A stretch of 64,000 nucleotides of DNA from a virus: the IMG/VR virus record IMGVR_UViG_3300045988_164842, positions 24,293 through 88,292 of that record. One strand, 5' to 3'. Under the pieces are notes generated by a model. That model did not search any database and was not told the origin of the DNA. It worked only from the letters and a program-made list of their open reading frames with translations. Positions within the stretch are counted from its first letter, which is position 1. Each line of letters begins with the position of its first letter. The position numbers and the translations under genes were made by a program. This document shows positions 1 through 64,000 of the stretch, piece after piece.

Positions 1-923
1 TCATTAAAGTGTTTATGTACCATGTTTTCAATGTCAAAAGCGTTACTGCACACGATTGACTTATATACAAGGTCAAGTTTTGTACCTGCACCAGTTTCAA
101 GAACGTGAAGTCTTTTTTCAACATTGTTTGAAACACCGACTTTAACTCTGTCGTTTTCAGGATTTCTAATGACATAGACAAACTGTCTGCTTCTGCTGTC
201 CTGTGGTAACACGCTTTCAACCACTCTTGCCTTAAACATATCCATGATGGCTTGCTTCATTTTTGCAAAACTGATAATAAACCTCGCTCTGTATTCTGTA
301 GAGTATTTAAGCATTAACTGCATAGTAGCCATTTCGCCAAGGTCATATTCTTTGTAAGTCTGCCCGTTGCTTGCGAGGTAATCAACTTCCTTGAAATCGT
401 TAATGATAAGCTGAATGTCACTGTCCAGATTTGGACAGTGGATTTTCTGAAGCTTGTCAAGTTCATCACGAATATCTCTAAGAATATGCCTATGGTCTTT
501 ACCTGTAACTTCCGCAATTTTTCTTGATGTTGTTATCGGAATACCGTTTTTACTGAACACAAGCCCAGCTATATTGCCTTTGAATGTGATGGTTTCAAGC
601 TTTGTTGTCATCTTACGGATTGACGGGAGAACTTCAGAAGTAACCCAACGCTTGAACTTTTTTGCATTGGACATCTTGCTTGAGAGGATTAAACTGTAAA
701 GACCAGACTCGTTGATTAATATCGCTTCTCGATTTTGACCTGACAGAACGATTCGTTCTGTCAGCTTATCTTCATCATCAACATGGTCTCTTATTGCCTT
801 TGCTGTGTTTGTGTATTCAAGAATATCTGCAATATCTTTTCCGACAAACCACGGCTCTCCGTTGATTTCCATTGTTCTGATTGTTCCAAATTCCGCTTTT
901 TCAAAAATTCTGATTTCGTTCAT
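1..923 (-). CDS. Bro-N / Rha / T5orf172-type multidomain phage regulatory protein (3' end runs off window)
   Basis: ATG at 923 follows an AAAGGGGA SD. My translation gives MNEIRIFEKAEFGTIRTMEINGEPWFVGKDIADIL (Bro-N), ITTSRKIAEVTGKDHRHILRDIRD (Rha-like) and FVYVIRNPENDRVKVGVSNNVEKRLHVLETG (T5orf172/GIY-YIG-like). The frame stays open to position 1, so it is absent from the ORF track. Confidence 0.75.
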   Translation of the reverse strand, partial: MNEIRIFEKAEFGTIRTMEINGEPWFVGKDIADILEYTNTAKAIRDHVDDEDKLTERIVLSGQNREAILINESGLYSLILSSKMSNAKKFKRWVTSEVLPSIRKMTTKLETITFKGNIAGLVFSKNGIPITTSRKIAEVTGKDHRHILRDIRDELDKLQKIHCPNLDSDIQLIINDFKEVDYLASNGQTYKEYDLGEMATMQLMLKYSTEYRARFIISFAKMKQAIMDMFKARVVESVLPQDSRSRQFVYVIRNPENDRVKVGVSNNVEKRLHVLETGAGTKLDLVYKSIVCSNAFDIENMVHKHFN

Positions 924-939
924 GTGTTGTCCCCTTTCA

Positions 940-1143
940 TTAACCGCCGATAAGTTCAAGTTCTTCAAGCCCTTTGTCATAGTAAGTATCTGCATAACCA
1001 ACAGGCATAGGTTCTGTGATAAAGTTTTCATATTCATCTTTGTAAATATCCTGCATATGTATTTTTGAGATTTTGCCCGACACCCAAAGACCAAAGATAT
1101 ATCCCATAAGATTTTGCCACTGAGTAAATGCTTTATTTTTCAT
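940..1143 (-). CDS. hypothetical protein (67 aa)
   Basis: ATG at 1143 with GGGAGG SD 8 nt upstream; packed between dut and the Bro gene. Confidence 0.6.
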   Translation of the reverse strand: MKNKAFTQWQNLMGYIFGLWVSGKISKIHMQDIYKDEYENFITEPMPVGYADTYYDKGLEELELIGG

Positions 1144-1145
1144 AT

Positions 1146-1583
1146 TTAAAACCTCCCTGAGTGACCAAAGCCACCATCTTTTCTTTCTGATACGGACAAT
1201 TCTTCTGTTGTTTCAAAGTCTGCTACAGCATATGGGACAATTACAAGTTGTGCAATTCGTTCTTTCGGTTCAACAAGCTGTGTTTTGTCGCTATCATTGT
1301 ACAGTGCTACCATGTATTCCCCTCTGTAGTCTTCATCGCAAACACCTACACAGTTGCTTGGACGTAACCCTCTTTTAGTAGCAAGTCCCGACCTTGCAAA
1401 AATCGCCCCGAATGTGTAATGTGGAAGTTCAATTGCAACGCCTGTGGGAATAACTTTGGTTTCATGCGGTTTGATTTCAAGAGTTTCATCTATGCAGGCG
1501 AACAAGTCATATCCGGCAGACTTTGTTGTTGCTCTTTTCGGTATTATAGCATTCTCTCTAAGTTTTTTTATACTGACTTTCAT
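1146..1583 (-). CDS. dut: dUTP diphosphatase
   Basis: dUTPase motifs AGYDL, RSGLA, GVCDEDYRGE, RIAQLV, RKDGGFGHSG. I prefer ATG 1583 (AAGGTG SD) over the track GTG at 1595, which lies in the SD. Confidence 0.9.
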   Translation of the reverse strand: MKVSIKKLRENAIIPKRATTKSAGYDLFACIDETLEIKPHETKVIPTGVAIELPHYTFGAIFARSGLATKRGLRPSNCVGVCDEDYRGEYMVALYNDSDKTQLVEPKERIAQLVIVPYAVADFETTEELSVSERKDGGFGHSGRF

Positions 1584-1641
1584 TTTTTTCGACACCTTTC
1601 GCTATTGACAACACATTCAATTTGTGATACTATAAGTTTGT

Positions 1642-1833
1642 TTAAGATATTTCTTTTTTAAGAAATCTTCGGCAATGACAATACCCCGATTTCATCTGAC
1701 GAAACTCCAAGCATGGACACCTTGTTGTTTCGTTGCGTTCAGTCATACATGGGCAGTAACCGTCATTGTCTTTGACAGCTTGTGTTATCGTGTCATATTC
1801 ATTGATATTAGGATTTCTCTCAATTTTAATCAT
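1642..1833 (-). CDS. small Cys-rich protein resembling ferredoxin:thioredoxin reductase catalytic subunit
   Basis: 63 aa with CPC-x9-CPC-x10-CHC spacing; GGAGGA SD; overlaps the nrdG stop. Confidence 0.6.
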   Translation of the reverse strand: MIKIERNPNINEYDTITQAVKDNDGYCPCMTERNETTRCPCLEFRQMKSGYCHCRRFLKKEIS

Positions 1834-2308
1834 GGGTTTTCCTCCAAAACTTATACGTTATATCTTCTATATGGTCTGCGGTTATCTTGTAAAAATGCTG
1901 ATTTGTTTCTCTACAAGCTAATCCTCCAAAAGTTTTGTTGTAGTGACCTACTTTGACATAATCCAGTAAAGACATAAGACTATCAGATGGGAATATATCA
2001 CTTCCGCTATACAAACAGAATTTCATATTGTTCTCGTGAGCTTTGACAGCAATCTTTTTCAATTCATCTTCATTCCAGTCTCCGCCCATCACACAAAGAC
2101 AACTCGCCGTATCTTTGTACTGAGCGACAACATCATCAATAATATCCATCAAAAGTTCACTGTCATCATCATTCCAGAGGTAAGAACTGTGGCAACCCTC
2201 ACACTTGTAAGGGCAACCACACACGGAAAAGACCAAAGTTATTTCATCAGGAACTTCCGCAAAAGTAATATTCCAGCCTTTATACCTTAAAGGTTTCTGT
2301 TCCGGCAT
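1826..2308 (-). CDS. nrdG: anaerobic ribonucleotide reductase activating protein (radical SAM)
   Basis: CX3CX2C cluster motif (CPYKCEGC); 160 aa; overlaps the nrdD 3' end. Confidence 0.88.
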   Translation of the reverse strand: MPEQKPLRYKGWNITFAEVPDEITLVFSVCGCPYKCEGCHSSYLWNDDDSELLMDIIDDVVAQYKDTASCLCVMGGDWNEDELKKIAVKAHENNMKFCLYSGSDIFPSDSLMSLLDYVKVGHYNKTFGGLACRETNQHFYKITADHIEDITYKFWRKTHD

Positions 2309-4142
2309 AGTATCTGTTCCTTTCTTCTTCTTGCCTTGTTTCCGAGAACTTCGAGATTCTTTTTAAATACCCGATAATTCTTGTAAGGTAGTCAAGGTCA
2401 TGACTTCCGCAAGCCTCGCAAGTACCTGTATATCGCTTGCTGATATGACCACATTCGTTGCAGATTGTATTTGGGACATTCACTGTTGCGTATGAACAAC
2501 CTGTTTTTATCATTACAAGCAAAAGTTTCTTGTACTGTTCGTAGCTCAAATGTTCATCGAGATTGATATGTACTGCACTTCCGCCGTCAAGATACTTTGT
2601 TACTCTTTCTCCGTGGAGCATAAGCTTATCAATCGGATTTGTGTGTGAGTCCTCTACAACATAAAAATACGAATTGTAACAATCTCTCGGTGCAAAATAA
2701 CCATCTTCTTTATCCCATTTTGCAAACTTCACGCCGAGGTTTTCAGCAGGGACAAGCTCTGTGTTGAACATGGTTTCATCAGTTTTATCCTTGACGTTTT
2801 CAGTATGGATAGGTTTCAGAATGCTTTCGATATACTCATAATACTTTTCGTTGAATGGGTCAATCTTTATTCCAAGATACTCAGCTCCCTCGACTAAGCC
2901 GTTAATACCAACAGTCAGATACTGCTTTTCGGGAAGAATAAATTCAGCGTCATAAATACCAATAAGCCCTGCATTTTTTAGGTCAGAAAGAATGCTGTTG
3001 TAAGCTGTAAGATATTTATGAACCCTCTGAGTTACTTCCTGTACCTTATTTGAAATTGTTTTGTAGTCAGTTTTCTCTCCTGACTGACTACTTGCAATTT
3101 GGACAATGCGGTTAATGTTGAGAGTGATAACACATTTACTACCTGTACATACTCCTCCTGCACCTAAAGTATATGAGAAGTCATTGCTTTGAATAGCGTT
3201 TCTGAGCCTACAGCAACTTGCCAGACTATCAACACTGTCACTTGTGTAGGTGAAGAAAGAATGTCCCTCTGAGTACATTTCTGCCGTGAAGTCTGCCCAT
3301 TCGCTATCGACAAAATCTTCTCCGTCGTTGAGTAGGTTCATAGTTTCGACAGGGAAAGTGAGTTCTTTTTTCAGTCTTTCTTTGTTAAACCACTTCATGA
3401 AAAGCTTCTGTAACCAGCTAACACTTGTCCAACAAGGCTTAGTACCATCAGGGAAAAAGAAGTTTTCAAAGATACCGTCAAAGTATGGTTTATCAAAATA
3501 AGCAATATTCCAGAAAACAGACTGAAAGTTTCTGGCACTGGCAGGGGTATTGATACTATAGATAACTTGCTGGAACTTGTCTGTAATTACTTCTTTAATA
3601 GATTTGTGGATTACGCCATTAACAACAACCTTATCAGCATTTTTATAGTAGTCCTGACCATAGTCTTTGCGAATAAAGTAGTCAAGATATGTAAGAAACT
3701 CAGGTGTAGAAACAGCTCCTGCAAGCTGAGAAGATACAGCATATACAAGATTGATAAAACCACCACAAAAACTATCAAGGTTCTTTGGCGGTTTCGATAC
3801 TCCGCCTAAAGTTTCAAGTCCGTGAATAAGGAACGGATACATAGTAATACTGGCACAATAAGGGTATAAAGGCTTTGTTTCGTCATGCTTGTAAATCAGG
3901 TGGTTTTCAAGATCTGATATGTAGTTAGTTGCTATATCTTCGCCGTAGATTTCTTTCAGCTTGTCATACATAAGCATACGAGAAATCATGATAGCATCTT
4001 TATTGAACAATTCTCCGTGCAGTGTTGTAATGTTTTTAAAGCTGACGTTTGCGTTGGAGTCATATTTACTTCCTGTGCTTGCGTTGACAGCGGTCTTGTA
4101 GCTTTCTATGAAGTCTTCATAGTGCCTGTATTCATCAAACAT
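2280..4142 (-). CDS. nrdD: anaerobic (class III) ribonucleoside-triphosphate reductase
   Basis: 620 aa; C-terminal CNECGH..CEACGS zinc ribbon followed by glycyl-radical motif RIIGYL. Confidence 0.92.
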   Translation of the reverse strand: MFDEYRHYEDFIESYKTAVNASTGSKYDSNANVSFKNITTLHGELFNKDAIMISRMLMYDKLKEIYGEDIATNYISDLENHLIYKHDETKPLYPYCASITMYPFLIHGLETLGGVSKPPKNLDSFCGGFINLVYAVSSQLAGAVSTPEFLTYLDYFIRKDYGQDYYKNADKVVVNGVIHKSIKEVITDKFQQVIYSINTPASARNFQSVFWNIAYFDKPYFDGIFENFFFPDGTKPCWTSVSWLQKLFMKWFNKERLKKELTFPVETMNLLNDGEDFVDSEWADFTAEMYSEGHSFFTYTSDSVDSLASCCRLRNAIQSNDFSYTLGAGGVCTGSKCVITLNINRIVQIASSQSGEKTDYKTISNKVQEVTQRVHKYLTAYNSILSDLKNAGLIGIYDAEFILPEKQYLTVGINGLVEGAEYLGIKIDPFNEKYYEYIESILKPIHTENVKDKTDETMFNTELVPAENLGVKFAKWDKEDGYFAPRDCYNSYFYVVEDSHTNPIDKLMLHGERVTKYLDGGSAVHINLDEHLSYEQYKKLLLVMIKTGCSYATVNVPNTICNECGHISKRYTGTCEACGSHDLDYLTRIIGYLKRISKFSETRQEEERNRYYAGTETFKV

Positions 4143-4341
4143 TTTTTACTCCTTTCAGGTATTCGAGAGCTTCACCATAATTCAGTTTGTTTCCGTCAAC
4201 TTCGAGAACGGGAACGTGCTTAATACCTTCTGCGACCATAACATCTTTATTGGAGATAATCTCATAAGAGAGATTTTTCTGGTTAAGCTTTGTCTTCAGC
4301 ACAGAGCAAAGAGGACAGTTCGTAGTGTAAAGTTTTATCAT
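4135..4341 (-). CDS. glutaredoxin/NrdH-like redoxin
   Basis: 68 aa; CPLC active-site motif near the N-terminus; VPVLEVDG; overlaps the nrdD start and thyX stop. Confidence 0.75.
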   Translation of the reverse strand: MIKLYTTNCPLCSVLKTKLNQKNLSYEIISNKDVMVAEGIKHVPVLEVDGNKLNYGEALEYLKGVKNV

Positions 4342-5270
4342 TCTTCATCATTCCTTTCAAGTTCTTTGAGTTTCGTCATATACCATTCAGCTTTCTTTAT
4401 ATCTTCTTCACCGTTCTTCTGCGTTGCTCTAAAACGATATTTGTAAGTGTTACAGCGACAGAAAGATTTAACAGCTTCAACGCCGAAGAGGGAAATCATT
4501 TCGTCAATACATTCATATTTCCCCTGATAATGCTGAGGGTGGTTGACATTATCTTTTACAGGTTGTGAGTTTGTTTCTTTATTGTCTGGCTTCTGAGAAC
4601 AAACTTCCGAAATAATATCCTGAACTTTCTGAGAAAAAAGGTCTTCAAAAAAGCAAGGGAAGCTTTCATCGAATAAGGACAGTATCTTTGTGGATAAACG
4701 TTGCATATCCGGGTGCGGTTTGCCTGTAACTCCAATGGCTCTTAATTTGAAAAAATTTCGCCAACTTCTGATATTCATTGTCATTACAAGCTTAGTAGCA
4801 GTAGCATTCGGCAGAACACCTCTTGCATCTTGAGCAGACATACCACTTCTCACAAATTTGAGGTATTGTTTTTCAGCGGTTGTAAGGAAATTTATATACT
4901 CATAGTATGTGTCTTCATCTGCGGTATCAAGCCAGTATGGCTTAACAAAGGAGATTTCAGAACCAAATTTTTCTTTTGAGTAGTTGCAATATCTTTGGCT
5001 CTGCTGTGAGTAACTCGCTATCCTGTGTCGAACAAGCTCGTGAGAAACTGCACGGTCAGTCACAATTTCCACTGTTATGTTGACGTGTTCAAGAGGACTT
5101 TCATGTCCTGTTGCTATCATTCGCTTGATAAAATTTTCGCAATCTTCTCTTGTAGCAGAGAGCTGTGAGTTGTAGCAAACTCTATACGCTTGTTCAATTG
5201 TGTCAAGCATTGAGACATAGCTTTCAGACGTAGGTGCGATAAGGTTTACGCTTGGTGAAATAAGCTGCAT
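4338..5270 (-). CDS. thyX: FAD-dependent thymidylate synthase ThyX with C-terminal DUF3310-like extension
   Basis: ThyX signature RHRIASYSQQSQRY. The C-terminal 70 aa (NHPQHYQGKYECIDEM..YKYRFRATQKNGEEDIKKAEWY) look like the DUF3310 family. Confidence 0.88.
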   Translation of the reverse strand: MQLISPSVNLIAPTSESYVSMLDTIEQAYRVCYNSQLSATREDCENFIKRMIATGHESPLEHVNITVEIVTDRAVSHELVRHRIASYSQQSQRYCNYSKEKFGSEISFVKPYWLDTADEDTYYEYINFLTTAEKQYLKFVRSGMSAQDARGVLPNATATKLVMTMNIRSWRNFFKLRAIGVTGKPHPDMQRLSTKILSLFDESFPCFFEDLFSQKVQDIISEVCSQKPDNKETNSQPVKDNVNHPQHYQGKYECIDEMISLFGVEAVKSFCRCNTYKYRFRATQKNGEEDIKKAEWYMTKLKELERNDEE

Positions 5271-5355
5271 ATCTCTACCCCTTTCATTTTCTTTATACTT
5301 ATATTTTTCGCTTGAAGAAGGTTTATCAGATATACAAAGTGTGAACTTTTAGTAA

Positions 5356-5391
5356 ATAAAAAAAGCACTACCCGATTTCTCAGATAGTGCT
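5356..5391 (-). terminator. rho-independent terminator after the antirepressor gene
   Basis: Stem AGCACTA (5364-5370) / TAGTGCT (5385-5391), followed on the minus strand by T7. Confidence 0.6.
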
Positions 5392-5398
5392 TATGTAG

Positions 5399-6175
5399 TT
5401 AAGCAGTTGCTTCATGTTCCATCAATGGAAGTATTCCGTCATTTTTCAGCATTTTGTAAATAAACAAACGCCCTTTTTGTGACCAGCAAAGAAATTCTCT
5501 AACATGAGGAACTCCACTAGTGTCAGTAACAAGATTTGTCTTGGTGCTTGCATAACCTTTATCAGAATACTTCTGGTATAAGAGCCAGATGTTTCCCTGA
5601 CGGTACTGGATTTTCTTTTCACGAAGATAACGGTTAAGCCATATTGCTGACTTGCCGTAATCTTTTGCGATAACTGAAATCGGTACGAGGTCTTTGCAGT
5701 TAAGAACAAGGTCGTAGTAGCTTGCTTTCGGTTTCATGACTTCAATTTCTGCTGAAAGTTCTTTGTTTTTATTCTGTTCTGACTGGAGTGTTTGAAGCAG
5801 AGTGATGAGGTTCTCCGGTGTGCTGAGTGCCTGAGTAAGTGCCTGAGGTGTCATGTATGCACCGTGTTTACGAATTGACGGAATTACTTCGGAGGTAATC
5901 CATTTTCTGAATGGTTTAGCTTGTGGCTTATCAGAACGAAGGATAACAGCGTAAAGCCCTGACTCGTTGATTACCGTCATCTCTCTCTTCTGTCTACCTG
6001 ATGTCAATTTGACTGACATCAGCTCGTCTTTATCCAATCTGCTGGCAACCATTCTTGAATTGCCTATTTCAAGCACTTTACAGACATCAGCCAGAACCCA
6101 CCATGGCTCATTGTTAATTTCCGTCACTCTGATTTTGCCGAAGGTTTCATTTTCAAAAATTCTGATTTCGTTCAT
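5399..6175 (-). CDS. Bro-N + KilAC-domain phage antirepressor
   Basis: MNEIRIFENETFGKIRVTEINNEPWWVLADVCKVL (Bro-N); C-terminal ASYYDLVLNCKDLVPISVIAKDYGKSAIWLNRYL (KilAC/ANT). ATG 6175 preferred over track start 6235. Confidence 0.8.
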   Translation of the reverse strand: MNEIRIFENETFGKIRVTEINNEPWWVLADVCKVLEIGNSRMVASRLDKDELMSVKLTSGRQKREMTVINESGLYAVILRSDKPQAKPFRKWITSEVIPSIRKHGAYMTPQALTQALSTPENLITLLQTLQSEQNKNKELSAEIEVMKPKASYYDLVLNCKDLVPISVIAKDYGKSAIWLNRYLREKKIQYRQGNIWLLYQKYSDKGYASTKTNLVTDTSGVPHVREFLCWSQKGRLFIYKMLKNDGILPLMEHEATA

Positions 6176-6176
6176 G

Positions 6177-7001
6177 TTAAAAATCCTTTCTATACTTATT
6201 GCTTTTGCGTGTTGATTTTTTTCTGACCTGTACAAGCTTTCCTTTCTTAGGCATATTTTTAGCTGTGTTCGCCTTAATAGACATCTTCATCTTTTCAAAA
6301 CTGACAATGATTTTCGCCCAATACTCTTTAAAATATCCGGGTATTAGCCACATAGCAGCCATTTCGCCGAGTTCGTATTCCGAACACTTTTCATAGTCTT
6401 CATTAAGGTAGTAGCTTTTTCTGAAATCGTTTATTATAATCCGGAGGTCAAGACTATCGCAAGGTTCATTATACAAGTAGTTAATTTCCTCGTCGATAGC
6501 ACAACAGATTTCAAGGTTGCTTTTTCCTACGAGTTTCGCTATTGCTCTTGAAGTAGTTACAGGAATTCCATTTTTATTGAACACAAGATAGTCCACATTA
6601 TCTTCATAGGTAAGCATTTCAGTTTCTTCATTGTTTGAGCGGAAGAACGGCAGAATTTCAGTGTCTATCCACTTCCTAAAGTACCCTACTTCAAAACATT
6701 GAGCATTCTTAATAATGGTGTCCACACCATGTTTGTTAATCGCAAATTCGCCTGATGACAAAGTGACTTTATCGACTTCGTCTATCATGTCTTTAGAAGG
6801 CGTAACTTTCATCATGTTAGCGACTTCCTTTTCATTAAACCAAGGTTCTCCATCAATCTTCGCAACTTTGAGTGAGCCGAAAAAGTCATTCCAGAAAACC
6901 GAAAAATCATTGCTGACAATATTTGATACACTACGCATAGATTCTTTCCTTTCTTTAATAGTTAGCGGAGTTTTGTTTTCCGCTACTCGAATTATGTCCA
7001 T
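6177..7001 (-). CDS. Bro-N-like / Rha-like regulatory protein
   Basis: FGSLKVAKIDGEPWFNEKEVANMM (degenerate Bro-N) and IPVTTSRAIAKLVGKSNLEI (Rha-like). The start is only weakly supported by an SD. Confidence 0.6.
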   Translation of the reverse strand: MDIIRVAENKTPLTIKERKESMRSVSNIVSNDFSVFWNDFFGSLKVAKIDGEPWFNEKEVANMMKVTPSKDMIDEVDKVTLSSGEFAINKHGVDTIIKNAQCFEVGYFRKWIDTEILPFFRSNNEETEMLTYEDNVDYLVFNKNGIPVTTSRAIAKLVGKSNLEICCAIDEEINYLYNEPCDSLDLRIIINDFRKSYYLNEDYEKCSEYELGEMAAMWLIPGYFKEYWAKIIVSFEKMKMSIKANTAKNMPKKGKLVQVRKKSTRKSNKYRKDF

Positions 7002-7010
7002 CCGCTATGA

Positions 7011-8114
7011 TTATTCATTTCTTAAGAATATTGGCATTAACACACCTGTGAAGCTTGGTCTTTCATCTGCCGTAAAAATAATTACATTACGGCAATCTTT
7101 GAATGATAACGTTACCTTGTTCGTTTTCATGTGCTTAACAAAATCGAGAAGCGAATCTGCAGCCATACCGATTTTGATTTCACCACCCGAGATATCCGCT
7201 TCGATTTTCTTTTCACAAAGACCTTTTCCTGTTTCATAGCTGAACGTCATCACATTGTCCTCAATAGTACAAATAACCGGAACTTTACTTTCTGCTTTGA
7301 ACAGTTTGGTGAGGTCAACGTATTCCTTAATATCATCTGATTTCACGGTTGAAATAATTTTAACTTCTGATGGAATCCATGCCTCATAGTTAGGGAAATT
7401 TCCTTCTATTAACTTTGAAGACACCTTATAGTTATCACCTGTAAAACAAACCAACTCTCCTGCAAGAGATACTTTGCAAACTCCATCACCGAGAACATTC
7501 AGTAACTGCTTGAGTGCATTCGCCGGCACTATAAATCGACTATCAACCGCTTGCTGTACGGTTGTAGTTTCGAGAGCCATTCTGTATTCGCAACAAGAGA
7601 TGATTGAAAACGTGTTGTTCTCAACTTCAAAGCATTCACCTGTGAGAATACTCTTCAAAGTATCAACTCTTATAGCAAAAAGAGTTGCTTCAAGCATATC
7701 TCTTAATTTCTTTTCTGAAATTTCAAGAACAGGCTTAAAGTTTTCGTAACACGGTTTCTCAATATCGGATACATCAACTGTTTTCATTCCGCAAGTTGTT
7801 TTACCGCCAGTAATAAGAACGTTACCCGTATCGTCAATTGTCAATTCGATAGTTGGTGATTTCAGCTTCTTGAGTATGCCCGTCAAGAGTTTTGCATCGA
7901 GATATACCATATCAAATTTTTCCGAGTTAGGTATGGCAATTTGCATATCTGTTCCAATACAGTCGTCAAAAAGGTCTTTGCCAAAAATGTGAAGCATTTT
8001 GCCGTCTGATTCAATGCCGAGAAAGCCATCACTGTTTTTCGATGGCTTGATTGCTGTCTTTGATACGATTGTTGCGATGTTTGCGAGTTCTTTTCTTTTG
8101 ATTGTGATTTTCAT
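7011..8114 (-). CDS. dnaN: DNA polymerase III beta sliding clamp homolog
   Basis: 367 aa, typical clamp length. Landmarks: MKITIKRKEL start, GNFPNYEAWIP, C-terminal GVLMPIFL. Confidence 0.82.
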   Translation of the reverse strand: MKITIKRKELANIATIVSKTAIKPSKNSDGFLGIESDGKMLHIFGKDLFDDCIGTDMQIAIPNSEKFDMVYLDAKLLTGILKKLKSPTIELTIDDTGNVLITGGKTTCGMKTVDVSDIEKPCYENFKPVLEISEKKLRDMLEATLFAIRVDTLKSILTGECFEVENNTFSIISCCEYRMALETTTVQQAVDSRFIVPANALKQLLNVLGDGVCKVSLAGELVCFTGDNYKVSSKLIEGNFPNYEAWIPSEVKIISTVKSDDIKEYVDLTKLFKAESKVPVICTIEDNVMTFSYETGKGLCEKKIEADISGGEIKIGMAADSLLDFVKHMKTNKVTLSFKDCRNVIIFTADERPSFTGVLMPIFLRNE

Positions 8115-8193
8115 GATTTTGATTTCCTTTCAGTTCTTTATATTTATAAAGTATTCGTTTTTAACACAATTACGAGATAGACAAAATGTGAAT

Positions 8194-9102
8194 TTATTTT
8201 TTACTTTTTTGGACATTTGAAAGAGGTGAATTGAACATAGCTTCTTTCTTTTGGTTGTCGCTAATATGCGTATAAATCCTTGTTGTGTTCAGATTTTCAT
8301 GTCCGAGAATTTCACAAAGTGTGAGCAAGTCAACACCACCTTGGTACATCATTGTAGCGGCACTGTGTCTAAGTTTGTGTGTAGAAAGTCCTTTATCTTC
8401 AAGTCCTGCCGCCTTCAATGATTTCTTTACAAGCTCCTGTGTTGCCCTAACACTTATTCTTTCTTTCTTCTGAGAAACAAACAACGCTTCGTTTTCATCT
8501 TCCTTTACATAAAGGTATTCTTCCAGAGCTTTTATACAAGCCTTGTTGAGAAAGAGCAGGCGTTCTTTATTTCCTTTGCCGAGAATTTTCATAGTACATT
8601 CCGAGAAATCGATGTCTGACACGTTGAGATTTACAAGCTCACTTACACGCAAACCACAATTAAGGAACAGTACGAGAATACAGTAATCTCTTTCCGGGTG
8701 ACGACTAAAGTCACTGACATGATTAAGAATTTCCGTAGCTTCATCAAGCGTTGCATATTTTGGCAACGCTTTTTTTATCTTTGGTCGTTCAACAAATTCC
8801 GCAGGGTTTTTGTCAATAAGATGAAGCCTTTTCCTTGCGTATTCAAAGAACGATTTGAGAGCGGAAATAGCTCTTGCACGGGTGTTGGTACACACGTTGT
8901 TGTCTGCAAGATGATTAAGGTAATCGTAGATGTTTTCCGGTGTGACTTTCGCTACATCATCAAGAGTAACATTCTCTTTCAGAATGTATGAGAAAAACGA
9001 TTCAGCTTCCCTTGTGTATATAAGAATTGTCTGAGGGGAATTTGCTTTGATGACTTTCAGGTATTCAGCGTATTCATTGATAATTTTTTCTTTGTATTCC
9101 AT
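8194..9102 (-). CDS. tyrosine recombinase (XerC/XerD-type integrase)
   Basis: 302 aa; HKLRHSAATMMYQ..LGHENLNTTRIYTH catalytic box (R..H-R-Y); N-terminal SAM-like domain. Confidence 0.9.
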   Translation of the reverse strand: MEYKEKIINEYAEYLKVIKANSPQTILIYTREAESFFSYILKENVTLDDVAKVTPENIYDYLNHLADNNVCTNTRARAISALKSFFEYARKRLHLIDKNPAEFVERPKIKKALPKYATLDEATEILNHVSDFSRHPERDYCILVLFLNCGLRVSELVNLNVSDIDFSECTMKILGKGNKERLLFLNKACIKALEEYLYVKEDENEALFVSQKKERISVRATQELVKKSLKAAGLEDKGLSTHKLRHSAATMMYQGGVDLLTLCEILGHENLNTTRIYTHISDNQKKEAMFNSPLSNVQKSKK

Positions 9103-9120
9103 GATTTTCTCCTTTCGGCA

Positions 9121-9161
9121 TAAACAAAAGTGATGTAGAATTTTGGCGTTTCTACATCACT
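9121..9161 (-). terminator. rho-independent terminator closing the accessory operon
   Basis: 12-bp perfect stem AGTGATGTAGAA (9129-9140) / TTCTACATCACT (9150-9161), then TTTTGTTT on the minus strand. Confidence 0.65.
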
Positions 9162-9364
9162 GTTTTACATATTCAGTTATTTTTTACTGTCTGGTTTTGT
9201 CATTACACCAAATCAAATTTTCACGCAATTAAATTTTTGTTTTGTAACTGCTTTGTAATTTGTTAGATTTTCTGCGTGTGATAGCTACAGATAATTAAGT
9301 TCGGATTTGGAAATAACTTGTTCCTGAGAACGAAAAGATTACAGGTGTAACCGATTTGTAATAA

Positions 9365-10516
9365 TTAAGTTATTTCAAGGTTATTTTCCTTTATAAAGTT
9401 TAAAATACCGCTTTCAGTGTCTGTTGCATTAAATATAAGTGCTTGCGTAAGTATTTTTGATATTTGTCTTTTTCTTTCTTCAGCTTCTTGTTCTGGGCTT
9501 TTATCCCTAAGAATTTCCTCATCGCTCCTTATGCTGATTAGCATAGAGATGAATCGTGTCAGAACGACGTCTGCTTTTTCAGTTGTATCTAACTTTTCTG
9601 TAACTGAAACATTTATAAGCCAATCTAAATCACCTTGTAAAACCTTTACACCTAATTTAAATTTCTGCAAAACCTGAAGAAGATATTGTGGAAGTTTTTC
9701 AGCGTTAATTGACGTTTTGTATTTAGACAAAATCATCACCTTATCTCTTAAATTTATCCACTCTTTAAAAGGCTTCCAGAAAGTCGTGCAAGAAAAAAAC
9801 ACAGGTACTTTTATGAGCTTAATTTTTGATTCGTCCATATAAAAATCATACTGAAAAGACATACAAGAAGAAAATAATTGGAGATACGCTTTCCTTACAT
9901 GTATATTATTAGGTATATCGTATTCAATATTTTTCTTTATAGCAAAATTAATTAAGCCAACAAACCACGATATCAATGACTTTGAAGAATTTATTAACTC
10001 ACTTTTTTGAAGTTTTTCTGCTATATAAGAAATTTTCTCATAAGATATCTGAGTGAGATGTGTACAGAGAGATTTTGTTTCATCTTCTGTAAGTGAACAA
10101 GTGTAAGGGAAATTTGTTATATCTCCTTTAAGTCCGTCCTTGTATTTTAAGATTAGCAGAGATAATTCATCATCTTTTCCTATAGTCGATACAAAACTAT
10201 ATATTATTGGATACTTTACTCTTTCTTCTTTTTCAATTTCATTTTTGATATAACTCTCTACGGAGTTTACAAGGGGAACAGTTTTGTTAATCTCGTAAAT
10301 TAAAGATTGGTAAGAATCTTCTATGGCTATATTCGTTATGAAGTTCTCTATAGATTTTTTTATGGAAATCAATTTCTTTTTTATATCAGAAACATTCATA
10401 TTGTCATACTTGAAATAAGGGAAAGCAGAGATTCTTTTCAAAATCCAATTCAATGTGTCGATATAGTTTTGAATAGCTTTTTTATATTCTGGGTTTTTAA
10501 ATTTTATTTTATCCAC
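9365..10516 (-). CDS. hypothetical protein (383 aa), accessory operon
   Basis: GTG start 5 nt after GGGAGGTG SD; Lys/Ile/Asn/Ser-rich, apparently helical; no motif recognised. Confidence 0.7.
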   Translation of the reverse strand: MDKIKFKNPEYKKAIQNYIDTLNWILKRISAFPYFKYDNMNVSDIKKKLISIKKSIENFITNIAIEDSYQSLIYEINKTVPLVNSVESYIKNEIEKEERVKYPIIYSFVSTIGKDDELSLLILKYKDGLKGDITNFPYTCSLTEDETKSLCTHLTQISYEKISYIAEKLQKSELINSSKSLISWFVGLINFAIKKNIEYDIPNNIHVRKAYLQLFSSCMSFQYDFYMDESKIKLIKVPVFFSCTTFWKPFKEWINLRDKVMILSKYKTSINAEKLPQYLLQVLQKFKLGVKVLQGDLDWLINVSVTEKLDTTEKADVVLTRFISMLISIRSDEEILRDKSPEQEAEERKRQISKILTQALIFNATDTESGILNFIKENNLEIT

Positions 10517-10531
10517 GTTATCACCTCCCTT

Positions 10532-11575
10532 TTATTTCACATATCTTTCTTTTTCTTCGCCTTTATATCCGTTGACCAGTATTGGAGCAAGCCATTTCAA
10601 TATGAGTTTTTTCTTCCCTGCGATATTGTCATTTACCCAATAATGATGGAAGTGTGCTTTTCTCATATGTGGTTTTCGGGTTTTGTTCTCTCCATCAACG
10701 TCATAAGATTGATATTGAATTGCTTTGATTGTTCCTTGTAAATCATATCCTGTTTTTGTTCCAACGTACTTAACGATTTCTTTATCGTATTCCTTTTGAT
10801 AATCGGGAACAGTTTGGGAATAAGGTTTTTCTGTTATTTCAGCATTGACAGATGAGACATATAGAACTAAAGCAATTATATTTTCTATAAAACCAATGTA
10901 TTCACGTCTTTTCTTTTCTGCTAATTCAAACGATTGTTCTTCAGAAAAACCGTAAATATCCTTACAAGCTTTATAAAAGTCTTTGACTTCTTCCTGAATG
11001 AAAGCGTCAAACAAAATATTTAAGTAAGAGTTTTCTGTATCTGTAACACTAACATTAACTACGATGGTTTCGTCAATGGTTTTCATTGAAAGATTTCCTA
11101 ACTCGTATTCAAAACACGCCTCTGTCTGATTTGTTTTTATACGAAATTTATAAAACGGGATAGTATCAAGTATTTCTGTTGGAATATTTGTTTCTTTCAA
11201 TGAAAACCCTGAGCATATAAAATCAGCTATAGTTTTATCAAAAACAAACACCTGTGGGTACTGCTTTTTAAGTTCATATTCCGCTGAATGATTTTTTCTT
11301 ATCCCAGCCTTTATTTCTCGAATGATTTTATAGTCTTCTTCATAATCCTCGAAGTTGTACCAGTAATCATTAGGGTAGAAAAAATTTTTCATAGCTCCGA
11401 TTTTGTATTTTTCGCAAAATGAATAATCATCAAAATGCCCAATATATCGTGCAATTTTAATCGGTTTCTTCCTGTCATCACACAAAATAAGATTGTATCC
11501 CGGAATGGCGTAATAAAAAGCTAAGTCCTCGTCATCAATCTGAACATATTCTCTTGGCTTATATTGAATATACAT
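10532..11575 (-). CDS. hypothetical protein (347 aa), accessory operon
   Basis: ATG with GTGGTGA SD. The N-terminal about 50 aa are paralogous to the upstream small ORF. C-terminal basic/His motif RKPHMRKAHFHHYWV. Confidence 0.7.
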   Translation of the reverse strand: MYIQYKPREYVQIDDEDLAFYYAIPGYNLILCDDRKKPIKIARYIGHFDDYSFCEKYKIGAMKNFFYPNDYWYNFEDYEEDYKIIREIKAGIRKNHSAEYELKKQYPQVFVFDKTIADFICSGFSLKETNIPTEILDTIPFYKFRIKTNQTEACFEYELGNLSMKTIDETIVVNVSVTDTENSYLNILFDAFIQEEVKDFYKACKDIYGFSEEQSFELAEKKRREYIGFIENIIALVLYVSSVNAEITEKPYSQTVPDYQKEYDKEIVKYVGTKTGYDLQGTIKAIQYQSYDVDGENKTRKPHMRKAHFHHYWVNDNIAGKKKLILKWLAPILVNGYKGEEKERYVK

Positions 11576-11586
11576 TTTATCACCAC

Positions 11587-11883
11587 TTATTCTTGGATTT
11601 TTACCATACGCTTATAGATACCTTTGTAGTAAAGTCCATCGCTTAATCCAGCAGAAGAACATAAGACGTCCGATGGAAAAGGGAAGCGAGGACAATCGCC
11701 TTGTATGAATTTATAGACACCAATTCTTTTCTTATTGTTGTCACATAAGTATAAATCGTAACCAACTTCTAAAAGATTTGCGATATGTTCGTCTATGTAT
11801 TCTTTTGCATCTTGTTCATCCATGTCGTCGCTGCCACGAATTTTTTTGTATCTGCATGGCTTCCATTCTACATAATATGCCAT
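11587..11883 (-). CDS. hypothetical protein (about 98 aa), paralog of the N-terminus of the 347-aa protein
   Basis: MAYYVEWKPCRY..GYDLYLCDNNKKRIGVYKFI aligns with YIQYKPREY..GYNLILCDDRKKPIKIARYI. Start is uncertain (ATG 11883 preferred; ATG 11907 and TTG 11919 possible). Confidence 0.6.
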   Translation of the reverse strand: MAYYVEWKPCRYKKIRGSDDMDEQDAKEYIDEHIANLLEVGYDLYLCDNNKKRIGVYKFIQGDCPRFPFPSDVLCSSAGLSDGLYYKGIYKRMVKIQE

Positions 11884-11924
11884 ATTAGCACGTCCTTTCT
11901 GTTTCATATAAAAGCTCAACCTTA

Positions 11925-12725
11925 TCAGTCAACCTTTATCCCAGTTGTTCTGAAAAAGATTTCGCTATCAAAGTTCGGGAGACTTTTAATTTCCTCTTTA
12001 TCGCATGGAGAGAGGTTGTTCCATTTGTTTTGTTTATCTTCGGATTCTATAAGAGTAATCATGATTTTTCTTGCTGGTGAAGACATCCAATCTTCATAAG
12101 TCCAATCCGACATTTTATCGAACATACGAATACATTCCTTTTTGTAGGACTTTTCATTGAAACAGCCATAAACGTATGCTCCTGAATTGCAATCACCATA
12201 ATTATAGTTACCTGAATTGCAATCACCATAATTATAGTTACCTGAATTGTAGTAACCGTAATTACGAGTACCTGAGTTAAAGCTTCCGCAATTTTCTTCA
12301 CCTGAATTGCAATCGCCATAATTATAAACTCCGTCATTATTGCTACCATAGTTATTCCAACCAAGATTATTATTTCCGTAATTGAAGTTACCCTCGTTGT
12401 CATTACCGTAATTATAGTTGCCTGAATTCAAAACTCCCGCATTGTCTTCCCCGGAATTCATTTCAGCAAGAAAATCTTCCATGTGATATACTTTAATCAC
12501 TCTAAAATCTTTAGCAGTGAAAAATTCGTTTTCAAAAGGAGTTCCTTTATCCGACATTTCTATTTCTCCAAGAGCCTCCAATTGAACAATAACACCGAAA
12601 GTGTAGGAATAATCTAAAAGATTAACGCCTTTTTTCATAAACCTAAGCCCTTCTTTATCATGGATGACATCAGAGAGAGAAAAATTGCGAAATTCATCAG
12701 GTGTAAGATGTATATATCCTTCCAT
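11925..12725 (-). CDS. pentapeptide-repeat protein
   Basis: About 18 consecutive 5-residue units (NSGNY NYGND NEGNF NYGNN ...) flanked by unique N- and C-terminal domains; GAAAGGA SD. Confidence 0.8.
   Translation of the reverse strand: MEGYIHLTPDEFRNFSLSDVIHDKEGLRFMKKGVNLLDYSYTFGVIVQLEALGEIEMSDKGTPFENEFFTAKDFRVIKVYHMEDFLAEMNSGEDNAGVLNSGNYNYGNDNEGNFNYGNNNLGWNNYGSNNDGVYNYGDCNSGEENCGSFNSGTRNYGYYNSGNYNYGDCNSGNYNYGDCNSGAYVYGCFNEKSYKKECIRMFDKMSDWTYEDWMSSPARKIMITLIESEDKQNKWNNLSPCDKEEIKSLPNFDSEIFFRTTGIKVD
12181..12240. repeat. perfect 2 x 30-bp tandem duplication inside the pentapeptide-repeat gene
   Basis: cctgaattgcaatcaccataattatagtta occurs twice back to back; degenerate copies continue to about 12340. 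Confidence 0.95.
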
Positions 12726-12750
12726 TTTAATATTCCTTTCGTGTATAAAG

Positions 12751-12993
12751 TTATTTTGTATACCCTAAAAGCCACATTTCTGACTTGTCCAGTGCTACAG
12801 CCAGTAATGTGAGCTTTTCTTTTTTAGGGCAACAGTAAGCGTGCCTATATCGTGATATATCAGATGTTGTTATCTTAGCTTCTACTCCTATTTCTTTAGC
12901 TACAACGTCACAAGCTTTCCTTAATTCCTGTGGAGTAATGCCTTTTTCGGAAATAGCTTGTTCTATTCGGAGTGCAAATACTTGTTTCTTCAT
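12751..12993 (-). CDS. XRE-family helix-turn-helix regulator
   Basis: 80 aa; ISEKGITPQELRKACDV..ITTSDISRY HTH. ATG 12993 lies 6 nt after GAGGTG (the track GTG 13002 is inside the SD). Confidence 0.7.
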   Translation of the reverse strand: MKKQVFALRIEQAISEKGITPQELRKACDVVAKEIGVEAKITTSDISRYRHAYCCPKKEKLTLLAVALDKSEMWLLGYTK

Positions 12994-13036
12994 CGTTATC
13001 ACCTCAAATAGTATTTCAATCTTGAAACCCTATTTT

Positions 13037-13065
13037 AGTATATCACAATACAGTTTTTTCGTCAA
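13037..13065 (-). promoter_or_regulatory. sigma-70-type promoter of the accessory operon
   Basis: TTGACG (13065-13060), 17 nt, TGATATACT extended -10 (13045-13037), read on the minus strand. Confidence 0.6.
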
Positions 13066-13202
13066 GGTTTTTTGTTATTCCATTCATCAAGTTTTCTGAA
13101 AAGCTCATCAACTCTCTTTTTGTTTTTTAAGAAAAAGAACCAGCCGTCAATGTACTCAGTTACTATTTGAATAACAAGTAAAACAACTGCCAAGAATGCC
13201 AT
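13062..13202 (-). CDS. small membrane protein candidate (46 aa)
   Basis: Below the ORF-track cutoff. ATG 13202 follows AAAGGAGGTG. MAFLAVVLLVIQIVTEYIDGWFFFLKNKKRVDELFRKLDEWNNKKP has a hydrophobic N-terminus and charged tail. Confidence 0.5.
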   Translation of the reverse strand: MAFLAVVLLVIQIVTEYIDGWFFFLKNKKRVDELFRKLDEWNNKKP

Positions 13203-13229
13203 ATTTTTCACCTCCTTTCTTTTAGGAAG

Positions 13230-13252
13230 CCCCGTGTAGCCGATAGGTCAGC
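13230..13252 (-). promoter_or_regulatory. conserved leader box, copy a
   Basis: Minus-strand GCTGACCTATCGGCTACACGGGG, about 25 nt upstream of the SD of the 46-aa ORF. Near-identical to the boxes at 18602-18625 and 20305-20327. Confidence 0.55.
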
Positions 13253-13258
13253 GCAACA

Positions 13259-14689
13259 TCATATGGCTTTATCCGTTCTTAAACGCACAAACATCCTGTC
13301 AAATTCTGCGTTAATTTTTTTACGTTCTTCTCCCTCTGGTTTCACAGTAAATTCCGCATGACCGCAAAGATAATCAGATTGCATTCCGATATCCTCAAGC
13401 CTATCCTTGACATAGCAAGCAAACGCTCTTGCGAGCATTTCTTCATCAGAAGCCCAGTAACCATGTGCTTCCTTGCTGTAACTTCTATCAGCTTCTTGCG
13501 ATTTTTTGAAGTAGTTTGACACATTGCGACCTTTATCATGTTTCATAGTATCGGTAACGTCATGTAGGTACTTTTTTATTCCTTTTACTTTCAGGTAGCG
13601 AGAGAGAGCATGAAACCATTCGTGAGCAAGAGAACCTGCACCTTTCATCTTTGTCAGGCTTATAACGTTTCTCTCAGGTTCGTAATGAGCAACTGAACCT
13701 GCACGTCCTCTTGAACCGTAAGCAATTGCTAACTGACCTCCAAGAGAAATCTGTTCAGGTGCGAAACCGATTGCGATAGCTAAATCTCTTAACGCGTCAT
13801 ATGACATATCAAGATTTGCTTGCCTGTCTTGCTGAGTTTGCCAGTTGCCGAACTCACCGCCACGGAATTTAAACGTCTGCAATATTTCATCTGTAGTAAC
13901 AGGTACGCCGTTTCTGTAGTTTATGCCTGTTCTGGTAATGTGTACTAACTGTGGTGGTACAGCTTTCTTTTTGCGAGGTTTCTTTTCAGCAACAGGCTTT
14001 TCAGTGTTCTTGACTGTTCGTAAGATGATTTCTTTTGCTGTTTCTTCGCTTTCTACGCCACAACAAATAGCCTTGCGAGTAGGTCTACTGATGATTACAT
14101 AGCCGTATCCTGTAAAAGCTTCTTTATCGAAAAGAGGTTTGTAAAAAGAAGCACCGTATATATCTTTAACCTTAACATACCCTTCCTCGATAGAGCAGTC
14201 AGAGCCTTTAACTATTCGATAATCCGCAAGTATTTTTTCATCTTCCGTGTAAAGGAATTTCTTTTCTTTGATGAAAACCTTTACAGCATGAAGGTCTGTT
14301 TCCACTGCCGATTCCACTTTGGAGAAATCATAGTGAAACCAACACTCTGTATACTGTGCCAAGTAAGTCGAAAGTTTTCCGAAATCTTCAAACTTTCGAA
14401 CTTCATCTGTTGTCTTCTTAATAAAAACGGTTATGTCGTAGTATGTTTGCGGAGTTACGAAGGTTGGTCTTGTAGGGATTGCATCTCTTATCATTTTTAT
14501 CTTCGCTACAATCTCAATCGGAAGCCCATTGTCTTTCATTTTCTGATAATTCGGTTTCTTCCAGATATTATCCCTTATCACCAATTGCCTCTGTTCATCT
14601 GCTGTCCAATCGCCTATATCTGCTGTTCCTTTTGAGAGCAAATCCTTTCTTGCTCCACCGATTTTCTGCCCAAAGTCTTTGATATCCAT
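13259..14689 (-). CDS. large protein with zincin-like HExxH motif (polyvalent-protein-type domains?)
   Basis: ATG 14689 follows GGAGGA. N-terminus MDIKDFGQKIGGARKDL; HEWFH motif plus downstream WASDEEMLARAFACYV. The family call is from memory of polyvalent-protein LPD/MPTase domains. Confidence 0.55.
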   Translation of the reverse strand: MDIKDFGQKIGGARKDLLSKGTADIGDWTADEQRQLVIRDNIWKKPNYQKMKDNGLPIEIVAKIKMIRDAIPTRPTFVTPQTYYDITVFIKKTTDEVRKFEDFGKLSTYLAQYTECWFHYDFSKVESAVETDLHAVKVFIKEKKFLYTEDEKILADYRIVKGSDCSIEEGYVKVKDIYGASFYKPLFDKEAFTGYGYVIISRPTRKAICCGVESEETAKEIILRTVKNTEKPVAEKKPRKKKAVPPQLVHITRTGINYRNGVPVTTDEILQTFKFRGGEFGNWQTQQDRQANLDMSYDALRDLAIAIGFAPEQISLGGQLAIAYGSRGRAGSVAHYEPERNVISLTKMKGAGSLAHEWFHALSRYLKVKGIKKYLHDVTDTMKHDKGRNVSNYFKKSQEADRSYSKEAHGYWASDEEMLARAFACYVKDRLEDIGMQSDYLCGHAEFTVKPEGEERKKINAEFDRMFVRLRTDKAI

Positions 14690-14702
14690 TATTTTTTCCT
14701 CC

Positions 14703-15689
14703 TTATTTCTTCTTAATAGTTGTGCTGTGTTCCTCGAATACCACACAGTCACCTTTCTTCATATACCAACATGAGCCGTTGTTCGCCATAGCACAAGCTG
14801 AACACGAACCGGGACAGCGAAACGCTTTTGCAGGTATCATCGTCTGTTTGTTCTTAAATTCAATCCACGCTGTCGGCAAGTTGTGTGGATTGTCGCAAAG
14901 CCAATCACCCCAGTTTGAAAAGAGGATAATAAGATTTGCAGGTTTCCTGTGATTTTCAAGCCAGTTGTTCACCAACTCATACTTCTTCGTAAAGCAAAGG
15001 AAGCGTGTTCCTTTTATCTTGCGAGCTACCTTTGCCATGCCGTCAAGGTAATCCATATCCGGAATATCGCCTGTGCTGTGCCATCTGAAAAAGTTGTAGG
15101 TGACAAGTCCGCTGTTTATCTGAGCTACAATGCTGTCAAAGTAGAATTGTGGATTTGCATAATAAGCTTTCAGATTTATCACTCTGTCCACCCTACGGTT
15201 TAGGTAGACATAGTGACTACGACAAGCGTAGCATTCGTTCATGCAAGGAGCGTCATGCCTGCAAGTAGTTATAGGAGGCAAGTCAAGGGTTGGTATCACT
15301 CCGAACTTACTGTTACTTACCGAAAGTTTTGGAGCTTCCATAAATAAACTATTAGCCGGAAAATTAACCTGAACGCTTTCACTAAAAGAACTCGCTGATA
15401 CTTTTATGATTGTTTCAGGTAAATCAACTTCTTCTACCGCCGTGTTCATAAAAGCCTCCGCTCCTATAATTTCCGCCCCTAAGAGTGTGACTTTCTTGAG
15501 GTTCGTGCAATCCTTGAATACTTCTGCTTCGATTATGCGAGTATTCAAAGGGATTACAACCTCCTCGATGTCTGTGTTCCCTGCAAATGCTCCACGCCTT
15601 ATGACAAACGTGGATTTCGGAATTTCCACAATTTCTTCGTTTCCTGTGTACGCCGTGAGGGTTCTGCCCTCGATTATAAAGTCTTTCAT
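14703..15689 (-). CDS. BspA-type leucine-rich-repeat N-domain fused to a Cys-rich GP88-like C-domain
   Basis: N-terminus: FAGNTDIEEVVIPLNTRIIEAEVFKDCTNLKKVTL repeats. C-terminus: CRHDAPCMNECYAC..FRWHSTGDI..CPGSCSACAM..CWY. The domain name is a low-confidence recollection. Confidence 0.5.
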   Translation of the reverse strand: MKDFIIEGRTLTAYTGNEEIVEIPKSTFVIRRGAFAGNTDIEEVVIPLNTRIIEAEVFKDCTNLKKVTLLGAEIIGAEAFMNTAVEEVDLPETIIKVSASSFSESVQVNFPANSLFMEAPKLSVSNSKFGVIPTLDLPPITTCRHDAPCMNECYACRSHYVYLNRRVDRVINLKAYYANPQFYFDSIVAQINSGLVTYNFFRWHSTGDIPDMDYLDGMAKVARKIKGTRFLCFTKKYELVNNWLENHRKPANLIILFSNWGDWLCDNPHNLPTAWIEFKNKQTMIPAKAFRCPGSCSACAMANNGSCWYMKKGDCVVFEEHSTTIKKK

Positions 15690-15706
15690 TTTTTTATTTA
15701 TCCTTT

Positions 15707-16225
15707 CTATTTATATCTTCTCAAAGGTGTTAATCCTGCGTTTTCACACATCTGATACACTTCAGTATCGTCCATTATACGAGTAACACGAATTTCGCCT
15801 GCAATAATCCATGTTCCGTACATATTTGGCGATGTTTTATAGCGATAGTAACCGCCGACCGGAATTTTTCTGAGATATGCATTACGCCTGATTACGACAC
15901 CACACTTGTTCATTCCTGTAATATCTGCTTCCTCCTGATAAGAACGCTCGTTGTACTCAACTTCTGCCCATACACAGCAATCTTTCAGTGTTTTTATGCC
16001 ATTATGCACACTGTAGATATGCTGGACGTATGGAAGCTCTTCGTTGATGTGCCAGCCTGGTCTATAAGCAAGTTTCCCGAGCCGAGATTTTACTTTTCCG
16101 TCTGGTGTTCTTTCGCCCTCTTTGGCGGATAACCATACACCAACAGGGATTGTTTCAGTTGCCTCCACATAAAGAGGGTGTAAGTTTCCGTTTTTGTCCT
16201 GTCTGAATAATTTGTAGCCTTTCAT
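15707..16225 (-). CDS. hypothetical protein (172 aa)
   Basis: ATG with AAAGGAG SD; no motif recognised. Confidence 0.7.
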   Translation of the reverse strand: MKGYKLFRQDKNGNLHPLYVEATETIPVGVWLSAKEGERTPDGKVKSRLGKLAYRPGWHINEELPYVQHIYSVHNGIKTLKDCCVWAEVEYNERSYQEEADITGMNKCGVVIRRNAYLRKIPVGGYYRYKTSPNMYGTWIIAGEIRVTRIMDDTEVYQMCENAGLTPLRRYK

Positions 16226-16243
16226 AGATAACTCCTTTCTGCG

Positions 16244-16282
16244 ATAAAAAGTAAGAGCAACACTTTTATCGGCGTTGCTCTT
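16244..16282 (-). terminator. hairpin + T-run (terminator or attenuator) just upstream of the 172-aa gene
   Basis: 9-bp stem AAGAGCAAC (16253-16261) / GTTGCTCTT (16274-16282), then ACTTTTTAT on the minus strand. Confidence 0.5.
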
Positions 16283-16289
16283 TGTGCAT

Positions 16290-16323
16290 AGAAAAGGACT
16301 AACGCTTTCGACGGCATTAGTCC
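16290..16323 (-). terminator. rho-independent terminator after the 83-aa acidic gene
   Basis: Stem GGACTAA (16296-16302) / TTAGTCC (16317-16323) with inner pairs, then TTTTCT on the minus strand. Confidence 0.5.
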
Positions 16324-16348
16324 CTATTAAGTATTTAATTGTTTTGCC

Positions 16349-16600
16349 TTAGAATTCTACTACCTCTTCAAAATCTGGGTCGTTCGGGTCAAAGTCGATG
16401 ACATTTTCTTCACGGTTGAAATTTACTGCAAGCTCCTCAACTGTGTCAAGGTCTTCAATGCCGCTGTAGTCGCCATTTTGGGCGACTTCGAGCGTCAGCG
16501 GTTCGTCATACAAACCCTCGTAGAACATATAACCTTTGCCGCTTCCGTCAGCAAAGACTACGCAATTATAAGCGTTTGTTTTCACGAAATATCTTCTCAT
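16349..16600 (-). CDS. small acidic protein (83 aa)
   Basis: ATG 16600 follows AAAGGAGAAAA; C-terminal half rich in D/E (DLDTVEELAVNFNREENVIDFDPNDPDFEEVVEF). Confidence 0.65.
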   Translation of the reverse strand: MRRYFVKTNAYNCVVFADGSGKGYMFYEGLYDEPLTLEVAQNGDYSGIEDLDTVEELAVNFNREENVIDFDPNDPDFEEVVEF

Positions 16601-16681
16601 TATTTTCTCCTTTTCTGCAAAACCTTGAATGAGGGGGCTTTGCATTCCCTCTTTTTCACATCTCTCCGTGCAGGCAATATA

Positions 16682-17272
16682 TTAACCAAAGCAGTCATCT
16701 ATGAGACTGTCGAGAGCAACGCCGATATCACCCCAGCACACAGCCAGTTTGGGAAAACCCCAGGTTTGAGCTGTTTCACAAAACTTATCATAAAGTCGTT
16801 CTGTAGCGTACTCAATGAGGTCATCTCTTAAACGACTTCTGACCTCGTTAAGTACTTCATTATTGCTTTCGTCATCCTCGTCATCTTCACTGCCGTAACC
16901 CAGTTCCCTGCGAACTTCTTCGTCCGTGCTGTCGTATCCGTCCATCAGCTTGACATCAAAGAGTGCCTCTACGTCAGGCGTACAAACAAACGTCCAAGGG
17001 CTGTTTTCATTTTTATTCCTTGGCAGATTTCCATCCTCGTCTACAAAGCAAACATGAACGCTTTCGTACAGCCTGTTGTCTACATACATTCCGTCCCAAC
17101 TTACTTCTGGGTACAGAAGTTTCCTGATTATTTGAATTCCGTCAATCGGAATTTCTTCCTTTGTCGACAAGTCTATGACTTTATCTTTGTGAACCTCGTA
17201 TTTGTTTCCGTCTGCATCAATACCGAGATTATTTTTTTGGTCGTATATAAAAATGTATTCAATATAGCTCAT
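16682..17272 (-). CDS. acidic protein (196 aa)
   Basis: ATG 17272 follows an AAGGCGG SD; contains the run GYGSEDDEDDESNNEV. Confidence 0.65.
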   Translation of the reverse strand: MSYIEYIFIYDQKNNLGIDADGNKYEVHKDKVIDLSTKEEIPIDGIQIIRKLLYPEVSWDGMYVDNRLYESVHVCFVDEDGNLPRNKNENSPWTFVCTPDVEALFDVKLMDGYDSTDEEVRRELGYGSEDDEDDESNNEVLNEVRSRLRDDLIEYATERLYDKFCETAQTWGFPKLAVCWGDIGVALDSLIDDCFG

Positions 17273-17334
17273 AATTGAACCGCCTTTCTTTCTGGTTAAA
17301 ATGTATGAGCGGATTTTGCGTCCGCTCACCGATG

Positions 17335-17363
17335 ATTATGTCAAAAGATATGTATTACGTCAA
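17335..17363 (-). promoter_or_regulatory. sigma-70-type promoter for the 196-aa acidic gene
   Basis: TTGACG (17363-17358), 17 nt, CATAAT (17340-17335). The predicted leader starts with hairpin 17307-17327. Confidence 0.5.
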
Positions 17364-17372
17364 CAATCTCCG

Positions 17373-17732
17373 TCAGTCTTCCTGTAATGCCTCATAATCC
17401 GGGCAATCAATGTTGAAAACGAGAGCCATCATCGTCTCAGGGTACTCGTTTTCCCAGCAGTAAATGTAACAAGCTTTCTTAAACTGTGCTTGGTCTACAA
17501 ATCTCATAAGAGCTGACAGTTCCGGTTTGCTTTCAAGCTCTTCTATAGCACCTTGTCTGGTTTTTGCTTCGACCCAGACTTCGATGTAAGCCATGTCTTC
17601 GCCGTAAGCACATACGCCATAAGGCATACGGTTAACATGGTAATCTCCATCGTTTGTCCACTCGACACAGTTGTCGTCTGAGTCGAAACATAAATCAACA
17701 ACAATTTTTTCGTATTTTTCTGTATTGTTCAT
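17373..17732 (-). CDS. small acidic Cys-containing protein (119 aa)
   Basis: ATG 17732 follows AAGGAGAAAAT; D/E/C/W/Y-rich. Confidence 0.65.
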   Translation of the reverse strand: MNNTEKYEKIVVDLCFDSDDNCVEWTNDGDYHVNRMPYGVCAYGEDMAYIEVWVEAKTRQGAIEELESKPELSALMRFVDQAQFKKACYIYCWENEYPETMMALVFNIDCPDYEALQED

Positions 17733-17828
17733 ATTTTCTCCTTCTGCTTTTAACGTGGTCGCATCACATTTCACTATAGTTGCGGAGTTCTGACGTTCCG
17801 CCCGTATGAGTTATGTCAAGATTATATC

Positions 17829-18584
17829 TTAGAGCGTACACTCGTAGAGGAAACATTCCGTACTATAATGCTCTTTCAAGCGTTTCTGTACAGCTTCCGG
17901 GAAATAGTCCTCAAGCCAGTAAAGAAATGCCCAGAGGGTTTCCGCCTGTCTTCCGTAATAGTCCTCTGCAACGTCCGGATTTTCCTCACGGAAAGCTTCA
18001 TACGCTTCCGTTGACTCCATTACGGAGTGATGGAACATAAACGGACTCACAAAGCCGTGTATTGTTCCGCTTGCGAGAGCCGAATTGAAGTCATCGTAGG
18101 TCACCTCCCACCACTCCAGTACGTCAGAGGCTTTGTAGGAAAGTTTTCCGTTTCTTTTCGCCTCGGCTGTCTGAGGGCTGTAAGGTCTACTGTAAACCCA
18201 GTTGTCCTCGTCCGCCTGCATATCAGCAATCGCATAATACGAGCCGATATAGCATTGAAATTCCCTGTAGCCGTACTCGTACCTGCTGTAGGGATAGATA
18301 TCCATCAGCAGGCTTTTTCTGACACGTCCCTGTACGCCGAGACGCTTCCATTTCGAGAAAGCGAACTCTTCTGCTTCTTTTCTGTTTGTGGCGTTCAAGC
18401 GGATACGCCACTGGTGTGTTTCCGTTGCCGTGCCGTTCCAGTGGTGGCTTTCGATGTACACCTCGTATGCCGAAAGCTTTTCAAGATGTACCCTGTAAGG
18501 GCGGCGGATTCTTACAGTTGTTTCTGTAGTTGTAGCGGTTGTTGCGGTAGTTGTTGTTTCTGTAGTTGTTGCTATTTTTTTCAT
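17829..18584 (-). CDS. hypothetical protein with Thr-rich N-terminus (251 aa)
   Basis: ATG 18584 follows GGAGGAAAC; N-terminus MKKIATTTETTTTATTATTTETT. Confidence 0.7.
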   Translation of the reverse strand: MKKIATTTETTTTATTATTTETTVRIRRPYRVHLEKLSAYEVYIESHHWNGTATETHQWRIRLNATNRKEAEEFAFSKWKRLGVQGRVRKSLLMDIYPYSRYEYGYREFQCYIGSYYAIADMQADEDNWVYSRPYSPQTAEAKRNGKLSYKASDVLEWWEVTYDDFNSALASGTIHGFVSPFMFHHSVMESTEAYEAFREENPDVAEDYYGRQAETLWAFLYWLEDYFPEAVQKRLKEHYSTECFLYECTL

Positions 18585-18601
18585 AGTTTCCTCCATTTTC
18601 T

Positions 18602-18625
18602 CCCCGTAATGCCAGATAGGTCAGC
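18602..18625 (-). promoter_or_regulatory. conserved leader box, copy b
   Basis: Minus-strand GCTGACCTATCTGGCATTACGGGG. It starts about 10 nt downstream of the TAGAAT -10, so it is predicted to be the mRNA 5' end. Confidence 0.55.
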
Positions 18626-18635
18626 CTTTTATTTT

Positions 18636-18664
18636 ATTCTATTGACTTTTTAGGTATTTGTCAA
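18636..18664 (-). promoter_or_regulatory. sigma-70 consensus promoter
   Basis: TTGACA (18664-18659), 17 nt, TAGAAT (18641-18636) on the minus strand. Confidence 0.65.
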
Positions 18665-18742
18665 TAGTTTCTGCGGAGTTTTGTTTTCCGCACTTATGAA
18701 TTTTGTCCTATAAGAGCAAGCACTTTCGACGGTGCAAGCCCC

Positions 18743-18775
18743 TAAAAAAGCCAACTGAACAAAAACAGTTGGCTT
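18743..18775 (-). terminator. rho-independent terminator
   Basis: 10-bp perfect stem AAGCCAACTG (18748-18757) / CAGTTGGCTT (18766-18775), then T-run on the minus strand. Confidence 0.65.
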
Positions 18776-18917
18776 AAAGTTTGCTATTCATTTTTTTCCT
18801 CTCTTTTTCTATCGGGCGGTTTAGGGAAAATCCCCGTTAAGAGATTTCCCTAAAAGCAATGTTGAGTATGCACGATATATACACGCATGTAGCAAGCGCA
18901 CGCACGCACGCGCACAC

Positions 18918-18945
18918 GAAAAAAGGGTTCCGCCCTTGCGGGCGG
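18918..18945 (-). terminator. GC-rich hairpin + T6 after the 441-aa gene
   Basis: CCGCCC (18930-18935) / GGGCGG (18940-18945). The minus-strand T6 (18919-18924) lies 5 nt after the stem. Confidence 0.5.
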
Positions 18946-18961
18946 TCGCCTGTTGTTTTTT

Positions 18962-20287
18962 TTACTGGAGCGACTCCGATTTAAAACGCTCAAAGCCGTG
19001 CTCTTTGTCTAAGACGTGGAACACCAACGCCTTAGTCAGGAACAGCCCCGCATTTTTTTTCAGTTTTACCTGAATGTCATTTGCGGTTGCCGTCGGCGTT
19101 TGAGTGCATAAAGCCGTGATGACTTTGAACGCGCTCATATAAAGCACACGATTGAAGCCGTATGCCTTATAAAACGCCTCACTCTCTTTTTTGAGTTCCC
19201 TCGTAGAGAGTCCCGCATCCGGAACATTTTCCGCCCCTGAAAATGCCGCCGTATTTAATGCTTCAATGCGGGCGTCAATCGCATCAAGCATTTTATTGTA
19301 TCCCTCAGGGGGCGTTGTTACATCGCCGAGGGAGACGATGTAATTTTTGGAAGTAACGGTACCTGAGATAATACCGTCCTTTTCTTTGTTCCATTTTGTT
19401 TTAAGGGCTGGAACTTGACCCCAACAACTGAGGAAACATTTCCCTTTTTCCTCAGTTGTTTCCGCCCCTGAAAACGCCTCTTTGATTTTCAAGGCTTTGA
19501 GGGCTTTTATGTAGTCACTCATTTCCAATAAAAAGAGGAATACCTCCATTTTGTCGGCTGAGTGGTTACACTCAAGGGCGGTTTCCTGCACCTTTGCGAG
19601 TGTTGCCCCGAAAAGTTCAGGGTCAACGTCAACGCAAAGATACAGAAATTTTTTCTGTATAGCAGTCAGTGACGTAACTGCTGTTTTCTGTTTCCCTGCA
19701 AAATATGCAACGTATGCAGGAAAACGGGTTGAAATTGCCGAGTCTTTTACGTCATACGACGCAACAATTTCTTCAAGGCGTGGGAAATTGTCGTCCCATC
19801 CTTTTCCTACGCCCGAAATTTCTGTTACGTCAGCCGGTTTTATTTCGGCTGACTTTTCCGTAACTGTAGGGGCTGCAACCGCCTGCTTTTCCTGCTCCGC
19901 TTCAAGCAGGAATTCATTGTATTCAGCCCCTACACTGAATACAACCTCTTTTCCTTCCAGCTTTGCAAAGCTGGAAAAGCTTGCAAGAGGGCGGAATATG
20001 TTGGACTGTTCCATTACATGGAATTTGTCCAACATTGAAGGCTTTCTTGCCGTAAAAGTCGGGTGTGTGAACCTGACTTCAACCCCCTCGCCTTCTTCCA
20101 ATATTATAACCCTTCCTTCGCCGTGAAGGGTTATAATATCCCCGTCGCCGTCTTCTATTCTGTCAGCGTTTCCCATGCTGACAGCCTTAGAGGCGGCTGT
20201 TACCACAGCGTCAAGGGCTGTATAAAATGCTCTTGTTTCTGCTGTAACAGTTGTGGCGGTTGTTTCTGTAGCTATTGCGTTTTTCAT
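18962..20287 (-). CDS. hypothetical protein with Thr/Ala-rich N-terminus (441 aa)
   Basis: ATG 20287 follows GGAGGAAATT. N-terminus MKNAIATETTATTVTAETR; internal duplicated AFSGAE motif. Visibly more GC-rich than its neighbours. Confidence 0.7.
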   Translation of the reverse strand: MKNAIATETTATTVTAETRAFYTALDAVVTAASKAVSMGNADRIEDGDGDIITLHGEGRVIILEEGEGVEVRFTHPTFTARKPSMLDKFHVMEQSNIFRPLASFSSFAKLEGKEVVFSVGAEYNEFLLEAEQEKQAVAAPTVTEKSAEIKPADVTEISGVGKGWDDNFPRLEEIVASYDVKDSAISTRFPAYVAYFAGKQKTAVTSLTAIQKKFLYLCVDVDPELFGATLAKVQETALECNHSADKMEVFLFLLEMSDYIKALKALKIKEAFSGAETTEEKGKCFLSCWGQVPALKTKWNKEKDGIISGTVTSKNYIVSLGDVTTPPEGYNKMLDAIDARIEALNTAAFSGAENVPDAGLSTRELKKESEAFYKAYGFNRVLYMSAFKVITALCTQTPTATANDIQVKLKKNAGLFLTKALVFHVLDKEHGFERFKSESLQ

Positions 20288-20304
20288 AATTTCCTCCGAT
20301 TTCT

Positions 20305-20327
20305 CCCCGTAATGCCGATAGGTCAGC
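20305..20327 (-). promoter_or_regulatory. conserved leader box, copy c
   Basis: Minus-strand GCTGACCTATCGGCATTACGGGG directly upstream of the SD of the 441-aa gene. Confidence 0.55.
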
Positions 20328-20801
20328 TTAAAATGTTCGTTATTTTTTAGGGATATTTCACCCTTAGCGCAACGCACCTATATAGATACGCTCCGTTAAG
20401 GAAGAAATTAGAATACAACCAGCGTATTCTAAAGTCCCTTAACGCCGTGGAATTTTGTCAGCCCCACAGCAGAAAACAGAAACTTTTTTCGCCATATATT
20501 TAAATAGTCTCTATATAATCCGCCAACGTTGCTAAACTTCAAAGGGATTTTAGCAGTTTCTAACAGCAACAAAAATATTGCTGAAAATCCCCATCAACGC
20601 CGAAACACGTCAACTTTTTATATAAATCTATTCATTTTTCAAGTTGCTTTATGGAATTTTCATCCAATAGTGAGTTTCACACTATAAATTAACATTCAAA
20701 ATTAAGTGTTCCAAAAACGCCGTTTTAAATCGCTTTTTCAGAACGTTCCAAAAACGTTCTGACGATTTTTTGAATTATTAAATTATCTTTTCTATGCTTT
20801 T

Positions 20802-20830
20802 ATTATAGCATAGAATTTTATGTTTGTCAA
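20802..20830 (-). promoter_or_regulatory. perfect sigma-70 consensus promoter firing leftward inside the noncoding hub
   Basis: TTGACA (20830-20825), 17 nt, TATAAT (20807-20802) on the minus strand. No ORF lies within about 500 nt downstream. Confidence 0.65.
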
Positions 20831-21093
20831 CCCTTTTTGAAAAATTTTTTTGATTTTTTCAGGGCGTTTGACTCTCCCCATAGCCGCCCGGGTTTTTTGT
20901 TTTCCCTGACTGTGGTTATAGTATACCACGCCCCCACCCTGATTTATACCACTTTAAAATAACATTCTATGAACTTTATATTAATATACAACACTTAGCC
21001 CGTAAAGTGTTAATTATCTATACAGTTGAACGGCTAACCGTTGAATAATACCATATTAATTGCTAATAAAAGTAAAAGCAAGGGTGTTCTTGT

Positions 21094-21122
21094 ATTATAT
21101 CAGAAATAACAATAAATGTAAT
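21094..21122 (-). promoter_or_regulatory. extended -10 promoter firing leftward
   Basis: ATTACA (21122-21117), 17 nt, TGATATAAT (21102-21094) on the minus strand. Confidence 0.45.
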
Positions 21123-21628
21123 TGCTATTTTTTTTGTAATAGGAGGTGAACAAGTGTTAACATTTTCCCAGAGCTGGATTGTACTACTCTAACTAATACA
21201 GTTTATGAACAATTTATGAATTAGTTAAGTTTCAACGATATTTACAATAATAGTAAAATAGATAACTTGTTAATATCTGTAAGACTTGCATAAGGAAAAT
21301 AATAGAAACAACGTGTAATACATATTACACGCGGTTTTAGGCGTATATGGGGCGTGTATTGAAATAACTGTAAAAATAAAGCAGCTTAGAGAACGATACA
21401 GGTATTCAAAAACTCATGTCTTATTTCTCAAATTGAAATCTCTACAAGTACTTCAAAATTTCCACAAATCAAATAAGATTTTTGAGATTATAAGAATAAA
21501 AAATCAGTCTGATACATTTAGGATTTAGGAGTAATCAGTATTGTAAAATGCGTAAAATAAATGATAACTCCGATGGCTTATGGGAAATATTGAATATATA
21601 ATCTTGTTATTATGTTGGCTCGTAAAGA

Positions 21629-21818
21629 GTAATGATTGCAGAGGTATTCAGGAAGTGAGATTAAGAACTATCAGTCTCAAAGGTCTTCCAGAATTGCAGG
21701 TAATATTTTTTTTAAAAAAATACAAATTGGACGTAACGAATTGCAGGAGACTAATAAAAGAGCAGGTCATATATTTCAAAAAATATCACACAAGAAAAGA
21801 AAGTAAGGATTGCAGAAG
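21629..21818. repeat. iteron-like dispersed repeats (4 copies of ATTGCAG core)
   Basis: GTAATGATTGCAGAGG (21629-21644), CCAGAATTGCAGGTAA (core 21693-21699), GTAACGAATTGCAGGAG (21733-21749), GTAAGGATTGCAGAAG (21803-21818). Confidence 0.6.
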
Positions 21819-22057
21819 TCTTTGGAGATTCAGTTCTTACAGGCTTATAAGCTGTGTGTTTGTGTTCTATCGGGAAGTTTTCTGTATCTTGTTTCTGCTT
21901 GGGATTTTTTCTTATGAAAAAATTTTTTCTTGCTTTTTCGGGAGGTTTGCAACATCGAGAGGTAAATTGTAAACTTTCTGTTAAGTATATTGACGTGATA
22001 AACCACGCATTTACGGGCTTTGTGAGCATACAAAAAGTTCCTTAATAATTTGGAAAC

Positions 22058-22086
22058 TTGAGTTTTTGTCAGTTTTGTGATATAAT
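22058..22086 (+). promoter_or_regulatory. strong extended -10 promoter for the rightward arm
   Basis: TTGAGT (22058-22063), 17 nt, TGATATAAT (22078-22086), about 190 nt upstream of the helicase ATG. Confidence 0.65.
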
Positions 22087-22282
22087 AAAAACAGACGAAG
22101 AGAAGAAGCTGACGGAATAGCAACAGAAGTTAGAGAGCTTCTTTTCTTACTTAATGGTTCGTAGGAGTAGAATATAAGGTATAGGTGTTTCCGGCACAAA
22201 AACCTCTACAACCAACGTATCTATGGGCTTTATGAGCATTTTTTTTAAAAACCCTCAGTGTCACATTTGAAAGGAGCATAAA

Positions 22283-23761
22283 ATGACCTATATTTCGCAA
22301 TTAAACTTCAAAAACAACATTGTTCCTCACAAACTCAATTTGCTTTATGCAGGTTGCGGAACAGGAAAGACAGAATGGGCAACAAGAAAAGTGTTTCAGG
22401 ATTTCCCTGACATCAAACCTTGCGAAACACTTCTCGTTGTTCCTAAAACGTGGATTGCAAAACAACAGGCTGAGAAAAGGAATGTCTACAGGTATGTCAG
22501 CTCAGAAAGAGCGATGTCAGATGAAAATAAGAAATGGCGTGACTACTGGAATGGTGTTTCTGATGAAGTTGACAACGAGAATGTTGTCAATGTTTTGACT
22601 TATGCAACCCTTATCAATATTCTTCGCAATCCAGAAAGCAACGGACGTTTACCTTTTGAGAGGATAAAGCTTGTAATCATTGACGAATGTCATTCTCTTT
22701 TTACTGAAACTTACATGACTGATTTGAATGTTATGAATCTTTGGCTTAACATGGCTATCAAAACAACAGATACTTTATTTATCGGTATGAGTGCAACTCC
22801 TATGCTTATAAAAGAGTATGCAGAAAAAGTAATTTGTAGTCCGGTAAATCAGGTCAACAAGGAAGTTATAATGAACTATACAGCAGAAAATCTTATTATA
22901 ACCGACAAAGAAACCATCCCGTATATGCTTCATAGCGGTTTTCTTACAGGCAGAACGCTAATAATGTGCAATTCCCTTGAAGAATGTAAATGTCTTTCGT
23001 ATGTTCTCAGTGACTCTGCTTATATTGTTAGTGAGTACAACAATGAATACGCACCAGACATGGCTGAGATTACAGATTATATTTTAAAGAACAACAGCAT
23101 TCCTGATACATTTAAAGGCAAGAAACTTAAAGTTCTTCTCTCTACGGCTGTCCTTAGAGAGGGGATTACTTTCAAAAAAGATTGTGGTATTGAAAATATA
23201 ATCTGTATGTCGGGTTGTGATGTAAACATTATTCAGATTGCTGGAAGATGCCGCTACAACATCAAAAATCTTATTGTCGTAAAGCCATTGACTATATCGT
23301 CTAATACAATTGATTACGTCAAAAAGAAGGAAATGCAGTTCAGGGATTTTTGTAAAGGCAGGTACACAGATAATGGTTGGTTCGATGGTATAAAACACAT
23401 TCTTTCTTTTAACGATATCAAGAAAATTCAGTATAAAACAAAGGAAGACTTCTTTTGTGGAGATACATATAACATACCAAAAAACAGCAAGGCATTATTA
23501 AAAAAATCAGTTGCTGAAAAATTAAATGCGTACATCGAAAGAAATTTAAAAGGGAAATTCGTAACAGAAAAAGAAAGAAAAGAAGCTGTCAAATTCATGT
23601 GTGAAAACTCAATTCTTTCTGGCGACCCTGACAAAATAACACCACAAGCCTTTTATAAATTCATTGAAACAAATACCCCATACACCTTAGAACCAGAACG
23701 AAAAAGAGTTGATGGCAGATTAAAACGTGGTTGCTCTTTTCGCAAGAAAAGGAGTAAATAA
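22283..23761 (+). CDS. SF2 (DEAD/DEAH-box type) helicase
   Basis: Walker A GCGTGKTEW, DEAH-like box VIIDECHSL; AAAGGAG SD. Confidence 0.8.
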   Translation: MTYISQLNFKNNIVPHKLNLLYAGCGTGKTEWATRKVFQDFPDIKPCETLLVVPKTWIAKQQAEKRNVYRYVSSERAMSDENKKWRDYWNGVSDEVDNENVVNVLTYATLINILRNPESNGRLPFERIKLVIIDECHSLFTETYMTDLNVMNLWLNMAIKTTDTLFIGMSATPMLIKEYAEKVICSPVNQVNKEVIMNYTAENLIITDKETIPYMLHSGFLTGRTLIMCNSLEECKCLSYVLSDSAYIVSEYNNEYAPDMAEITDYILKNNSIPDTFKGKKLKVLLSTAVLREGITFKKDCGIENIICMSGCDVNIIQIAGRCRYNIKNLIVVKPLTISSNTIDYVKKKEMQFRDFCKGRYTDNGWFDGIKHILSFNDIKKIQYKTKEDFFCGDTYNIPKNSKALLKKSVAEKLNAYIERNLKGKFVTEKERKEAVKFMCENSILSGDPDKITPQAFYKFIETNTPYTLEPERKRVDGRLKRGCSFRKKRSK

Positions 23762-24234
23762 TGACTGCGGTACGATTATTTCAGGAAAATGAAGGTCTTG
23801 TTCACTATGTGCTCAATCACTACACACTGAAGCCTTTTTCTTATAAGCTCGGTTATACCTATGAAGACTGGACTTCCGTAGGACGTGAAGGGCTGTGGAA
23901 AGCTTCTAAAGAGTACGTGAGCAAAGATACGACATATGCATTCAGCACAATAGCTTGTAACCACATTCAGAACAACATACGGCAAGAACTAAGAAAGAAA
24001 AGAATTGCCTTGTGTCCTTTAGAAGAAAACATGATAATCCCAAAAGATAGCTTTGACGAAACACTCTTTTCAGTCAAAGAGATTGTAGGCGAAAAAGAGT
24101 ACAATATTTTACTGGACTACTACGGTCATAAATACACTTTCGAGTATTTGAGTGAGAAATACGACATGACAAACGCTCAACTCAAAAAACTTTTGAACAC
24201 ACTTCCGAGAAAAATCAGAAAGGAGTTCTCTTGA
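23761..24234 (+). CDS. sigma-70-family sigma factor (regions 2 and 4 only)
   Basis: ENEGLVHYVLNHY..EDWTSVGREGLWKASKEY..YAFSTIACNHIQNNIRQELRK (region 2) and a C-terminal HTH (region 4). The start overlaps the helicase stop (TAATG). Confidence 0.75.
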   Translation: MTAVRLFQENEGLVHYVLNHYTLKPFSYKLGYTYEDWTSVGREGLWKASKEYVSKDTTYAFSTIACNHIQNNIRQELRKKRIALCPLEENMIIPKDSFDETLFSVKEIVGEKEYNILLDYYGHKYTFEYLSEKYDMTNAQLKKLLNTLPRKIRKEFS

Positions 24235-26928
24235 ATGACTAATAGGAATATCATGGTCTACAAATTTGAAAGTCAGTTTCTCAAAGAGCATAACTATAAG
24301 CTCAATCTTTCCTTTGATGAAGCTGAGAGTTGCGGTCAGATTATCAAGATTGCCGATAATCAGTTTCTAAGAACTATCCGCAGGTTTACACTTCATACTA
24401 TCAATTTTCAGAGAGTTGAAAGACTGTATCACGAAAGAGATATCTTATCCAAGAAAAATTGCGATGAAGAAAGAAGACTGACTGTTACAAGCCGTATTAA
24501 TCGCAGTTTGTTTGTTCCTGAATACATGGAAGTCTCCATGACGACAAATTCTCAGTACAAAGAAATCATCAAAAAGAGAATTACTCTTAATGGCAAAGTG
24601 TATAGAAGACTTTCATGTTCCGCAGGACAAGCAAGGAACGAAACTGTTATCTTTTGTTCTGAAGAAATTATTTCCGATGTGAAGAAAGCTATTGACAATG
24701 ACAGAAAACCTATTCCCGTTGCTCCGTCAAAGTACAACGCCTATTTTGGTTTAGCAGGTTCCGCAACTCAGATTGTCAGTGAGCCAAGGTTCATTGTGGT
24801 GAAAGACTTTGAGAACGAAACATCTTTTAAATGTCATTGGGTGGAAGAAGCAGGCGACAATGAAGACGATATTATTTCCGAAAAGGTGATAACCCAAAAG
24901 ATGAATCGAACAGACGGCATGGGGCTTATATCTCCCAGGCTTGCTAAAAAGTGGGCGAAAGAATTAGACCTTGACTATGTTCCAAGTCAGTTCGGAATAA
25001 GACAAGCTTTTCTCAAAGGTATGTTATGCGTGTTCGATATTCACACTTTCTGTAAAGAAAAGAACCATGGTAACTACATGATAGAAACCGTATATGGCGA
25101 AAAGGTAGACATACGAAATTACGATATTATCTTTTCTGAATCTCAGTTCAAGTTGTGGAATGCGTATGATAATGAAAAAGACTATGCGGATAAATGTCGG
25201 AAGAATAAGCTTTACTGGGGTGTTCCACAATACGCTCCGAAAGAGTGCAAGAACACGCTGAAAATGAATTATCAATTCCTGCAAACGCTTAATATCAAAG
25301 ATGAAGACATTCCTCTCATATGTAATCAAACAGTTGAGTGGATAAGAGGGGTTTCATATGCGAACCCTGCATACATATTTCTGTTTTTCTTAGGGGCAAA
25401 CATAACCGAGCAGAAAATAAAAACGTTTTTGCAGTACCAAGGAAACTGGTGGCTGAAAGCGTTAATAGCAAATCCAGACCTTATGGTTCAGGATAAATAT
25501 ATCCAAAGTCAGATTAAGAGGCTTATAAAGAAAAAAATCCATGACACATACATAGGCGAAATTTTTCTTGAAGGTAATTTCCAGATACTTGTGTCAGACC
25601 CTTATGCATTCATGCAATCAGTGTGTGGTATTACACCTACTGGCTTACTGAAAGAAAATGAATACTACTCAAACTACTGGAATGAACGTGGCGTATCTCT
25701 TGTTGATGGTATGCGTTCCCCTCTCACATTTCGTTCTGAACACGTTTTAATGAATCTTATAAAGAATGATGAAACTGAAAAATGGTACAAACATTGCAAG
25801 ACTGGCGTCATTCTGAACTGGCATGGTCATGATTGCGTAAACTTCGCAGGAAGCGACTTTGACCTTGACATTCTCGCAACCACCTGTAATGATGTTGTTC
25901 TCAGGTCTACATACAAAAACGAGCTTCCTGTAGGGTATGATGTAAGCAAACCTGTAAAGATACTTCCTACGGAAGAAGACCTTATAAAAGCTGACTTCTT
26001 TTCTTTTGGTTCTATCATAGGCAGTATTACAAACAAGAGCAGTAACGCCTATGCATTGCTCGCAAATTTAGAAAGAAACCCTGAAAAGAATAAAGAACAG
26101 ATTCAGATTGTGTATAGCAGGCTTATTCAATGCTGTAAGGCTCAAGGAAAACAAATCGACAAAGCGAAAATAGGTCAAAAGGTTAAAGGTATCCCAAACA
26201 TCTGGATAAAGTATATTCCACATGATGACAGGGATACTGATGAAATTACTCAACAAAAAGACCTTATAAATACTTGCTTACTTGACAAACCTCCTTATTT
26301 TTTTATTTATCGTTATCCTGATTATTACACTAAGTATAGAAAATATATTAAAAATGCTGACGGATATTGCAAAAAGAAGTACCATGCAAGTTTGAATACG
26401 GTTTCTCAGAACCCTGATACAGCGGATAAGAAGAAATTCATTAATAGTTTTTACAAGAAAATGCCTGTGGTCGATAGCCCAAGTTCAATGAATAAGATTT
26501 GCCACTATCTCGAAAACACTGTAATGGATATTCAGAGTGAAACCACCATTAATCCAGATATAAGCAAATATCTTAGAGATAATACCGTGTTTGTATCAAA
26601 GGAGAGGGAAGACGAAATAATTTCAGCCTTTGTTGTCTTTCTTAGCGAAATCAGTACAACTTTAGGAAACAAGCACTCTGATTCGGATATTGTAAAAGTG
26701 TTCCGTGAAATCTACAGAAACTATTGTATGTCTGATGTTGTGAATGTTCTTGTCGATAATTTTTACAACAGCAAAGCTTCAGTCTTGTGGATAGTTATCG
26801 GTAAAAATCTTCTTCATAATCTTTGTGTTAATACAGTTGGAGAGGAAAATGTAATGATACCTTTTCCAGACGAACAAGGTGAAATCGAGTACATGAACAA
26901 AAGATACGGTTGGAGGGTCGTGGAATGA
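24235..26928 (+). CDS. single-subunit two-barrel RNA polymerase candidate (YonO / cellular RdRP-like)
   Basis: 897 aa; ordered motifs GIRQAFLKGMLCVFDI, VDGMRSPLTFRSEHV, NFAGSDFDLDIL (Asp triad codons 25855-25869). Confidence 0.65.
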   Translation: MTNRNIMVYKFESQFLKEHNYKLNLSFDEAESCGQIIKIADNQFLRTIRRFTLHTINFQRVERLYHERDILSKKNCDEERRLTVTSRINRSLFVPEYMEVSMTTNSQYKEIIKKRITLNGKVYRRLSCSAGQARNETVIFCSEEIISDVKKAIDNDRKPIPVAPSKYNAYFGLAGSATQIVSEPRFIVVKDFENETSFKCHWVEEAGDNEDDIISEKVITQKMNRTDGMGLISPRLAKKWAKELDLDYVPSQFGIRQAFLKGMLCVFDIHTFCKEKNHGNYMIETVYGEKVDIRNYDIIFSESQFKLWNAYDNEKDYADKCRKNKLYWGVPQYAPKECKNTLKMNYQFLQTLNIKDEDIPLICNQTVEWIRGVSYANPAYIFLFFLGANITEQKIKTFLQYQGNWWLKALIANPDLMVQDKYIQSQIKRLIKKKIHDTYIGEIFLEGNFQILVSDPYAFMQSVCGITPTGLLKENEYYSNYWNERGVSLVDGMRSPLTFRSEHVLMNLIKNDETEKWYKHCKTGVILNWHGHDCVNFAGSDFDLDILATTCNDVVLRSTYKNELPVGYDVSKPVKILPTEEDLIKADFFSFGSIIGSITNKSSNAYALLANLERNPEKNKEQIQIVYSRLIQCCKAQGKQIDKAKIGQKVKGIPNIWIKYIPHDDRDTDEITQQKDLINTCLLDKPPYFFIYRYPDYYTKYRKYIKNADGYCKKKYHASLNTVSQNPDTADKKKFINSFYKKMPVVDSPSSMNKICHYLENTVMDIQSETTINPDISKYLRDNTVFVSKEREDEIISAFVVFLSEISTTLGNKHSDSDIVKVFREIYRNYCMSDVVNVLVDNFYNSKASVLWIVIGKNLLHNLCVNTVGEENVMIPFPDEQGEIEYMNKRYGWRVVE

Positions 26929-27692
26929 TAGACTTTAAGTATGACGAATACGCATACGCTGAACATATAATCGAGAGTGGCTTTACTTCTCAGCTTTCAA
27001 ACGAGTTAAGAATTGTCGCCACATACTATCGCAGGATTTTCGATTACAAGCAAGTCGAGGTTAAAGCAAAGCTTACAGACTTATGCCGTAAACATATCAA
27101 TTCTTTTCATGTCGGGAACTACTACAAAGCAATCAATAAAGCTATTTCTGTTGCTTTCAAGGACAACGCAAGACTCGTAAAGATAAGAGAGATTCCGATT
27201 TTTCAAAAAGAACTTGACTATATAAACCAACCTGATTTATCCACAAATGAAAAAAGAGTTCTGTTTACGTTGCTTGTAATGCATAAAATCAAAAAAGAAA
27301 GATACCGTCAAATCTACCAAAAGGAAAGTCAAAGCAATGTTTATTTTGCTAAGAACGGTCGCTTCACTGAAATCAAGAAACTTAGCAATATTCCGCAAAG
27401 TCTTGATATCGACCTTGATGTGTTTTACTCTCTTACTTTGAAAGGTTATATCAATCCACTGTATAACGGAAATATTCAACTTCTTTTCCTTGACAAATGT
27501 ATTTCTTCTGAAGCTCCTGTTGCTATGATTTCAGATTTCCGAAACCTCGGCTATAGGTTTGAAATTCTTACAGGCAACAACAAATACATTGTTTGTCAGC
27601 ATTGCGGAATACCTTGCTTGAAAAGGAATAATTCTGCTATCTACTGTTCTGAAAGCTGTTGCTTACAAGCGAAGCAAGGTCAATGTTGTTAA
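26925..27692 (+). CDS. hypothetical protein with C-terminal zinc ribbon (255 aa)
   Basis: ATG 26925 lies 7 nt after GGAGGG and overlaps the RNAP stop (ATGA). C-terminus CQHCGIPC..YCSESCC. Confidence 0.7.
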   Translation: MIDFKYDEYAYAEHIIESGFTSQLSNELRIVATYYRRIFDYKQVEVKAKLTDLCRKHINSFHVGNYYKAINKAISVAFKDNARLVKIREIPIFQKELDYINQPDLSTNEKRVLFTLLVMHKIKKERYRQIYQKESQSNVYFAKNGRFTEIKKLSNIPQSLDIDLDVFYSLTLKGYINPLYNGNIQLLFLDKCISSEAPVAMISDFRNLGYRFEILTGNNKYIVCQHCGIPCLKRNNSAIYCSESCCLQAKQGQCC

Positions 27693-27825
27693 TTGTTTCT
27701 AAATTGTGAACAAATCCAGAAAACTGAAACTGCCTTATAATATCCTCTTTTCTGCTGTATTTAGACGATTATGTATTCAATACATATCTATGATAGACTA
27801 AAAATAGCAGGAAGTGGGTGTTAAA

Positions 27826-28104
27826 ATGGCTCAGTATGCGTGCATATATGGTGTTGGTGAATGCGTTGGTTGTGGTGAATGTTCGAGTAGCTTGAAATGC
27901 TCTGAATGTGGAAAGCCTATAACTAACGAAAGCCAACACCTTTGTTTTAATTGCTGGCAAAGTAATAAGATGAGGGATATGAGGTTTCTTGAAGATTTTG
28001 CAGATTACTGTGATGTTGAATACACCTTACCTGAATGTGTGGAAGTCTTTCAGGATGAATTTGAAGAATTTTGTAGAGAGGGCTATCATGAAGGTGTTGA
28101 ATGA
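27826..28104 (+). CDS. small Cys-rich (zinc-ribbon-like) acidic protein (92 aa)
   Basis: CVGCGEC..CSECGKPI..CFNCW; ATG 27826 preferred over the track GTG 27814. Confidence 0.6.
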   Translation: MAQYACIYGVGECVGCGECSSSLKCSECGKPITNESQHLCFNCWQSNKMRDMRFLEDFADYCDVEYTLPECVEVFQDEFEEFCREGYHEGVE

Positions 28105-28209
28105 TTGGGGGTGTGGACTTGAGTGTTGTAAGTATGATACCCGGCGTTATGTCTGTGATATTGTTTGTCGCAGGGTGTATCTATTTGTTTAAAGATGAAG
28201 ATTAACAAA

Positions 28210-28291
28210 GCTACCATGGTGAAATAGGAAGACACAGCGGACTTTAAGTTCGTTGAGGAAACTCATGTCGGTTCAAGTCCGACTGGTGGTT
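28210..28291 (+). tRNA. class II (long variable arm) tRNA with anticodon UUA - ochre (UAA) suppressor type
   Basis: Hand-folded. Acceptor GCTACCA/TGGTGGT (2 G-U pairs); U8, A14, G18G19; D stem GTG/CAC. Anticodon stem GCGGA/TTCGT with loop CTTTAAG (TTA at 28244-28246). Variable arm TGAG-GAAA-CTCA; T arm GTCGG-TTCAAGT-CCGAC. No encoded CCA. Confidence 0.65.
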
Positions 28292-28319
28292 CTTAGATTT
28301 AAGAAAGGAAGTTCGTGTT

Positions 28320-28481
28320 ATGAGTGGAATATCGGTCAGCAAACTTCTTGCTGAAATCTACAATAAAAACCCAGAAAAATTTGAGATAACTCTTGTAAGA
28401 GATAAATACGTCGTTGATGTTACGATGTTCTTGTCGAAGGAAGAATTATCTGAGATGCTGGATGAAAAATTTAAAGTGTAA
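28320..28481 (+). CDS. hypothetical protein (53 aa)
   Basis: Below the track cutoff; ATG follows AAAGGAAG; MSGISVSKLLAEIYNKNPEKFEITLVRDKYVVDVTMFLSKEELSEMLDEKFKV. Confidence 0.5.
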   Translation: MSGISVSKLLAEIYNKNPEKFEITLVRDKYVVDVTMFLSKEELSEMLDEKFKV

Positions 28482-28495
28482 AGGAAGTGTAATAA

Positions 28496-28810
28496 ATGAC
28501 CCAGAAAGAATTTGTAGAAGCTGTTCAGGAAACACTCAAGAGAGAAAACTATAAAGTTTCTCAGGTTTCCTTAAACGCTCTTGTAAATGCAATAGGAGAA
28601 ACAATAGTACATTGTATCGCAAATGGAGAGAACGTTCGTATACCTTATGTAGGCAACTTCTCCGCCAAGAAAAGAAAAGGTTCAAAAACTGTCTGCCATT
28701 TTGGCGAAAACATTGGCAAGGTTTTTGAAGTTCCTGCAAAGATGAAGCCTAACTTTTCTCCGGCAAAAGCATACACAGATGTATGTAATGAAATGAAGTG
28801 TGAGGAATAA
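28496..28810 (+). CDS. HU/IHF-family DNA-binding protein
   Basis: MTQKEFVEAVQETL..SLNALVNAIGETI..GENVRIPYVGNFSAKKR..PAKMKPNFSPAKA, the typical HU pattern. Confidence 0.8.
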   Translation: MTQKEFVEAVQETLKRENYKVSQVSLNALVNAIGETIVHCIANGENVRIPYVGNFSAKKRKGSKTVCHFGENIGKVFEVPAKMKPNFSPAKAYTDVCNEMKCEE

Positions 28811-29955
28811 TGGCTACTCAGGCGTTGATTGGTGGTAATCGAAAAAGAGTGGTATCGAGCAAGTGTAGTATGTGTGGAAAGTCTTATACAAACCAAGAAG
28901 ATAATTTCCCGTATACTGCTTCTGTTCTTTACAAGCACAATAACTACCGTGCAACTATCTGCTACAATTGCCTTGCGAATGAATTGTATCCATACTACTT
29001 CAAAGAATTTGGTAACGCAAATGAAACTATGCGTAGGATATGTATGCATATTGACGTTTATTATAGTGATACTATCGTAAACACATCGGCTGTAGCAAAG
29101 AAAAGCAAACCTATAGAAAAAATAAAGGCTTACATCTCTCATGCAAACCTTGTTTCTTATAAAGGGAAAACTTTCGACACAACAATTGACGAAGAAGAGG
29201 GTTACACATATGATAAAGATGATGTTCGTACATCTCTTACACTTGTAAACAAAAGAAAGATGGCAACTCAGATTACATCACTAACTTCTGAAAATGATAA
29301 TCTCAAAGCTGAAATCACTTCCCTTAAAGATGAAGTTGACACTTTGAGAAAATCTGCCGAGTTGAAAAACCTTGATTCAGATGAAGCTCAGAACTTCAAG
29401 AATTGGGGTGAGGGGTTATCACCCTCGGATTATAAGGTTCTCAATGTTCAATACCAAGAGTGGATAGAGAAAAACATTGTGGAAGATAAAACAAGAGAAG
29501 TGCTTGTAAGGAAAATTTGTATCCTTTCTTTACTTAGCGATAAAGCTTTGAAAGAGGGTAATTTTAAAGAATACAACGATATTAATAAATGCTTTGTAGA
29601 AGCTTTAAAACTTGCTTGTCTTTCACCACAACAGATGGACGATATGAAAACAAGTGAGGGTGTGACTTACGGCACACTGATTAAAAGGTTTGAACAAGAT
29701 GAACCGTTACCTGAAATCTCTGATAAGTTCAAAGATGTGGACGGCATTGTGAGATATACCACTGTTTATTTTATCGGACATTTATGTGCTATGCTCGGAA
29801 TAAAGAACCGTTTCTCTGATGATTACCATAAAGAAATGGAAAAGTACAAAACCATGCTTGACGGTTTTGAGAATTCCACATCAGAGGAAGTTTTTGACTA
29901 TTTATCTGAGAAGGGTTTTCCGACCGAGATAGGTGGTGAGGACAATTCTCAGTAA
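28810..29955 (+). CDS. hypothetical protein, possible small terminase / packaging factor
   Basis: 381 aa; N-terminal CSMCGK..CYNC zinc finger and a central coiled coil. The call rests only on position directly upstream of terL. Confidence 0.4.
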   Translation: MATQALIGGNRKRVVSSKCSMCGKSYTNQEDNFPYTASVLYKHNNYRATICYNCLANELYPYYFKEFGNANETMRRICMHIDVYYSDTIVNTSAVAKKSKPIEKIKAYISHANLVSYKGKTFDTTIDEEEGYTYDKDDVRTSLTLVNKRKMATQITSLTSENDNLKAEITSLKDEVDTLRKSAELKNLDSDEAQNFKNWGEGLSPSDYKVLNVQYQEWIEKNIVEDKTREVLVRKICILSLLSDKALKEGNFKEYNDINKCFVEALKLACLSPQQMDDMKTSEGVTYGTLIKRFEQDEPLPEISDKFKDVDGIVRYTTVYFIGHLCAMLGIKNRFSDDYHKEMEKYKTMLDGFENSTSEEVFDYLSEKGFPTEIGGEDNSQ

Positions 29956-31672
29956 TCTCGATATTGTATATTTGAAATGCAAAAAAGGTCTCGGTAAATG
30001 GACGAAATTCTACAGACATAACCCACATAGGCTTGCTTTAGAATACTTTGGTATGAAGTGGCTTACACCTATGCAGTGTATTCTAATTGACATTGTTCTG
30101 AAATTTCCGTATCTGATAATGATAGCTTCACGAGGCATGGGCAAGACAATTCTTCTTGCCGTATGTATCTGTATAAAAGCTGTTCTCTATCCGGGAATAA
30201 AAATTGTTATATCGGCAGGTAAACGCCGACAGAGTCTTGAAATTATTTTGAAAATTCAGAGTTTCTGTATGGATAGTGAAAATCTCAGGCGTGAAATCGA
30301 AGATATAAAGGTTGGTCTTGCTGATGGTGGTATTGTATTCAAGAATGGTTCAAGTGTAACAATCGCTACTGCTTCTGAAAATGCTCGTGCAATAAGAGCG
30401 AACTGGATTATTTATGATGAGTTTGTCAAGATACCAAAGATAATCATAGACACTGTTATAAGAAAATTCAAAGCCGGAGTTCGTGTACCTGTCTTTAAAA
30501 CAAAACCTGAATATAAAAATTACCCAGATGAAGAAAACTGTGAAACTTATATTTCGTCTGCTACATATAAACATCATTGGGCGTGGTTAAAGTTCAAAGA
30601 CTTTTTTAATCTCATGGTTCAAGGAAAAGACTATGCGGTCTTAGGTTTTCCATGGCAATTTGCGGTTGCTCAGGGTTACTATCCTTTAAAGCAAGTTATA
30701 GACGAAATGAATGAAGCAAGCTTTAATAGTGTTTCATGGTCTATGGAAATGGATAGTCTGTTCTATGGTGAAAGCGAAAACGCTTTCTTTTCATTCAACG
30801 AGTTCAGCAAGAATAGGGAAATCGTTTTGCCTGTATATCCAAAAGAATGTTATAAAGACCTAAGAGATAGTAAGTTTCGATATATCGAAAAGCAAGATGG
30901 TGAAATCCGCCTACTTGTAATGGACGTAGCTACGCAAGGTGGCGACAAAAACGACAACTCGGCTTATGTTCTGTATAGGCTTATCCCCGATGAGAACAAC
31001 CAGTATACCCGTTATATTTCCTATATAGAAGCTGTAAATGGAGGACACTCCCTTGACCAAGCTTTGAGGTTCAAATATCTTTACTATAATCTCGATGTTG
31101 ACTATGTAGGTATTGATGCTTTAGGTGTCGGTACTGGTGTATTCGACAATCTCGTTATCGAAATCAGAGATGAAGAAAAGGATATTGTGTATCCTGCATG
31201 GAACACGGTTGATGATGATAAAATGTCAGGGCGTTGTAAGATTAATGACGCTCCCAAAATTATCTATTCAATCAAAGCAAGTCAAATATTTAATAGTGAA
31301 TGTGCTGTTCGCCTTAAAGATGATTTGCGTAGAGGAAAAGTCAAATTGCTCATAGGAGAGGAATCAGGTTCTGAAGAACTTGAAAAGATAAAAGGATTTG
31401 AAGAACTTTCTATTGAAACACAAACTCTTTTCAGGCTTCCCTATATTCAGACAACCGCTCTGGTGAATGAAGCCGTCAATCTTTCTTATGAAGTTCAGAA
31501 TAACAACATCAAAGTAAAAGAGGCTTCGGGTATGAGGAAGGATAGATATTCTGCGTGTTCATACGGAAATCAACTTGCTTCTGAAATTGAAAAAAATTTA
31601 TACTTACCAAACGAAGCAACAAGTCTTAGTTCGCTTATAAGAATGAGGACACCTGTGTACGAAAGGCGGTGA
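29933..31672 (+). CDS. terL: terminase large subunit
   Basis: Walker A-like ASRGMGKT, Walker B WIIYDEF, C-terminal nuclease-size domain. Start uncertain (GTG 29933 or TTG 29972). Confidence 0.8.
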   Translation: MVRTILSNLDIVYLKCKKGLGKWTKFYRHNPHRLALEYFGMKWLTPMQCILIDIVLKFPYLIMIASRGMGKTILLAVCICIKAVLYPGIKIVISAGKRRQSLEIILKIQSFCMDSENLRREIEDIKVGLADGGIVFKNGSSVTIATASENARAIRANWIIYDEFVKIPKIIIDTVIRKFKAGVRVPVFKTKPEYKNYPDEENCETYISSATYKHHWAWLKFKDFFNLMVQGKDYAVLGFPWQFAVAQGYYPLKQVIDEMNEASFNSVSWSMEMDSLFYGESENAFFSFNEFSKNREIVLPVYPKECYKDLRDSKFRYIEKQDGEIRLLVMDVATQGGDKNDNSAYVLYRLIPDENNQYTRYISYIEAVNGGHSLDQALRFKYLYYNLDVDYVGIDALGVGTGVFDNLVIEIRDEEKDIVYPAWNTVDDDKMSGRCKINDAPKIIYSIKASQIFNSECAVRLKDDLRRGKVKLLIGEESGSEELEKIKGFEELSIETQTLFRLPYIQTTALVNEAVNLSYEVQNNNIKVKEASGMRKDRYSACSYGNQLASEIEKNLYLPNEATSLSSLIRMRTPVYERR

Positions 31673-33168
31673 GATGTATAGCAAAGAAAATAAAAAAGAA
31701 TAATGACGTAGACAACCTTGAAAATGGGTTGCCTTTTTCTGTTTATGAGAAACTGCAAAAGTTAAATATTCAGGACGCAAATAGCGGCTACACCCCTTTT
31801 GAACATCATCGTTGCGGTTTCTTCCCTATGAAAAGAGATAAGCTTTTCAGATTACTGAAAAATCCATACGTCAATTTCAAGGCTCTTATTAATCTGAGCA
31901 TTGATTTGTATTACGGAAATATCATGTATCGGCGGCTTTGTGACACTTTAGCTGATATGATGTTGTATTCATATACAATCGCACCTACAGGAAATGCTTA
32001 TGAAAGAACGCCTGCGAATATAGCAAAGTGGCAAAAGGCTTATGCTACAGTCACAAAGAAACTCGAAGCTATGAATATCCAGCACAATGCAAATACAATA
32101 GCAAGAGTGGTGGTTCGTGAGGGTTGTTATTATGGTGTAAGCATAAGTAGTAAAATAAGTAACTTTATGCTGTACAGGTTTCCACATGAGTATTGCAAGA
32201 TAACTTCTTTCGAGGACGGTGTTCCTTTATACGCCTTAGATTTAACGTATTTTTCAGACAAAGAAATTCTGATTAATTCTATAGGTGGAGAACTTCTTGA
32301 AGCTTATACAGCTTTCAAAACAAATCAAAGAGAGAGATGGTATGAAATCAGCTCAAAGATTTCTGTCTGTATACTTGCTGATAACAGCACCCTCAGACCT
32401 TTGCCATTGTTTTGTGGTATTTTCCCAGACCTTTATTATCTCGATGATTATAAAGACCTTGCGAAGAACAAGAGAGAGATTGACCTCTATAAGTTAATTT
32501 CTATGAAAATTCCTCTTGACTCTAAAGGAAATCTTATACTGCAAAATAAGTTTCTTACAGATTGCTACGACCAGACGGCAAACCAACTTCCCTCACAGGT
32601 AGGGTTGTCTATGTCACCTTGCAGTATTGACACAGTAGATTTCGATTCCTCGAACTCTACGACTGAGGACGTTACAGACAAAGCTACGAGGGATTTATAT
32701 AGTACCGCTGGTATATCCTCTTTTCTTTTTAATAATGAGAATGCGAGTAGTAGTGCGTTACTTCAAAGTGTGAAAAACATGATGTCTTTTGTCAGACCCA
32801 TTATGAAGAATATTGAAAACTGGATTAATCGTTGTTTGAAACTGCAAGCAGGGGTAAACTTCAAGGTAGTCTTTCAGTATGTTTCTATCTATACAAGAGA
32901 AACATATATTGCCGAACTAAGAAAAGATATGCAATATGGTTTACCTGTAAAGAGTGCTTTAGCTACATTGGAAGATATTCCGGCAACAGACCTGACAGGC
33001 ATGATGTTTCTTGAAAATAACGTGCTTGACATTCGCAGTCAACTTACGCCACCTGCAACGTCAGCTACTACCACTGTTGATGATATACAATCAGGTCGCC
33101 CTGAAAGCGATATGCTGTCCGATAGTGGTGAGCAAACAAGAGAAAGCGAGAGTAATGCCGAAAGATGA
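31669..33168 (+). CDS. portal protein candidate
   Basis: 499 aa immediately after terL; acidic/Ser-rich C-terminal tail. The start (GTG) is poorly supported. Confidence 0.6.
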   Translation: MRCIAKKIKKNNDVDNLENGLPFSVYEKLQKLNIQDANSGYTPFEHHRCGFFPMKRDKLFRLLKNPYVNFKALINLSIDLYYGNIMYRRLCDTLADMMLYSYTIAPTGNAYERTPANIAKWQKAYATVTKKLEAMNIQHNANTIARVVVREGCYYGVSISSKISNFMLYRFPHEYCKITSFEDGVPLYALDLTYFSDKEILINSIGGELLEAYTAFKTNQRERWYEISSKISVCILADNSTLRPLPLFCGIFPDLYYLDDYKDLAKNKREIDLYKLISMKIPLDSKGNLILQNKFLTDCYDQTANQLPSQVGLSMSPCSIDTVDFDSSNSTTEDVTDKATRDLYSTAGISSFLFNNENASSSALLQSVKNMMSFVRPIMKNIENWINRCLKLQAGVNFKVVFQYVSIYTRETYIAELRKDMQYGLPVKSALATLEDIPATDLTGMMFLENNVLDIRSQLTPPATSATTTVDDIQSGRPESDMLSDSGEQTRESESNAER

Positions 33169-33371
33169 TAAAGGTAATATCTGAAGAACTCAACAAGAAG
33201 CTACAAGCTAAAGGCTTTGTTCCTCTTTGTGTAGAAAGGTATACAAACGGAAACGGATATGTATACCAGAACAATTCTGAAATTATTGACTTTTTAAAGT
33301 TTAACAACTTTAAAGGTCAATTTTTTTTCTGCCAAAAACTCAAATTTGAGAAAGGTGGTGAGAAAGAATGA
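33165..33371 (+). CDS. hypothetical protein (68 aa)
   Basis: ATG overlaps the portal stop; coupled to the next gene. Confidence 0.55.
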   Translation: MIKVISEELNKKLQAKGFVPLCVERYTNGNGYVYQNNSEIIDFLKFNNFKGQFFFCQKLKFEKGGEKE

Positions 33372-34546
33372 AAAAAGCGAACCTGAAATTTCAGGCCACC
33401 TTAACGCCTGTAAAAGCGATTAATCCTGAACTTACTTTGTGTGAGTGCTTGGTTCAGTCTATAGGAAAAAACAACAACTACACGAATTTCAGCTATGACA
33501 ATGTACTCAAAGCGTTGCCTACGCTTGATGGTATTCCTGTCATCGGACACGTCATGCAGAAACCTGACGGTACGCCGTATGTTGGCGGACATGATGAAAG
33601 TGTTGTCGTAGATGATGATGGTAACGTCAACGTGCAGGCTGTAACCGTTCCATATGGTTTTGTATACCCTGAAACTTCTCAGATTGTAAAAATCGTAGAG
33701 AACGGTGAGGTTAAAAATTACGTCAAGTGTGATGTTGTTCTCTGGACTGGACGATATCCTGAAATTGTTGAAGCAGGCTACAATAACTCAATTGACTACT
33801 GGCAGAGTATGGAGATTGAGTATTCAAATGCTGTTGATTTACAGGAAGATAAAAGATATCTGGATATTGTTGATTACTGGTATCAGGCTTTATGTCTTCT
33901 TGGAAAATCAGATACAGCAGATTACAACACAGAGCCTTGCTTTCCGTCTGCGAGCGTAAAGGCTTATAGTCTTTTGACAGACGAAACCTTTAAGAAAGAA
34001 TTTGAAAAATTCAAGCAGATTGTTAGCAAGAGTTACAAGAAAGAACCAGAGGTGAAAAACATGAGCGATATAAATACACTTGTAGCAGAGCCGTCTACAG
34101 AAACAGACACAAACAAAGGCTATTCTGACCTCGAAAGTGTTTACAAAGCAAAAATTGAATTGCTTGAACAGCAGTACAAGGCACTTTCAAAGGAGTTTGA
34201 AACTTACAAATCAGAGTACACAACCCCGGATTCCGAAGTGCAGGAACTTAGAGATTACAAAGCAACAAAGGAATTTGAAGAACACAAGGCGGAAATGGAA
34301 GCTGTCTTTGCGGACTTTGAAGACCTTAAATGCTTTACAGAATTTAAAGCTCTCATGGCTGATTATTCGGCTTATGAAACGGCAGACGCACTCAGAAATG
34401 CTTGCTATGTAATTAGGGGGAAGAACGCCCAGACGGTTACATATTCAAAGCAGGTACAGACGCAGAAAGTTCCTGTTTATGACAATCCGCCAAAGGACAC
34501 TGACGATGACCCTTACGGTGGAGAATTTAAGGAATATTTTGAGTAA
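33368..34546 (+). CDS. scaffolding protein candidate
   Basis: 392 aa; long C-terminal coiled-coil segment (KAKIELLEQQYKALSKEFETYKSEY..); positioned between portal and capsid. Confidence 0.55.
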   Translation: MKKANLKFQATLTPVKAINPELTLCECLVQSIGKNNNYTNFSYDNVLKALPTLDGIPVIGHVMQKPDGTPYVGGHDESVVVDDDGNVNVQAVTVPYGFVYPETSQIVKIVENGEVKNYVKCDVVLWTGRYPEIVEAGYNNSIDYWQSMEIEYSNAVDLQEDKRYLDIVDYWYQALCLLGKSDTADYNTEPCFPSASVKAYSLLTDETFKKEFEKFKQIVSKSYKKEPEVKNMSDINTLVAEPSTETDTNKGYSDLESVYKAKIELLEQQYKALSKEFETYKSEYTTPDSEVQELRDYKATKEFEEHKAEMEAVFADFEDLKCFTEFKALMADYSAYETADALRNACYVIRGKNAQTVTYSKQVQTQKVPVYDNPPKDTDDDPYGGEFKEYFE

Positions 34547-34558
34547 AGGAGAAGATAT

Positions 34559-35065
34559 ATGGCAAATAAGCACATTGTTTGTATAACTGACGCTATGTCA
34601 GGTACAGATGTTCGTACGGATATTCAGTGTGGTAAGTATTTCTATAATGACCTTACATTCATGGATATTGACAATGGAAGATTTCTCAAGATTGATAAGC
34701 TTATAAACAGAAATATGTACAAGCTTGTTCCTGCGGAAGATACAACGCCTATTGACCAGTTGGCTCTTGTTGCTTCACCTGAATTTCTTCCAGACCCACG
34801 TTATCAGTGTCTTGATGATTTCTACAACCCGGCAGGTGAAGCTATTCGTTTCTACAGACTGAAACCGCATGACAAATTCAGCCTTAGCAAACTCGGCTTT
34901 CTTACTACACCAAAGGTTGGCGATAAGGCGTTTCTCAGCAAAGGTTCTCCGTCAAGCCTTTCCACTGCAACGACAACATCAAGTGATACAACTGCAATCG
35001 GGGAAATCATTGACGCATTCATTCTCGGCGGTATTCAGTTTTATACTGTCGAAGTCGGAAAGTGA
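34559..35065 (+). CDS. head-module protein (168 aa), function unknown
   Basis: Strong AAAGGAG SD; lies between the scaffold and capsid genes. Confidence 0.6.
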   Translation: MANKHIVCITDAMSGTDVRTDIQCGKYFYNDLTFMDIDNGRFLKIDKLINRNMYKLVPAEDTTPIDQLALVASPEFLPDPRYQCLDDFYNPAGEAIRFYRLKPHDKFSLSKLGFLTTPKVGDKAFLSKGSPSSLSTATTTSSDTTAIGEIIDAFILGGIQFYTVEVGK

Positions 35066-35076
35066 GAGGTGATAAT

Positions 35077-36102
35077 ATGACACCAGAAGAAAGAAGAAAT
35101 AAAAAAGCGAACATTATTTCATACATAATGGACGTTATCCACGGAAAAGCAAAGAAGTACGGAAACGAAGATAAAAAGAAGCAGAATGAAATTATCCGCA
35201 AAAAGCTTATCGAGTGTAATGACGGTGCAATTCCTCATTCTTTCCGTGACATAAATAAGAAAAGTCTTGCTTTTGAAATTATAGAAGAAGTTATCACTAT
35301 AACTTCAAGAGAGGGTCTTTCTGAAAATGATTTTTACAACAACTACGTTGAAGAAAAGACTGTCGGATATGGTGATATCTGTTCATTTAAGATTAAAAGA
35401 GAGTGGGACTACGTAATGGCGGAAGCTTCGAGAGGTCTTCGTGAAGTTCGTCGTCAGCGTATTAACATGGGGGAAACCCTGACACTCACTCCAAAAATCC
35501 ATGAAATCACTGTGTATGATGAATACATTCGTGTTCTTTCAGGTCAGACAACTATTTCCGAAATGATTGAAGCTGTAACTAAAGCAAAGAAGAATGCAAT
35601 CTTTCAGGACATTTACACAGCTTTTCTCGGCGTTGGTTCAAAAGACCTTGGTACAAGATTTGCCCCGGTAGCAGGTACATATTCAGAGGACGCACTGCTT
35701 GACCTTGTTACAGCAGTTCAGGCGGCTAATAACGGTGGAAATGTCGTTATCCTCGCAACGCTTAAGGGAGCAAGAAAAATTCGTGCTACAGACGGTTCTG
35801 AAACAGGCAAGCAGAACATTTACGACTACGGCTATGAACTTAAATGGAATGGTATCCCTGTTGAAATTATTCCGCAGAAGTTCAAAGCAGGTACGGATGA
35901 GTTTATCTTTGACGACAATATTATTTATGTCATGCCTCTTTTAGGCGAAAAACCTATCAAGGTTTGTCATTTTGGTAGCGATTATCTCCGTGTTGGCGAG
36001 CCTACCGACAATCACGATATGACGATTGACACAACTCTTATTTCTTTGTGGAACATCGCTGTTTTGGTTGGTAGAGAATGGGGCGTTTATAAGATGACCT
36101 GA
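35077..36102 (+). CDS. major capsid protein candidate
   Basis: 341 aa; GAGAGGTG SD; followed by a strong terminator; correct position and size for an HK97-fold capsid protein. Confidence 0.65.
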   Translation: MTPEERRNKKANIISYIMDVIHGKAKKYGNEDKKKQNEIIRKKLIECNDGAIPHSFRDINKKSLAFEIIEEVITITSREGLSENDFYNNYVEEKTVGYGDICSFKIKREWDYVMAEASRGLREVRRQRINMGETLTLTPKIHEITVYDEYIRVLSGQTTISEMIEAVTKAKKNAIFQDIYTAFLGVGSKDLGTRFAPVAGTYSEDALLDLVTAVQAANNGGNVVILATLKGARKIRATDGSETGKQNIYDYGYELKWNGIPVEIIPQKFKAGTDEFIFDDNIIYVMPLLGEKPIKVCHFGSDYLRVGEPTDNHDMTIDTTLISLWNIAVLVGREWGVYKMT

Positions 36103-36116
36103 TAGGGTCTATATAC

Positions 36117-36147
36117 AGGGCATGGGCGACTATGCCCTTATTTTTTT
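36117..36147 (+). terminator. rho-independent terminator after the capsid gene
   Basis: AGGGCAT (36117-36123) / ATGCCCT (36132-36138), then TTATTTTTTT. Confidence 0.75.
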
Positions 36148-36166
36148 AAGAAAGCGAGGGAGAAAT

Positions 36167-36655
36167 TTGGCTGTAAAAACAAAAAAGGAAACACCTGTAG
36201 AAGAAACAAAGAAAGAAAAGCCTGAGTTTGACCGCAATCAAGAAGTTGCCGTCATTAACGGATTTGACGGAAAGATTGTTTACACATCAAAAAACGGCAT
36301 ATATTCTTTTGAGATGAATAGTTTTGGTGACAAAGAATATATCCCTGTCAGTGAACTTATTGTCATGAAGAATACAGCTTCATCTTTTTTCAAGAACAAC
36401 TGGCTTTTGTTTGAGGATAAAAAAGTAATTGACTATCTGGGCGTTTCAAAGTTCTATCAGGGGACTTTGAGTGTAGAAGAAATTGACGCTCTTTTCGATT
36501 TGCCAACTGATAAAATGGTAGAAACAATTGCTCATATGCCTGAATGTCAGAAACGAAATATCCGTTTTAGAGCGGTTCAGGTTGTTTCAAATGGTTCAAT
36601 CGACAGCAACAAAAAGATTTCAGCCATCAAAGGTGCTTTCGGAATAGGTGATTAA
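36167..36655 (+). CDS. virion-module hypothetical protein
   Basis: TTG 36167 lies 5 nt after GAGGGAG. The track ATG 36122 lies inside the terminator stem. Confidence 0.6.
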   Translation: MAVKTKKETPVEETKKEKPEFDRNQEVAVINGFDGKIVYTSKNGIYSFEMNSFGDKEYIPVSELIVMKNTASSFFKNNWLLFEDKKVIDYLGVSKFYQGTLSVEEIDALFDLPTDKMVETIAHMPECQKRNIRFRAVQVVSNGSIDSNKKISAIKGAFGIGD

Positions 36656-36656
36656 T

Positions 36657-37121
36657 ATGACTTCATACGAAGAAATCTTTCAAATGTTTTTGCGTAGAGT
36701 ACAAGACCATGAAATCTTGAAATACAATTCGGCTATCCGTGAAGACTTACTTGAAAATATGCTCATTTCAGCCTGTAGTGAAATCTCCATTTTGGCAGGT
36801 GATAAAGATGGATTACCCGAGCTACAGCGAAATGACGATGGAAAAGAGTTTGCAAGCGACCTTAGTTATCAACTGAAAGATGTTATCGTTATGGGTATGG
36901 TTTATCTATGGTGTGAACGCTGCCTTAACGATACGGATAACTTTGTAAATGTATTGTCTGTCAATGGCTTGTCACAGTATTCACCTGCGAATCTTCTCTC
37001 TCAGCTTTTATCTATACGAGATAACAGCAAATATAACTTTGAAGTCAGGGCTATTCAGTGTGGTAATCAACTCGTAGGTTTCGGAAATCTCAGACCGCCG
37101 AAATTAGAAAGGACGAGCTGA
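36657..37121 (+). CDS. head-tail joining protein candidate (154 aa)
   Basis: ATG follows AGGTGA; position only. Confidence 0.5.
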   Translation: MTSYEEIFQMFLRRVQDHEILKYNSAIREDLLENMLISACSEISILAGDKDGLPELQRNDDGKEFASDLSYQLKDVIVMGMVYLWCERCLNDTDNFVNVLSVNGLSQYSPANLLSQLLSIRDNSKYNFEVRAIQCGNQLVGFGNLRPPKLERTS

Positions 37122-38071
37122 TGGACTGGACTATATACGAAAACCTTGTTTCTGTTTGCGGTTCTGACAAAAGAGAAAGAATTCTTAATCACTCTAAAGA
37201 GATTATCAGAAAAAGAGATTTGGAATTTGTAGGCTGTAAAGATGTTATCATAGGCGGTCAAAATCAAAAGCTTGTAATAAGCAATGGAACAAGTGACTCC
37301 GAAAAGAAAATCAAATCACTTCCCGATGAAACATTTTATCTTGGTGATTATGTTCAATTCCGTGAAGCTTTCTGGCTTGTAACATCTGTAAATTTAGACG
37401 ATGAAGTTTTCCGTTCAGGAACTATGACACTCTGTAACTTTGAAATTAGGTGGCAAAGAAAATCTGATAACGAAATAATTTCACGATGGTGTGTAGCTGA
37501 AAGTTCTGAAAAAGCAAGTGTAGATACTCAAAAGGTTCTCCGGTCGGCGAACGAGGAATTTGTTATTAAAGTTCCTTGTGATGAGGAAACGTCACAAATA
37601 GACATTAATAGGCTTCTGATGATTTGCTATAAAGGTGGTAAACAAAAGACGTATCGGGTTACAAACACAAATCCTATTGATAACGCTGTTCCATCTGAAA
37701 ACAAAGGCTACATTGTATGGAATGTGCGTCAAACGGCTTATTCAGATGAAAAGGATAATTCCGAATTACTTATTGCTGACTATGATGAAACAAAACCTAC
37801 AGAACCTGTAAGGATAACGTATTCCGGACTACCTGAGATTCGTATTGGTAACAGGGGGAAAACCTTTACCGCTGAAACCGATAAGCAAGTTACGTGGAGA
37901 TATGTTTCACTTCCTGCCGATACTATGAAAATCTCGGCAAAACAAGATGATAATAAGTATGTAGTAAAAGTTGACAATGATTTTTCTCTTATAGGCAAAA
38001 CTATTAAACTGGTATGTTCTGTAGACGGAACAGAGTCTGTTTTGCTTATAAGTATTATAGGGGGTGTGTAA
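37121..38071 (+). CDS. virion-module hypothetical protein (316 aa)
   Basis: Start overlaps the upstream stop (TGATG); position only. Confidence 0.6.
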   Translation: MDWTIYENLVSVCGSDKRERILNHSKEIIRKRDLEFVGCKDVIIGGQNQKLVISNGTSDSEKKIKSLPDETFYLGDYVQFREAFWLVTSVNLDDEVFRSGTMTLCNFEIRWQRKSDNEIISRWCVAESSEKASVDTQKVLRSANEEFVIKVPCDEETSQIDINRLLMICYKGGKQKTYRVTNTNPIDNAVPSENKGYIVWNVRQTAYSDEKDNSELLIADYDETKPTEPVRITYSGLPEIRIGNRGKTFTAETDKQVTWRYVSLPADTMKISAKQDDNKYVVKVDNDFSLIGKTIKLVCSVDGTESVLLISIIGGV

Positions 38072-38554
38072 ATGGCGAACTCAACGTGTATTTCCGAGTG
38101 GAAAAACAAAATACTTTCGGAGATTGAAAATGACGACCTGATTATTAAAGTTCTTGATGTTTCTGATGAAGAACTCGAAGGTGATTTGAGATATACGAGA
38201 TTATTTCCATACGACTTCATTCCCGAAGTAGAAGATGAAGTAAAAACCTTTATCACTGTTTCTATATCTGTTACACGAATTTCAGACGATGGTAAGTGGT
38301 GCTTTCCGAAAATTTTCATGAGAGTAATTGGTCATCAACGCCATATGCAACTCAAACTTCCTACAATCTCAAAAACCCGAATGGATTATCTTGCTGAATT
38401 ACTCGACAAAAAATTCAACGGCAGACGTGACTTTGGTTATTCAGGACTTGTTCTCCAGTCGAATATTGAGGATAATCTCAATGACCGCTTCAAATATAGA
38501 CAACTTATCTTTGAAGCCACAGATTTAAATGATAGTGTGTGTGATACAACATGA
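38072..38554 (+). CDS. virion-module hypothetical protein (160 aa)
   Basis: ATG directly abuts the upstream TAA. Confidence 0.6.
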   Translation: MANSTCISEWKNKILSEIENDDLIIKVLDVSDEELEGDLRYTRLFPYDFIPEVEDEVKTFITVSISVTRISDDGKWCFPKIFMRVIGHQRHMQLKLPTISKTRMDYLAELLDKKFNGRRDFGYSGLVLQSNIEDNLNDRFKYRQLIFEATDLNDSVCDTT

Positions 38555-39285
38555 GTTGCTATAATCACAATTTGTCAGCTATTTATTTTGGTGAAGACAT
38601 TGAGATTAATAACAAAATTTCAATTCATCAGCCGACATTAAGAGAGATTGCGTTGTTTGGTGAGGAAGATTATTTCTCTCTTGTGAATTTGCTTACTGCA
38701 ACGCCATTTGACCTTATCGCTCAACTTGACGACATAGGTATTGACTTCACTGAAATATCTTGCTTTGATTTATTTTGTATTATCGCTTCATCTTTATCTG
38801 TAGAAAAAACAAAAATATTGTTTGGTGATAATATTGACTTCACACGCATGAGGGTATGTAAGAACACGGCAGATGATGAGATTTGTCTTAGCGACCCTAC
38901 AAAAAAAATCATCATCAATCAGTACACACAAATACTGCTTGCAAACGCAATTAGGCAAGTGCATGGATTAAAAAAGAACCAATTTACAAGAGTAAAAGAC
39001 GAATTCACAAGAAAAGCAATGATACGCAATGCACGAGAGAAACTTATGATTCAAAAAATGAAGCCACAAGAAAGCGTGTTACAACCTTTAATCTCCTTTT
39101 GTGTGAATGCAGGAGGCTTAGGTTGTGATTTTTTTTCTATTCAGCAAGTTCCTATAGGTGCTTTCATGGATAGCATAAAAAGGCTTCAAATAATTAAATC
39201 CATTGATAATATGTTTAGTTATTCAGGTGCTGTAGATTTAAGCAAAGTAAAAACAAAAGACTTGGATTATTTAAGAATAATTTAA
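38551..39285 (+). CDS. virion-module hypothetical protein (244 aa)
   Basis: ATGA overlap with the upstream gene. Confidence 0.6.
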   Translation: MSCYNHNLSAIYFGEDIEINNKISIHQPTLREIALFGEEDYFSLVNLLTATPFDLIAQLDDIGIDFTEISCFDLFCIIASSLSVEKTKILFGDNIDFTRMRVCKNTADDEICLSDPTKKIIINQYTQILLANAIRQVHGLKKNQFTRVKDEFTRKAMIRNAREKLMIQKMKPQESVLQPLISFCVNAGGLGCDFFSIQQVPIGAFMDSIKRLQIIKSIDNMFSYSGAVDLSKVKTKDLDYLRII

Positions 39286-39301
39286 AAGAAAGGAAATTAA
39301 T

Positions 39302-40120
39302 ATGGCGATGAAAACAGATATTAACAACCTCATCATCAAGAGTGTTGACCGTGGTTATGGTATTTACAGAGCAGACGGTTCTACCAACTGGTATCTTTCA
39401 CAGATAAGTAACCTTGACATCAAAACTGAGGGAGAAAAAGTCACAAAGAATGACGCACAGGAAATACCTGTAGCCACTTTCTGGAAATCAAAAAATGTTA
39501 CTGTTACTGGAAACACTTCTTTTTTCAGTCTTGACTTTACTGCGGCACAGTGGGGGACAAAAAAAAGACTTGCTACCTCCACTGATAAGATTGAAACGCC
39601 GTACAGCGAGGATTTTAAAACTGTAGCTTCTCAGACTACATATACTCTTAAACACACACCTTGTGGCGTAAAAGGTGCTGAAATAAAGAGTATTATGTCG
39701 ATATCAAGAGACGATGCTATCACAAAGATATATAAACTCGGCACAGGTACTGCTACAGAGACAACATTTTTACTCGATGCTGACAAAAAGCAAATTACAC
39801 TTCCTACAGGTATTGAAGCTGGTACACGTTTCTTTATTCCATATACATATCTTTCATCAAGCTCTGTTGTGGTAGTCAACTCTGCAAAAGAATTTCCTCG
39901 GGCTGAAAAGATTGTATTTGAAGTTACAGGATACACCACTTGTGACACAGAAACTTCTATTGGTTTCTATATTGTAATGGAAAATGGTACTCTTTCTGTA
40001 AACTCTGAAATTCCTTTGGGTACAACTGATGAAATTCCATTTGAAATCAGCGCCGCACAGGATTACTGTTCTGACGATAAAGACCTTATTAAAATTATCG
40101 TTCCGGGCGATGCAGAATAA
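39302..40120 (+). CDS. major tail protein candidate
   Basis: 272 aa; strong AAAGGAAA SD; beta-rich T/S/V composition; upstream of the chaperone-like and tape measure genes. Confidence 0.55.
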   Translation: MAMKTDINNLIIKSVDRGYGIYRADGSTNWYLSQISNLDIKTEGEKVTKNDAQEIPVATFWKSKNVTVTGNTSFFSLDFTAAQWGTKKRLATSTDKIETPYSEDFKTVASQTTYTLKHTPCGVKGAEIKSIMSISRDDAITKIYKLGTGTATETTFLLDADKKQITLPTGIEAGTRFFIPYTYLSSSSVVVVNSAKEFPRAEKIVFEVTGYTTCDTETSIGFYIVMENGTLSVNSEIPLGTTDEIPFEISAAQDYCSDDKDLIKIIVPGDAE

Positions 40121-40131
40121 AGGTGTTTGCG

Positions 40132-40428
40132 ATGCCGGAAATGTATAACCATGAATGTATCATCTGTGGCAAGAAGTATAAGTATTGTGATAAATGTAAG
40201 CAATACGGTAACTGGCGTACTATCGCTGATGTCCCTGAACACTATCAGCTTCATTTACTCATTCAGGAACATCGAAACGATATAATCTCAGACGATGAAT
40301 TTATTGAAGCTATCGCACGTCACGATATAACTTCTCCATCTGACTATAAAGACTTTCTCCCAGAAGTTTCAAAGTATATAGATGATGTGTTCACAAAAAC
40401 AAAGAAAAATAAGAATAAAGGGAGATAA
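40132..40428 (+). CDS. small zinc-ribbon protein (98 aa)
   Basis: CIICGKKYKYCDKC; ATG 40132 follows AAAGGTG. Confidence 0.55.
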   Translation: MPEMYNHECIICGKKYKYCDKCKQYGNWRTIADVPEHYQLHLLIQEHRNDIISDDEFIEAIARHDITSPSDYKDFLPEVSKYIDDVFTKTKKNKNKGR

Positions 40429-40433
40429 TTGAA

Positions 40434-40463
40434 AAGGGGGAGAAAATCCCCCTTATTTTTTTT
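40434..40463 (+). terminator. rho-independent terminator
   Basis: AAGGGGG (40434-40440) / CCCCCTT (40448-40454), then T-run to 40463. Confidence 0.75.
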
Positions 40464-40466
40464 ACT

Positions 40467-40943
40467 ATGAGGTATTTAGGATTAGACCAAGCTACTAAAG
40501 TCACAGGGTATGCCGTGTTTGACGATAGCAAGCTTGTAGAAAGCGGAATACTCGAAATTCCGAACGCTGAAAGGTTTGACATAAGTCAACGTTTTTATAT
40601 TATGAGCAAAAAAATTTCTACACTTGTAGAAAAAGTGAAACCTGATTTAGTCGCTATAGAAGACGTTCAGTTCCAGAGAAACTTCCTGACATATCAGAAA
40701 CTTGCAAATTTTCAGGGGATAGTTTTTCAAATACTCTTTGAACGTGACATTCCATACACTATAGTTGAACCGTCAAAATGGAAATCTTTCCTGAACGTCA
40801 GAGGTAAAAAGCGTGAGGAACAAAAACAAGATACCATAAAAAAGATACATCAAAAATTCGGAGTATCAGCAAAAGAAGATGAAAGTGATGCTATTGGAAT
40901 TGCGTGGTGGACTATCAGTAATTGTAAAGGTGGAAAAATATGA
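40467..40943 (+). CDS. ruvC: RuvC-like Holliday junction resolvase
   Basis: YLGLDQATKVTGYAVF (first catalytic Asp), LVAIEDVQFQ, ESDAIGIAWW. Confidence 0.8.
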   Translation: MRYLGLDQATKVTGYAVFDDSKLVESGILEIPNAERFDISQRFYIMSKKISTLVEKVKPDLVAIEDVQFQRNFLTYQKLANFQGIVFQILFERDIPYTIVEPSKWKSFLNVRGKKREEQKQDTIKKIHQKFGVSAKEDESDAIGIAWWTISNCKGGKI

Positions 40944-41392
40944 ACATTAAAAGAAATATTGACTTCTCAAAGGAACTTGACTTCGTAGACTATGTAGTTG
41001 ACAAGACTTTCCCTGTAGACGAGAAAGGAAGATACTATGTAGCAGGAGCAAAAGATTTTTGGTTCAAAGTTGCCATTGTAGAATTTTTTACTGACGAAGA
41101 TATTATCGGCGAATGTGAAGCTGACATAAATAAGATTGCCGACAAGCTGTATGAGCCGAATTTTATCAACGATATCATTAAGGTAATAGACAAAAGCCAA
41201 ATGAAGCGTATCAAGGCGAATGTCGATGAAATGATTACTTTCCATAAAGAAAAGCTTATACACGATATAGGTGTAAAAGAGTTTCTTAAAGTCTTTTCAG
41301 CGACACTTGAAAATGCGACAAAAGGCGTGGAAAATGCATTCTCGGAAATGCTTCCCATAAAGGAAAGTGATGTAGTTGTCGAACCTGAATGA
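40940..41392 (+). CDS. hypothetical protein (150 aa), tail assembly chaperone position
   Basis: Acidic; immediately upstream region of the tape measure; position only. Confidence 0.5.
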   Translation: MNIKRNIDFSKELDFVDYVVDKTFPVDEKGRYYVAGAKDFWFKVAIVEFFTDEDIIGECEADINKIADKLYEPNFINDIIKVIDKSQMKRIKANVDEMITFHKEKLIHDIGVKEFLKVFSATLENATKGVENAFSEMLPIKESDVVVEPE

Positions 41393-41858
41393 GAAAGTTC
41401 GTGCTTATCTAAGAAAAAGCGGTAGAAAAAGTATTGTTAATAATAATGCTGGTGAAATTGGTTCATACCTGCAAAAATGTATTCAGGAACAAATTGACAC
41501 GTACTATATGAGTTACACTCCTATTCAGTATACGAGAACAAATCGTTTTAGTCACTCTTTGAATGATTATGAACTTGTTCAGTTTCCTGATGGATTTAAT
41601 ATAAAACTCTCATTTAATAGCAACGGTGTTCATGTGTCTAACGATAGAAGAACTGTGTTTGTTCCTAACTTGCTTGATTTAGGTTGGCAACACTCCAGTT
41701 GTTCATCACGATGTAGTAAATCTTATTATTATCATAACTTTAATGGTTTTAATTTCATTGAAAAAGGTATTCAGGTTTTTAAAGCCAGGTATCCATACAT
41801 ACAAGTAACTGTAAAAAGAACTGACCAGTGGCATGGTTATTCCGAAAATTCATACTAA
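41376..41858 (+). CDS. hypothetical protein (160 aa)
   Basis: Only a TTG start is available. Overlaps the previous ORF by 17 nt in the +1 frame. Confidence 0.5.
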   Translation: MSNLNEKVRAYLRKSGRKSIVNNNAGEIGSYLQKCIQEQIDTYYMSYTPIQYTRTNRFSHSLNDYELVQFPDGFNIKLSFNSNGVHVSNDRRTVFVPNLLDLGWQHSSCSSRCSKSYYYHNFNGFNFIEKGIQVFKARYPYIQVTVKRTDQWHGYSENSY

Positions 41859-41873
41859 AGGTGGTGGTTTAAG

Positions 41874-44800
41874 ATGGCAAAAACTCCGAATACTTCTGAA
41901 ATGGAAATTGTAGTAGGTGTTGATACTCCTGTCACAACGGATTTAATGCAAGAACAACTTAATGAAATTGCTAAAAAAATAAAAATAAAAGTCAACGCTG
42001 AACTTTCTCAAAACGCTTTAAAGGGCATTCAAGAGAGTGTTTCAAAAGCGACTAAAAATGTTCAGGTAAGTATAACCCCTACAACAAATCAGCAGACAAT
42101 AACGAGAAATATTCAGCAGGCTGTTTCTACTGCTTCAAAAACTATAGCAAGTAATCCTATCACTGTTCCTGTTAAGGGAACGCTTATTTCTTCATCGAGT
42201 ACTTTTCTACAAGGAGAACTTTCAAGCCAGGATTTGAAATATATCAACAGTAAGACCCAAACAACCACTACTGATATGTATAGGCTTGATGATGTAGGGA
42301 AGCTTTATCTTTCAGGTCAAAAAGTTGTAGAAAACTACAAACAGCAACAAAAAGCTGTTGAAACTCTCAGCCAGAAAATTGACACATATACCAAAAAGAT
42401 TGAAGAACTTAAATCAAAAAACGCTTCACTAATCGCAGGAAGCAGAGAACTACAGCAGATTGTTTCCAAGCTAAACACTTACCCTGCACAGCTTCAGTCA
42501 GAAGAAGGGCTTGCTTTACGAGTTAAGAGATATGAGGAGTTACAGCGTGGTATTGCTAAGATTAAGAATACACAGGCGAATAACTCAAATATCGCAAATC
42601 AAGAAAAAGCTATTACTCAACTTACTTCAAAATATGCTACGTTACAGCAAACTCTTCAATCAACGACTAAAGTTTCAGTAACAAGAGGAGAACAATCCGC
42701 TGTAGATAAGCTGAATGCGAAAATACAAGCTATCGGAAAGTCTTTAGCGGTAGTCGAATCGGAAACAAAGAACAGACATCTTGTCGATATAAGTACACTA
42801 AAATCGGATATTGAAATTGCCGAAAGAGAAATCACCAGATATAAAACTTTAGTAGAACAAATCAATAGTACCGTCACGCCTGTAGCTTTAGGGCTTAATG
42901 CAACAGGAAAAAAAGTATTAGAGAGCAATCCAAATCTGAAAGCAAGTTTCGATAGTGCGTTCAAACGTTATCAGAATCTTACAAGCAATCCTACTGCCTC
43001 CTTTGCGACTACCGATATTCAGAAACTTATTTCCGACTTTCAGAAACTGAAAACTTCTTTGCAAGGCGGTTATGATGATATCTTTAATTCAAAAGATATC
43101 GGAAGTATTTCATCAGTTTATGATAAACTGGAAGAAGCTATGAAAAAGTATTCTTCCGCAAAACAAAATCAGTTATCTCTTTCTGCAAAAAATAAAGCGT
43201 CTATCGACTCTGAAATTCAAAAGTATGACACGCTTATTCAGACTTATGAAAGAGTTATTCAGACACAGGGACAAATCCCTGCAAGAGAAGAACGATTATC
43301 TTCTCTCAGACAAACTTTAACTGCGAATAGAGATGAAGCTGTTAATCGCAATAGAAACAATGCTCTCAGTGTTATTTCTCAAATGTCAAGGGGAACGTCT
43401 ATGTTTCTCAACGACAAAGCTGTTAATAAGTATTCCACGCTTCCAGAAGTTCAGCAATTAAAACAGCAATTTTCTGATATCCGGGTAGAATATGAAAACC
43501 TCAGAAATCAGCTTCAAAGTGGTTCTTTATCGGCTGATGGTCTTATACAAATCAACAATCAACTCTTACAGCTAAGGGAGCGTTTTCTTTCAGTTTCGTC
43601 AGCAGGAGAAACTCTCAAAACAAAGCTGAGAGCGAGTTCCGAAACTTTCATTGACCTACAGTATAAAATTCAGCAGGCGCAGTTTGCTATTCAAAAGCTT
43701 GAGCAAAACACAAATTGGGGTTTTGTAAAAGAGTATGGTTCAAGAATTTCTCAACTGAAAACACAGCTTTCCTTAATGTCGCCTGAAACGTCAAGCCTTG
43801 CTGAAATTGAACAACTTCAAAGAAACATCAAAATCCTTACAAAAGAAGCTCAGCTCGCAGGTGTTACTGGTGAAGGGACGATAACAAAGATTAAGAACGC
43901 CCTCAGTAAATTCACTCGATGGTTCGGCGTTTCTTGGGTTGTTACGACCATAGTATCACAGGTAAGAGAAGCTATTGTTCAGCTTAAAGAAGTTGACACA
44001 CTTCTCACTGAAATCTCAAAGACATCTGAACGTAGTGCTGAAAGCTTGCTTGAACTCGGAAAGAAGTCATTTTCGGAAGCAAATAAGTACGGTGCTACTA
44101 TCACGGGTTATCTTGAAGGTGTCCGTGAAATGTCCCGTGCAGGTTTCGGCGAAGGACAATCAGAAGAACTTGGTCGTTTAAGTTTGCTTGCTCAGAGTGC
44201 AGGCGACATGACCGCAGACCTCGCAAACCAGTATCTTATAGCTACAAACTTTGCTTATGGTCTTGGTGGTTCAGTGGAAAAGCTCAACGCTATACTGGAC
44301 GCACAGAACCAGATTACAAACCGCAATGCTGTAAACATGACGGAATTTGCGGAAGCTACTAAAATCGCAGGAAATCAGCTCGCAAACTCAAATATCGACA
44401 TTCAGCAATCATCTGCTCTCCTTGCTACTGGTCTTATCACTACACAGCAAGGCGGACAGGAAGTCGGTAGGGCTATCAAAGGTATCATCATGAACCTTCA
44501 ATCTGTTTCAGGTGAAACCGGAGATGGAGATGTTCTCAACGAAGAGAGCTTTGCAAAAGCTGAAAAACGTCTTGCTTCCGTAGGCGTTGCTATGGAAACT
44601 GTGGAGAATGGAGCAACACATCTCCGAAGTGCTATTTCTATTCTCAAAGACCTTGCAGAAGTTTACAACTCACTCCCAGAGGATAGTCCTGAAAGAGCCG
44701 GAATTATTGAAGACCTCGGCGGTAAATTCCGTGGTAACGTGCTTTCATCTATTCTCTCAAACTGGGATACATATGAAAAAGTCCTCAAAGACTATGAAAA

Positions 44801-47800
44801 TGCAAACGGTTCAGCACAAACCGAAGCAGATAAGACTGCAAATTCTTGGCAAGGTGTTCTCAATCAGCTTTCAAATACATGGATTGAATTTATCAATAAT
44901 TTTGTAACTGCTAAGGGAATGACAACATTTATTAAGAATTTACAATCAGCCTTAGATACTGTAAATGGTCTCGTAGATGGTTTCGGGAAAATTCCATCTC
45001 TTATAGCAACAATAGGTGCTGTCAATACTTTCGGAGGTAAAGGTGTCTTCGGCTACAATAAGGATACCGGATTTAAAACACTTTTTGGCATTGACGCAGA
45101 AAATGGTTATCGTGGTATATTTAAAGATATTAAATCTCTCTTTTCATCTCAAGCAGTTTCACAAGTTGACATTCTCGGAGAAAGTCAAGTATTACCTATA
45201 CTTTCACGATATACTGACGAGGGAAGACAAGCTTCTCAAAACTTTCTTAACTCTCTTAATGATGATACTCTCAGGCGATACATACAAAGCCTGGATGGTG
45301 CAAATGCAAGTTATCAGGATTATACGGTATTCGCTCAACAAGCACAAGCACAACAGGCGCAACTCAACAACGTTCTATCGGCAGGTAGAGCAAGACTTAC
45401 GGCTATACGCAACTCAATAGGCTCAACTATTCTTAATATGGGCGTGACCGCGGCTATTTCTCTTGCGGTATTTTGGATACAGCAACTTATCACACTGCAA
45501 GAAAGAGAACGGAAGCAAACACTTGAATTAGCACAAGCAACCAGAGATAAAGGTGAAGCATACGAAACCGAGATTGAAAAGATAAGAGAACTCCAGTCAG
45601 AGTATCAGAAACTCAATTCTATATCTATAGGGGCGGAAGCTCTCAAGACCAAGCTTGACGAATTACAGTCAAGTTTCGCAGAGGAAGGAATTTCTGACCC
45701 TGAAATTAATTCTATCCTCGATAAAATTGACCTTGAAAACGGTTTGTATTCCGAGCAAATCAGCTTAATTAATCAACTTATCCAGAAAAAATCTGAATTG
45801 TATACCAACGAAAACAAAGTTACATACAACAAGGCGCAAGAAAAACTTCTGAATGATAGGCAGACAAATGTTGGTTGGTCTGCTATGTCGGGTGTAATCA
45901 ATTCAAAAGCTCAAAAGGCTATAAATGAATATATTCAAAAAAATAACAATGGCGAGATTTTCTATAAATATTACAACACAGCAAACGCGTCAGGTCGTCA
46001 GCTTAAATCGTATGGTAGTCTTGAAAAAAGAATAGCTGATTTCAAAGAGTATTTGAAGATTATTGACGAATACGACCCTGACGCTGTAGATAAACGCTTT
46101 TATAAGAAAATTCAAGAAGAACTTTCCTCTATGGAGGAAGAATTTAGTCTGTTCTCTACCGTAGTAGACAAATACAAGTCTGCACTCAGTGAAATTCAGA
46201 ATATGGATTTCTATTCAGATTACGAGCAAGATGTTCAGAGATTTGCTGATATTACTTCTCAGCTTGAAAATGAAACCGACACTGATAAAATCAAGGCTTA
46301 TGTTCAGCAACTCCAAGAGTTGAAAAAAGCAATGCTTAACAGCGTTGCCACGGATAACCTTGATGTTTCGGCAATTAAATCTCAGGCTGACAACATTGAT
46401 GAAATGTTCAGCAATATTCTTGATAAGTACAAGGTCAATGTAAAAACTTTCAGCGAAGCTGTAGCTTCCGTAAAGCTTATACCAGATGACTACCAAGACG
46501 ATATAAGCAATTATGAAAAGTCTATCAAAACCCTTTCGTCTGCTTATGATGAAATGGCAAAAGATAAAGTTCTTTCGAGTTCGACAATGAAAGACCTTAT
46601 CAGTGACGGTTTTGCTGGAGCGATTGATTTTGATAGTCAGTTACAAGGTTATACCCTCATAACTGACAAAGCAAAAGAACTACTTAAAACCAAGTACGAA
46701 ACCGTTCAGGCGAATATGTCAGCGAGAGAAAGCACTCTTGCCGATACCTATAACGCTGAAATAAAAGCTATAGATAAAGAGATTTCCAAAGCAAAAGAAC
46801 TCAATGACCTTAATAAAGTCGCTGACCTTAATAAGCAAAAGTCGTCTCTTACGAGCGAATACCAAGAAGCTTTACGCTACGCAAATTCTTTCTCTGCTCT
46901 GAATACCGACCTTAATACGAGTATTTCAAAGTATCTGAATAACGAGAATACGGAAATTATTGATAGTACGGAGCTTTTGAAAACAGCTTTTGAAAATCTT
47001 GAAAGTGCTTACTCTTTACTGGATACGGCTCAAACTGAAATCGCAAGCGGAACATCTCTTTCTCCTTCTACTCTGAAAAGCATTGTAGAAACGTTCCCTA
47101 ACCTTTCAGGTGAAGTTGCAAAATATCAGTCTGGAAATCTCTCTGAAAATATCCTTGTAGATAAACTCAAATCAGCGTATCTTTCGAGTGTTGATGTTTA
47201 TAGACAATCGCTTTCTTTGAAATATGAAAGTGATACAAATTTCTATCAGGAATTGCTTGCTAATAACGCCGAATACGTTTCACTTCTTTCAGATAGGTAC
47301 AATATCGACCTCACAAACTATCGAACTGTAGCGGAAGCCAAGCTTGCTATTGAAAAGAATATTATAGCACAAACAAAATCAGCATGGCAAGATTATTATA
47401 GTGTTGATATAGACCAATCTACAGGGCGTGCAAAGGTCAATACTAAAGGAAATCTTTCTATTAATAGTGCCGAGGACTATAAGAATTTTAGTGGCTCTTT
47501 AAGAGAACAAGCCTACAATTCAGCTTTACAGGCTGTCGATGACATCAATAAGATTTTCGAGAAAGCAAAAGTCAACGTCAAGATTTCTCCTGACTTGTTT
47601 GATATTGACAACAACTCTCTTGAAACTTATAACGCTATCAAAGCAAGATATGAGAAAGACCTTTCAGCTCTTGAACACAGCTATTCTCTCGGTGAAATCA
47701 ATGTTGAAGCTTACTACGCAAGATTAGCAGAACTCAACAATAAATATCTGAAAGGCAATACTCAATTTATTGAAGATTACAACAGCAATATTGAAAAGCT

Positions 47801-48551
47801 TCATTCAGGTATTTCTGAAATTTTTGAAGATAAGAGAAAAGACCTTGACCATCAGCTTGCTATGGATTACATTTCGGAGGATACCTACTATGAAAGGCTG
47901 ATGGCTCTCGCAAATGAATACTATGGCGGTAAGGTTGAATGGCTGAGAGAATATCAAAGTGTAGAAGAAGAATACTATAAGCATAGTATTCAAAGTCAAG
48001 AGGATTATTACAAGAAGCAAATTGACGCTCTGGAAGAAATAAATAATCAGCAACAGTCACTCATTGACCTCATGAAAGCCCGTATTGCCCTTGAAAATGC
48101 TTACCGTAACAAGACGGTAAATACTTATTCAAGTGAACGTGGCTGGAACTATGAATCCGACCAGTCGGCTATACAAGACGCTCTCAGCGATTATCAGAGT
48201 AAATACATTTCCTTTACAAAGTCACAACTTGAAATTGCTGAAAAAGCAAAAGACCCGGATAGCAATATTGACCTTATTCCGTTGTCGGATAGTCAACTTG
48301 AAGCTATGTGGGGAGCGAGCATGGATATGATTAAAAACTCCATGCTGACCTCATGGACACAAAGCATGAATGACTTCAATACATCTTACGGAAATAATAA
48401 TTATTACAATACAAATTCCACAAACAATCCTGTATTCAATCTTTCTATTGGTACGGTGATGGCTAATAATCCTGAAGACTTTGCAAGCAACTTTGACACA
48501 TACCTGAACAACTTTTTAGCACAGGCAAATTTACTTAGCAGGAATAGATAA
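41874..48551 (+). CDS. tail tape measure protein
   Basis: 2225 aa; coiled-coil-rich with central hydrophobic segments (WFGVSWVVTTIVSQV; MGVTAAISLAVFWIQQLI). Confidence 0.85.
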   Translation: MAKTPNTSEMEIVVGVDTPVTTDLMQEQLNEIAKKIKIKVNAELSQNALKGIQESVSKATKNVQVSITPTTNQQTITRNIQQAVSTASKTIASNPITVPVKGTLISSSSTFLQGELSSQDLKYINSKTQTTTTDMYRLDDVGKLYLSGQKVVENYKQQQKAVETLSQKIDTYTKKIEELKSKNASLIAGSRELQQIVSKLNTYPAQLQSEEGLALRVKRYEELQRGIAKIKNTQANNSNIANQEKAITQLTSKYATLQQTLQSTTKVSVTRGEQSAVDKLNAKIQAIGKSLAVVESETKNRHLVDISTLKSDIEIAEREITRYKTLVEQINSTVTPVALGLNATGKKVLESNPNLKASFDSAFKRYQNLTSNPTASFATTDIQKLISDFQKLKTSLQGGYDDIFNSKDIGSISSVYDKLEEAMKKYSSAKQNQLSLSAKNKASIDSEIQKYDTLIQTYERVIQTQGQIPAREERLSSLRQTLTANRDEAVNRNRNNALSVISQMSRGTSMFLNDKAVNKYSTLPEVQQLKQQFSDIRVEYENLRNQLQSGSLSADGLIQINNQLLQLRERFLSVSSAGETLKTKLRASSETFIDLQYKIQQAQFAIQKLEQNTNWGFVKEYGSRISQLKTQLSLMSPETSSLAEIEQLQRNIKILTKEAQLAGVTGEGTITKIKNALSKFTRWFGVSWVVTTIVSQVREAIVQLKEVDTLLTEISKTSERSAESLLELGKKSFSEANKYGATITGYLEGVREMSRAGFGEGQSEELGRLSLLAQSAGDMTADLANQYLIATNFAYGLGGSVEKLNAILDAQNQITNRNAVNMTEFAEATKIAGNQLANSNIDIQQSSALLATGLITTQQGGQEVGRAIKGIIMNLQSVSGETGDGDVLNEESFAKAEKRLASVGVAMETVENGATHLRSAISILKDLAEVYNSLPEDSPERAGIIEDLGGKFRGNVLSSILSNWDTYEKVLKDYENANGSAQTEADKTANSWQGVLNQLSNTWIEFINNFVTAKGMTTFIKNLQSALDTVNGLVDGFGKIPSLIATIGAVNTFGGKGVFGYNKDTGFKTLFGIDAENGYRGIFKDIKSLFSSQAVSQVDILGESQVLPILSRYTDEGRQASQNFLNSLNDDTLRRYIQSLDGANASYQDYTVFAQQAQAQQAQLNNVLSAGRARLTAIRNSIGSTILNMGVTAAISLAVFWIQQLITLQERERKQTLELAQATRDKGEAYETEIEKIRELQSEYQKLNSISIGAEALKTKLDELQSSFAEEGISDPEINSILDKIDLENGLYSEQISLINQLIQKKSELYTNENKVTYNKAQEKLLNDRQTNVGWSAMSGVINSKAQKAINEYIQKNNNGEIFYKYYNTANASGRQLKSYGSLEKRIADFKEYLKIIDEYDPDAVDKRFYKKIQEELSSMEEEFSLFSTVVDKYKSALSEIQNMDFYSDYEQDVQRFADITSQLENETDTDKIKAYVQQLQELKKAMLNSVATDNLDVSAIKSQADNIDEMFSNILDKYKVNVKTFSEAVASVKLIPDDYQDDISNYEKSIKTLSSAYDEMAKDKVLSSSTMKDLISDGFAGAIDFDSQLQGYTLITDKAKELLKTKYETVQANMSARESTLADTYNAEIKAIDKEISKAKELNDLNKVADLNKQKSSLTSEYQEALRYANSFSALNTDLNTSISKYLNNENTEIIDSTELLKTAFENLESAYSLLDTAQTEIASGTSLSPSTLKSIVETFPNLSGEVAKYQSGNLSENILVDKLKSAYLSSVDVYRQSLSLKYESDTNFYQELLANNAEYVSLLSDRYNIDLTNYRTVAEAKLAIEKNIIAQTKSAWQDYYSVDIDQSTGRAKVNTKGNLSINSAEDYKNFSGSLREQAYNSALQAVDDINKIFEKAKVNVKISPDLFDIDNNSLETYNAIKARYEKDLSALEHSYSLGEINVEAYYARLAELNNKYLKGNTQFIEDYNSNIEKLHSGISEIFEDKRKDLDHQLAMDYISEDTYYERLMALANEYYGGKVEWLREYQSVEEEYYKHSIQSQEDYYKKQIDALEEINNQQQSLIDLMKARIALENAYRNKTVNTYSSERGWNYESDQSAIQDALSDYQSKYISFTKSQLEIAEKAKDPDSNIDLIPLSDSQLEAMWGASMDMIKNSMLTSWTQSMNDFNTSYGNNNYYNTNSTNNPVFNLSIGTVMANNPEDFASNFDTYLNNFLAQANLLSRNR

Positions 48552-48554
48552 TGA

Positions 48555-48591
48555 ATGCTCACTGGCTTATAGGTTAGTGAGCATATTTTAT
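48555..48591 (+). terminator. hairpin + weak T-run after the tape measure gene
   Basis: 9-bp stem ATGCTCACT (48555-48563) / AGTGAGCAT (48576-48584), then ATTTTAT. Confidence 0.5.
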
Positions 48592-48610
48592 AGAGAATGG
48601 AAGTGATAAA

Positions 48611-50587
48611 ATGATTTATAAACCAACTTGCGTTTTTCCAAATGGAAATACTTGTGATATGAACTATAATAATCCTAACTTCTGGCATTTTCAGTTTAAT
48701 GGTGATGAACTGAAATATATCAGTACAAAGGTATATAATGCAAATACGAATGAATATATCACGGATACATACTTTGTAAAGCTCAGTGTGTATAATGGTG
48801 AAACTGTTTATTGGGGACATAATGCGGGAGATGGTATTTTCTATAATGGTAATAATTATAAATACAACATAAACCTGTATCAAGAGAAATTCAATATTTT
48901 TGTTTTACAAGGTCGAGTCCGAAAAGTCGTCGATAATGTAGTATATCTCAACTGGGGGATAACAGCCATTCAACCGCCTATTTATTTTTCTCTTGATAAT
49001 GTAGAAACATTGTTTGGTGCGATGTATATTGAAATCGGAAATCAGCGTAGGTTCATAGCGGACGTGGATTTCTCTCAGCAAACTATTGACGATAATGGCT
49101 ATGTAATGGCTTTGGTTATCAGTGAAAACTTTGACGGTGATATACTGGACGGCTCTCAGTATCGCATATATTCAAACTATGTGACTTCGGCTGAATATCT
49201 TTTAAAAGCAAGAACCACCCCTGCTATATCCATCAACGCTGAATACAATACGGCTGACGCAACCATTTCCTGTACCGGAACGTATAGTCAACTTGAAAAC
49301 GTAGGAGTAAAAGCTTACAAATGGTCTATTTATAAACAAGTTAAAGGTGAAAAAGATACTATCACTTCTACAATTCCTGATTACAATAATCTTTCAGACG
49401 ACCTTAAAAAGATACTTTCTCCTTATCTTATTTATATCGGAAGTGGGTTTCTTATTCCTCCAAACAACATTTTAACCATAGGCACATCTATGTATCATAT
49501 CACAAAATATGACCAGACAACAGGACTTGCTACTCTGAACGAACCTGTTCCGTATCTTCCTGCCGTGAATACTGAATTTACAATTGATGATATACTTGAA
49601 GAACTTGTAGAAGAAAGCGACATTATCTACAATGGTAGGCTTCTATATACTTTTGTAGAAATACCGGACAATACTTACTACCGACTTACTTTTAAGGTCT
49701 GGACACAGGACGATGTTACGGTAGAAACTTCGGTAGTAAAGAACTTCAATCGTATAGGTGATACAGAGTTAATCAAAACTTCCATGGTCTGGAACTATCG
49801 TGTGCGTAATCGTGTCGGTTGGTGGTACTATGACAACGTCACAAACATGGATAGAATAAATGTGTATCGTGAAGAAATTGGGAAAGAGAAAGTCGCTTTA
49901 GTATATGATGTAAAAAATATCAGTAACTTCGTAGATGATTTTCTTGTAGGTTGTAACAAAAGTTATCGTTATCATCTTATCCCTATTATGCAAGATGGAC
50001 AAATAGGGAAAATCCATATTACTGACACTATAACAAAAAGTCAAGATGGTTGGTCTATAATGGCAATAAAGAAGATGGCTGATAAATACTATAACCGCAA
50101 ACATTATGAAACCTTGACATCTGACGCTTATGACGAAACTGGAAATGATATTATCCGTGGCGTATGGTATTTTGATTTATCAGCTGAATGTGGTGATATC
50201 ACTCAGAACATAAATCCAGTTACTCACACTGGTGGCACTGGTTCTTTTCCTGTGGTTACGACATACAACAATCGTTATGTTAGTGGTTCTCTTACTGTTG
50301 ACCTTGCTACCGTTGAATGCCCTACTCAGACTTTCAAAGACGATATCGAGAGGGTTGAAGCATGGAGGAAATTCATTGCTCAAGAAAGTTTGTTTGTTTT
50401 AAAATCTCCAAAAGGTGACGTATGGATTGTCGCTATTAATGAAAATCCTACGACAAAGTACGATTACACTTCAAACCATCTTTTCACATCTGCCACGATT
50501 AACTATGTTCAGGTAGAAGATAATGATAATGTAATTATCACACCATCTACGAGAAGCGATGTAACGAGGACTTCTGCATATGATTGA
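48611..50587 (+). CDS. tail component (distal tail protein position, 658 aa)
   Basis: First gene after the tape measure; position only. Confidence 0.55.
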   Translation: MIYKPTCVFPNGNTCDMNYNNPNFWHFQFNGDELKYISTKVYNANTNEYITDTYFVKLSVYNGETVYWGHNAGDGIFYNGNNYKYNINLYQEKFNIFVLQGRVRKVVDNVVYLNWGITAIQPPIYFSLDNVETLFGAMYIEIGNQRRFIADVDFSQQTIDDNGYVMALVISENFDGDILDGSQYRIYSNYVTSAEYLLKARTTPAISINAEYNTADATISCTGTYSQLENVGVKAYKWSIYKQVKGEKDTITSTIPDYNNLSDDLKKILSPYLIYIGSGFLIPPNNILTIGTSMYHITKYDQTTGLATLNEPVPYLPAVNTEFTIDDILEELVEESDIIYNGRLLYTFVEIPDNTYYRLTFKVWTQDDVTVETSVVKNFNRIGDTELIKTSMVWNYRVRNRVGWWYYDNVTNMDRINVYREEIGKEKVALVYDVKNISNFVDDFLVGCNKSYRYHLIPIMQDGQIGKIHITDTITKSQDGWSIMAIKKMADKYYNRKHYETLTSDAYDETGNDIIRGVWYFDLSAECGDITQNINPVTHTGGTGSFPVVTTYNNRYVSGSLTVDLATVECPTQTFKDDIERVEAWRKFIAQESLFVLKSPKGDVWIVAINENPTTKYDYTSNHLFTSATINYVQVEDNDNVIITPSTRSDVTRTSAYD

Positions 50588-51755
50588 GAAATATGATACC
50601 TATGACGAAAGATATGTTGACATTATAAGTCAACCGATAATACACTATCGTGTAAAAATTGAAGCTTTAGACCACTACGAGAATACACTTGGTGAGTTTC
50701 AGCAAGATATTGATATTCAAAACGCAGGAAGTATTTCGTGTACATATAATCAAGGTGTTCGCCGTACTTGTACTATCACTCTCAGAAATATATTTGGAAA
50801 CTATCTTCCGAACGAGGATAGTCCTTTTTTTATTAACCGGAAATTTCGATTACTGATAGGCGTAAAAAGTGATATTGATGAAGTCTACTGGTGGTCACAG
50901 GGCATATTCATCACGACAGAGGTTTCAGCCCAAGACGGCAATGTTACTATTTCAGGTATTGACAAGTTCGGATATTTCACGTCTGACTTAAAACAATACG
51001 TTCTACAGACCGCTCACGTCATACCAGCAGGAACAAGCGTATATGACTGCATACGGGACACAATAACGCTTGACATGGGGGATAATAGACCTATTGACCC
51101 TATCGAACCTATTATCGAGGAAGTCTTCACAAAAGAAACATTTCCGTATGAAATTAAAAAAGATGCAGGGACAACACTTGGTGACATACTTGAAGAAATG
51201 GCAACAGCCTTAAATGCTGATATTTACTATGACCGTCAAGGCAGGCTGAATGTTCGCAAACTGAAAACCGATGACTATCAGAGAATTTCTCCGAGCTGGA
51301 CTTTTAACAACATAAAACTTTCTGTCAACTATGCGGTCAAAGAAGCTGTTAATCAGGTTATGGTTATGGGGAACAATACTTCTATGCCTATATATAGCTA
51401 CACTGCGAAAAACACAAATCTGCAATCGCCATTTAGACAATCGCTTATAGGCGTAAAAGCCAAAGAGCCAGTAGAAACGCCGATGGGGTATTGCGTTGAA
51501 AGATGTAAAGACTACGCCGAATACCTCATAAACAAAGCAAGTATGATAGGAATGTCGGTTTCTTTTTCTACGCCTGTAATTCCTCATATAAGCGAGAATG
51601 ACATTATTTGGATTACGAGCAAAGAGTATTCCCTTGAAAATGCCCCATTTGTGGTCAATGAAATAAGTCAGCCTATCGGTGCAGGGGAAACACAATATTC
51701 AGTGACAAACGTACAGTACCTACCATTTCAAGATGAAAGCAGGGTGATATTTTGA
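50580..51755 (+). CDS. tail-associated (Tal / tail-endopeptidase-family position) protein, 391 aa
   Basis: Second gene after the tape measure; overlapping start; position only. Confidence 0.5.
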   Translation: MIEKYDTYDERYVDIISQPIIHYRVKIEALDHYENTLGEFQQDIDIQNAGSISCTYNQGVRRTCTITLRNIFGNYLPNEDSPFFINRKFRLLIGVKSDIDEVYWWSQGIFITTEVSAQDGNVTISGIDKFGYFTSDLKQYVLQTAHVIPAGTSVYDCIRDTITLDMGDNRPIDPIEPIIEEVFTKETFPYEIKKDAGTTLGDILEEMATALNADIYYDRQGRLNVRKLKTDDYQRISPSWTFNNIKLSVNYAVKEAVNQVMVMGNNTSMPIYSYTAKNTNLQSPFRQSLIGVKAKEPVETPMGYCVERCKDYAEYLINKASMIGMSVSFSTPVIPHISENDIIWITSKEYSLENAPFVVNEISQPIGAGETQYSVTNVQYLPFQDESRVIF

Positions 51756-52132
51756 GCATACAAGCCATCAACAATTTTCTCAGCACTATAAGAGAAAATA
51801 GTAGTAATAATGGATTATGCCGTATTTCGGGCAAGGTTGTAAAGGTTGATGAAGACTGCCAGAATATCAAGGTTATTCTCACAGGTGATGAAACCGACAC
51901 TATGATGTCTTTTCCTAATAAAAGTGCAGGGCGTGTAGACGTGGGTGACTATGTATTTATCGAATACTGGCACAACAATCTAACGTCTGGATATGTAGCT
52001 GTGAAATGTGGTGATTTCAAGCCTTTCCCTCAAATAGTCGTTCTCACTCAGGAAGCATATGACGCACTCACCATAGAACAAAAAAAATCGAAACTTTACG
52101 GGATAATTCAGGAGGACGAAGGCAATGTCTAA
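51752..52132 (+). CDS. hypothetical tail-module protein (126 aa)
   Basis: TTG start overlapping the upstream stop. Confidence 0.5.
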   Translation: MSIQAINNFLSTIRENSSNNGLCRISGKVVKVDEDCQNIKVILTGDETDTMMSFPNKSAGRVDVGDYVFIEYWHNNLTSGYVAVKCGDFKPFPQIVVLTQEAYDALTIEQKKSKLYGIIQEDEGNV

Positions 52133-53408
52133 CATTTCAACCTGTAGTAACCTTTACTACACTGACGAAAGCGGCAAAGAGCATTCGCTCCTGAAACTGT
52201 ACGCCTACGGTAAATGCGTGTGGAAAAAAGAAACCGTGAAAGATATGTGGCAATATACAGTATCTGTTACAGCAGGGCAGGAAATCAGTTTGAGCGTTTC
52301 GACACAAGGTCTGAATGATACATTTGACTGGGGCGACGGTTCAACCTCGATTGGTTATGTAAACTCTCACACATATGAAAAAGCAGGCACTTATACGATT
52401 TCTTTTACTGATATAGGAAAATCAAATCTTTACTATGGCAGTTCTATTTCTCCGTCAACTGCTGTCAAGAAAATCATACACCCATCATATTGTACAAAGT
52501 TATATATTTCATTAGCAGAAAACCTTGAAGAAATTGACTTCGTTTTGCCAACGTCAATCACATACGTTGAACATATGGGAGGAATTTCATGTGGTATACC
52601 AAGAGTAAAAATTCCTAAAGGTGTTGTGAAACTGAACAATCAGTCTTTTTCGTATCTTTCAAAACTAAAATCCGTACAACTTCCTGATACTTTAAACACC
52701 ATAGGAGATGATACTTTCAGAAAGTGTGAAAAGCTTGAAAAGATAACTATTCCAGATAGTGTAACATCTATCGGAAATGAAACTTTTGGCTACTGCACCG
52801 CCTTGAAAGAAATAAAATTTTCAGAAAACATTACAACGATTCCACAATACTGTTGTAGAGATAGTGGAATAGAGGATATTATTATTCCGCCAAAGGTGAC
52901 AAAAATTGATAACTATGCATTCTTTCAGTGTAGCAACATAAAATCAATCCAGTTAAACAGCGGTTTAAAAGAAATTGGAGAACAAGCATTTAAGCTGATA
53001 ACCACAAATACAGCAGTAACAGAAATTATTTTACCCGATACACTGGAAACCATAAGAGCAAATGCTTTTAATGGGTGGGGCGATGAATATAAAGGCTACT
53101 GCAATGTAACAAGTCTAAATATCCCAGATAGTGTGATAGCTGTGTATGCGTATGCTTTCACCTATATGACAAGTCTTGCGAAAGTCACTGTAGGGGCAGG
53201 CATTCAATATATTGGGCAAGGAGCTTTTAACTATAATGATAGCTTAAAGGCGATTACGGTAAAAGGTACACCGCAAAGGGTTGAAGAATATGCTTTCGGT
53301 TATGATACGAACGGCAAAAAGATTGACGGATTTACGGTATACGGCGTAGCAGGAAGCAACACTGAAACCTACGCAAAAAACAATGGCTTTGATTTTGTAG
53401 CAATATAG
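52125..53408 (+). CDS. PKD-like + BspA-type leucine-rich-repeat protein (receptor-binding candidate)
   Basis: FDWGDGSTSIGYVNSHTYEKAGTYTISF (PKD signature), followed by repeated IPDSVTSIGNETF / LPDTLETIRANAF LRR units. Confidence 0.7.
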   Translation: MSNISTCSNLYYTDESGKEHSLLKLYAYGKCVWKKETVKDMWQYTVSVTAGQEISLSVSTQGLNDTFDWGDGSTSIGYVNSHTYEKAGTYTISFTDIGKSNLYYGSSISPSTAVKKIIHPSYCTKLYISLAENLEEIDFVLPTSITYVEHMGGISCGIPRVKIPKGVVKLNNQSFSYLSKLKSVQLPDTLNTIGDDTFRKCEKLEKITIPDSVTSIGNETFGYCTALKEIKFSENITTIPQYCCRDSGIEDIIIPPKVTKIDNYAFFQCSNIKSIQLNSGLKEIGEQAFKLITTNTAVTEIILPDTLETIRANAFNGWGDEYKGYCNVTSLNIPDSVIAVYAYAFTYMTSLAKVTVGAGIQYIGQGAFNYNDSLKAITVKGTPQRVEEYAFGYDTNGKKIDGFTVYGVAGSNTETYAKNNGFDFVAI

Positions 53409-53486
53409 GAGGAAATGCAAAACCACTGACCGCCATAGAACAAGGTGAAAAATAAAGAACGAAACTATGAAAGAGGTGATGATGAC

Positions 53487-54491
53487 ATGACAGATTATGA
53501 AATGCATATCACGCAGGCTAAGAAACGAATAACAGACTTGTGCTATAAAACCGTAGGTGATGTGTATGTAAGTTTTTCGGGAGGCAAGGATAGCACAATT
53601 ATCCTTGAACTGCTGAAACAGTGCGGTCTTGAAAATCAGGTGAAAGCGGTATTTTGTGACACAGGCATTGAACTGAAAGCGACAAAAGATTTCGTTCACT
53701 GGGTATCTGAAAACTGGTATAAAAATGTGGAAATAATTAAGCCCGAAATTTCTTTTGCTGAAGCTATAAAGGATTATGGTAAACCTGCACTAAGCAAATT
53801 GAAATCAAAAGTTTTAAGAGCCTACCAAAAAGACCCAACCTGTAAAACATCACGTTTACTGTTTGATGAAAAACGAAGGTCTTTCGTTATATCAAATAAA
53901 AATTTTCATTTCACACACCCTGACTTTAACATCAAAATTTCAGAACATTGCTGTAGGGAAATGAAGAAAAAGCCGTTTGCTACATATGCGAAAGAGCATG
54001 GTATATCGGGTTATTTTACAGGCATACGAATGGCGGAAGGTGGAGCAAGAGGGTTTTCGTATGCTCGTAAGGAAAGAAATGGAAATGTTTGCACAACTAT
54101 AAAAGAAGGCGGATTGGTTGAAAAATCACCAATTATAGACTGGTCTGATGAAATGTGTGACCAGTTCATAAAGGAATTTGCTGTGCCGTTATCGAAAGCT
54201 TATACAGATTATGGGTTTAGTCGTACTGGCTGTTTTCTTTGCCCTTATAATCGCAACTTGAAGCAAGACCTTGAAACTTTGAAAGTCTTTGAACCATCTG
54301 CCTATAAAGCATCTATTTATTGGTTGAAAGACGTGTACATCGCTCAGGGAATTCAGCTTGACGACCCTGAGTATATGGCGGAATACAACGAACAGTGGGC
54401 GAAATATGATACTATGAGGTACGAGATGTTGAAAAAATACCGCCCAGACTGTAGGATTGTAAAAAAATACGAAAAGGAAGTGATGACATGA
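53487..54491 (+). CDS. PAPS-reductase / PP-loop ATP-pyrophosphatase family protein
   Basis: PP-loop VSFSGGKDST. ATG 53487 follows AGAGGTGA (the track start 53445 is a GTG). Confidence 0.75.
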   Translation: MTDYEMHITQAKKRITDLCYKTVGDVYVSFSGGKDSTIILELLKQCGLENQVKAVFCDTGIELKATKDFVHWVSENWYKNVEIIKPEISFAEAIKDYGKPALSKLKSKVLRAYQKDPTCKTSRLLFDEKRRSFVISNKNFHFTHPDFNIKISEHCCREMKKKPFATYAKEHGISGYFTGIRMAEGGARGFSYARKERNGNVCTTIKEGGLVEKSPIIDWSDEMCDQFIKEFAVPLSKAYTDYGFSRTGCFLCPYNRNLKQDLETLKVFEPSAYKASIYWLKDVYIAQGIQLDDPEYMAEYNEQWAKYDTMRYEMLKKYRPDCRIVKKYEKEVMT

Positions 54492-54754
54492 AACTAATTA
54501 GAAAACAAGTAGTCGCAGGTGAAGAAACCGCTTTCACTTTTGACCGACACGGATATTCTTTCCTTATCAAAAATTTTACGGCAGGAAGCATTTTCGTGTC
54601 TGACACTCACGGGGCAACTGAAACCGCTCGTATTGAAAGCAAGCACGGTCAGGAATTTTCAGTAAATGAGTTTAAGAATGAAAGCATTGACACTGTATAC
54701 ATAACCGCTGAAATTGACGGTGAGGTTGAAGTTCAGTGTACTGCGTATCTTTAA
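54488..54754 (+). CDS. hypothetical protein (88 aa)
   Basis: ATGA overlap with the PAPS-reductase-like gene. Confidence 0.55.
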   Translation: MKLIRKQVVAGEETAFTFDRHGYSFLIKNFTAGSIFVSDTHGATETARIESKHGQEFSVNEFKNESIDTVYITAEIDGEVEVQCTAYL

Positions 54755-54767
54755 GAGGTGAATTATT

Positions 54768-56216
54768 ATGAAATACTTTAAACTTGCGGATAGCCCACAG
54801 TATGACGATACCAGTGTAAAAGCGGATATTTCAGCCTTGCAGACCGGAAAAGTAGATAAAGCTGATGGCATGAGCCTGATTGAAGATGCCGAAAAGCAAA
54901 GACTTTCTACTGTCGCAAATTATGACGATACAGAAATCAAGGCTGACATTGCAAAATGTGCCACAAAAGATGTTGCGACTACCACAAAAAACGGGTTGAT
55001 GTCAGCGACCGACAAAAAGAAACTTAACGGTCTTGCGACTGTAGCAACCACAGGAAGCTATAACGATTTGAAAGATAAACCGAATACGTCCGACTACACG
55101 GTTTTCATGCAGGAAACACAGCCAACTCAAGACGGACTGTGGATAAAGGGGAGCAAAAAAGATTTCAGATTTACACAATGTGATTTAAGAGTACCCAATA
55201 ATCCTATATTATTATCAACCCCTGAAGTTTTAAGCGGGACAGGATATTGTTCTTCTATCTCGTTTGATAAATATATATATTTTTTTGGAAAATCTCTTTC
55301 TAGTAATACTAACGAAATATCAGGCATTGCTAAATTTGACACTACTACAAATACAGGTGAAATTCTTTCTACTAAGTTACCTCATTCAATTATATACCCA
55401 GTAACTGCGATATCTGGTGGGTATATATATATATTTGGCGGTCGAGAAGAATATGGCGATTATTCTTCAGGTACGAATACTATTTTCAGATTCGACCCTG
55501 TTACAGAAAGTTGTATACAACTTTCTGTAACATGCCCCATTTCTTTTTCATGCGGATGTGCTTTTACAATCAATGGTATTATATACATATGTCCTGGACT
55601 ACGTAAATTAAACACACCTTGTAGAGTGATTTGGAAATTTAATCCCAAAGCAAATACTTGTGTAGCTTTGGAATCTCCTCCTTCCTCATTTTCATATGAC
55701 GGAAATGCCTGTGTTGTTGATGGTAAAGGATACGTTTTTTGGGATGATGGTAAAATTATCGAATTTGACCCTGATACAGAAACAAGTAGAACTCTTAATA
55801 GTACTGTTCGTTCTTCCTCAACAATAGCCGCTATAAATGATGTGGTTTATATTTTTGGTGGTAATCCATCTTCATCCAATTTAGAAATTTATTATTTCAA
55901 ACCTAACGAAGATGTCTTGAAAAAACTCACAAACACCATGCCTACATTACCTACCGGTTCTTATTATTCATATCTTTCAAGCCTCACTGTAGGTAAAGAT
56001 ATTTATATATTTAAAGGTAATGTATTTGTAAAAATGCTCCCTCTTGTATACGAACAGTTTAACGGATATTATATAAAGCTTTCTTCATCTGGGAAAATGA
56101 CTAAAATTTCAGACAACTTTATTGCTCAAGTTGAAGGTGTGCATTCTGGTGTAAACTGTGATGACAAAATCGAAGCATATTCTATAATTGATGGCGTGGC
56201 AACAAAAATCGAATAG
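54768..56216 (+). CDS. tail fibre with Kelch-like beta-propeller C-domain
   Basis: N-terminal fibre repeats (DDTSVKADISALQTGKVDK; DDTEIKADIAK; GLMSATDKKKLNGL). C-terminal repeated YIYIFGG / VVYIFGG / IYIFKG blades. Confidence 0.7.
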   Translation: MKYFKLADSPQYDDTSVKADISALQTGKVDKADGMSLIEDAEKQRLSTVANYDDTEIKADIAKCATKDVATTTKNGLMSATDKKKLNGLATVATTGSYNDLKDKPNTSDYTVFMQETQPTQDGLWIKGSKKDFRFTQCDLRVPNNPILLSTPEVLSGTGYCSSISFDKYIYFFGKSLSSNTNEISGIAKFDTTTNTGEILSTKLPHSIIYPVTAISGGYIYIFGGREEYGDYSSGTNTIFRFDPVTESCIQLSVTCPISFSCGCAFTINGIIYICPGLRKLNTPCRVIWKFNPKANTCVALESPPSSFSYDGNACVVDGKGYVFWDDGKIIEFDPDTETSRTLNSTVRSSSTIAAINDVVYIFGGNPSSSNLEIYYFKPNEDVLKKLTNTMPTLPTGSYYSYLSSLTVGKDIYIFKGNVFVKMLPLVYEQFNGYYIKLSSSGKMTKISDNFIAQVEGVHSGVNCDDKIEAYSIIDGVATKIE

Positions 56217-56226
56217 AGGTGGCAAA

Positions 56227-56622
56227 ATGAACAAAGATATACAGTTTTTCTCAGCATTACTCGGGGCAATCATCGGATTTCTTTTCGGGAAGATTGACGG
56301 CTTGCTTATAGCCTTACTGGTCGTGATAGTCCTCGACTACATTACGGGTCTGGTTCACGCAAAAATCAACAAGTCCCTTTCCTCAGCTGTGGGCTTCAAG
56401 GGGCTTGCGAAAAAAGGTTTCATTCTCGCAATCGTCATAGTCGGGAACATCGTAGACACTCAAATTCTCGGTAGTGGTTCAGTCTTCCGTAGTGCTGTAA
56501 TCTGCTTCTATCTCGCAAATGAAAGCATTTCCATTCTGGAAAACGCAGGGAATATAGGAGTACCGCTACCGAAAAAACTTAAAGATATATTAATTCAACT
56601 CAGAGAGGAGAACGATAAATGA
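56227..56622 (+). CDS. holin (phage_holin_4_1 / TcdE-like family)
   Basis: Three hydrophobic segments; LDYITGL..KGLAKKGFIL..ANESISILENAG signature. ATG 56227 follows AGAGGTGG. Confidence 0.8.
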   Translation: MNKDIQFFSALLGAIIGFLFGKIDGLLIALLVVIVLDYITGLVHAKINKSLSSAVGFKGLAKKGFILAIVIVGNIVDTQILGSGSVFRSAVICFYLANESISILENAGNIGVPLPKKLKDILIQLREENDK

Positions 56623-57347
56623 AGAAAGGAATTGACGTTTCAGTACATCAGGGTATTATCGACTGGTCAAAAGTAAAAGGCCAAGTTGATTTCGCCATTA
56701 TCCGTGCAGGTATGGGCAATACCGCAAGTCAGAGGGATAAGCAGTTTCTCAACAACATCAATGGCTGTATTAAATACGGTATACCGTATGGTTTCTATTG
56801 GTTCTCTTACGCACACACGGAAGCAGAAGCAATCAAGGAAGCTAAAGCGTTCCTGGAAGTTATCAAGCCGTACAAGCCTGAATACCCTCTTGCTTTCGAT
56901 TTCGAGTACGAGAGTTACGACTATGTAAAGAGGGTTCATAACATCACTCTCAGCAAGGAACAACTCACAAAGAACGCAAAAGCTTTCCTGAAAACACTTG
57001 AACAGGCAGGATATTACACGATTAACTACTCGAACCTTGACTACCTCAACAACCGCTTTACGCCTGAAATTACTTCACGGTTCGACCTGTGGTATGCACG
57101 TCCAAACGTTTCTCAGCCTGATAAAAAGTGTGGCATATGGCAGTATTCATGGGCAGGAAAAGTCGCAGGCATAAGTACGGACGTTGACATGAACTACGCC
57201 TATAAAGATTACCCGGCAATCATTAAGTCAGCAGGGCTTAACGGCTTCGCAAAGACTACCACACCTAAGCCTGAAACAAAGAAAACCGCCACTGTAACTG
57301 TGACGGTTGATGGAAAAACGTATAAAGGAAATGTTCAGGAAATCTGA
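56619..57347 (+). CDS. GH25 muramidase endolysin
   Basis: KGIDVSVHQGIIDWSKVK..VDFAIIRAG, the typical GH25 N-terminus; overlaps the holin stop. Confidence 0.88.
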   Translation: MKKGIDVSVHQGIIDWSKVKGQVDFAIIRAGMGNTASQRDKQFLNNINGCIKYGIPYGFYWFSYAHTEAEAIKEAKAFLEVIKPYKPEYPLAFDFEYESYDYVKRVHNITLSKEQLTKNAKAFLKTLEQAGYYTINYSNLDYLNNRFTPEITSRFDLWYARPNVSQPDKKCGIWQYSWAGKVAGISTDVDMNYAYKDYPAIIKSAGLNGFAKTTTPKPETKKTATVTVTVDGKTYKGNVQEI

Positions 57348-58088
57348 TTAGCTTAAAAGCGATTTGAGTTTGTCAATGCCTTCGTCAAAATAACGGAAAG
57401 TGTCAACTTCTTTAGAACAGTATTTTGCTTTATCGTGATACCAAATTCCGTATTCTTCCGTTTTCAGATTGTAAAGGTTCGCAAGTTTGCCGATTTTCAT
57501 AGCTGATACGCCAAGGATTTTTCCTACTTCCGTTGCTGAGTACGTCTTACGTTCGACTTTCGGAAGTGGAAGAACAGGTTCGCCTGCAAGAGCTTCGGCG
57601 GACTTTGCGACAAGTATGTTCTTGTATTCAGGTGAAAGCGTTTCGATGTTTGAAAGCTTGAGAAACATTTTCGCCATTTTGGTTCTTGCCTTTATAAGCT
57701 TGACCTCATCTGAGTTGTTTTCCGATGGCTGAATTTGTTTCTGGACTTCGGCAATTTCTTTTGTTTTGAAGTAACTGTTGACGAGTTCACGCTGAACTTT
57801 CCATGCAAGATTATCCGTGAATGACTTTACGAGCATGAGATAACCGCTTTCGGTAAGTAAGACTAAACCATTTGGAGCGATTGCGTTAAATTCGTTTTTG
57901 GCTTCGTACGAATTTCGTACGAAGTAATCTTCGCCTTCAATGAAACGTTCTTTGTTTGCGTTGAACGTTCTTCTTGCCGTTCCATCTGGTCTTCCGTGTG
58001 CAGTGTCGATGTCTTTAAAGGTTACAACTCTCTGATTGTTGTAAACCTTAATTGTGAGTTCGTGTTCGTTGATTGTGATTGTGTTCAT
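57348..58088 (-). CDS. ORF6N-domain antirepressor-like protein
   Basis: ITINEHELTIKVYNNQRVVTFKDIDTAHGRPDGTARRTFNANKERFIEGEDYF (ORF6N/KilA-N-like); GAAAGGA SD. Confidence 0.75.
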   Translation of the reverse strand: MNTITINEHELTIKVYNNQRVVTFKDIDTAHGRPDGTARRTFNANKERFIEGEDYFVRNSYEAKNEFNAIAPNGLVLLTESGYLMLVKSFTDNLAWKVQRELVNSYFKTKEIAEVQKQIQPSENNSDEVKLIKARTKMAKMFLKLSNIETLSPEYKNILVAKSAEALAGEPVLPLPKVERKTYSATEVGKILGVSAMKIGKLANLYNLKTEEYGIWYHDKAKYCSKEVDTFRYFDEGIDKLKSLLS

Positions 58089-58107
58089 TCTTTTCGTTCC
58101 TTTCGTC

Positions 58108-58136
58108 TTGACTTTTCCGAAAGGTTTTGCTATAAT
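58108..58136 (+). promoter_or_regulatory. perfect consensus promoter of antisense RNA 1
   Basis: TTGACT (58108-58113), 17 nt, TATAAT (58131-58136). The -35 lies 4 nt from the SD of the opposite-strand ORF6N gene. Confidence 0.7.
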
Positions 58137-58142
58137 GGATTT

Positions 58143-58211
58143 GTAAATTCCTTTCGGATTACGTTTATGAGTTTGCTATGACCGACCAAAGTTAAGCAAA
58201 CTCATTTTTTT
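58143..58211 (+). ncRNA. about 69-nt cis-antisense RNA candidate (sar-like)
   Basis: Predicted TSS about 7 nt after the -10. 11-bp perfect terminator stem ATGAGTTTGCT (58167-58177) / AGCAAACTCAT (58195-58205) followed by T7. The 3' arm covers the RHH stop codon. Confidence 0.6.
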
Positions 58212-58378
58212 AATTCAGAATACAATTTATCTATGCCACGTCTTATTGTTTGAACTCTTGTTTCTGAATTGTTCTCGGCAACCTTATCCAATTTTTGAAG
58301 CATTTCCTTATCAAGTCTTACAGCAAGCTGAGTAGACTTAGGGTTTTTAGATTTCGGTCTGCCAATCTGTGCATTCAT
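58202..58378 (-). CDS. ribbon-helix-helix (Arc/CopG-like) repressor
   Basis: 58 aa; MNAQIGRPKSKNPKSTQLAVRLDKEMLQKLDKVAE; ATG 58378 follows GAGAGGTG. Confidence 0.7.
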   Translation of the reverse strand: MNAQIGRPKSKNPKSTQLAVRLDKEMLQKLDKVAENNSETRVQTIRRGIDKLYSELKK

Positions 58379-58391
58379 TGTATCACCTCTC

Positions 58392-58441
58392 TTTTTGAAT
58401 ACCACTAAGTGTATTATATATCATGGTATTCAAAAAGTCAA
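58392..58441 (-). promoter_or_regulatory. RHH gene promoter embedded in a 13-bp perfect inverted repeat (operator)
   Basis: Minus-strand TTGACT (58441-58436), 17 nt, TATAAT (58418-58413). IR TTTTTGAATACCA (58392-58404) / TGGTATTCAAAAA (58424-58436). Confidence 0.7.
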
Positions 58442-58630
58442 TATCTTTTGCAAGAAAAATGCAATAAAAAAAAGCAAAGCTGATTTTGTGCATAATGTTA
58501 TAAGCTGTCACCTCACAAAATAAATAGTTGAACGCTACAATGCTTTTTATTTCGCCGTACAGCCACGTTGTTAAGCTTTATAGGTTTTTTCGCAAAACTA
58601 TACCCTTAGACTTTAATGGCTCGTACAATT

Positions 58631-58672
58631 AAAAATAAGAGCATTTACGATTATTACACAGTAAATCGTGCT
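58631..58672 (-). terminator. bulged hairpin + T-run after the 171-aa gene
   Basis: AGCATTTAC (58640-58648) pairs with GTAAAT-CG-TGCT (58661-72), followed on the minus strand by CTTATTTTT. Confidence 0.45.
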
Positions 58673-58724
58673 TCACTTTGGAAAGCTTAAATTTGAGTTC
58701 TCCTATTTCTACCGCAAGGTTGTG

Positions 58725-59240
58725 TTACTTTAACCAAGTTTGTATCAGTTTATCTATGAACAATGCTTTTTGTATTCCATTCTCTGAGTTGACAATACGA
58801 CTTCTCAGAATTACGGATTTTGGCAATGGCTTTTGAGCTTTATATGATGTGCCGATAAAAAGTTTTTCTGCGTATCTATAGAAGTATTCAGCAGAACATT
58901 TTTGTAAGAGTTCTTCAAGTGTGCTATTCTCGCAATCGACCTTAGAAGCTATGTACCTTGCAACGTCTTCTTTGGTTAAGTCCTTGTCAGCTTTCACCAT
59001 TTCAATAAAGTCCTCTGGTGTATCTACAAGCCTTATGCCGTTAAAGTATGGGTCGTATTCGCATACTTTAAGCCATGTATCTCCGTTTGTAGGAAACATA
59101 TGTGTTGAAAAGTTTACGCCTGAATTGTGAAGTTTGACAACGCACCCTCTTATCTTTTCTATAGTTCCGTTGCAGAACCAAAGACCAATACGGCTTTTAT
59201 GAGCATAAGAGCTTCCGATAATAACTACGTTTTCATTCAA
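58725..59240 (-). CDS. hypothetical protein (171 aa)
   Basis: TTG 59240 lies 6 nt after GAGGTG (the track GTG 59249 is inside the SD); no motif recognised. Confidence 0.6.
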   Translation of the reverse strand: MNENVVIIGSSYAHKSRIGLWFCNGTIEKIRGCVVKLHNSGVNFSTHMFPTNGDTWLKVCEYDPYFNGIRLVDTPEDFIEMVKADKDLTKEDVARYIASKVDCENSTLEELLQKCSAEYFYRYAEKLFIGTSYKAQKPLPKSVILRSRIVNSENGIQKALFIDKLIQTWLK

Positions 59241-59254
59241 AAAAATCACCTCGC

Positions 59255-59283
59255 TTGACTTATTGGTTTGCTTATGGTATAAT
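59255..59283 (+). promoter_or_regulatory. perfect consensus promoter of antisense RNA 2
   Basis: TTGACT (59255-59260), 17 nt, TATAAT (59278-59283). The -35 lies 2 nt from the SD of the opposite-strand 171-aa gene. Confidence 0.7.
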
Positions 59284-59289
59284 ATTTAT

Positions 59290-59358
59290 GAATTGCGGGA
59301 GGCGACTTCGGTCAACCCCTAAGCGTACGGCATGAGTGTTGTACGCTTTATTTTTTTT
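59290..59358 (+). ncRNA. about 69-nt cis-antisense RNA candidate 2
   Basis: 5' hairpin with UUCG loop (GAC-TTCG-GTC). Terminator AAGCGTAC (59321-59328) / GTACGCTT (59341-59348) followed by T-run. Overlaps the last codons and stop of the 191-aa gene. Confidence 0.6.
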
Positions 59359-59894
59359 ACTTCGCAATTAATCTCTATGAATTTATCTTCGTTGTATGTG
59401 TAGTCTTGCTTTTCAAGGTTATAGACTGAAAGATAAATCTTTTTGAAGCAGGTATCGTAAATTTCTTCAAGGAGTTTTTTATCTATGGGATTCCATTGAG
59501 AATTTTCAATTACTTTCTCAAATAGGTCGAATTCTTCTTCTGTGACGAAAACAAACAGCTCTATGTTTTTGCGTTTATGCTTTTCATGTTTTCTCTTAAT
59601 AACTTTTGAGATGTTCTGAACGCTATATTCTATTGTAGACAAAAGACTTCCAAACTCGCTTCCGAACGTCTGAGTGTCTTTGTTCCAGCCATAAGCTTCC
59701 CTTAAAATCTTTTCATCTGATGAACGTGAATGTCCGCAACCATCTGGATAATCATTTGTTTTATGTCTTCTATAAGCTCCTAAGTCAAGCTTATCCAAAA
59801 TTTCTTGTCTTTTCATTTCTTTTTTATAAGCCTTTTCGGTATCTTCATCATCACAGAACAAACCATTATTGTGGTTCGTCTGAGTTATTTCCAC
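59319..59894 (-). CDS. hypothetical protein (191 aa)
   Basis: GTG start 6 nt after GGAGGA; Lys/Glu-rich; no motif recognised. Confidence 0.6.
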   Translation of the reverse strand: MEITQTNHNNGLFCDDEDTEKAYKKEMKRQEILDKLDLGAYRRHKTNDYPDGCGHSRSSDEKILREAYGWNKDTQTFGSEFGSLLSTIEYSVQNISKVIKRKHEKHKRKNIELFVFVTEEEFDLFEKVIENSQWNPIDKKLLEEIYDTCFKKIYLSVYNLEKQDYTYNEDKFIEINCEVKKIKRTTLMPYA

Positions 59895-59986
59895 AAATCC
59901 TCCGTTGGCATGTTATAAGAAATATTAAAAATATGAAACAATGTTCAAAGTTTTTATAAAATATTCTTTTTATTGTTCAATGTAAT

Positions 59987-61219
59987 TTACGCTACATTTA
60001 CTACAAACGGATGTAACACGCACCCTCTATCCCATTTTATTGGGACTACTTTCTTTAAAATCTGATAAGCACCATTCAAGTCAGCGTTTATTGTAATGCC
60101 TGAATTGGAAACAAACAACCCTCTGTGAACACGTCTTGATTTATTGTAATTCTCTTTTACAGGTTCTTCATTGTCAATGAAACTCGTACCGCTTGTATAG
60201 CTTTCTTCGGTTGTAACAACTGCTATACCATATTCTTCTGCTTTGTACTCTATCATCTCAATAAGTCTTGCAAAAGGTATCTGAACAAAATGCTGATTTA
60301 TTCTCTTTGAAAGGTTTACATTTTGTTTCCATTCTTTATTTTTGCCAATAATGATTGTGCAAATATCGTGTTTCAAACAGTAGTCAATGATGTATTTGCT
60401 TGCTTTATGTAAATAATCATCAATCTTAGAATTTCTCTTTTCCGTCAATCTGTCCATTCTTTTTGAATATTCACTGTTGTTCATTCTTTTAGCGATTTCT
60501 CTATAGTGACTGATTTTCTTATTGTAATGTTGATTGATAGATTTTAAGGGCTTTCCATTGATTATAAAAGCTTTTTCGCCTGCATTATTGCACACTGTTG
60601 CAAGATTATCTACACCGATATCAATGCCTATATATCTTTGATTATCTGATTTCTTTTCCGGAACATTGATGTTATATACCAACTCTGCAATAATTCTGTT
60701 CCTTTTTGGAATAAATCTGATTTGTTGAAAGGAAGCAAAGTTTTCTTTCTTTATAAATCTTGGTATAAGTGTAAAACCTTTAAATGTTTTAGGAAAATGA
60801 AGACTACCGTTTCTTAATTTGCAGTTCTGGTTAGTTAAGATTAGAAGAAAGTTTCCGTTTTTCTTTAAATATTTAGGAAGCTTTGGTCTTCCTAAATATT
60901 TATCTTTGTTCTTACTCCAGTCTTTGATACTTGCAAAGAACGCTTTCCAGTTACTATCAAGCACTCTCAATATCTGTTGAGCCGACTGTGCTGTAGGCAT
61001 TTCTTTGTAGTCGGGATATTCTTCATCGGCTTTTAGAAGCTTGTCAAGTTCCGCATAACGTATCCATTTACTATTATCTTGACTTGTGAAAGCCTGCCTG
61101 ACAAGATAGTTCGCATGATTGTACAGGTTTTTAGATTTGTGGCAAAAATCAATCAGCATAGAAAAGAAAGCATTTGAAGATTTAATTATATGCTTTTCAA
61201 CTCTTGTCTGAATCGACAT
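59987..61219 (-). CDS. tnpB: TnpB (IS200/IS605-IS607 OrfB, RuvC-like RNA-guided nuclease family)
   Basis: 410 aa; RuvC motifs IGIDIGVDNLA (D), VVTTEESYTS (E), INADLNGAYQI (D). The usual CxxC..CxxC zinc finger between E and D is absent. Confidence 0.85.
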   Translation of the reverse strand: MSIQTRVEKHIIKSSNAFFSMLIDFCHKSKNLYNHANYLVRQAFTSQDNSKWIRYAELDKLLKADEEYPDYKEMPTAQSAQQILRVLDSNWKAFFASIKDWSKNKDKYLGRPKLPKYLKKNGNFLLILTNQNCKLRNGSLHFPKTFKGFTLIPRFIKKENFASFQQIRFIPKRNRIIAELVYNINVPEKKSDNQRYIGIDIGVDNLATVCNNAGEKAFIINGKPLKSINQHYNKKISHYREIAKRMNNSEYSKRMDRLTEKRNSKIDDYLHKASKYIIDYCLKHDICTIIIGKNKEWKQNVNLSKRINQHFVQIPFARLIEMIEYKAEEYGIAVVTTEESYTSGTSFIDNEEPVKENYNKSRRVHRGLFVSNSGITINADLNGAYQILKKVVPIKWDRGCVLHPFVVNVA

Positions 61220-61802
61220 CTTGTAACACCTCTTTTATTTTTTGAATTTTTCTTTTGCTGTACAGTTTTATAGAATAACAGTGCAACAGAGAAACAATTT
61301 CCTCGAAAATTTCTTGACTATCAAGTTTTTCCGAACCAACCTCACTCATAACAATAATTTCGCAATTGTATTTTTTAAACAAATGATAAAACAAATCAAA
61401 ACCAACTCTCGAAAGTCTGTCTTTATAGGTAATTACAATGCGTTCTACTTTGTTATCAATAATGTCGTCAAGCATTTCAAAGAAACTATTTCTTTTTTCA
61501 AAATTTATTCCGCTTGCTACATCTGAGTAAACTCCTGAAATCTTATATCCATTTGTAAAGCAAAACTGTTTGAGTAGTTCTATTTGATTTTCAAGGTCGT
61601 GTTTTTGCTTAGATGTCGAAACTCTTGCATAAATGTATGTTTTTCTTTTCAAATCCTTATTTAAGAATAAATACACGCTGTTTTCATCATAATCATATCT
61701 GCCATTCGGAAGTAATTCAACTTTTATTATTTCGTCTTTTACATATTTCGTAAGTGTTTGTCGTGAAATTCTAAGCAATTTTAAAACTTCATTTGCTTTC
61801 AT
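61197..61802 (-). CDS. tnpA: IS607-type serine recombinase transposase
   Basis: N-terminal MerR-like HTH (LLRISRQTLTKYVK), catalytic YARVSTSKQKHDLENQ, 201 aa. Confidence 0.85.
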   Translation of the reverse strand: MKANEVLKLLRISRQTLTKYVKDEIIKVELLPNGRYDYDENSVYLFLNKDLKRKTYIYARVSTSKQKHDLENQIELLKQFCFTNGYKISGVYSDVASGINFEKRNSFFEMLDDIIDNKVERIVITYKDRLSRVGFDLFYHLFKKYNCEIIVMSEVGSEKLDSQEIFEEIVSLLHCYSIKLYSKRKIQKIKEVLQDVDSDKS

Positions 61803-61819
61803 ATTCTCACCTCACACTA

Positions 61820-61848
61820 ATTATATCATATATTTAATATAAAATCAA
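61820..61848 (-). promoter_or_regulatory. tnpA promoter
   Basis: Minus-strand TTGATT (61848-61843), 17 nt, TGATATAAT (61828-61820). Confidence 0.55.
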
Positions 61849-61913
61849 TATGTTTTTGAATGTTTTTAATATTATCTTACTCTATACGTTTTGTTTTACT
61901 AATCGTCAAGCTT

Positions 61914-63716
61914 TTAATAATTATCCCACCATTTCTTCAAGGCTTCGTTTTCTACCGAAGTCTGCGGTACTGGGTGTGTTTGCATGGCTTCCCACAGCTT
62001 GTAAAATACTGCATCACCGCCCATTACGGATGATTGAACATTCTTTATGTTTATAGTCTGATACGCTCCAGAAAGTTCAGTCTTCATAGATTCAAGAGAT
62101 ACTCCTGCGTTTTCATAGTAGTCGCAGATTTTGTCAACCTGTTCGTCTGTAAGTCTCCAGTACAGGTCAAGAGGTATCTGTGTCACCATGTCAGCCACAG
62201 AAACTTTAGAACGCCTCTTTGCTTCTTTGCTGTACCTTATTCTTTCAGCTTCAGTACAGCAAGTGTCGGGGGCATCGTAGTCAAATAAATCTGTATCGAA
62301 ATTTGACTCCCAGTCAAGGAAACCTTTCTTTCTTACCACTGGGGGGGTCGCATATTCCACTTTGCGTGGATATTTTGATACAGTCGCAGTGGTGTTTACA
62401 GCATTTGTAGCAGTATCACCTGTAGCAAAGATATTCGGCATATCAACCCCTATCTTAGTCAACAGGTTTCTGACCACGCCTGCAAGGTAGTTAGCCGGGG
62501 CTTTTACTTCGTCTTTGGAAGCACAGAACACGCCCCATGCCTGTTTGAGAATGTCTTCTCTAAGATACTCAAACACGCCTCTGACATCAAAGACGTTAAG
62601 AACCTTTGCTATTTCTTTACTCGTAAGGGCTTTTCTATATGTTTCAGGGACATAAGCAGGTATGTCTGATGATGTACTTGTCGGTACAGGTGTAGAAATC
62701 GCCGTAGATTCAGGCTTGATAGGCGTTGTCATTACTGGTACTGGGGTAGGAGTAGCTACTGCCATCACAGGCTCCGGAGTAATTGGCGGTAAAACATCAG
62801 CAACTTTTTGCACTGTTTCTGCTACAGGGTTTATAATTTTTTCTTCAAGCCACTCACCGAGTTTAAAAGTCAGGCTCGCAGTCGCTCCGTTGTTTGTCGG
62901 TATCGGGAAATCAGACATCTGTTCTTCTACTTTCTTAGCTATCTCTTCTTGTTGTTTAAGTACGGAAGCGGAAGCAAAGAACATAATCTTTTCCTCTCTC
63001 TTGGTTCTTTTGCGGTCATATTCCCCGGCTTCATATGCAAGAGCTTTCTTTGTAGGGATAAGCTCAAAATCATTTTTATGCATATGGATTGATATACTTG
63101 TAAATTTTTTTCTGTCATAGTTTCTTTGAATATCAATCGAGAACCTTCCTTGTTGTGCTATTTCTCTACAGGCTTTACTCAGACAGACTACAAAAAATAC
63201 CCGAGGGATTTTGTAATTTACACCTAAAATGTCTTGAAGCTGATTGACACTATAGGTTTTTTCGCCTTTCTTCGCCCACTGAGTAAGGATTTCATAAAGG
63301 CGTATAGCTGGCAGTGAAGTATACCATCTGATTTCTTCCAGAGGGTATTTCACATAACCGCCTTTAAGGTCTGTAATATGTGTCAATATTTCATCAGAAA
63401 ACTGTGCTTTAATGTAATCACCATCAAAACTTATCGCTTTCCACACTTTTATTTTTTGTCCGTCCTGTAATGTGAAACACTGGTTGCGACTGTTCTCAAC
63501 CGCTGTCAAAAGATATCCATTTCCTCTGTCTTTGGTCGGGAAAATCTTTTTGAACTCGTCCGTATTGATGTAGATTTCTCCTTTTGTTTTTTCTATGTTC
63601 ATAGGATTGATTTTCGCTAAAACGTACAGGAACAGCCTGTATTCAGTCAAGCTCATGCTTTGACTTGCTTGCGTTAAAGCAACACTTTTCGATACTGTCA
63701 GTTTCTTTTCTTTCAT
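61914..63716 (-). CDS. Rep_3-type replication initiator with Pro/Thr linker and DnaD-like C-terminal region
   Basis: N-terminus KSVALTQASQSMSLTEYRLFLYVLAKINP (Rep_3 hallmark). Linker VATPTPVPVMTTPIKPESTAISTPVPTSTSS. C-terminal APANYLAGVVRNLL resembles the DnaD/DnaB_2 motif. GGAGG SD. Confidence 0.75.
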   Translation of the reverse strand: MKEKKLTVSKSVALTQASQSMSLTEYRLFLYVLAKINPMNIEKTKGEIYINTDEFKKIFPTKDRGNGYLLTAVENSRNQCFTLQDGQKIKVWKAISFDGDYIKAQFSDEILTHITDLKGGYVKYPLEEIRWYTSLPAIRLYEILTQWAKKGEKTYSVNQLQDILGVNYKIPRVFFVVCLSKACREIAQQGRFSIDIQRNYDRKKFTSISIHMHKNDFELIPTKKALAYEAGEYDRKRTKREEKIMFFASASVLKQQEEIAKKVEEQMSDFPIPTNNGATASLTFKLGEWLEEKIINPVAETVQKVADVLPPITPEPVMAVATPTPVPVMTTPIKPESTAISTPVPTSTSSDIPAYVPETYRKALTSKEIAKVLNVFDVRGVFEYLREDILKQAWGVFCASKDEVKAPANYLAGVVRNLLTKIGVDMPNIFATGDTATNAVNTTATVSKYPRKVEYATPPVVRKKGFLDWESNFDTDLFDYDAPDTCCTEAERIRYSKEAKRRSKVSVADMVTQIPLDLYWRLTDEQVDKICDYYENAGVSLESMKTELSGAYQTINIKNVQSSVMGGDAVFYKLWEAMQTHPVPQTSVENEALKKWWDNY

Positions 63717-63735
63717 CAGTTAAACCTCCTATAAT

Positions 63736-63769
63736 GAAAAAAACCATGTTGTGTTCCCTTCACAACATG
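63736..63769 (-). terminator. intrinsic terminator/attenuator 8 nt upstream of the rep SD
   Basis: 9-bp perfect stem CATGTTGTG (63745-63753) / CACAACATG (63761-63769), followed on the minus strand by G + T7. Confidence 0.6.
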
Positions 63770-63799
63770 ATTTATTAACGAAGTTTTAACTTTTTTGTC

Positions 63800-63829
63800 T
63801 TGCATTTTTTCTACCGTTCGTGGTACAAT
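63800..63829 (+). promoter_or_regulatory. candidate antisense promoter within the rep leader
   Basis: TTGCAT (63800-63805), 18 nt, TGGTACAAT (63821-63829), reading away from rep through its leader. Confidence 0.4.
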
Positions 63830-64000
63830 AGACTCAGGACATATGAAAAAAGCTGTTCTGGCTTCGATATGTTGTATGGGAACATATTTTAAGTATCTAT
63901 CAAAGAGGTGGAAGCCTTTGATAGATTGCAGGACGGTTTTTTTCATGTGTTCTGCTTTTTATGTTCGTATTTGCATTATATCACATAATGAAAAAAAAAG

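Follow-up and report, generated by a model that had tools for sequence, protein, structure and literature searches.

A phage accessory operon joins an AcrVA2/FinQ-family protein to a rare companion in an exchangeable cassette: a probable locus of counter-defense or inter-element conflict

Analysis of a 64,000-nt window of a viral genome—the source phage is 88 kb long with terminal repeats—revealed a five-gene locus, a conserved and probably self-regulating accessory operon shared by a small set of gut phages of 70–95 kb. Its fourth gene encodes a protein of 347 residues whose sequence marks it as a genuine AcrVA2/FinQ-family protein (Pfam PF26125), and by adjacency the 383-aa product of the last gene is the obligatory companion of this AcrVA2-like subfamily. 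We consider it probable that the operon serves counter-defense or inter-element conflict and that its core silences one target during translation. Family membership, adjacency of the pair, a precise cassette swap, conserved control elements and the position beside the integrase were counted in favor of this reading. It may act in anti-defense, in exclusion or in taking over the host; of the two studied family members, one is an anti-CRISPR and the other a plasmid fertility (exclusion) factor.

Features of the operon and its flanks (window positions)
Feature	Position	Strand	Basis
Sigma-70-type promoter with extended −10, TTGACG-17 nt-TGaTATACT	13037–13065	−	10/12 matches plus TG
Operator-like imperfect palindrome	13006–13036	−	Between −10 and RBS; inverted-repeat search
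80-aa DNA-binding protein, single CI-like/XRE-fold HTH domain	12751–12993	−	phmmer, PHROG
266-aa pentapeptide protein	11925–12725	−	PF01469 (E 5.8e-17); phrog_14105 (E 9.5e-43)
Exchangeable three-gene cassette (98-aa, AcrVA2-like, 383-aa)	9371–11892	−	tblastn, blastn
98-aa protein, free-standing paralog of the AcrVA2-like protein's N-terminal ~45 residues	11587–11883	−	BLASTP, hhalign
347-aa AcrVA2/FinQ-family protein	10532–11575	−	PF26125, phrog_6160, hhalign
383-aa partner protein, new very rare family	9365–10516	−	Cluster and profile searches
Conserved non-coding spacer	9162–9364	−	Between cassette and hairpin; alignments
Intrinsic-terminator-like hairpin	9121–9161	−	12-bp stem, 9-nt loop, then UUUUGUUU
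Tyrosine recombinase (integrase) gene	8194–9102		262 nt downstream of operon; PF00589 (E 1.9e-43)

The original prediction had described five genes with their own extended −10 promoter, a strong terminator, an A+T-rich composition and a neighboring recombinase gene, and each of these elements was recovered. All five ORFs are present on the minus strand in the order given there (9365–12993) and are tightly spaced, with gaps of 11–41 nt and a good RBS before every gene. A consensus scan ranked the promoter as the top sigma-70 match within the region; its hexamers are invariant in four related phages (L002, L096, L097, L101) and its −35 overlaps the stop codon of an upstream 46-aa ORF. The hairpin folds at −19.6 kcal/mol (z = −4.85; equally stable shuffles 0/200), is kept in L096 and L101, has lost 8 nt to a deletion in L097, and was overlooked by the consensus scanner because of its 9-nt loop. 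Overall GC content is 32.6% (genome average 37.5%, sd 2.1), which falls in the bottom 1% of same-size windows across the entire 88-kb genome; the dip is owed mostly to the two distal genes (32% and 29%). The further claim that the operon is self-contained holds for its own promoter and terminator and needs a caveat at each border. The hairpin ends ~10 nt before the integrase RBS, and the integrase must therefore be read through it. Upstream, no terminator was found between the operon and the co-directional genes, so that read-through from neighboring early genes is possible; early lytic-type genes (LPD1, clamp, antirepressors, NrdD, ThyX) surround the operon in the same direction. The first ~75 nt of the spacer contain GGTTACA-cc-TGTAAtC followed by TTTT, and also lie 3′ of the partner gene in L008, an unrelated context; the spacer matched no Rfam family and has no significant fold (z −0.98).

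The first gene starts at ATG 12993; GTG 13002 sits within the RBS (GAGGTG) and is out of frame in relatives through a 1-nt indel. Residues 9–78 of its product match the N-terminal domain of the CI protein of Lactococcus phage TP901-1 (5a7l, 6tri, 3zhm; phmmer against the PDB, E 5e-4), and the protein matches the transcriptional regulators of phrog_8 (E 3.8e-5). It is a probable autorepressor with an Aca-like role, and is conserved like the backbone (94–100% identity among relatives). The palindrome downstream of the −10, which has a perfect core TTTCAA-GA-TTGAAA at 13014–13027 and is 100% conserved in four relatives, is a candidate binding site for this protein. The second gene product combines a DUF7666-like N-terminal domain, ~20 NxGxx pentapeptide-2 repeats and a conserved C-terminal domain with the motif W..W...LPNFD..IF..TGI; most of its 213 relatives carry both PF24703 and PF01469. 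The repeat DNA has a 30-bp period (4.9 copies). Alleles of 266, 256 and 226 aa occur, the last set apart by an exact 40-aa repeat deletion, and repeat number and sequence vary among sister phages independently of the three genes that follow.

AcrVA2, an anti-CRISPR from a Moraxella bovoculi prophage (PDB 7CI1/7CI2), is the founder of PF26125 (AcrVA2-like) and phrog_6160. That Pfam family is annotated on a 99%-identical homolog of the 347-aa protein (P0001) and on the corresponding sister-phage genes (L096–L101), and the protein itself matches phrog_6160 at E 5e-28. Alignment with phage family members by hhalign covers residues 110–338 (probability 99.6%, E 5e-25); one member of the same profile set, from Pasteurella phage CFP3, matches AcrVA2 (7ci1) at 3.7e-17, and the direct phmmer match of the 347-aa protein to 7ci1, at the stretch of the essential motif, has E 0.015. 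The protein divides into a private N-terminal part (1–107), confined to one small subfamily, and an AcrVA2-like core (108–338) with the motif P302-H303-x-R305-x-x-H308...W313. Nine divergent sequences all keep H303, R305 and H308, which correspond to AcrVA2 H286, R288 and H291, whose mutation abolishes the knock-down of Cas12a mRNA (10.1101/2022.11.29.518452). Where AcrVA2 has W79, this subfamily has a lysine (K103), which counts against our main reading. Foldseek did not recover 7ci1 because the AF2 model was poor (pLDDT 52). While its target is being translated, AcrVA2 binds the nascent N-terminal peptide; the C-terminal part of AcrVA2 mediates its association with ribosomes, and a cellular enzyme is recruited so that the mRNA decays (PMC13728456). 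Its homolog FinQ reduces the mRNA of F transfer genes, and the N-terminus is where family members diverge (Marino et al.).

The 98-aa protein shares with the N-terminus of the 347-aa protein the motif Y.x.KP..Y..I...GY.L.LCD..KK.I...FI. (BLASTP E 2e-4). Comparison of the two small families by hhalign gave a probability of 91.9% (E 7e-7), and local alignments scored 53–69 in every allele combination against 34 ± 5.5 for shuffles. Its gene is found in alleles A, B and C and is missing upstream of the pair in L093. The 383-aa protein belongs to a family of about six relatives among billions of proteins (4 cluster representatives in 1.84 billion; 3 profile matches in 5.8 billion clusters) and has no match in Pfam, PHROG, PADLOC or NCBIfam. 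Its AF2 model (pLDDT 82.7, pTM 0.65) is mostly helical with one beta-hairpin (residues 219–240) and found no Foldseek match in the PDB or BFVD (best E 0.2–0.4, TM < 0.2), which suggests a new helical fold. The original prediction recognized nothing in the three distal proteins: this stands for the 383-aa protein and was mistaken for the 347-aa one. Nor does its proposed novelty extend to the whole operon, since the PF26125 protein and a pentapeptide family of >200 members were already known.

A survey of gene neighborhoods found the 347- and 383-aa genes adjacent in 6/6 distinct alleles (L002, L003, L004, L008, L009, L093, L094, L095, L096–L101), the latter always 12–17 nt downstream; in L008 the pair lies outside the phage backbone, beside metal-resistance genes. 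The neighbors of 79 other AcrVA2-like genes include no recurrent partner and none that resembles the four other operon proteins. The partner is the fastest evolver (25–55% identity, compared with 47–66% for the 347-aa protein); pairwise divergences of the two show no clear correlation and so lend no support to co-evolution, a point against our main reading. In sister phage L096 a divergent allele (39/60/27% identity for the 98-aa, AcrVA2-like and 383-aa proteins; tblastn) replaces exactly the cassette, with blastn breakpoints at 11893 and 9370. Both flanks are 89–96% identical as DNA, and the flanking LPD1, HTH, pentapeptide and integrase proteins 94–97% (tblastn). The cassette has thus been swapped whole between near-identical phages, as expected if these distal genes were cargo with an origin of their own. 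Separate acquisition, predicted for all five genes, therefore applies to these three and not to the HTH gene, which is conserved with the backbone.

The idea of a conflict island fits a member of the AcrVA2/FinQ family in swapped cargo, although no operon protein matched a known defense system in PADLOC; ordinary housekeeping functions were assigned to none of them by any profile search. Conflict could also take the form of FinQ-like prophage exclusion or defense, in which a phage in the resident or carrier state would make the AcrVA2-like protein to silence a gene of an invading rival, be it phage or plasmid, and so protect host and prophage instead of countering a host defense. FinQ, a family member, inhibits rival-plasmid transfer; an operon with its own promoter and terminator beside the integrase occupies a classic moron position; in Lactobacillus phage JCL1032 and in CFP3, AcrVA2-like genes likewise adjoin the integrase or attP, with lysis or tail genes on their other side; and allele swaps with a rapidly evolving partner suit an arms race with other elements. 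We nevertheless regard exclusion as possible but rather unlikely, given the lack of a PADLOC match, the early lytic-type genes with which the operon is co-directional and from which it is uninsulated, and the fact that the sole mechanistically studied phage member of the family is an anti-defense protein. The sequence by itself is compatible with both this and the main reading.

That five unrelated accessory genes merely share a transcript, with the AcrVA2-like protein working alone as its relatives in the family do, is very improbable. Most of the 79 AcrVA2-like genes do lack a recurrent neighbor, the pair occurs without the HTH and pentapeptide genes outside the phage group, and variation in the pentapeptide protein does not follow that of the cassette. 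Against this, the pair stays together in six alleles although identity drops to 47% for the silencer and 25% for the partner, and it does so in no fewer than two or three genomic contexts; the breakpoints of exchange bracket precisely three genes, and the 98-aa gene is paralogous to the silencer's own N-terminal module. An addiction pair, in which silencing of an essential host gene makes the AcrVA2-like protein harmful to the cell and its neutralization by the 383-aa protein stabilizes the phage or plasmid-prophage, would suit the strict linkage and spacing in all alleles, the quicker evolution of the partner and the off-backbone pair beside metal-resistance genes, but is very improbable: no operon protein matches a TA family, both proteins are much larger than typical type II components, AcrVA2 is non-toxic and altered only its target mRNA in transcriptomes (literature), and the partner gene lies downstream whereas most antitoxins lie upstream.

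Under our main reading of counter-defense or inter-element conflict, the strong promoter would drive transcription of the five genes until the HTH protein, most likely bound to the palindrome between −10 and RBS, shut the operon off as Aca proteins do. By analogy with AcrVA2, the C-terminal H303-x-R305-x-x-H308 region of the silencer would dock on translating ribosomes, while its private N-terminal and middle parts, as the family suggests, would recognize the nascent chain of one target, whose mRNA would be lost. The target is probably not Cas12a, because the silencer and AcrVA2 have unrelated N-terminal domains. We speculate that the companion probably helps to choose the target, couples silencing to RNA decay or controls the silencer, and that the 98-aa copy of the N-terminal module may compete or pair with the silencer. 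The DUF7666/pentapeptide-2 protein would be a second, independently varying cargo. On the main reading, near-identical phages that trade the cassette as a unit would thereby retarget the system.

Among known systems, Qnr, MfpA and AlbG resemble the 266-aa protein as small soluble proteins with tandem five-residue repeats and a likely beta-solenoid. They belong to PF00805, whereas the repeats here are of the PF01469 type (Pentapeptide_2, NxGxx), flanked by further domains and embedded in a phage family of >200 members; DNA mimicry is unsupported. The operon shares with acr-aca operons a strong promoter, a small HTH protein, a palindrome in the promoter/leader, an end terminator and variable cargo. 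Its HTH gene, presumed to act in repression, comes first rather than last, the usual place in acr-aca operons; this arrangement counts against the main reading. With AcrVA2 the 347-aa protein shares a homologous core of ~230 residues, the invariant P-H-x-R-x-x-H...W motif needed in AcrVA2 for mRNA knock-down, a similar size (347 and 323 aa) and, as in the family, a place as phage cargo near the integrase. It differs in the replacement of W79, in N-terminal ~107 residues that cannot be aligned, and in always having the 383-aa partner and often the N-terminal-module paralog, neither of which is reported for AcrVA2. FinQ, assigned to the same family by Marino et al., is likewise an accessory gene of mobile elements, acting on a rival element at the mRNA level, and its alternative inhibitor genes on conserved backbones resemble the allele exchange described here; it is, however, a plasmid protein of Enterobacteria (IncI/F-like) with no known partner gene. 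The AcrVA2/FinQ and DUF7666 + PF01469 families are known, whereas the 383-aa partner family is new.

The five minus-strand ORFs first described beside the integrase gene are present, encoding in order an 80-aa HTH protein, a 266-aa pentapeptide protein, and proteins of 98, 347, and 383 aa, with intergenic gaps of 11–41 nt and good ribosome-binding sites. The HTH gene starts at ATG 12993 (80 aa); GTG 13002 is part of the ribosome-binding site and out of frame through a 1-nt indel in relatives. The 88,292-bp virus record, of which the window is bases 24293–88292, has direct terminal repeats and was judged complete. Within it the operon sits inside a long block of leftward genes encoding an anaerobic ribonucleotide reductase, ThyX, a dUTPase, two Bro-N antirepressor-like proteins, a sliding clamp, the tyrosine recombinase (integrase), an LPD1 zincin protein, and a GP88/LRR protein. 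Anaerobic nucleotide metabolism, the GC content of 37.5%, and the sources of relatives suggest gut Clostridia as host. The A+T-richness that had been judged by eye is borne out by a GC content of 32.6%, compared with 37.5 ± 2.1% for the genome, which places the operon in the lowest 1% of equal-sized windows; the gradient across the operon drops to 29% in the last gene (383 aa).

Coordinates of the features in the window and in related loci (L-numbers)
Feature	Sequence	Positions	Remarks
Stretch of LPD1 gene resembling part of the L096 extra gene	window	14044–14269	
46-aa hydrophobic ORF	window	13062–13202	between LPD1 gene and operon promoter
Extended −10 promoter	window	13065–13037	TTGACG-17-TGaTATACT
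Inverted repeat	window	13006–13036	imperfect, about 28 nt; between −10 and RBS
Perfect core of inverted repeat	window	13014–13027	TTTCAA-GA-TTGAAA
Operon	window	9365–12993	minus strand
Repeat array in pentapeptide gene	window	12181–12326	30-bp period, 4.9 copies
Exchanged cassette	window	9371–11892	98-, 347-, and 383-aa genes
347-aa gene	window	10532–11575	AcrVA2-like
383-aa gene	window	9365–10516	
Conserved ~75-nt stretch	window	9295–9370	right after 383-aa stop codon
Conserved ~75-nt stretch	L008	1228–1300	
Spacer before integrase	window	9162–9290	
Terminator hairpin	window	9121–9161	12-bp stem, 9-nt loop, U-tract
Extra 205-aa gene	L096	7420–8037	between GP88/LRR and LPD1 genes
IS605-type OrfB/TnpB gene	L097	16391–17542	between antirepressor-like genes
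IS605-type OrfB/TnpB gene	L098	16399–17550	between antirepressor-like genes
Extra 340-aa gene	L101	4374–5396	between HTH and pentapeptide genes
98-aa homologue, allele C	L003	486–755	

Profile comparisons place the 347-aa protein in the AcrVA2/FinQ family, with the C-terminal H-x-R-x-x-H motif conserved. The family PF26125 (“AcrVA2-like”) is recorded for the 99%-identical protein P0001 and for orthologues in the related loci L093, L094, and L096–L101, and the 347-aa protein itself matches phrog_6160 (E 5e-28). In hhalign, a profile of the subfamily aligned over residues 110–338 with a profile of five phage members (Pasteurella CFP3, Leptospira LE1, Lactobacillus JCL1032, an Erwinia jumbo phage, and a faecal phage) with a probability of 99.6% and an E-value of 5e-25. 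AcrVA2 (PDB: 7ci1) was the sole match of the 347-aa protein in a phmmer search of the PDB, at E 0.015 and confined to residues 287–336, a C-terminal stretch (KPHMRKAHFHHYW versus RPHIRRGHWHGYW). A transitive link is provided by the Pasteurella phage CFP3 member, which aligns with the 347-aa protein and matches 7ci1 at E 3.7e-17 over 225 residues. An AF2 model from a 5-sequence alignment reached a pLDDT of 51.9, and Foldseek with that poor model gave no match, a result carrying no weight.

Nine divergent sequences share seven invariant residues (P302, H303, R305, H308, W313, W328, and P331). H303, R305, and H308 align with PHIRRGHWHGYW of 7ci1, that is, with AcrVA2 H286, R288, and H291, whose mutation abolishes Cas12a mRNA knock-down (10.1101/2022.11.29.518452). 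Mutation of AcrVA2 W79 and D89 causes a moderate loss of function. Judged from the W-x10-D spacing, the equivalent of D89 is probably D113, which is invariant in the subfamily; the same spacing puts K103 at the W79 position, which is W in five other phage members. Since residues 1–107 (approximately) align with no other family member, including all 155 relatives from species-representative genomes, filing the protein as an anti-Cas12a was rejected, and Cas12a is an unlikely target. A profile of this N-terminal domain returned only DARPin noise from the PDB. One further protein, P0005 (191 aa, on a 1,079-bp metagenome contig), shares 97% identity with the 347-aa protein's N-terminus over its first ~58 residues and continues into a hemerythrin-like domain (PF01814). 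An assembly chimera is the likeliest explanation, though P0005 could also represent a genuine fusion involving the N-terminal module.

The original prediction recognised nothing in the three distal proteins. This no longer applies to the 347-aa protein, given PF26125, nor to the 98-aa protein, a paralog of residues 2–46 of the 347-aa protein (BLASTP E 2e-4); it still describes the 383-aa protein, which is without a family. The paralogy of the 98-aa protein recurs in hhalign between its family and the N-terminal family of the 347-aa protein (probability 91.9%, E 7e-7, both families being small) and in local alignment scores, which lie 4–6 sd over shuffles for every allele combination. Covariation between the 98-aa protein and the N-terminal domain of its cognate 347-aa protein gave no allele-specific signal. 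The 98-aa gene is present with three alleles and missing upstream of the pair in L093. Its allele C homologue in L003 has no canonical in-frame start, with an ATG one frame off upstream of an A7 run, pointing to a pseudogene, a slippery start, or a mistake in the assembly.

For the 383-aa protein, no family was found in Pfam, PHROGs, PADLOC, or NCBIfam. It has four cluster representatives in 1.84 billion, and a profile search of 5.8 billion clusters added nothing further. Its AF2 model, built with confidence on seven sequences (pLDDT 82.7, pTM 0.65), is mostly helical with one beta-hairpin and had no Foldseek match in the PDB or BFVD (best E 0.2–0.4, TM < 0.2), and profile and phmmer searches of PDB sequences gave only noise (YheA, E 0.035). 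By eye, no HEPN or PD-(D/E)xK motif is visible among its invariant residues.

The 347-aa and 383-aa genes are strictly linked: each contig with a relative of the 383-aa protein has a gene of the 347-aa subfamily 12–17 nt upstream, and vice versa. Metagenome assemblies, queried for exact proteins, supplied the relatives; the operon had no blastn match among 50,697 phage records, and IMG/VR related-locus searches gave nothing useful, whether started from the AcrVA2-like alignment, from the integrase, or from the clamp. The pair occurs as six distinct alleles (window, L002, and L097–L101; L096, L009, and L094; L003 and L004; L093; L008; L095). Between alleles the 347-aa protein is 47–66% identical, with the C-terminal 52 residues most conserved (78%), and its partner only 25–55%; the two divergences show no clear correlation. 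Within two genes on either side of 79 other AcrVA2-like genes, no family recurs and nothing resembles the HTH, pentapeptide, 98-aa, or 383-aa proteins.

The same operon recurs in related phages of 71 and 95 kb, between the LPD1/46-aa genes and the integrase gene. In L096, the 95-kb sister phage, the flanking proteins are nearly those of the window (LPD1 96%, HTH 94%, pentapeptide 96%, and integrase 97% identical) and the proteins in between are far apart (98-aa 39%, 347-aa 60%, and 383-aa 27%). DNA identity is 95.8% up to window position 11893, ~30 nt past the pentapeptide stop, and sets in again, at 88.9%, from 9370, where the 383-aa gene has its stop codon; these breakpoints indicate that exactly the three-gene stretch was swapped as a unit. 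The ~75 nt that follow are conserved in L096 and in L008, and contain GGTTACAccTGTAAtC, then TTTT. This stretch might anchor recombination or act as a weak terminator travelling with the cassette; folding of the 3′ flank revealed no significant structure. In L008 the ~75 nt are kept and then give way to metal-resistance genes (a P-type metal ATPase, an HMA protein, and an ArsR-type regulator on the other strand), so that the module is also found outside the phage backbone. Sister phages differ elsewhere as well: L096 has an extra 205-aa gene of unassigned family, part of which is 71% similar at the DNA level to a segment of the LPD1 gene in the window, and L097 and L098, unlike the window, carry an IS605-type OrfB/TnpB gene (PF01385, Cas12f1-like_TNB).

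The pentapeptide gene varies independently of the cassette, with alleles of 266, 256 (60% identity), and 226 aa. The 266-aa protein matches Pentapeptide_2 (PF01469) in three stretches (E 5.8e-17, 61.7 bits against a cut-off of 26.4) and phrog_14105 (E 9.5e-43). Its repeat is NxGxx, with N and G invariant at i and i+2 of every unit, and not A(D/N)LXX; as PF00805 also gave no match at E ≤ 0.1, a Qnr/MfpA-type identity was rejected. The majority of its 213 relatives combine DUF7666 (PF24703) with PF01469, and in large phages and prophages of gut Firmicutes their neighbours are small accessory genes. In one example, a Ruminococcus bicirculans prophage, a nearby gene for a protein of likewise 347 aa is unrelated to the AcrVA2-like gene. 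The gene contains a 30-bp-period array, and the 226-aa allele (P0014), seen on 18 contigs, lacks exactly 40 residues (four 10-residue double repeats) and is otherwise 96% identical, which implies that repeat number varies in nature. The 340-aa product of an extra gene in L101 matches DUF7666 weakly in its N-domain (E 0.0024) and resembles phrog_14105 in its C-terminal part (E 1.2e-6); it is by these matches a second, divergent paralog of the pentapeptide-family protein.

Promoter, palindrome, and terminator hairpin are conserved. The operon's own extended −10 promoter, as proposed, is the best sigma-70 match within 4.5 kb, and the proposed strong terminator was recovered as a hairpin of −19.6 kcal/mol (z = −4.85) that a consensus scanner skipped solely owing to its loop length. 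In L097 the 5′ arm of this hairpin has an 8-nt deletion. The operon is without insulation from transcription arriving from upstream; immediately upstream lies a 46-aa hydrophobic ORF (MAFLAVVLLVIQIV...), 93–98% conserved in all sister phages, whose stop codon falls within the operon's −35 hexamer. The inverted repeat is unchanged in four relatives. The HTH protein aligns full length with the N-terminal DNA-binding domain of Lactococcus phage TP901-1 CI (E 5e-4) and also matches phrog_8; we hypothesize that it may repress its own operon, with the palindrome as candidate operator. At the other end, the U-tract of the hairpin stops ~10 nt ahead of the integrase RBS (GAAAGGAG, then ATG at 9102; region 9103–9161), which leaves no room for a promoter, so that the integrase would be expressed by read-through, attenuation, or a promoter upstream of the hairpin. 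Well conserved among relatives, the spacer that precedes the integrase contains repeated (A/G)TTACAAA and TGTAA(T/C) motifs and could hold recombinase binding sites (attP or a dif-like site). No Rfam match was found in 8900–13400, and weak Pfam matches (Tox-REase-9 at E 0.093, NCBP3, and DUF438) were dismissed as far below the cut-off.

As a known defence system the operon did not hold up in PADLOC-DB 2.0, where four proteins had no match and the HTH protein only weak RmrA-like HTH matches (E 0.005). AcrVA2 binds the nascent Cas12a N-terminus, uses its C-terminal part to associate with the ribosome, and brings in a cellular enzyme by which the untranslated 3′ part of the mRNA is removed (10.1101/2022.11.29.518452, PMC13728456), and its homologue FinQ lowers F transfer-gene mRNA (10.1101/2022.11.29.518452). 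By analogy, the 347-aa protein may silence one specific target co-translationally, its private N-terminal and middle part setting the specificity. The partner might then act as an adaptor, a specificity factor, or a regulator, and the 98-aa protein as a competitor or co-factor. We consider possible, if rather doubtful, a multi-component phage-supplied silencer in which the 347-aa protein docks to the ribosome, the 383-aa protein is an obligatory specificity or RNA-decay adaptor, the 98-aa protein is a regulator or decoy, and cassette swaps retarget silencing. In that case the phage would supply, in the 383-aa protein, either a replacement for the cellular enzyme recruited by AcrVA2 or a link to it, and whole-cassette exchange between otherwise identical phages would be natural retargeting of co-translational gene silencing.

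Such silencing could serve to counter host defence, to exclude rival elements, or to take over host functions, and sequence does not choose between these roles. Anti-defence or takeover in the course of infection appears somewhat preferable to lysogenic exclusion, given that the operon runs in the same direction as early-type genes. The locus bears on how nascent-peptide recognition leads to mRNA loss, on the recruited enzyme, and on the targets of most homologues. The mechanism of the family becomes genetically tractable here through a dedicated partner, perhaps a regulator or else the missing adaptor, and through a copy of the N-terminal module that is encoded separately; natural allele swaps between near-identical phages are ready-made isogenic pairs for target finding. 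Its value hinges on the partner truly taking part in silencing; were the partner irrelevant, the locus would simply be a phage accessory operon with another AcrVA2-like cargo gene.

The operon resembles acr-aca operons in having an HTH protein within the operon and an inverted repeat at the promoter. AcrVA2-like genes are common phage cargo, with ~1,800 orthologues reported (10.1101/2022.11.29.518452), and the family assignment by itself is ordinary. What sets the present subfamily apart is an obligate, non-homologous partner with a new predicted fold, a stand-alone paralog of the N-terminal module, and the exchange of all three genes as a cassette, features not described for the AcrVA2/FinQ family.

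Follow-up and report, generated by a model that had tools for sequence, protein, structure and literature searches.

A long gene-free region upstream of a YonO-type RNA polymerase operon as a candidate divergent early-control region of an apparently SPbeta-like phage-plasmid

In the window (the whole 64,000-nucleotide stretch of DNA analysed), two gene arms run away from each other and leave between them 1,995 bp (20288-22282), here called the hub. The hub is bordered by a leftward gene of 441 aa (ATG at 20287) and by a rightward gene for a 492-aa SF2 helicase (ATG at 22283). The latter opens an operon that also encodes a sigma-like factor and, two genes downstream of the hub, a YonO-type RNA polymerase (24235-26928, PF05183), which is 43% identical to a protein of Bacillus phage BUCT082 and has yonO among its matches. 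Elsewhere the element carries Rep3 (61914-63716), terminase and lysin genes and a XerC/D-like recombinase gene (8194-9102), whose product is the only candidate for an MrpR-like fold and looks to be of the catalytic type. A cluster of short YTGTTRTA repeats lies upstream of Rep3, about 40 kb from the hub. Rep3 is adjoined, outside the hub, by a repressor/antirepressor module of two Xre-type HTH proteins, an ImmA-like peptidase and Bro/ANT. Apparently, the element is a gut Rep3 phage-plasmid of SPbeta-like kind.

Relatives are referred to below by locus numbers (L003 and so on). Close ones have a gap of 1.98 to 2.11 kb at the equivalent place, and relatives with about 30% protein identity have gene-poor gaps of 1.3 to 2.8 kb upstream of the helicase. 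Comparison at the DNA level with 50,697 phage records and 72,556 plasmids returned no match, as did a tblastn search of the helicase against phages and searches of IMG/VR by protein and by DNA pattern. The GTDB genomes yielded only relatives of about 30% identity, in metagenome-assembled genomes of Bacilli/'Tenericutes', and a DNA-pattern scan of metagenome contigs gave one true relative in 19 matches.

An earlier note, made from the sequence alone, had described this region as an ORF-free hub of 1.9 kb, and we indeed find no credible gene between the 441-aa and helicase genes. The gap is the largest in the window (the runners-up measure 636 and 533 bp) and is non-coding under genetic codes 11, 4 and 15, those that the note had named for a check against hidden genes: open frames are no longer under codes 4 and 15 than under code 11, and ten hub ORFs matched no Pfam or PHROGs profile. 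The longest ORF, of 130 aa (21580-21972), lacks a Shine-Dalgarno (SD) site; its versions in relatives span 45 to 165 aa and are cut by indels that are not multiples of three. We rejected it as a gene, since it is called as a 165-aa gene in L080 yet is frame-broken in other relatives. Likewise rejected was a basic minus-strand ORF of 62 to 65 aa (21845-22033), which is present in the window and L003 and deleted in L009. A micro-ORF behind the hub's only strong SD is 24 aa long in L003 and has lost its SD or start in L081, L078, and L076, which makes it unlikely to be a conserved gene. A search of the hub with ARAGORN returned neither tRNA nor tmRNA. The features that we recognize are as follows.

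20288-20342, minus strand: proximal 5' UTR and ribosome-binding site of the leftward 441-aa gene (from the sequence)
20343-20472, minus strand: structured leader RNA of about 130 nt, one hairpin plus a three-way junction (consensus fold and covariance)
20473-20783, no strand: variable cassette (also delimited as 20500-20783), replaced by unrelated sequence in other lineages (lineage alignment)
20830 to 20802 (element 20790-20830), minus strand: P_L1, predicted sigma-A promoter, TTGACA-17-TATAAT plus TG (12/12 matches)
20862-20900, plus strand: GC-rich hairpin followed by a T-run, in an island of 48% GC (read from the sequence)
21122 to 21094, minus strand: P_L2, promoter-like and dispensable (10/12 matches)
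21141-21193, plus strand: micro-ORF of 12 aa (MLTFSQSWIVLL) behind the strong SD (AGGAGGTGA)
21311-21332, both strands: 8-bp hairpin with U-rich tails on either strand (covariation)
21352-21417, no strand: two near-invariant blocks, GTGTATTGAAAT (21352-21365) and AGGTATTCAAAAACTCAT (21399-21417) (8-lineage alignment)
21600-22004, no strand: decayed array of units of about 65 to 75 bp with a YGGG core and A/T-rich palindromes (alignment to L011)
22005-22029, plus strand: direct-repeat site 1 (ACGCATTTACGGGCTTTGTGAGCAT), upstream of P_R (25-nt pattern)
22058-22086, plus strand: P_R, predicted sigma-A promoter, TTGAGT-17-TGaTATAAT (10/12 matches plus TG)
22098-22148, plus strand: 5'-terminal stem-loop of the predicted helicase mRNA, 13-bp stem (compensatory A-U to C-G change in L009)
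22215-22239, plus strand: direct-repeat site 2 (ACGTATCTATGGGCTTTATGAGCAT), in the 5' UTR and followed by T8A5 (25-nt pattern)

Much of the hub diverges at a rate close to that of third codon positions. Compared with close relatives, hub segments are 0.77 to 0.96 identical versus 0.76 to 0.88 for third codon positions; compared with L011, the values are 0.32 to 0.60 versus 0.46 to 0.55. Blocks of 40 to 130 bp have been deleted or replaced between the hubs of close relatives. The hub consists of short conserved islands in a near-neutral background. The control elements cover only a few hundred of the 2,000 bp and leave unaccounted for about 1.2 kb of near-neutral spacer, which has a similar length in all relatives.

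Promoter-like sites as such are not more frequent than chance would predict (12 found versus 9.4 +/- 3.2 expected). All three promoters proposed in the earlier note were nevertheless found where it had placed them, and the first and third are kept in all lineages while their spacers vary. P_L1 retains its TTGACA -35 element, its 17-nt spacing and a -10 element of TATAAT, TATACT, or TACAAT in 7/7 lineages, with spacer sequences that differ, and the TGRTATAAT of P_R is constant in 8/8 lineages, L009 and L011 included. P_L2 (21094-21122) is a genuine match at 10 of 12 positions but is not conserved, being deleted in L076 and altered in L078 and L011. P_L1 and P_R point outward and lie 1.2 kb apart, with transcription predicted to start near 20795 on the minus strand and near 22094 on the plus strand. 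A palindrome that is unique in the window (20790-20815) holds the P_L1 -10 element in its loop; in L081 its two arms have changed together (TTCTATGT/ACATAGAA), and L011 has GTTGTGT/ACACAAC in their place.

The leader of the leftward gene falls into distinct parts. Closest to the start codon, a 39-nt element (20290-20327) has a second copy upstream of the next gene (18587-18625, 92% identical) and a partial copy at 13239; at 18597-18640 the same element constitutes the entire 5' UTR after a TTGACA-17-TAGAAT promoter. The adjacent leader RNA (20343-20472) has a consensus fold energy of -53.8 kcal/mol and 45 pairs, at which 99.3% of the cells in an alignment of six sequences of about 92% identity are paired, compared with 37 to 50% when the partners are slid. 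Thirteen further standard pair types occur and two cells are unpaired. The changes are mostly one-sided and G.U-compatible, which makes them specific to the minus strand; with so little divergence among the six sequences, both sides change in one pair only. Single-sequence folding z-scores are -5.0 (minus strand) and -3.0 (plus strand), and the alignment-fold z-score reaches down to -10.6. Pairing is thus preserved on the strand that would be transcribed from P_L1, and the hairpin at 20394-20444 that had been noticed earlier proves to be part of this larger conserved structure. A search with a covariance model of the leader RNA recovered one copy per genome in seven loci, six of which come from the model's own alignment, with no second copies and none in distant relatives or SPbeta; no Rfam family matched. 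Most likely, the RNA acts in cis on its transcript, where it might affect stability, antitermination, or translation.

The cassette that precedes the leader RNA is 0.97 identical to the window in L076, 0.72 in L078, and just 0.30 to 0.39 in L081, L080, and L003. Two further structures from the earlier note lie within it and are real as well: a hairpin at 20544-20591, with two compensatory pairs in L078 (A-T to G-C and G-C to A-T), and an inverted repeat with T6, which we delimit to a 10-bp stem plus T6 at 20738-20771 and which on the plus strand reads as a terminator-like hairpin (20738-20762) followed by the T-run. Terminator-like sites are enriched in the hub as a whole (5 found versus 0.9 +/- 0.9 expected). 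L011 has an equivalent hairpin and T-run at the position aligned to the GC-rich hairpin 20862-20900, a putative functional element. The central hairpin (21311-21332), noted earlier at 21312-21331, covaries: 91% of cells pair, both sides change in three of its eight pairs (in L078, L080, and L011), and its covariation score was matched by just 10 of 500 shuffles. Its alignment-fold energy is -12.1 kcal/mol on the minus strand, where a scan likewise finds it terminator-like, and about -6 on the plus strand. It is a possible bidirectional terminator.

Immediately to the right lie the two blocks 21352-21365 and 21399-21417, near-invariant in 8/8 lineages (L009 and L011 have a single substitution each), in contrast to the diverging 34 nt that separate them. 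There are only three exact copies of the 12-mer GGTATTCAAAAA in the window, one in the invariant block and two in an inverted pair (58392/58425) that surrounds the promoter of a 58-aa ORF (58202-58378), 36 kb from the hub, which is RHH-like by a profile match below threshold. A further inverted pair of half-sites is found upstream of Rep3 in L084 (5539-5572). This layout is reminiscent of the Omega (RHH) regulon of pSM19035: the half-site GTATTCAAAA occurs in three places, in inverted form both at the RHH-like gene and upstream of the replication initiator, and as a single or direct site in the hub. The motif here is a 10- to 12-mer, in contrast to the heptad arrays of Omega sites. The distribution of GTATTCAAAA suggests that one small repressor may tie several control regions together.

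Around P_R, the 25-nt direct-repeat pattern has two copies, at 22005 and 22215 (none expected by chance), which flank the promoter at a conserved and helically phased distance: 210, 211, 211, 213, 210, 209, 211, and 210 bp in the eight lineages. In 8/8 lineages, the P_R -10 element lies exactly 73 nt downstream of the site 1 start, and site 2 is the most conserved block of the 5' UTR, L011 included. L076 has the upstream variant at its downstream site, a sign that the copies may exchange sequence. The 21- to 25-bp repeat was found nowhere else in the window or in L084, immunity region included. The constant spacing may, on the other hand, simply reflect conservation of the intervening 5' UTR. 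The earlier note had also mentioned iteron-like repeats. What stands of this is the 25-nt pair and weaker copies upstream of it; a true tandem array is absent. L011 has three clear tandem units at a spacing of 64 to 70 bp, the first of which aligns to 21669-21722 (score 49.5) and 21741-21798 (score 44; shuffle maximum, 31.5), the two array units of the window, and CGGGARGTTT cores follow at 21872 and 21938. The array stretch is just 0.70 to 0.80 identical to close relatives, with many indels. A second short motif, RATTGCAGR, is not significant across the window (6 found versus 2.9 expected) and is not conserved in relatives; four of its six copies cluster inside the hub, at 21634-21816.

Taken together, we consider it moderately likely that this stretch serves an SPbeta-like phage-plasmid for divergent early control and is neither a gene nor a giant RNA. 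Transcripts of the leftward operon would start from P_L1 with a leader of some 500 nt, in which the swappable cassette comes first and the 130-nt RNA last, and P_R would drive the operon for the helicase, the sigma-like factor, and the YonO-type polymerase. A phage DNA-binding protein might occupy the 21- to 25-bp repeats and loop or coat the DNA, and this occupancy might silence the polymerase operon in the plasmid state and hence hold back lytic development. The invariant GGTATTCAAAAA block may be the target of another protein, probably the 58-aa RHH-like one, and the covarying hairpin in the middle would keep the two transcription domains apart. The earlier note had proposed an origin or a genetic switch. 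A regulatory hub is borne out by the outward promoters, the bracketing repeats, the palindrome at a -10 element, and the shared operator motif; 'switch' has to be qualified, as the repressor module lies outside the hub, and an origin for lytic replication is unlikely, with DnaA boxes absent, a generic SF2 helicase as neighbor and the Rep3 initiator with its own short repeats about 40 kb away. The right half of the hub, moreover, may serve the helicase gene rather than polymerase control, since a Rep3/toxin-antitoxin contig (L009/L010) has the helicase and about 880 bp upstream of it but lacks the sigma and polymerase genes.

The closest parallel is the gap between yonR and yonP in SPbeta, which is likewise divergent, non-coding, and directly upstream of a YonO-type polymerase operon, with a host-type promoter that is expected to be repressed in lysogeny and a repeated element at that promoter. 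The SPbeta yonP promoter region carries SPBRE, a site for the master repressor MrpR (PMC10516654). The two gaps share no sequence similarity and differ in length (1,995 bp versus 953 bp), and the operon here starts with the 492-aa SF2 helicase and the sigma-like factor, in SPbeta with the 64-aa YonP. The element here is a Rep3 phage-plasmid, whereas SPbeta is an integrated prophage. SPBRE is found at about ten SPbeta promoters while the hub repeat is confined to P_R, which counts against its being a master-repressor operator, as such an operator would be expected at several promoters.

Other systems resemble single parts of the hub. Lambdoid early control regions also have two outward early promoters and a palindrome over one -10 element, but their promoters lie about 100 bp apart around a repressor gene, compared with 1.2 kb and no repressor gene in between here. 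The put sites of HK022 and nut sites of lambda likewise place a conserved multi-stem RNA in an early-operon leader, where one would expect an element that modifies the mRNA or the polymerase transcribing it; unlike these, the leader RNA here measures 130 nt, forms a three-way junction, lies about 320 nt from its promoter, and has no Rfam match. In looped operators (araO2-araI at 210 bp, gal OE-OI, lac O1-O3), paired sites flank a promoter, as do the hub repeats at their conserved distance of 209 to 213 bp, about 20 helical turns. The hub sites, however, are direct repeats of 21 to 25 bp rather than palindromes, and geometry is what would point to looping.

A more far-reaching version of these ideas, which we regard as rather unlikely, is that the leader represents a new class of cis-acting phage RNA, for instance a processive antiterminator, or a sensor of a ligand or protein in front of the leftward early operon, and/or that the P_R array combines a lytic origin or pac site with a transcription switch. 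If true, the array would couple expression of the helicase, sigma-like factor, and YonO polymerase to replication or packaging in a phage-plasmid.

That the right half (about 21400-22282) is a lytic origin in its own right seems unlikely. In this reading, degenerate iteron-like repeats and A/T palindromes would bind an initiator and unwind once P_R transcription activates them, the adjacent helicase would serve them, and the plasmid-state origin would be the separate Rep3 locus. Direct repeats do adjoin A/T tracts (T8A7 at 21705-21720 and GAAAAAATTTTTTC at 21914-21927). Windows of 21 to 24% GC and A/T palindromes occur in the hub, which is AT-rich throughout. The upstream region and helicase also travel jointly into another replicon (L009/L010), and distant relatives have direct repeats of their own upstream of the helicase, three of 20 bp in L012 and two of 22 bp in L015. 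Against this, the repeats are spaced at 64 to 212 bp rather than abutting at 17 to 22 bp as in classical iterons, of which three or more would be expected; Tandem Repeats Finder reported just two trivial 2-copy repeats and no array; DnaA boxes (TTATCCACA, up to one mismatch) are absent from 20288-22282; and the array region 21601-21860 is the least conserved part (0.70 to 0.80 identity). Nor is the neighboring gene evidently that of an initiator. The helicase has a weak NCBIfam match to the plasmid replication protein CyRepA1, at 24.8 bits far under the cutoff of 200, and an AlphaFold model searched with Foldseek shows a generic SF2 fold with Mfd, RecQ, DEAD-box, and RIG-I/Dicer-type neighbors, not initiators. 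The cumulative GC skew has its minimum at about 21000, but this switch coincides with that in gene orientation and is therefore not independent evidence.

We think it quite unlikely that the hub holds a pac site, at which the genome would be opened for headful packaging, with the repeat array and bent A/T tracts as the binding region of the terminase small subunit. In SPbeta and four relatives, packaging starts in the yonR-yonP gap, just before the yonP-yonO operon, at a point marked by a conserved block of about 250 bp (bioRxiv 10.1101/2021.11.22.469490), and the hub is syntenic with this gap. The related gut phage PMBT24, which has a YonO-type polymerase, is of the pac type and circularly permuted (PMC11035940), and several phage records start just upstream of the polymerase gene. 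Such record starts may be arbitrary, however, and in sequence the hub does not resemble the SPbeta gap. The contigs of relatives end at many points over the hub (20199, 20475, 21118, 21513, 21552, 21628, 22004, 22121, 22321, and 22343) and mark no single terminus. Finally, the right half is also present in L009/L010, where the 13 kb seen show plasmid genes and lack phage structural ones.

Very unlikely, in our view, is a hub that yields one or more long, weakly structured regulatory non-coding RNAs, such as a leftward transcript from near 22045 that ends at the hairpin 21311-21332, or a plus-strand RNA antisense to the left leader that ends at the terminators of 20738-20822. Such RNAs would give a purpose to three consecutive plus-strand terminator-like hairpins (20738-20900) that have no plus-strand gene to end, and to the U-rich tails of the covarying central hairpin. 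They would also fit the excess of G over C and of A over T that sets in at about 21000, continues rightward and resembles that of the transcribed right arm, and SPbeta has an unannotated non-coding RNA at the YonO promoter (PMC5467207). Yet neither a promoter scan nor reading of the sequence revealed a good promoter for them, and on both strands 21400-21900 lacks conserved structure and excess stability and diverges at a near-neutral rate.

A large ornate RNA of the ROOL or GOLLD type, which the earlier note had raised, or of the HEARO or OLE kind has circumstantial evidence at most in its favor: the phage has a low-GC Gram-positive (Firmicute) host, the non-coding stretch is long, and a tRNA gene lies about 6 kb away. 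This reading has next to no probability left and is refuted as far as sequence analysis can show: Infernal cmscan against Rfam found only the tRNA at 28210 in the whole window at gathering scores, and only chance-level snoRNA and miRNA matches at E <= 10 on both strands of 20200-22400; single-sequence folding z-scores are about 0 over 20900-22282; the alignment-fold signal is limited to 20300-20524, 21250-21399, and two short plus-strand windows; close relatives have lost or swapped the 40- to 130-bp blocks mentioned above; and instead of a family match or several hundred nucleotides of conserved covarying structure, the hub holds a single discrete structured RNA, the one of about 130 nt at its left edge.

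Phages with YonO-type polymerases are poorly understood, and for the SPbeta polymerase the promoter and cofactors are not known (PMC5467207). What can be learned from the present elements is limited in reach, as they are confined to a narrow lineage known from metagenomes alone. Reading the region as a control hub instead of an ornate RNA removes a false lead, and it offers parts that can be tested one by one: two promoters, a phased pair of repeats, a half-site that points to an RHH-like regulator, and an unclassified 130-nt leader RNA. In this window, a YonO-type polymerase gene shares its operon with genes for an SF2 helicase and a sigma-like factor, and the operon follows a long conserved region that probably controls it.

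The simplest reading of the non-coding hub at 20288-22282 is that of a divergent early-control region. As the earlier note had claimed, the region is free of convincing ORFs: no other gap in the window reaches its 1995 bp (the next two measure 636 and 533 bp), and its only sizeable ORFs overlap each other on both strands. The 130-aa ORF at 21580 has no Shine-Dalgarno (SD) site, and its counterparts in relatives are 45, 49, 50, 54 or 165 aa long because the indels are not multiples of three. Codes 4 and 15 yield no longer frame, ten hub ORFs gave no matches in Pfam or PHROGs, and the sole strong SD site, AGGAGGTGA at 21141, precedes a 12-aa micro-ORF that is altered or lost in three lineages. 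The three promoters and four hairpins described from the sequence are all present where they had been placed. Terminator-like sites are enriched in the hub (5 found versus 0.9 expected); promoter-like sites are not (12 versus 9.4).

The hub divides a leftward gene arm (dUTPase, NrdD/G, ThyX, DnaN clamp, Bro/ANT proteins and a XerC/D-like recombinase) from a rightward one, in which an operon (22283-26928) of helicase, sigma-like factor and YonO-type RNA polymerase is followed by HU, a YonG-like protein, terminase, structural genes and a GH25 lysin.

22283-23761, rightward arm, first gene: SF2 helicase (ResIII/DEAD)
23761-24234, rightward arm, second gene: sigma-70/ECF-like protein, 157 aa
24235-26928, rightward arm: RNA polymerase, 897 aa, matching Pfam RdRP PF05183
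59987-61219 and 61197-61802, right window end: IS607-like pair, TnpB and resolvase
61914-63716, minus strand: Rep3-family initiator, 600 aa

A tblastn search places the 897-aa protein at 43% identity to one from Bacillus phage BUCT082 (genus Spbetavirus), with further matches to SPbeta yonO, Clostridium phage c-st and Enterocloster phages; YonO is the late-gene RNA polymerase of SPbeta (PMC5467207). The pairing of helicase and polymerase is seen again in relatives of about 30% identity (L015, L018, L016), and the helicase and sigma-like proteins could be initiation partners of YonO-type polymerases. Past the window end, a contig of the same element (L084, 1-6000) carries two Xre-type HTH genes, an ImmA-like peptidase, Bro/ANT and an AcrVA2-like gene, so that an immunity module looks to adjoin rep in this apparent phage-plasmid. 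From the gene content of both arms and the Rep3 end, therefore, the element appears to be an SPbeta-like phage with plasmid-type replication as well. Elsewhere, a tRNA gene (28210-28291; Rfam 43.4 bits) separates the polymerase operon from the HU gene, and a 30-nt unit is repeated in tandem about five times (12181-12371) within a pentapeptide-repeat gene (11925-12725).

No similar sequence was found in phage, plasmid or IMG/VR collections; the relatives are metagenomic contigs recovered by protein searches with both hub-flanking genes, and they define eight hub lineages (the window, L081, L080, L003, L078, L076, L009/L010 and L011). The gap measures 1.98-2.11 kb in all close relatives; in distant ones, with only about 30% helicase identity, the corresponding divergence point still shows a gene-poor gap, of 1.3-2.8 kb. 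Except for islands, divergence across the hub is near-neutral: identity is 0.76-0.88 at third codon positions of neighbouring genes versus 0.77-0.96 in hub segments for close relatives, and 0.46-0.55 versus 0.32-0.60 for L011. A near-neutral spacer of about 1.2 kb is of similar length across relatives, and close lineages swap or delete blocks (20500-20783; in L076, 20993-21030 and 21047-21173).

This divergence and block swapping, together with folding z-scores near zero and the lack of any Rfam match, both under curated thresholds and at E <= 10, speak against the large ornate RNA that the earlier note had considered, which is ruled out to the extent that sequence analysis can show. In sliding windows, strong excess folding stability is limited to 20320-20520 (minus-strand z = -5) and 20680-20920; over 20900-22282, z stays about 0, with one short exception near 21880 (z = -3). 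A fold scan of the alignment, with columns shuffled, agrees on both strands.

The islands and other features of the hub are as follows.

20290-20327: shared 39-nt element including a ribosome-binding site; second copy ahead of the next leftward gene
20343-20472, minus strand: structured leader RNA, hairpin plus three-way junction, consensus energy -53.8 kcal/mol
20473-20783: variable cassette with its own hairpins
21312-21331: central hairpin, 3 of 8 pairs changing on both sides
21352-21365 and 21399-21417: near-invariant blocks, the second including GGTATTCAAAAA
21600-22004: decayed repeat array, units of about 70 bp, clearer in L011
22058-22086: P_R, rightward sigma-A promoter, TTGAGT-17-TGaTATAAT, kept in all eight lineages

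In the leader RNA, 99.3% of 268 pair cells are standard, versus 37-50% with slid partners; 13 additional pair types preserve the pairing and only 2 cells break it. The six sequences share about 92% identity, which limits double-sided covariation to one pair. Most pair changes are one-sided and G.U-compatible, and would be A.C mismatches on the opposite strand, which points to an RNA from the minus strand, the predicted leader of the leftward operon. Its covariance model hits the genome of each close relative once, and finds nothing elsewhere. Such a leader would work in cis on the leftward transcript. The second copy of the 39-nt element is an entire 5' UTR after its own promoter, and the cassette hairpin at 20544-20591 has two compensatory changes in L078.

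The leftward sigma-A promoter P_L1 (20830->20802) is present in all seven covering lineages as TTGACA, a 17-nt spacer of varying sequence and TATAAT, TATACT or TACAAT. A palindrome seen nowhere else in the window holds this -10 in its loop, and its arms co-vary (TTCTATGT/ACATAGAA in L081, GTTGTGT/ACACAAC in L011). As a T-run comes next on the plus strand, this palindrome may serve either as an operator or as a terminator of plus-strand transcription; three plus-strand terminator-like hairpins lie at 20738-20900.

The 441-aa leftward protein (18962-20287) has no family match, and identity to its relatives (P0023-P0026; about 84-87%) is confined to the first third, the remainder differing, so its C-terminal part is swapped between lineages. 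The 365-bp gap after this gene (18597-18961) carries, on the minus strand, a strong terminator, an alternating purine-pyrimidine (GTGC)n tract (~18896-18917), a 5-aa micro-ORF with a further terminator behind it, and then a TTGACA-17-TAGAAT promoter feeding the duplicated 39-nt leader.

At the centre, the hairpin's covariation score is matched by 10 of 500 shuffles. The 12-mer GGTATTCAAAAA occurs elsewhere in the window only as an inverted pair flanking the promoter of a 58-aa ORF (58202-58378) with a sub-threshold match to the ribbon-helix-helix (RHH) family, and another inverted pair of this half-site lies upstream of Rep3 (L084 5539-5572). The RHH-like protein might thus contact the hub via the shared half-site. 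This ORF (MNAQIGRPKSKNPKSTQLAVRLDKEM..., minus strand, within 58202-58436) is preceded by a perfect inverted repeat, TTTTTGAATACC-N21-GGTATTCAAAAA, enclosing a -10-like TATTAT. Allowing one mismatch, GTATTCAAAA occurs 32 times in the window, more than the 14 +/- 3.5 expected.

On the right, the direct repeat ACGYATYTAYGGGCTTTRTGA at 22005 (site 1) and 22215 (site 2) brackets P_R. The two sites are 209-213 bp apart in eight lineages, the P_R -10 lies exactly 73 nt past site 1 in all eight, and in L076 the upstream repeat variant is present in the downstream copy. This 21-25-bp repeat is confined to P_R, and its geometry suggests a putative operator pair able to loop DNA. As a divergent early-control region, the hub would comprise a pair of outward sigma-A promoters with their leaders, sites where phage regulators bind, and terminators acting as insulators. 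Its positional counterpart is the 953-bp yonR-yonP gap of SPbeta, where the yonP promoter bears a site for the master repressor MrpR (PMC10516654).

A lytic replication origin in the hub seems unlikely. Repeats are accompanied by A/T tracts, distant relatives have lineage-specific repeats and the upstream region is co-mobile with the helicase, but the hub has no DnaA boxes and no abutting iterons, and the helicase is a generic SF2 enzyme by sequence and structure (best PDB sequence matches, the helicase domains of Dicer-like, Brr2 and RIG-I-like (LGP2) proteins). L009/L010 (L009 4719-7482) has a helicase of 86% identity together with some 880 bp of its upstream DNA (window 21400-22282), but neither the sigma nor the polymerase gene; the neighbours there are Rep3, resolvase and the toxin-antitoxin genes ParE/DUF6290 and YoeB/RelB, and the cassette of helicase and upstream DNA appears to move between replicons. 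More likely, a plasmid-type origin sits beside Rep3, where short YTGTTRTA repeats cluster beyond the window end (L084).

A pac site in the hub, proposed by analogy, is slightly more doubtful still; its sole support is synteny with SPbeta, whose packaging start is also within the yonR-yonP gap (bioRxiv 10.1101/2021.11.22.469490). At least ten independent metagenomic contigs break within the hub (L004-L008, L011, L058, L075-L077, L082), and their ends scatter from 20199 to 22343, which suggests no fixed genome end but, as our guess, assembly breaks from mosaicism between strains. Least probable of the three is that the hub serves to produce unstructured regulatory transcripts.

In conclusion, the hub is real and conserved, a control region of unusual length in a little-known lineage of phage-plasmids. 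It is ordinary in kind, with modest novelty in two of its parts, the phased repeat pair and an unclassified leader RNA.

Follow-up and report, generated by a model that had tools for sequence, protein, structure and literature searches.

Within the 64,000-nt window, the whole stretch of DNA analysed here, an 897-aa open reading frame raises the question of whether a protein lacking the Gly of the canonical DxDGD loop can be a functional two-barrel RNA polymerase and, if so, what it transcribes and with which partners. A first-pass annotation had put the protein forward as a candidate member of the YonO/cellular RNA-dependent RNA polymerase (RdRP) family on the basis of three motifs. The ORF and the motifs were all located where that annotation had put them, with GIRQAFLKGMLCVFDI at aa 254-269 (nt 24994-25041), VDGMRSPLTFRSEHV at aa 490-504 (nt 25702-25746) and NFAGSDFDLDIL at aa 536-547 (nt 25840-25875). 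The Asp codons of the DFDLD loop (aa 541-545) also coincide exactly with the positions it gave, while the distance from the second motif to this loop is 46-47 aa (R494 to D541) rather than about 40. The features of the gene are as follows.

24235-26928, plus strand: probable YonO-type two-barrel RNA polymerase, catalytic chain (897 aa, ATG start)
24913-25017, plus strand: first-barrel (beta-like) motifs, RTDGMG and GIRQAFLKG
25714-25722, plus strand: R494-S-P496, which aligns with YonO LRSPHLF
25855-25869, plus strand: catalytic Asp triad loop D541-F-D543-L-D545, invariant in its Asp residues, predicted to bind Mg2+

Searches with the protein sequence returned the Pfam RdRP family PF05183 with an E value of 2.5e-19 and 69.9 bits, well above the gathering cutoff of 23.8 bits, over aa 57-658 (profile positions 15-539 of 582), and PHROG 8308 with an E value of 2e-126. 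Direct homology to SPbeta YonO extends across both barrels (BLASTP E 3e-33, ~27% identity over 538 aa, motifs in register; tblastn E 1e-26). RdRP was the sole match in Pfam, NCBIfam and PADLOC; the confident placement in an unrelated family such as primase or helicase, which the first-pass annotation had named as the outcome that would count against it, was not obtained. PADLOC likewise gave no match to a defence or anti-defence family. A profile search of the PDB returned weak RDR2 matches only (E 0.027), on the correct motif, and a PAN3 fragment from a single-sequence PDB search (E 0.002 over aa 10-114) was treated as chance. The family is large, comprising 1220 clusters at 50% identity, and previously described. 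PF05183 is precomputed on most database homologues, and identification of the gene as such is ordinary, as standard Pfam annotation already labels it. The phage itself has no close sequenced relative, since a megablast of 24 kb against GenBank phages was empty.

The hallmark of two-barrel enzymes is a set of eight invariant active-site residues (Ruprich-Robert & Thuriaux 2010, PMC2919709). The D.D.D loop supplies three Asp and is preceded by an R-x-P, the other barrel supplies a fourth Asp, and an R/K and a K sit on the first barrel. The 897-aa protein contains all eight and has a complete two-metal active site, to which the second barrel contributes D541, D543 and D545 and the first contributes D227, alongside P496 and the basic residues R256, K261 and R494. 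These residues are invariant in 196/196 aligned relatives. D227 (nt 24913-24915) sits in RTDGMG, and R256 (25000-25002) and K261 (25015-25017) both lie within GIRQAFLKG; these motifs align with TDGCG and VRLPWVKG of YonO by BLASTP and with SDGIG...IRYGGYKG of RDR2 in the profile search. The QDE-1 counterparts of D227, R256 and K261 are D709, R738 and K743 (PMC2919709), and those of R494 and P496 are QDE-1 R962 and P964 and Rpb1 R446 and P448, with R and K spaced by 5 and R-x-P kept, as in QDE-1. The motif match is far beyond chance because the Pfam RdRP score, the YonO alignment with motifs in register and the 196/196 invariance all point the same way.

The AF2 model of the protein (pLDDT 90.1, pTM 0.86, with pLDDT ~93 in the Asp-loop block) agrees with this assignment. 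The top 21 Foldseek matches in the PDB were all QDE-1 or plant RDR2, each with probability 1.00, E values of 7e-18 to 2e-14 and TM scores of 0.40-0.49 over about 650-950 columns. In the model, strands cluster at aa 186-266 and 443-550; this, together with superposition of the whole chain on QDE-1/RDR2, predicts two beta-barrel domains. The roughly 800 aa that had been called unrecognisable can be aligned with the cellular RdRP fold (about 840-950 columns), and the two-barrel YonO/RdRP reading is backed by PF05183, by the YonO alignment and by the predicted fold. The protein has a two-barrel core and Asp triad logic in common with the beta/beta-prime subunits of multisubunit RNAPs, but it is not a member of that group, to which Foldseek found no significant match (E at least 0.057).

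The best structural matches, Neurospora QDE-1 and plant RDR2 (PDB 2J7N, 7Y7T, 7ROZ, 7W82), share PF05183, the eight residues and a profile-alignable SDGIG...IRxxxxKG motif with the phage protein. They differ from it in sequence (13-15% identity), in loop (DYDGD or DLDGD) and in biological context, as they are eukaryotic RNA-silencing enzymes, and their template is RNA, or RNA and DNA. This raises the alternative that the phage enzyme is an RNA-templated or dual QDE-1-like polymerase that copies phage or host transcripts into dsRNA or small RNAs, with a part in regulation or counter-defence instead of late-gene transcription. Besides the structural matches, the name of the Pfam family, the 'RNA-dependent RNA polymerase' label of relatives in GenBank and the two activities of QDE-1 (PMC9508822) would fit such a role. 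The GenBank labels go back to the name of the Pfam family and have no experimental basis. Moreover, YonO, the sole characterised phage member, is DNA-dependent and drives late genes, the yonO synteny is kept here and the defence searches were negative. We therefore regard RNA templating as unlikely.

The gene order downstream of the polymerase argues for a YonO-like role.

28496-28810, plus strand: HU/IHF-like DNA-binding protein, the yonN equivalent (PF00216, NCBIfam IHF/HU)
28810-33168, plus strand: start of the late/structural block (YonG-like, terminase large subunit, 499-aa ORF)
28810-29955, plus strand: YonG-like protein (PF27269, PF27316; YonG_N/C)
29933-31672, plus strand: terminase large subunit (Terminase_6N, PHROG terminase)
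31669-33168, plus strand: 499-aa ORF, by position alone that of the portal gene in PMBT24

The genome, of about 88 kb, is that of a temperate dsDNA phage, and the polymerase stands at the head of this gut phage's late-gene block. In this Firmicutes siphophage genome, the polymerase precedes HU (yonN) and the late/structural operon, with the YonG_N/C domains 1.9 kb downstream. The HU gene follows the polymerase at the same position in SPbeta, BUCT082, PMBT24, c-st, Perkons and TR-TP1, and the order polymerase, HU, YonG-like, terminase and portal-position ORF is that of SPbeta, BUCT082, PMBT24 and c-st. Since the gene order of the SPbeta late region is copied here, the polymerase is best read as a YonO orthologue. 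YonO, the only member for which this is known, makes RNA on DNA templates in an Asp-triad-dependent way and is needed for expression of 37 SPbeta late genes (PMC5467207). By analogy, from which we infer template and targets, the ORF probably encodes the catalytic chain of a YonO-type two-barrel RNAP, most likely a DNA-dependent enzyme for phage late genes. It would transcribe phage DNA as YonO does, with the rightward late/structural block as the likely target, and late expression would thereby become independent of host RNAP. Among the points against this reading are an identity to YonO of only ~27% over 538 aa, with the C-terminal 300 aa unalignable by sequence, and the fact that the solved structures nearest to it belong to enzymes (QDE-1, RDR2) that accept RNA as well as DNA templates. 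No repeated motif that might serve as a polymerase promoter emerged from the few intergenic regions of rightward genes; YonO uses a single promoter. A suppressor-tRNA role through TAA read-through was also considered and dropped, as 3/13 TAA-ending rightward genes run on in frame into the gene that follows, which is about chance.

Comparison with YonO and with a BUCT082 relative shows where the locus departs from them. YonO (SPbeta; Forrest et al. 2017, PMC5467207) is likewise a single chain with both barrels, encoded ahead of an HU gene (yonN) and a yonG/terminase late block in a phage of Firmicutes. Sequence identity is limited to aa 82-600, however, and the loop is DNDGD in YonO and DFDLD here. 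In addition, the 839-aa YonO ends in CxxCG...YCxxC and a basic tail, whereas the 897-aa polymerase has no Zn ribbon and the module resides on a separate 255-aa protein. Helicase and sigma-like genes are present upstream here, additional to the YonO arrangement. The closest relative in GenBank, UAW07825 of the Spbetavirus BUCT082, is labeled 'hypothetical protein' and shares 43% identity over its full length, with the same downstream partner followed by HU. Its loop is DFDYD and its upstream neighbour encodes a CoiA-like nuclease protein, in place of the helicase and sigma-like genes.

The replacement of Gly by Leu in the DxDGD loop, which the first-pass annotation had noted, is real (Leu544), yet it is not an oddity of one gene. 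Position 4 of the loop is L in 63, Y in 45, F in 43, G in 27 and M in 13 of 196 relatives, so that L, F, Y or M is found in 164/196. Leu544 is a clade-wide trait and Gly is ancestral at this position. Before the crAss-like enzyme gp66 was described, Gly occupied position 4 in every studied RNAP (bioRxiv 10.1101/2020.03.07.982082). The present polymerase departs from that rule, but Gly is not strictly defining for the two-barrel superfamily because active crAss-like RNAPs carry Ile or Val. Indeed, gp66, with DFDID, is an active DNA-dependent RNAP (Drobysheva et al., bioRxiv 10.1101/2020.03.07.982082), although the loop in its crystal adopts a conformation unable to bind Mg (bioRxiv 10.1101/2020.03.07.982082). 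The earlier Gly rule and this Mg-incompetent loop mean that polymerase activity is not to be assumed, and the same two facts are what would favor the view that Leu544 cost the enzyme its activity, so that the gene has decayed or its product serves as a non-catalytic scaffold. Against this, bulky residues prevail at position 4 while the eight catalytic residues are 100% invariant, a combination that implies strong purifying selection on catalysis, and gp66 is active despite its Ile. Furthermore, introns in relatives, c-st among them, interrupt the polymerase gene exactly at the Asp-triad loop, a targeting typical of essential conserved sites; Rfam at its gathering threshold identified no introns in these split relatives, with sub-threshold group I matches only. 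Inactivation is accordingly highly improbable. By the precedent of DFDID, the Leu of DFDLD would not abolish catalysis, but the resting loop geometry may differ.

The likeness to gp66 of phi14:2 (bioRxiv 10.1101/2020.03.07.982082), a QDE-1-like single-chain two-barrel phage enzyme, does not extend far beyond the non-Gly residue, which is Leu, Phe, Tyr or Met in the present clade compared to Ile or Val in crAss-like enzymes. gp66 has 2180 aa, is packaged in the virion and injected, and transcribes early genes. By contrast, the present protein is 897 aa long and its gene stands among regulatory genes ahead of the terminase, whereas crAss-like virion RNAPs are giants of about 2000 aa with genes in the structural/injection block. 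Foldseek against BFVD gives a weak structural match (E 0.035 for phi14:2 and about 1e-6 for other crAss-like entries).

Upstream, the polymerase is preceded by the following features.

22058-22086, plus strand: candidate host sigma-A-type promoter, TTGAGT-17-TATAAT with TG (consensus scan)
22283-23761, plus strand: SF2 (DEAD/ResIII) helicase, first of a tightly coupled four-gene block
23761-24234, plus strand: sigma-70-family (ECF-sized) protein, 157 aa (TIGR02937, PHROG 351)

The candidate promoter, ~195 nt ahead of the helicase gene, is a match to consensus only (10/12 positions plus an extended -10), and the total of sigma-A-type sites in the region is not above that of shuffles. The polymerase may be made early from this host sigma-A-type promoter, as the third gene of an apparently translationally coupled block of helicase, sigma-like protein, polymerase and Zn-ribbon partner. 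The helicase (Pfam ResIII and DEAD, E about 1e-11) joins the sigma-like gene through a TAATG overlap. Its presence two genes upstream in the coupled block, the recurrence of similar SF2 helicases upstream in two related loci (L073 and L079) and the dependence of QDE-1 on helicase and RPA when acting on ssDNA could suggest a primase-like replication enzyme that lays RNA primers together with the helicase. But the upstream gene is variable, encoding CoiA-like proteins, methylases, helicases or other products, which rules out the helicase as a conserved partner. The genes that do stay beside the polymerase are HU and those of the late block, and deletion of YonO affects late transcription. The phage also encodes an integrase, NrdD, a clamp and a replication initiator; the clamp and initiator genes lie in other, leftward clusters. 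A priming function is therefore very unlikely, and late transcription remains the preferred reading.

The sigma-like gene invites a further proposal, namely that its product is the promoter-specificity subunit of a sigma-dependent, single-chain two-barrel RNAP. The protein matches TIGR02937 over its full length (49.4 bits, cutoff 42.9 bits) and the PHROG 351 sigma factor family (E 3.7e-12), its TGA stop is followed immediately by the polymerase ATG, with both genes in one frame, and the question of how YonO finds its promoter was left open in 2017 (PMC5467207). In a phmmer survey, however, a sigma gene adjoined the polymerase in 5/92 loci. These belong to this phage or to a single 82% relative, in which the two ORFs are out of frame. 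Ten similar-sized upstream ORFs from other lineages gave no sigma match, and no homologue of the sigma-like gene was found among GenBank phages. The gene is thus specific to this lineage and was ruled out as a conserved partner. The docking sites of sigma regions 2 and 4 are the clamp helices of beta-prime and the flap of beta. The flap insert is missing from YonO-like enzymes (PMC7824862), and phage sigma factors usually redirect host RNAP. A sigma-dependent two-barrel enzyme consequently appears improbable.

In related loci, a different gene follows the polymerase almost without exception.

26925-27692, plus strand: 255-aa partner with a four-Cys C-terminal Zn ribbon; its ATG overlaps the polymerase stop (ATGA)

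A ribosome-binding site is present at this ATGA junction. The protein has a helical N-terminal part and a C-terminal Zn ribbon formed by C224, C227, C241 and C245 (AF2 pLDDT 88). A downstream ORF of at least 150 aa occurs in 86/88 related loci; in 76 it overlaps or directly adjoins the polymerase stop, and in 85 its C-terminus has four Cys. The BUCT082 orthologue shares 28% identity (E 2e-20). The partner belongs to no Pfam family, found nothing among PDB sequences beyond generic Zn ribbons and had no Foldseek match (best E 0.88, with TFIIB and winged-helix proteins at the top but non-significant). By hhalign, its tail aligned with YonO aa 799-835 (probability 91%, E 1e-6), a match of 37 columns that could be a generic Zn-ribbon motif and that was seen by hhalign only, as hmmsearch of the partner profile against polymerases gave nothing. 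YonO and Perkons carry the Zn ribbon and basic tail fused to the polymerase chain and have no downstream partner gene, whereas the fused tail is absent from the 897-aa protein and a C-terminal Cys cluster is found in 0/164 polymerases whose fourth loop residue is bulky rather than Gly. Judged from gene order and the 37-column match, the partner probably works with the polymerase, because its Zn ribbon and basic tail correspond to the module fused at the YonO C-terminus, and it may act in DNA binding or initiation. The term "single-subunit" of the first-pass annotation may be too strong, because a conserved, translationally coupled Zn-ribbon gene follows it. This overlapping four-Cys gene, the clade-wide Leu trait and the lineage-only sigma gene at the polymerase start go beyond what that annotation had described.

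Among the known relatives of cellular RNAPs, those of the YonO type are the smallest, and just one of them has been studied. The present gene illustrates how abundant the family is in gut Firmicutes phages, and its dominant branch differs from YonO in two respects, a bulky residue in place of the 'universal' Gly and a translationally coupled Zn-ribbon protein. With a tail that matches the fused C-terminus of YonO, the partner is a specific candidate for the factor by which these minimal polymerases initiate or recognise promoters. We tentatively suggest, as a speculative possibility, that polymerase and partner could form a two-protein holoenzyme, in which the partner would be the DNA-binding or initiation (promoter-specificity) factor, YonO would have captured the Zn-ribbon tail, and the bulky DFD[LFYM]D residue would hold the site off until partner or DNA engages. 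If true, such a holoenzyme would answer the question raised in 2017 of how YonO-type polymerases find promoters and would define a minimal two-barrel transcription system. The idea of an off-conformation of the loop parallels a proposal made for crAss gp66.

The 897-aa ORF at 24235–26928 (+), which the first-pass annotation had proposed as a candidate two-barrel RNA polymerase, is present with an ATG start, 9 nt 3' of the ribosome-binding site AAAGGAG. Its three motifs lie where they had been placed, GIRQAFLKGMLCVFDI at aa 254–269, VDGMRSPLTFRSEHV at aa 490–504 and NFAGSDFDLDIL at aa 536–547, the last containing the DFDLD loop (nt 25855–25869). Residues 57–658 match Pfam RdRP (PF05183) with 69.9 bits (E 2.5e-19; gathering score 23.8 bits), and the protein falls in phrog_8308 of PHROGs (E 2e-126; function unassigned there); NCBIfam and PADLOC profile searches gave no match. 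Tblastn against GenBank phages matched 41 records, including Bacillus phage BUCT082 (Spbetavirus; 43% over the full length, annotated 'hypothetical'), Clostridium phage c-st (30%) and Enterocloster and Thomasclavelia phages whose matches are labelled 'RNA-dependent RNA polymerase'. All SPbeta-group yonO genes also match (26–27% over aa 82–600, E about 1e-26). Pairwise BLASTP with the SPbeta polymerase YonO (E 3e-33) aligns TDGMG with TDGCG, IRQAFLKG with VRLPWVKG, MRSPLTFRSEHV with LRSPHLFREHGV and SDFDLD with FDNDGD. Eight residues are invariant in all two-barrel RNA polymerases, corresponding to D709, R738, K743, R962, P964, D1007, D1009 and D1011 of QDE-1 (Ruprich-Robert & Thuriaux, PMC2919709). 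Their counterparts here, D227, R256, K261, R494, P496, D541, D543 and D545, are all invariant in a 64-sequence alignment and among 196 sequences that take in YonO, Perkons, 0305phi8-36, PMBT24 and TR-TP1.

The AlphaFold2 model of the polymerase (from alignment A1; mean pLDDT 90.1, pTM 0.86) has strand-rich blocks at aa 186–266 and 443–550 and a helical C-terminal third. Foldseek against the PDB returned 21 matches at E 2e-14 or below. Every one is a cellular RdRP, either RDR2 of maize or Arabidopsis or QDE-1 of two fungal species, with probability 1.00 and TM 0.40–0.49 over 650–950 columns; multisubunit beta-prime chains appeared only at E 0.057 or above. In BFVD, models of phage 'RdRP' matched best (E 4e-47 and 1e-36), and regions of crAss-like virion polymerases only weakly, at about 1e-6 (phi14:2 at 0.035). 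The PDB structure search returned no YonO structure. We looked for absence of the barrel fold and for confident placement in an unrelated family, and found neither. Residues 10–114 (24262–24576), confidently folded in the model, showed a weak phmmer match to the fungal PAN3 C-terminal region (PDB 4czx_B, E 0.002, 19.6 bits) that is probably due to chance.

The polymerase gene lies in a rightward block running from a helicase to structural genes, to the right of a strand switch at about 20–22 kb; leftward genes on the other side include NrdD, thymidylate synthase/kinase, a sliding-clamp-like protein and an integrase.

Features of the rightward block
22283–23761, +, SF2 helicase
23761–24234, +, sigma-70-family protein
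24235–26928, +, polymerase
26925–27692, +, 255-aa partner
28210–28292, +, tRNA
28496–28810, +, HU-like protein
28810–29955, +, YonG-like protein (PF27269/PF27316)
29933–31672, +, terminase large subunit
31669–33168, +, 499-aa ORF, assigned only by its position, which is that of the PMBT24 portal gene
41874–48551, +, 2225-aa ORF

The window follows the SPbeta order of polymerase, HU, (yonK/J), yonG and terminase, which BUCT082, PMBT24, c-st, Perkons and TR-TP1 also share. The gene is thus orthologous to yonO in position and in sequence alike. The first four rightward genes are joined by TAATG, TGA-ATG and ATGA junctions with a Shine-Dalgarno sequence at each; some 195 nt upstream of the four is a candidate promoter of sigma-A type (TTGAGT-17-TATAAT with TG), and no rightward terminator-like site was found from 22.6 to 30.5 kb. 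In SPbeta, the YonO Asp triad is essential and yonO deletion silences 37 late genes, transcribed as one operon starting upstream of yonK (PMC5467207). For the window's polymerase, the comparisons above establish fold, active site and synteny. Because the polymerase is orthologous to YonO and occupies the same genomic position, we infer its template, timing and targets by analogy: most likely it would be synthesised by host RNA polymerase and then transcribe the late block on phage dsDNA.

The polymerase belongs to an already described family (described 2003–2010, characterised 2017), of which Iyer et al. 2021 listed the c-st and 0305phi8-36 members. With clustering at 50% identity, an exhaustive search yielded 1220 clusters at an E cutoff of 1e-3 and 808 at 1e-10, and a word-indexed search gave at least 999 matches. 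Two features, the non-Gly loop and the split Zn-ribbon partner, mark an unstudied branch of the family; neither is mentioned in the literature that was searched. Among 196 relatives, the fourth loop residue, Leu544 here and Gly in classical DxDGD, is L in 63, Y in 45, F in 43, G in 27, M in 13, A in 2, S in 2 and H in 1. Gly prevails among the more distant relatives, namely YonO, Perkons, PMBT24, TR-TP1, 0305phi8-36 and the majority of sequences with less than 40% identity. All those with 50% identity or more to the window's protein carry L, F, Y or M. In a neighbour-joining tree rooted on 0305phi8-36, Gly is the root state, and the window's clade (n=170) has a bulky residue (L, F, Y, M or H) in 163 members and Gly in 7. 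Thus, rather than an error, the substitution is a selected trait of long standing in the dominant branch. Only the virion polymerases of crAss-like phages, with DFDID or DFDVD, offer a precedent. The authors of that work noted Gly in all RNA polymerases studied earlier; the loop crystallised in a conformation unable to bind Mg, yet the enzyme is active.

The window's polymerase gene is uninterrupted, whereas in many relatives it is interrupted exactly within the Asp-triad codons (aa 541–545), as in c-st (locus L004, 7644–7965) and related loci L052, L055, L073, L074, L076, L078, L079 and L081–L083. A second site, within the invariant motif QID|K (aa 642/643), is interrupted in L046, L055, L074 and L078. 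The inserts span 0.25–1.45 kb, with exons in different frames; those of c-st (RF00028, 25.4 bits, E 1.8e-4) and L076 (18.9 bits, E 0.042) gave sub-threshold Rfam group I intron matches. The insert probably explains why c-st YonO is annotated as separate N- and C-terminal fragments. Many database homologues end at aa 541.

The partner starts at ATG 26925, overlapping the polymerase stop. Among 88 related loci with enough sequence, 86 have an ORF of at least 150 aa 3' of the polymerase, 76 of these 86 overlapping or abutting its stop (most commonly by 4 nt); 85 downstream ORFs carry the C-terminal four-Cys pattern, and phmmer with the window's partner detects 69. Identity within the family alignment is 20–37%, a word-indexed search gave only 16 matches, and the family evolves fast. 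The partner has no Pfam domain; its model (pLDDT 88) comprises a helical N-terminal part, helix-strand elements and a Zn ribbon, with no significant PDB neighbour. In the family profile, the Zn ribbon and basic tail align to YonO aa 799–835 (hhalign probability 91%, E 1e-6). YonO and Perkons carry a Zn-ribbon tail on the polymerase chain and have no downstream partner gene, while none of 164 polymerases with L, F, Y or M in the loop has such a tail. This complementary distribution suggests functional coupling of partner and polymerase, tempered by the shortness and Cys-richness of the shared segment.

The sigma-like protein is a bona fide sigma-70 family member (TIGR02937, 49.4 bits; cutoff 42.9), and outside this phage its gene adjoins the polymerase only in L007, a relative with an 82% identical polymerase. 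Its role is more likely to redirect host RNA polymerase than to serve the phage enzyme. The two ORFs share a frame with one TGA between them, so that read-through would give a 1055-aa fusion; the shared frame is probably coincidental, since in L007 a 7-nt gap separates them and their frames differ. In place of this helicase and sigma pair, many related phages have, directly 5' of the polymerase and in numerous cases running into its start, a gene for a 500–650-aa protein whose domains are of the CoiA N-terminal or CoiA nuclease-like kind (L001:1716–3263, L012:4417–5991, also L039, L044, L047 and L048).

The tRNA between the partner and HU genes has a UUA anticodon, from which it is predicted to be an ochre (UAA) suppressor; the ARAGORN assignment is 'tRNA-Stop (tta)' (Rfam tRNA score 43.4 bits). 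Its orthologue in L007 (7722–7804) is tRNA-Leu (UAA anticodon); compared with it, the window's copy has TTA for TAA in the anticodon and G.U in place of two acceptor-stem pairs. The same sequence is present in L006, a second sample. TAA is the stop codon of 19 of the 26 leftward genes and of 13 of the 31 rightward ones, and in-frame read-through extensions showed no excess.

Two independent contigs from ENA metagenome assemblies, each about 88.2 kb long, encode the identical polymerase protein, and their near-identical extent suggests a complete phage genome. Between the divergent gene clusters, 20377–22283 (1.9 kb, 34% GC, largely non-coding) contains a perfect leftward sigma-A consensus promoter (20830–20802, TTGACA-17-TATAAT with TG) and several short inverted repeats, and may be a regulatory or origin region. 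In the right-hand leftward cluster, the ORF at 59987–61219 (-) matches PHROG 506 'transposase' (E 1e-50), adjoins a replication-initiator-like gene (61914–63716) and may be an insertion sequence within the phage. An unannotated non-coding RNA has been reported at the start of the YonO-dependent operon of SPbeta. Near the polymerase/HU region of related phages, structured RNAs of unassigned function score above Rfam gathering thresholds (drum, DUF3800-XI, skipping-rope and RAGATH-18; sites L052:12485–12638, L033:8394–8474, L004:11938–11998 and L076:5526–5586), and tRNA genes cluster there in many related loci.
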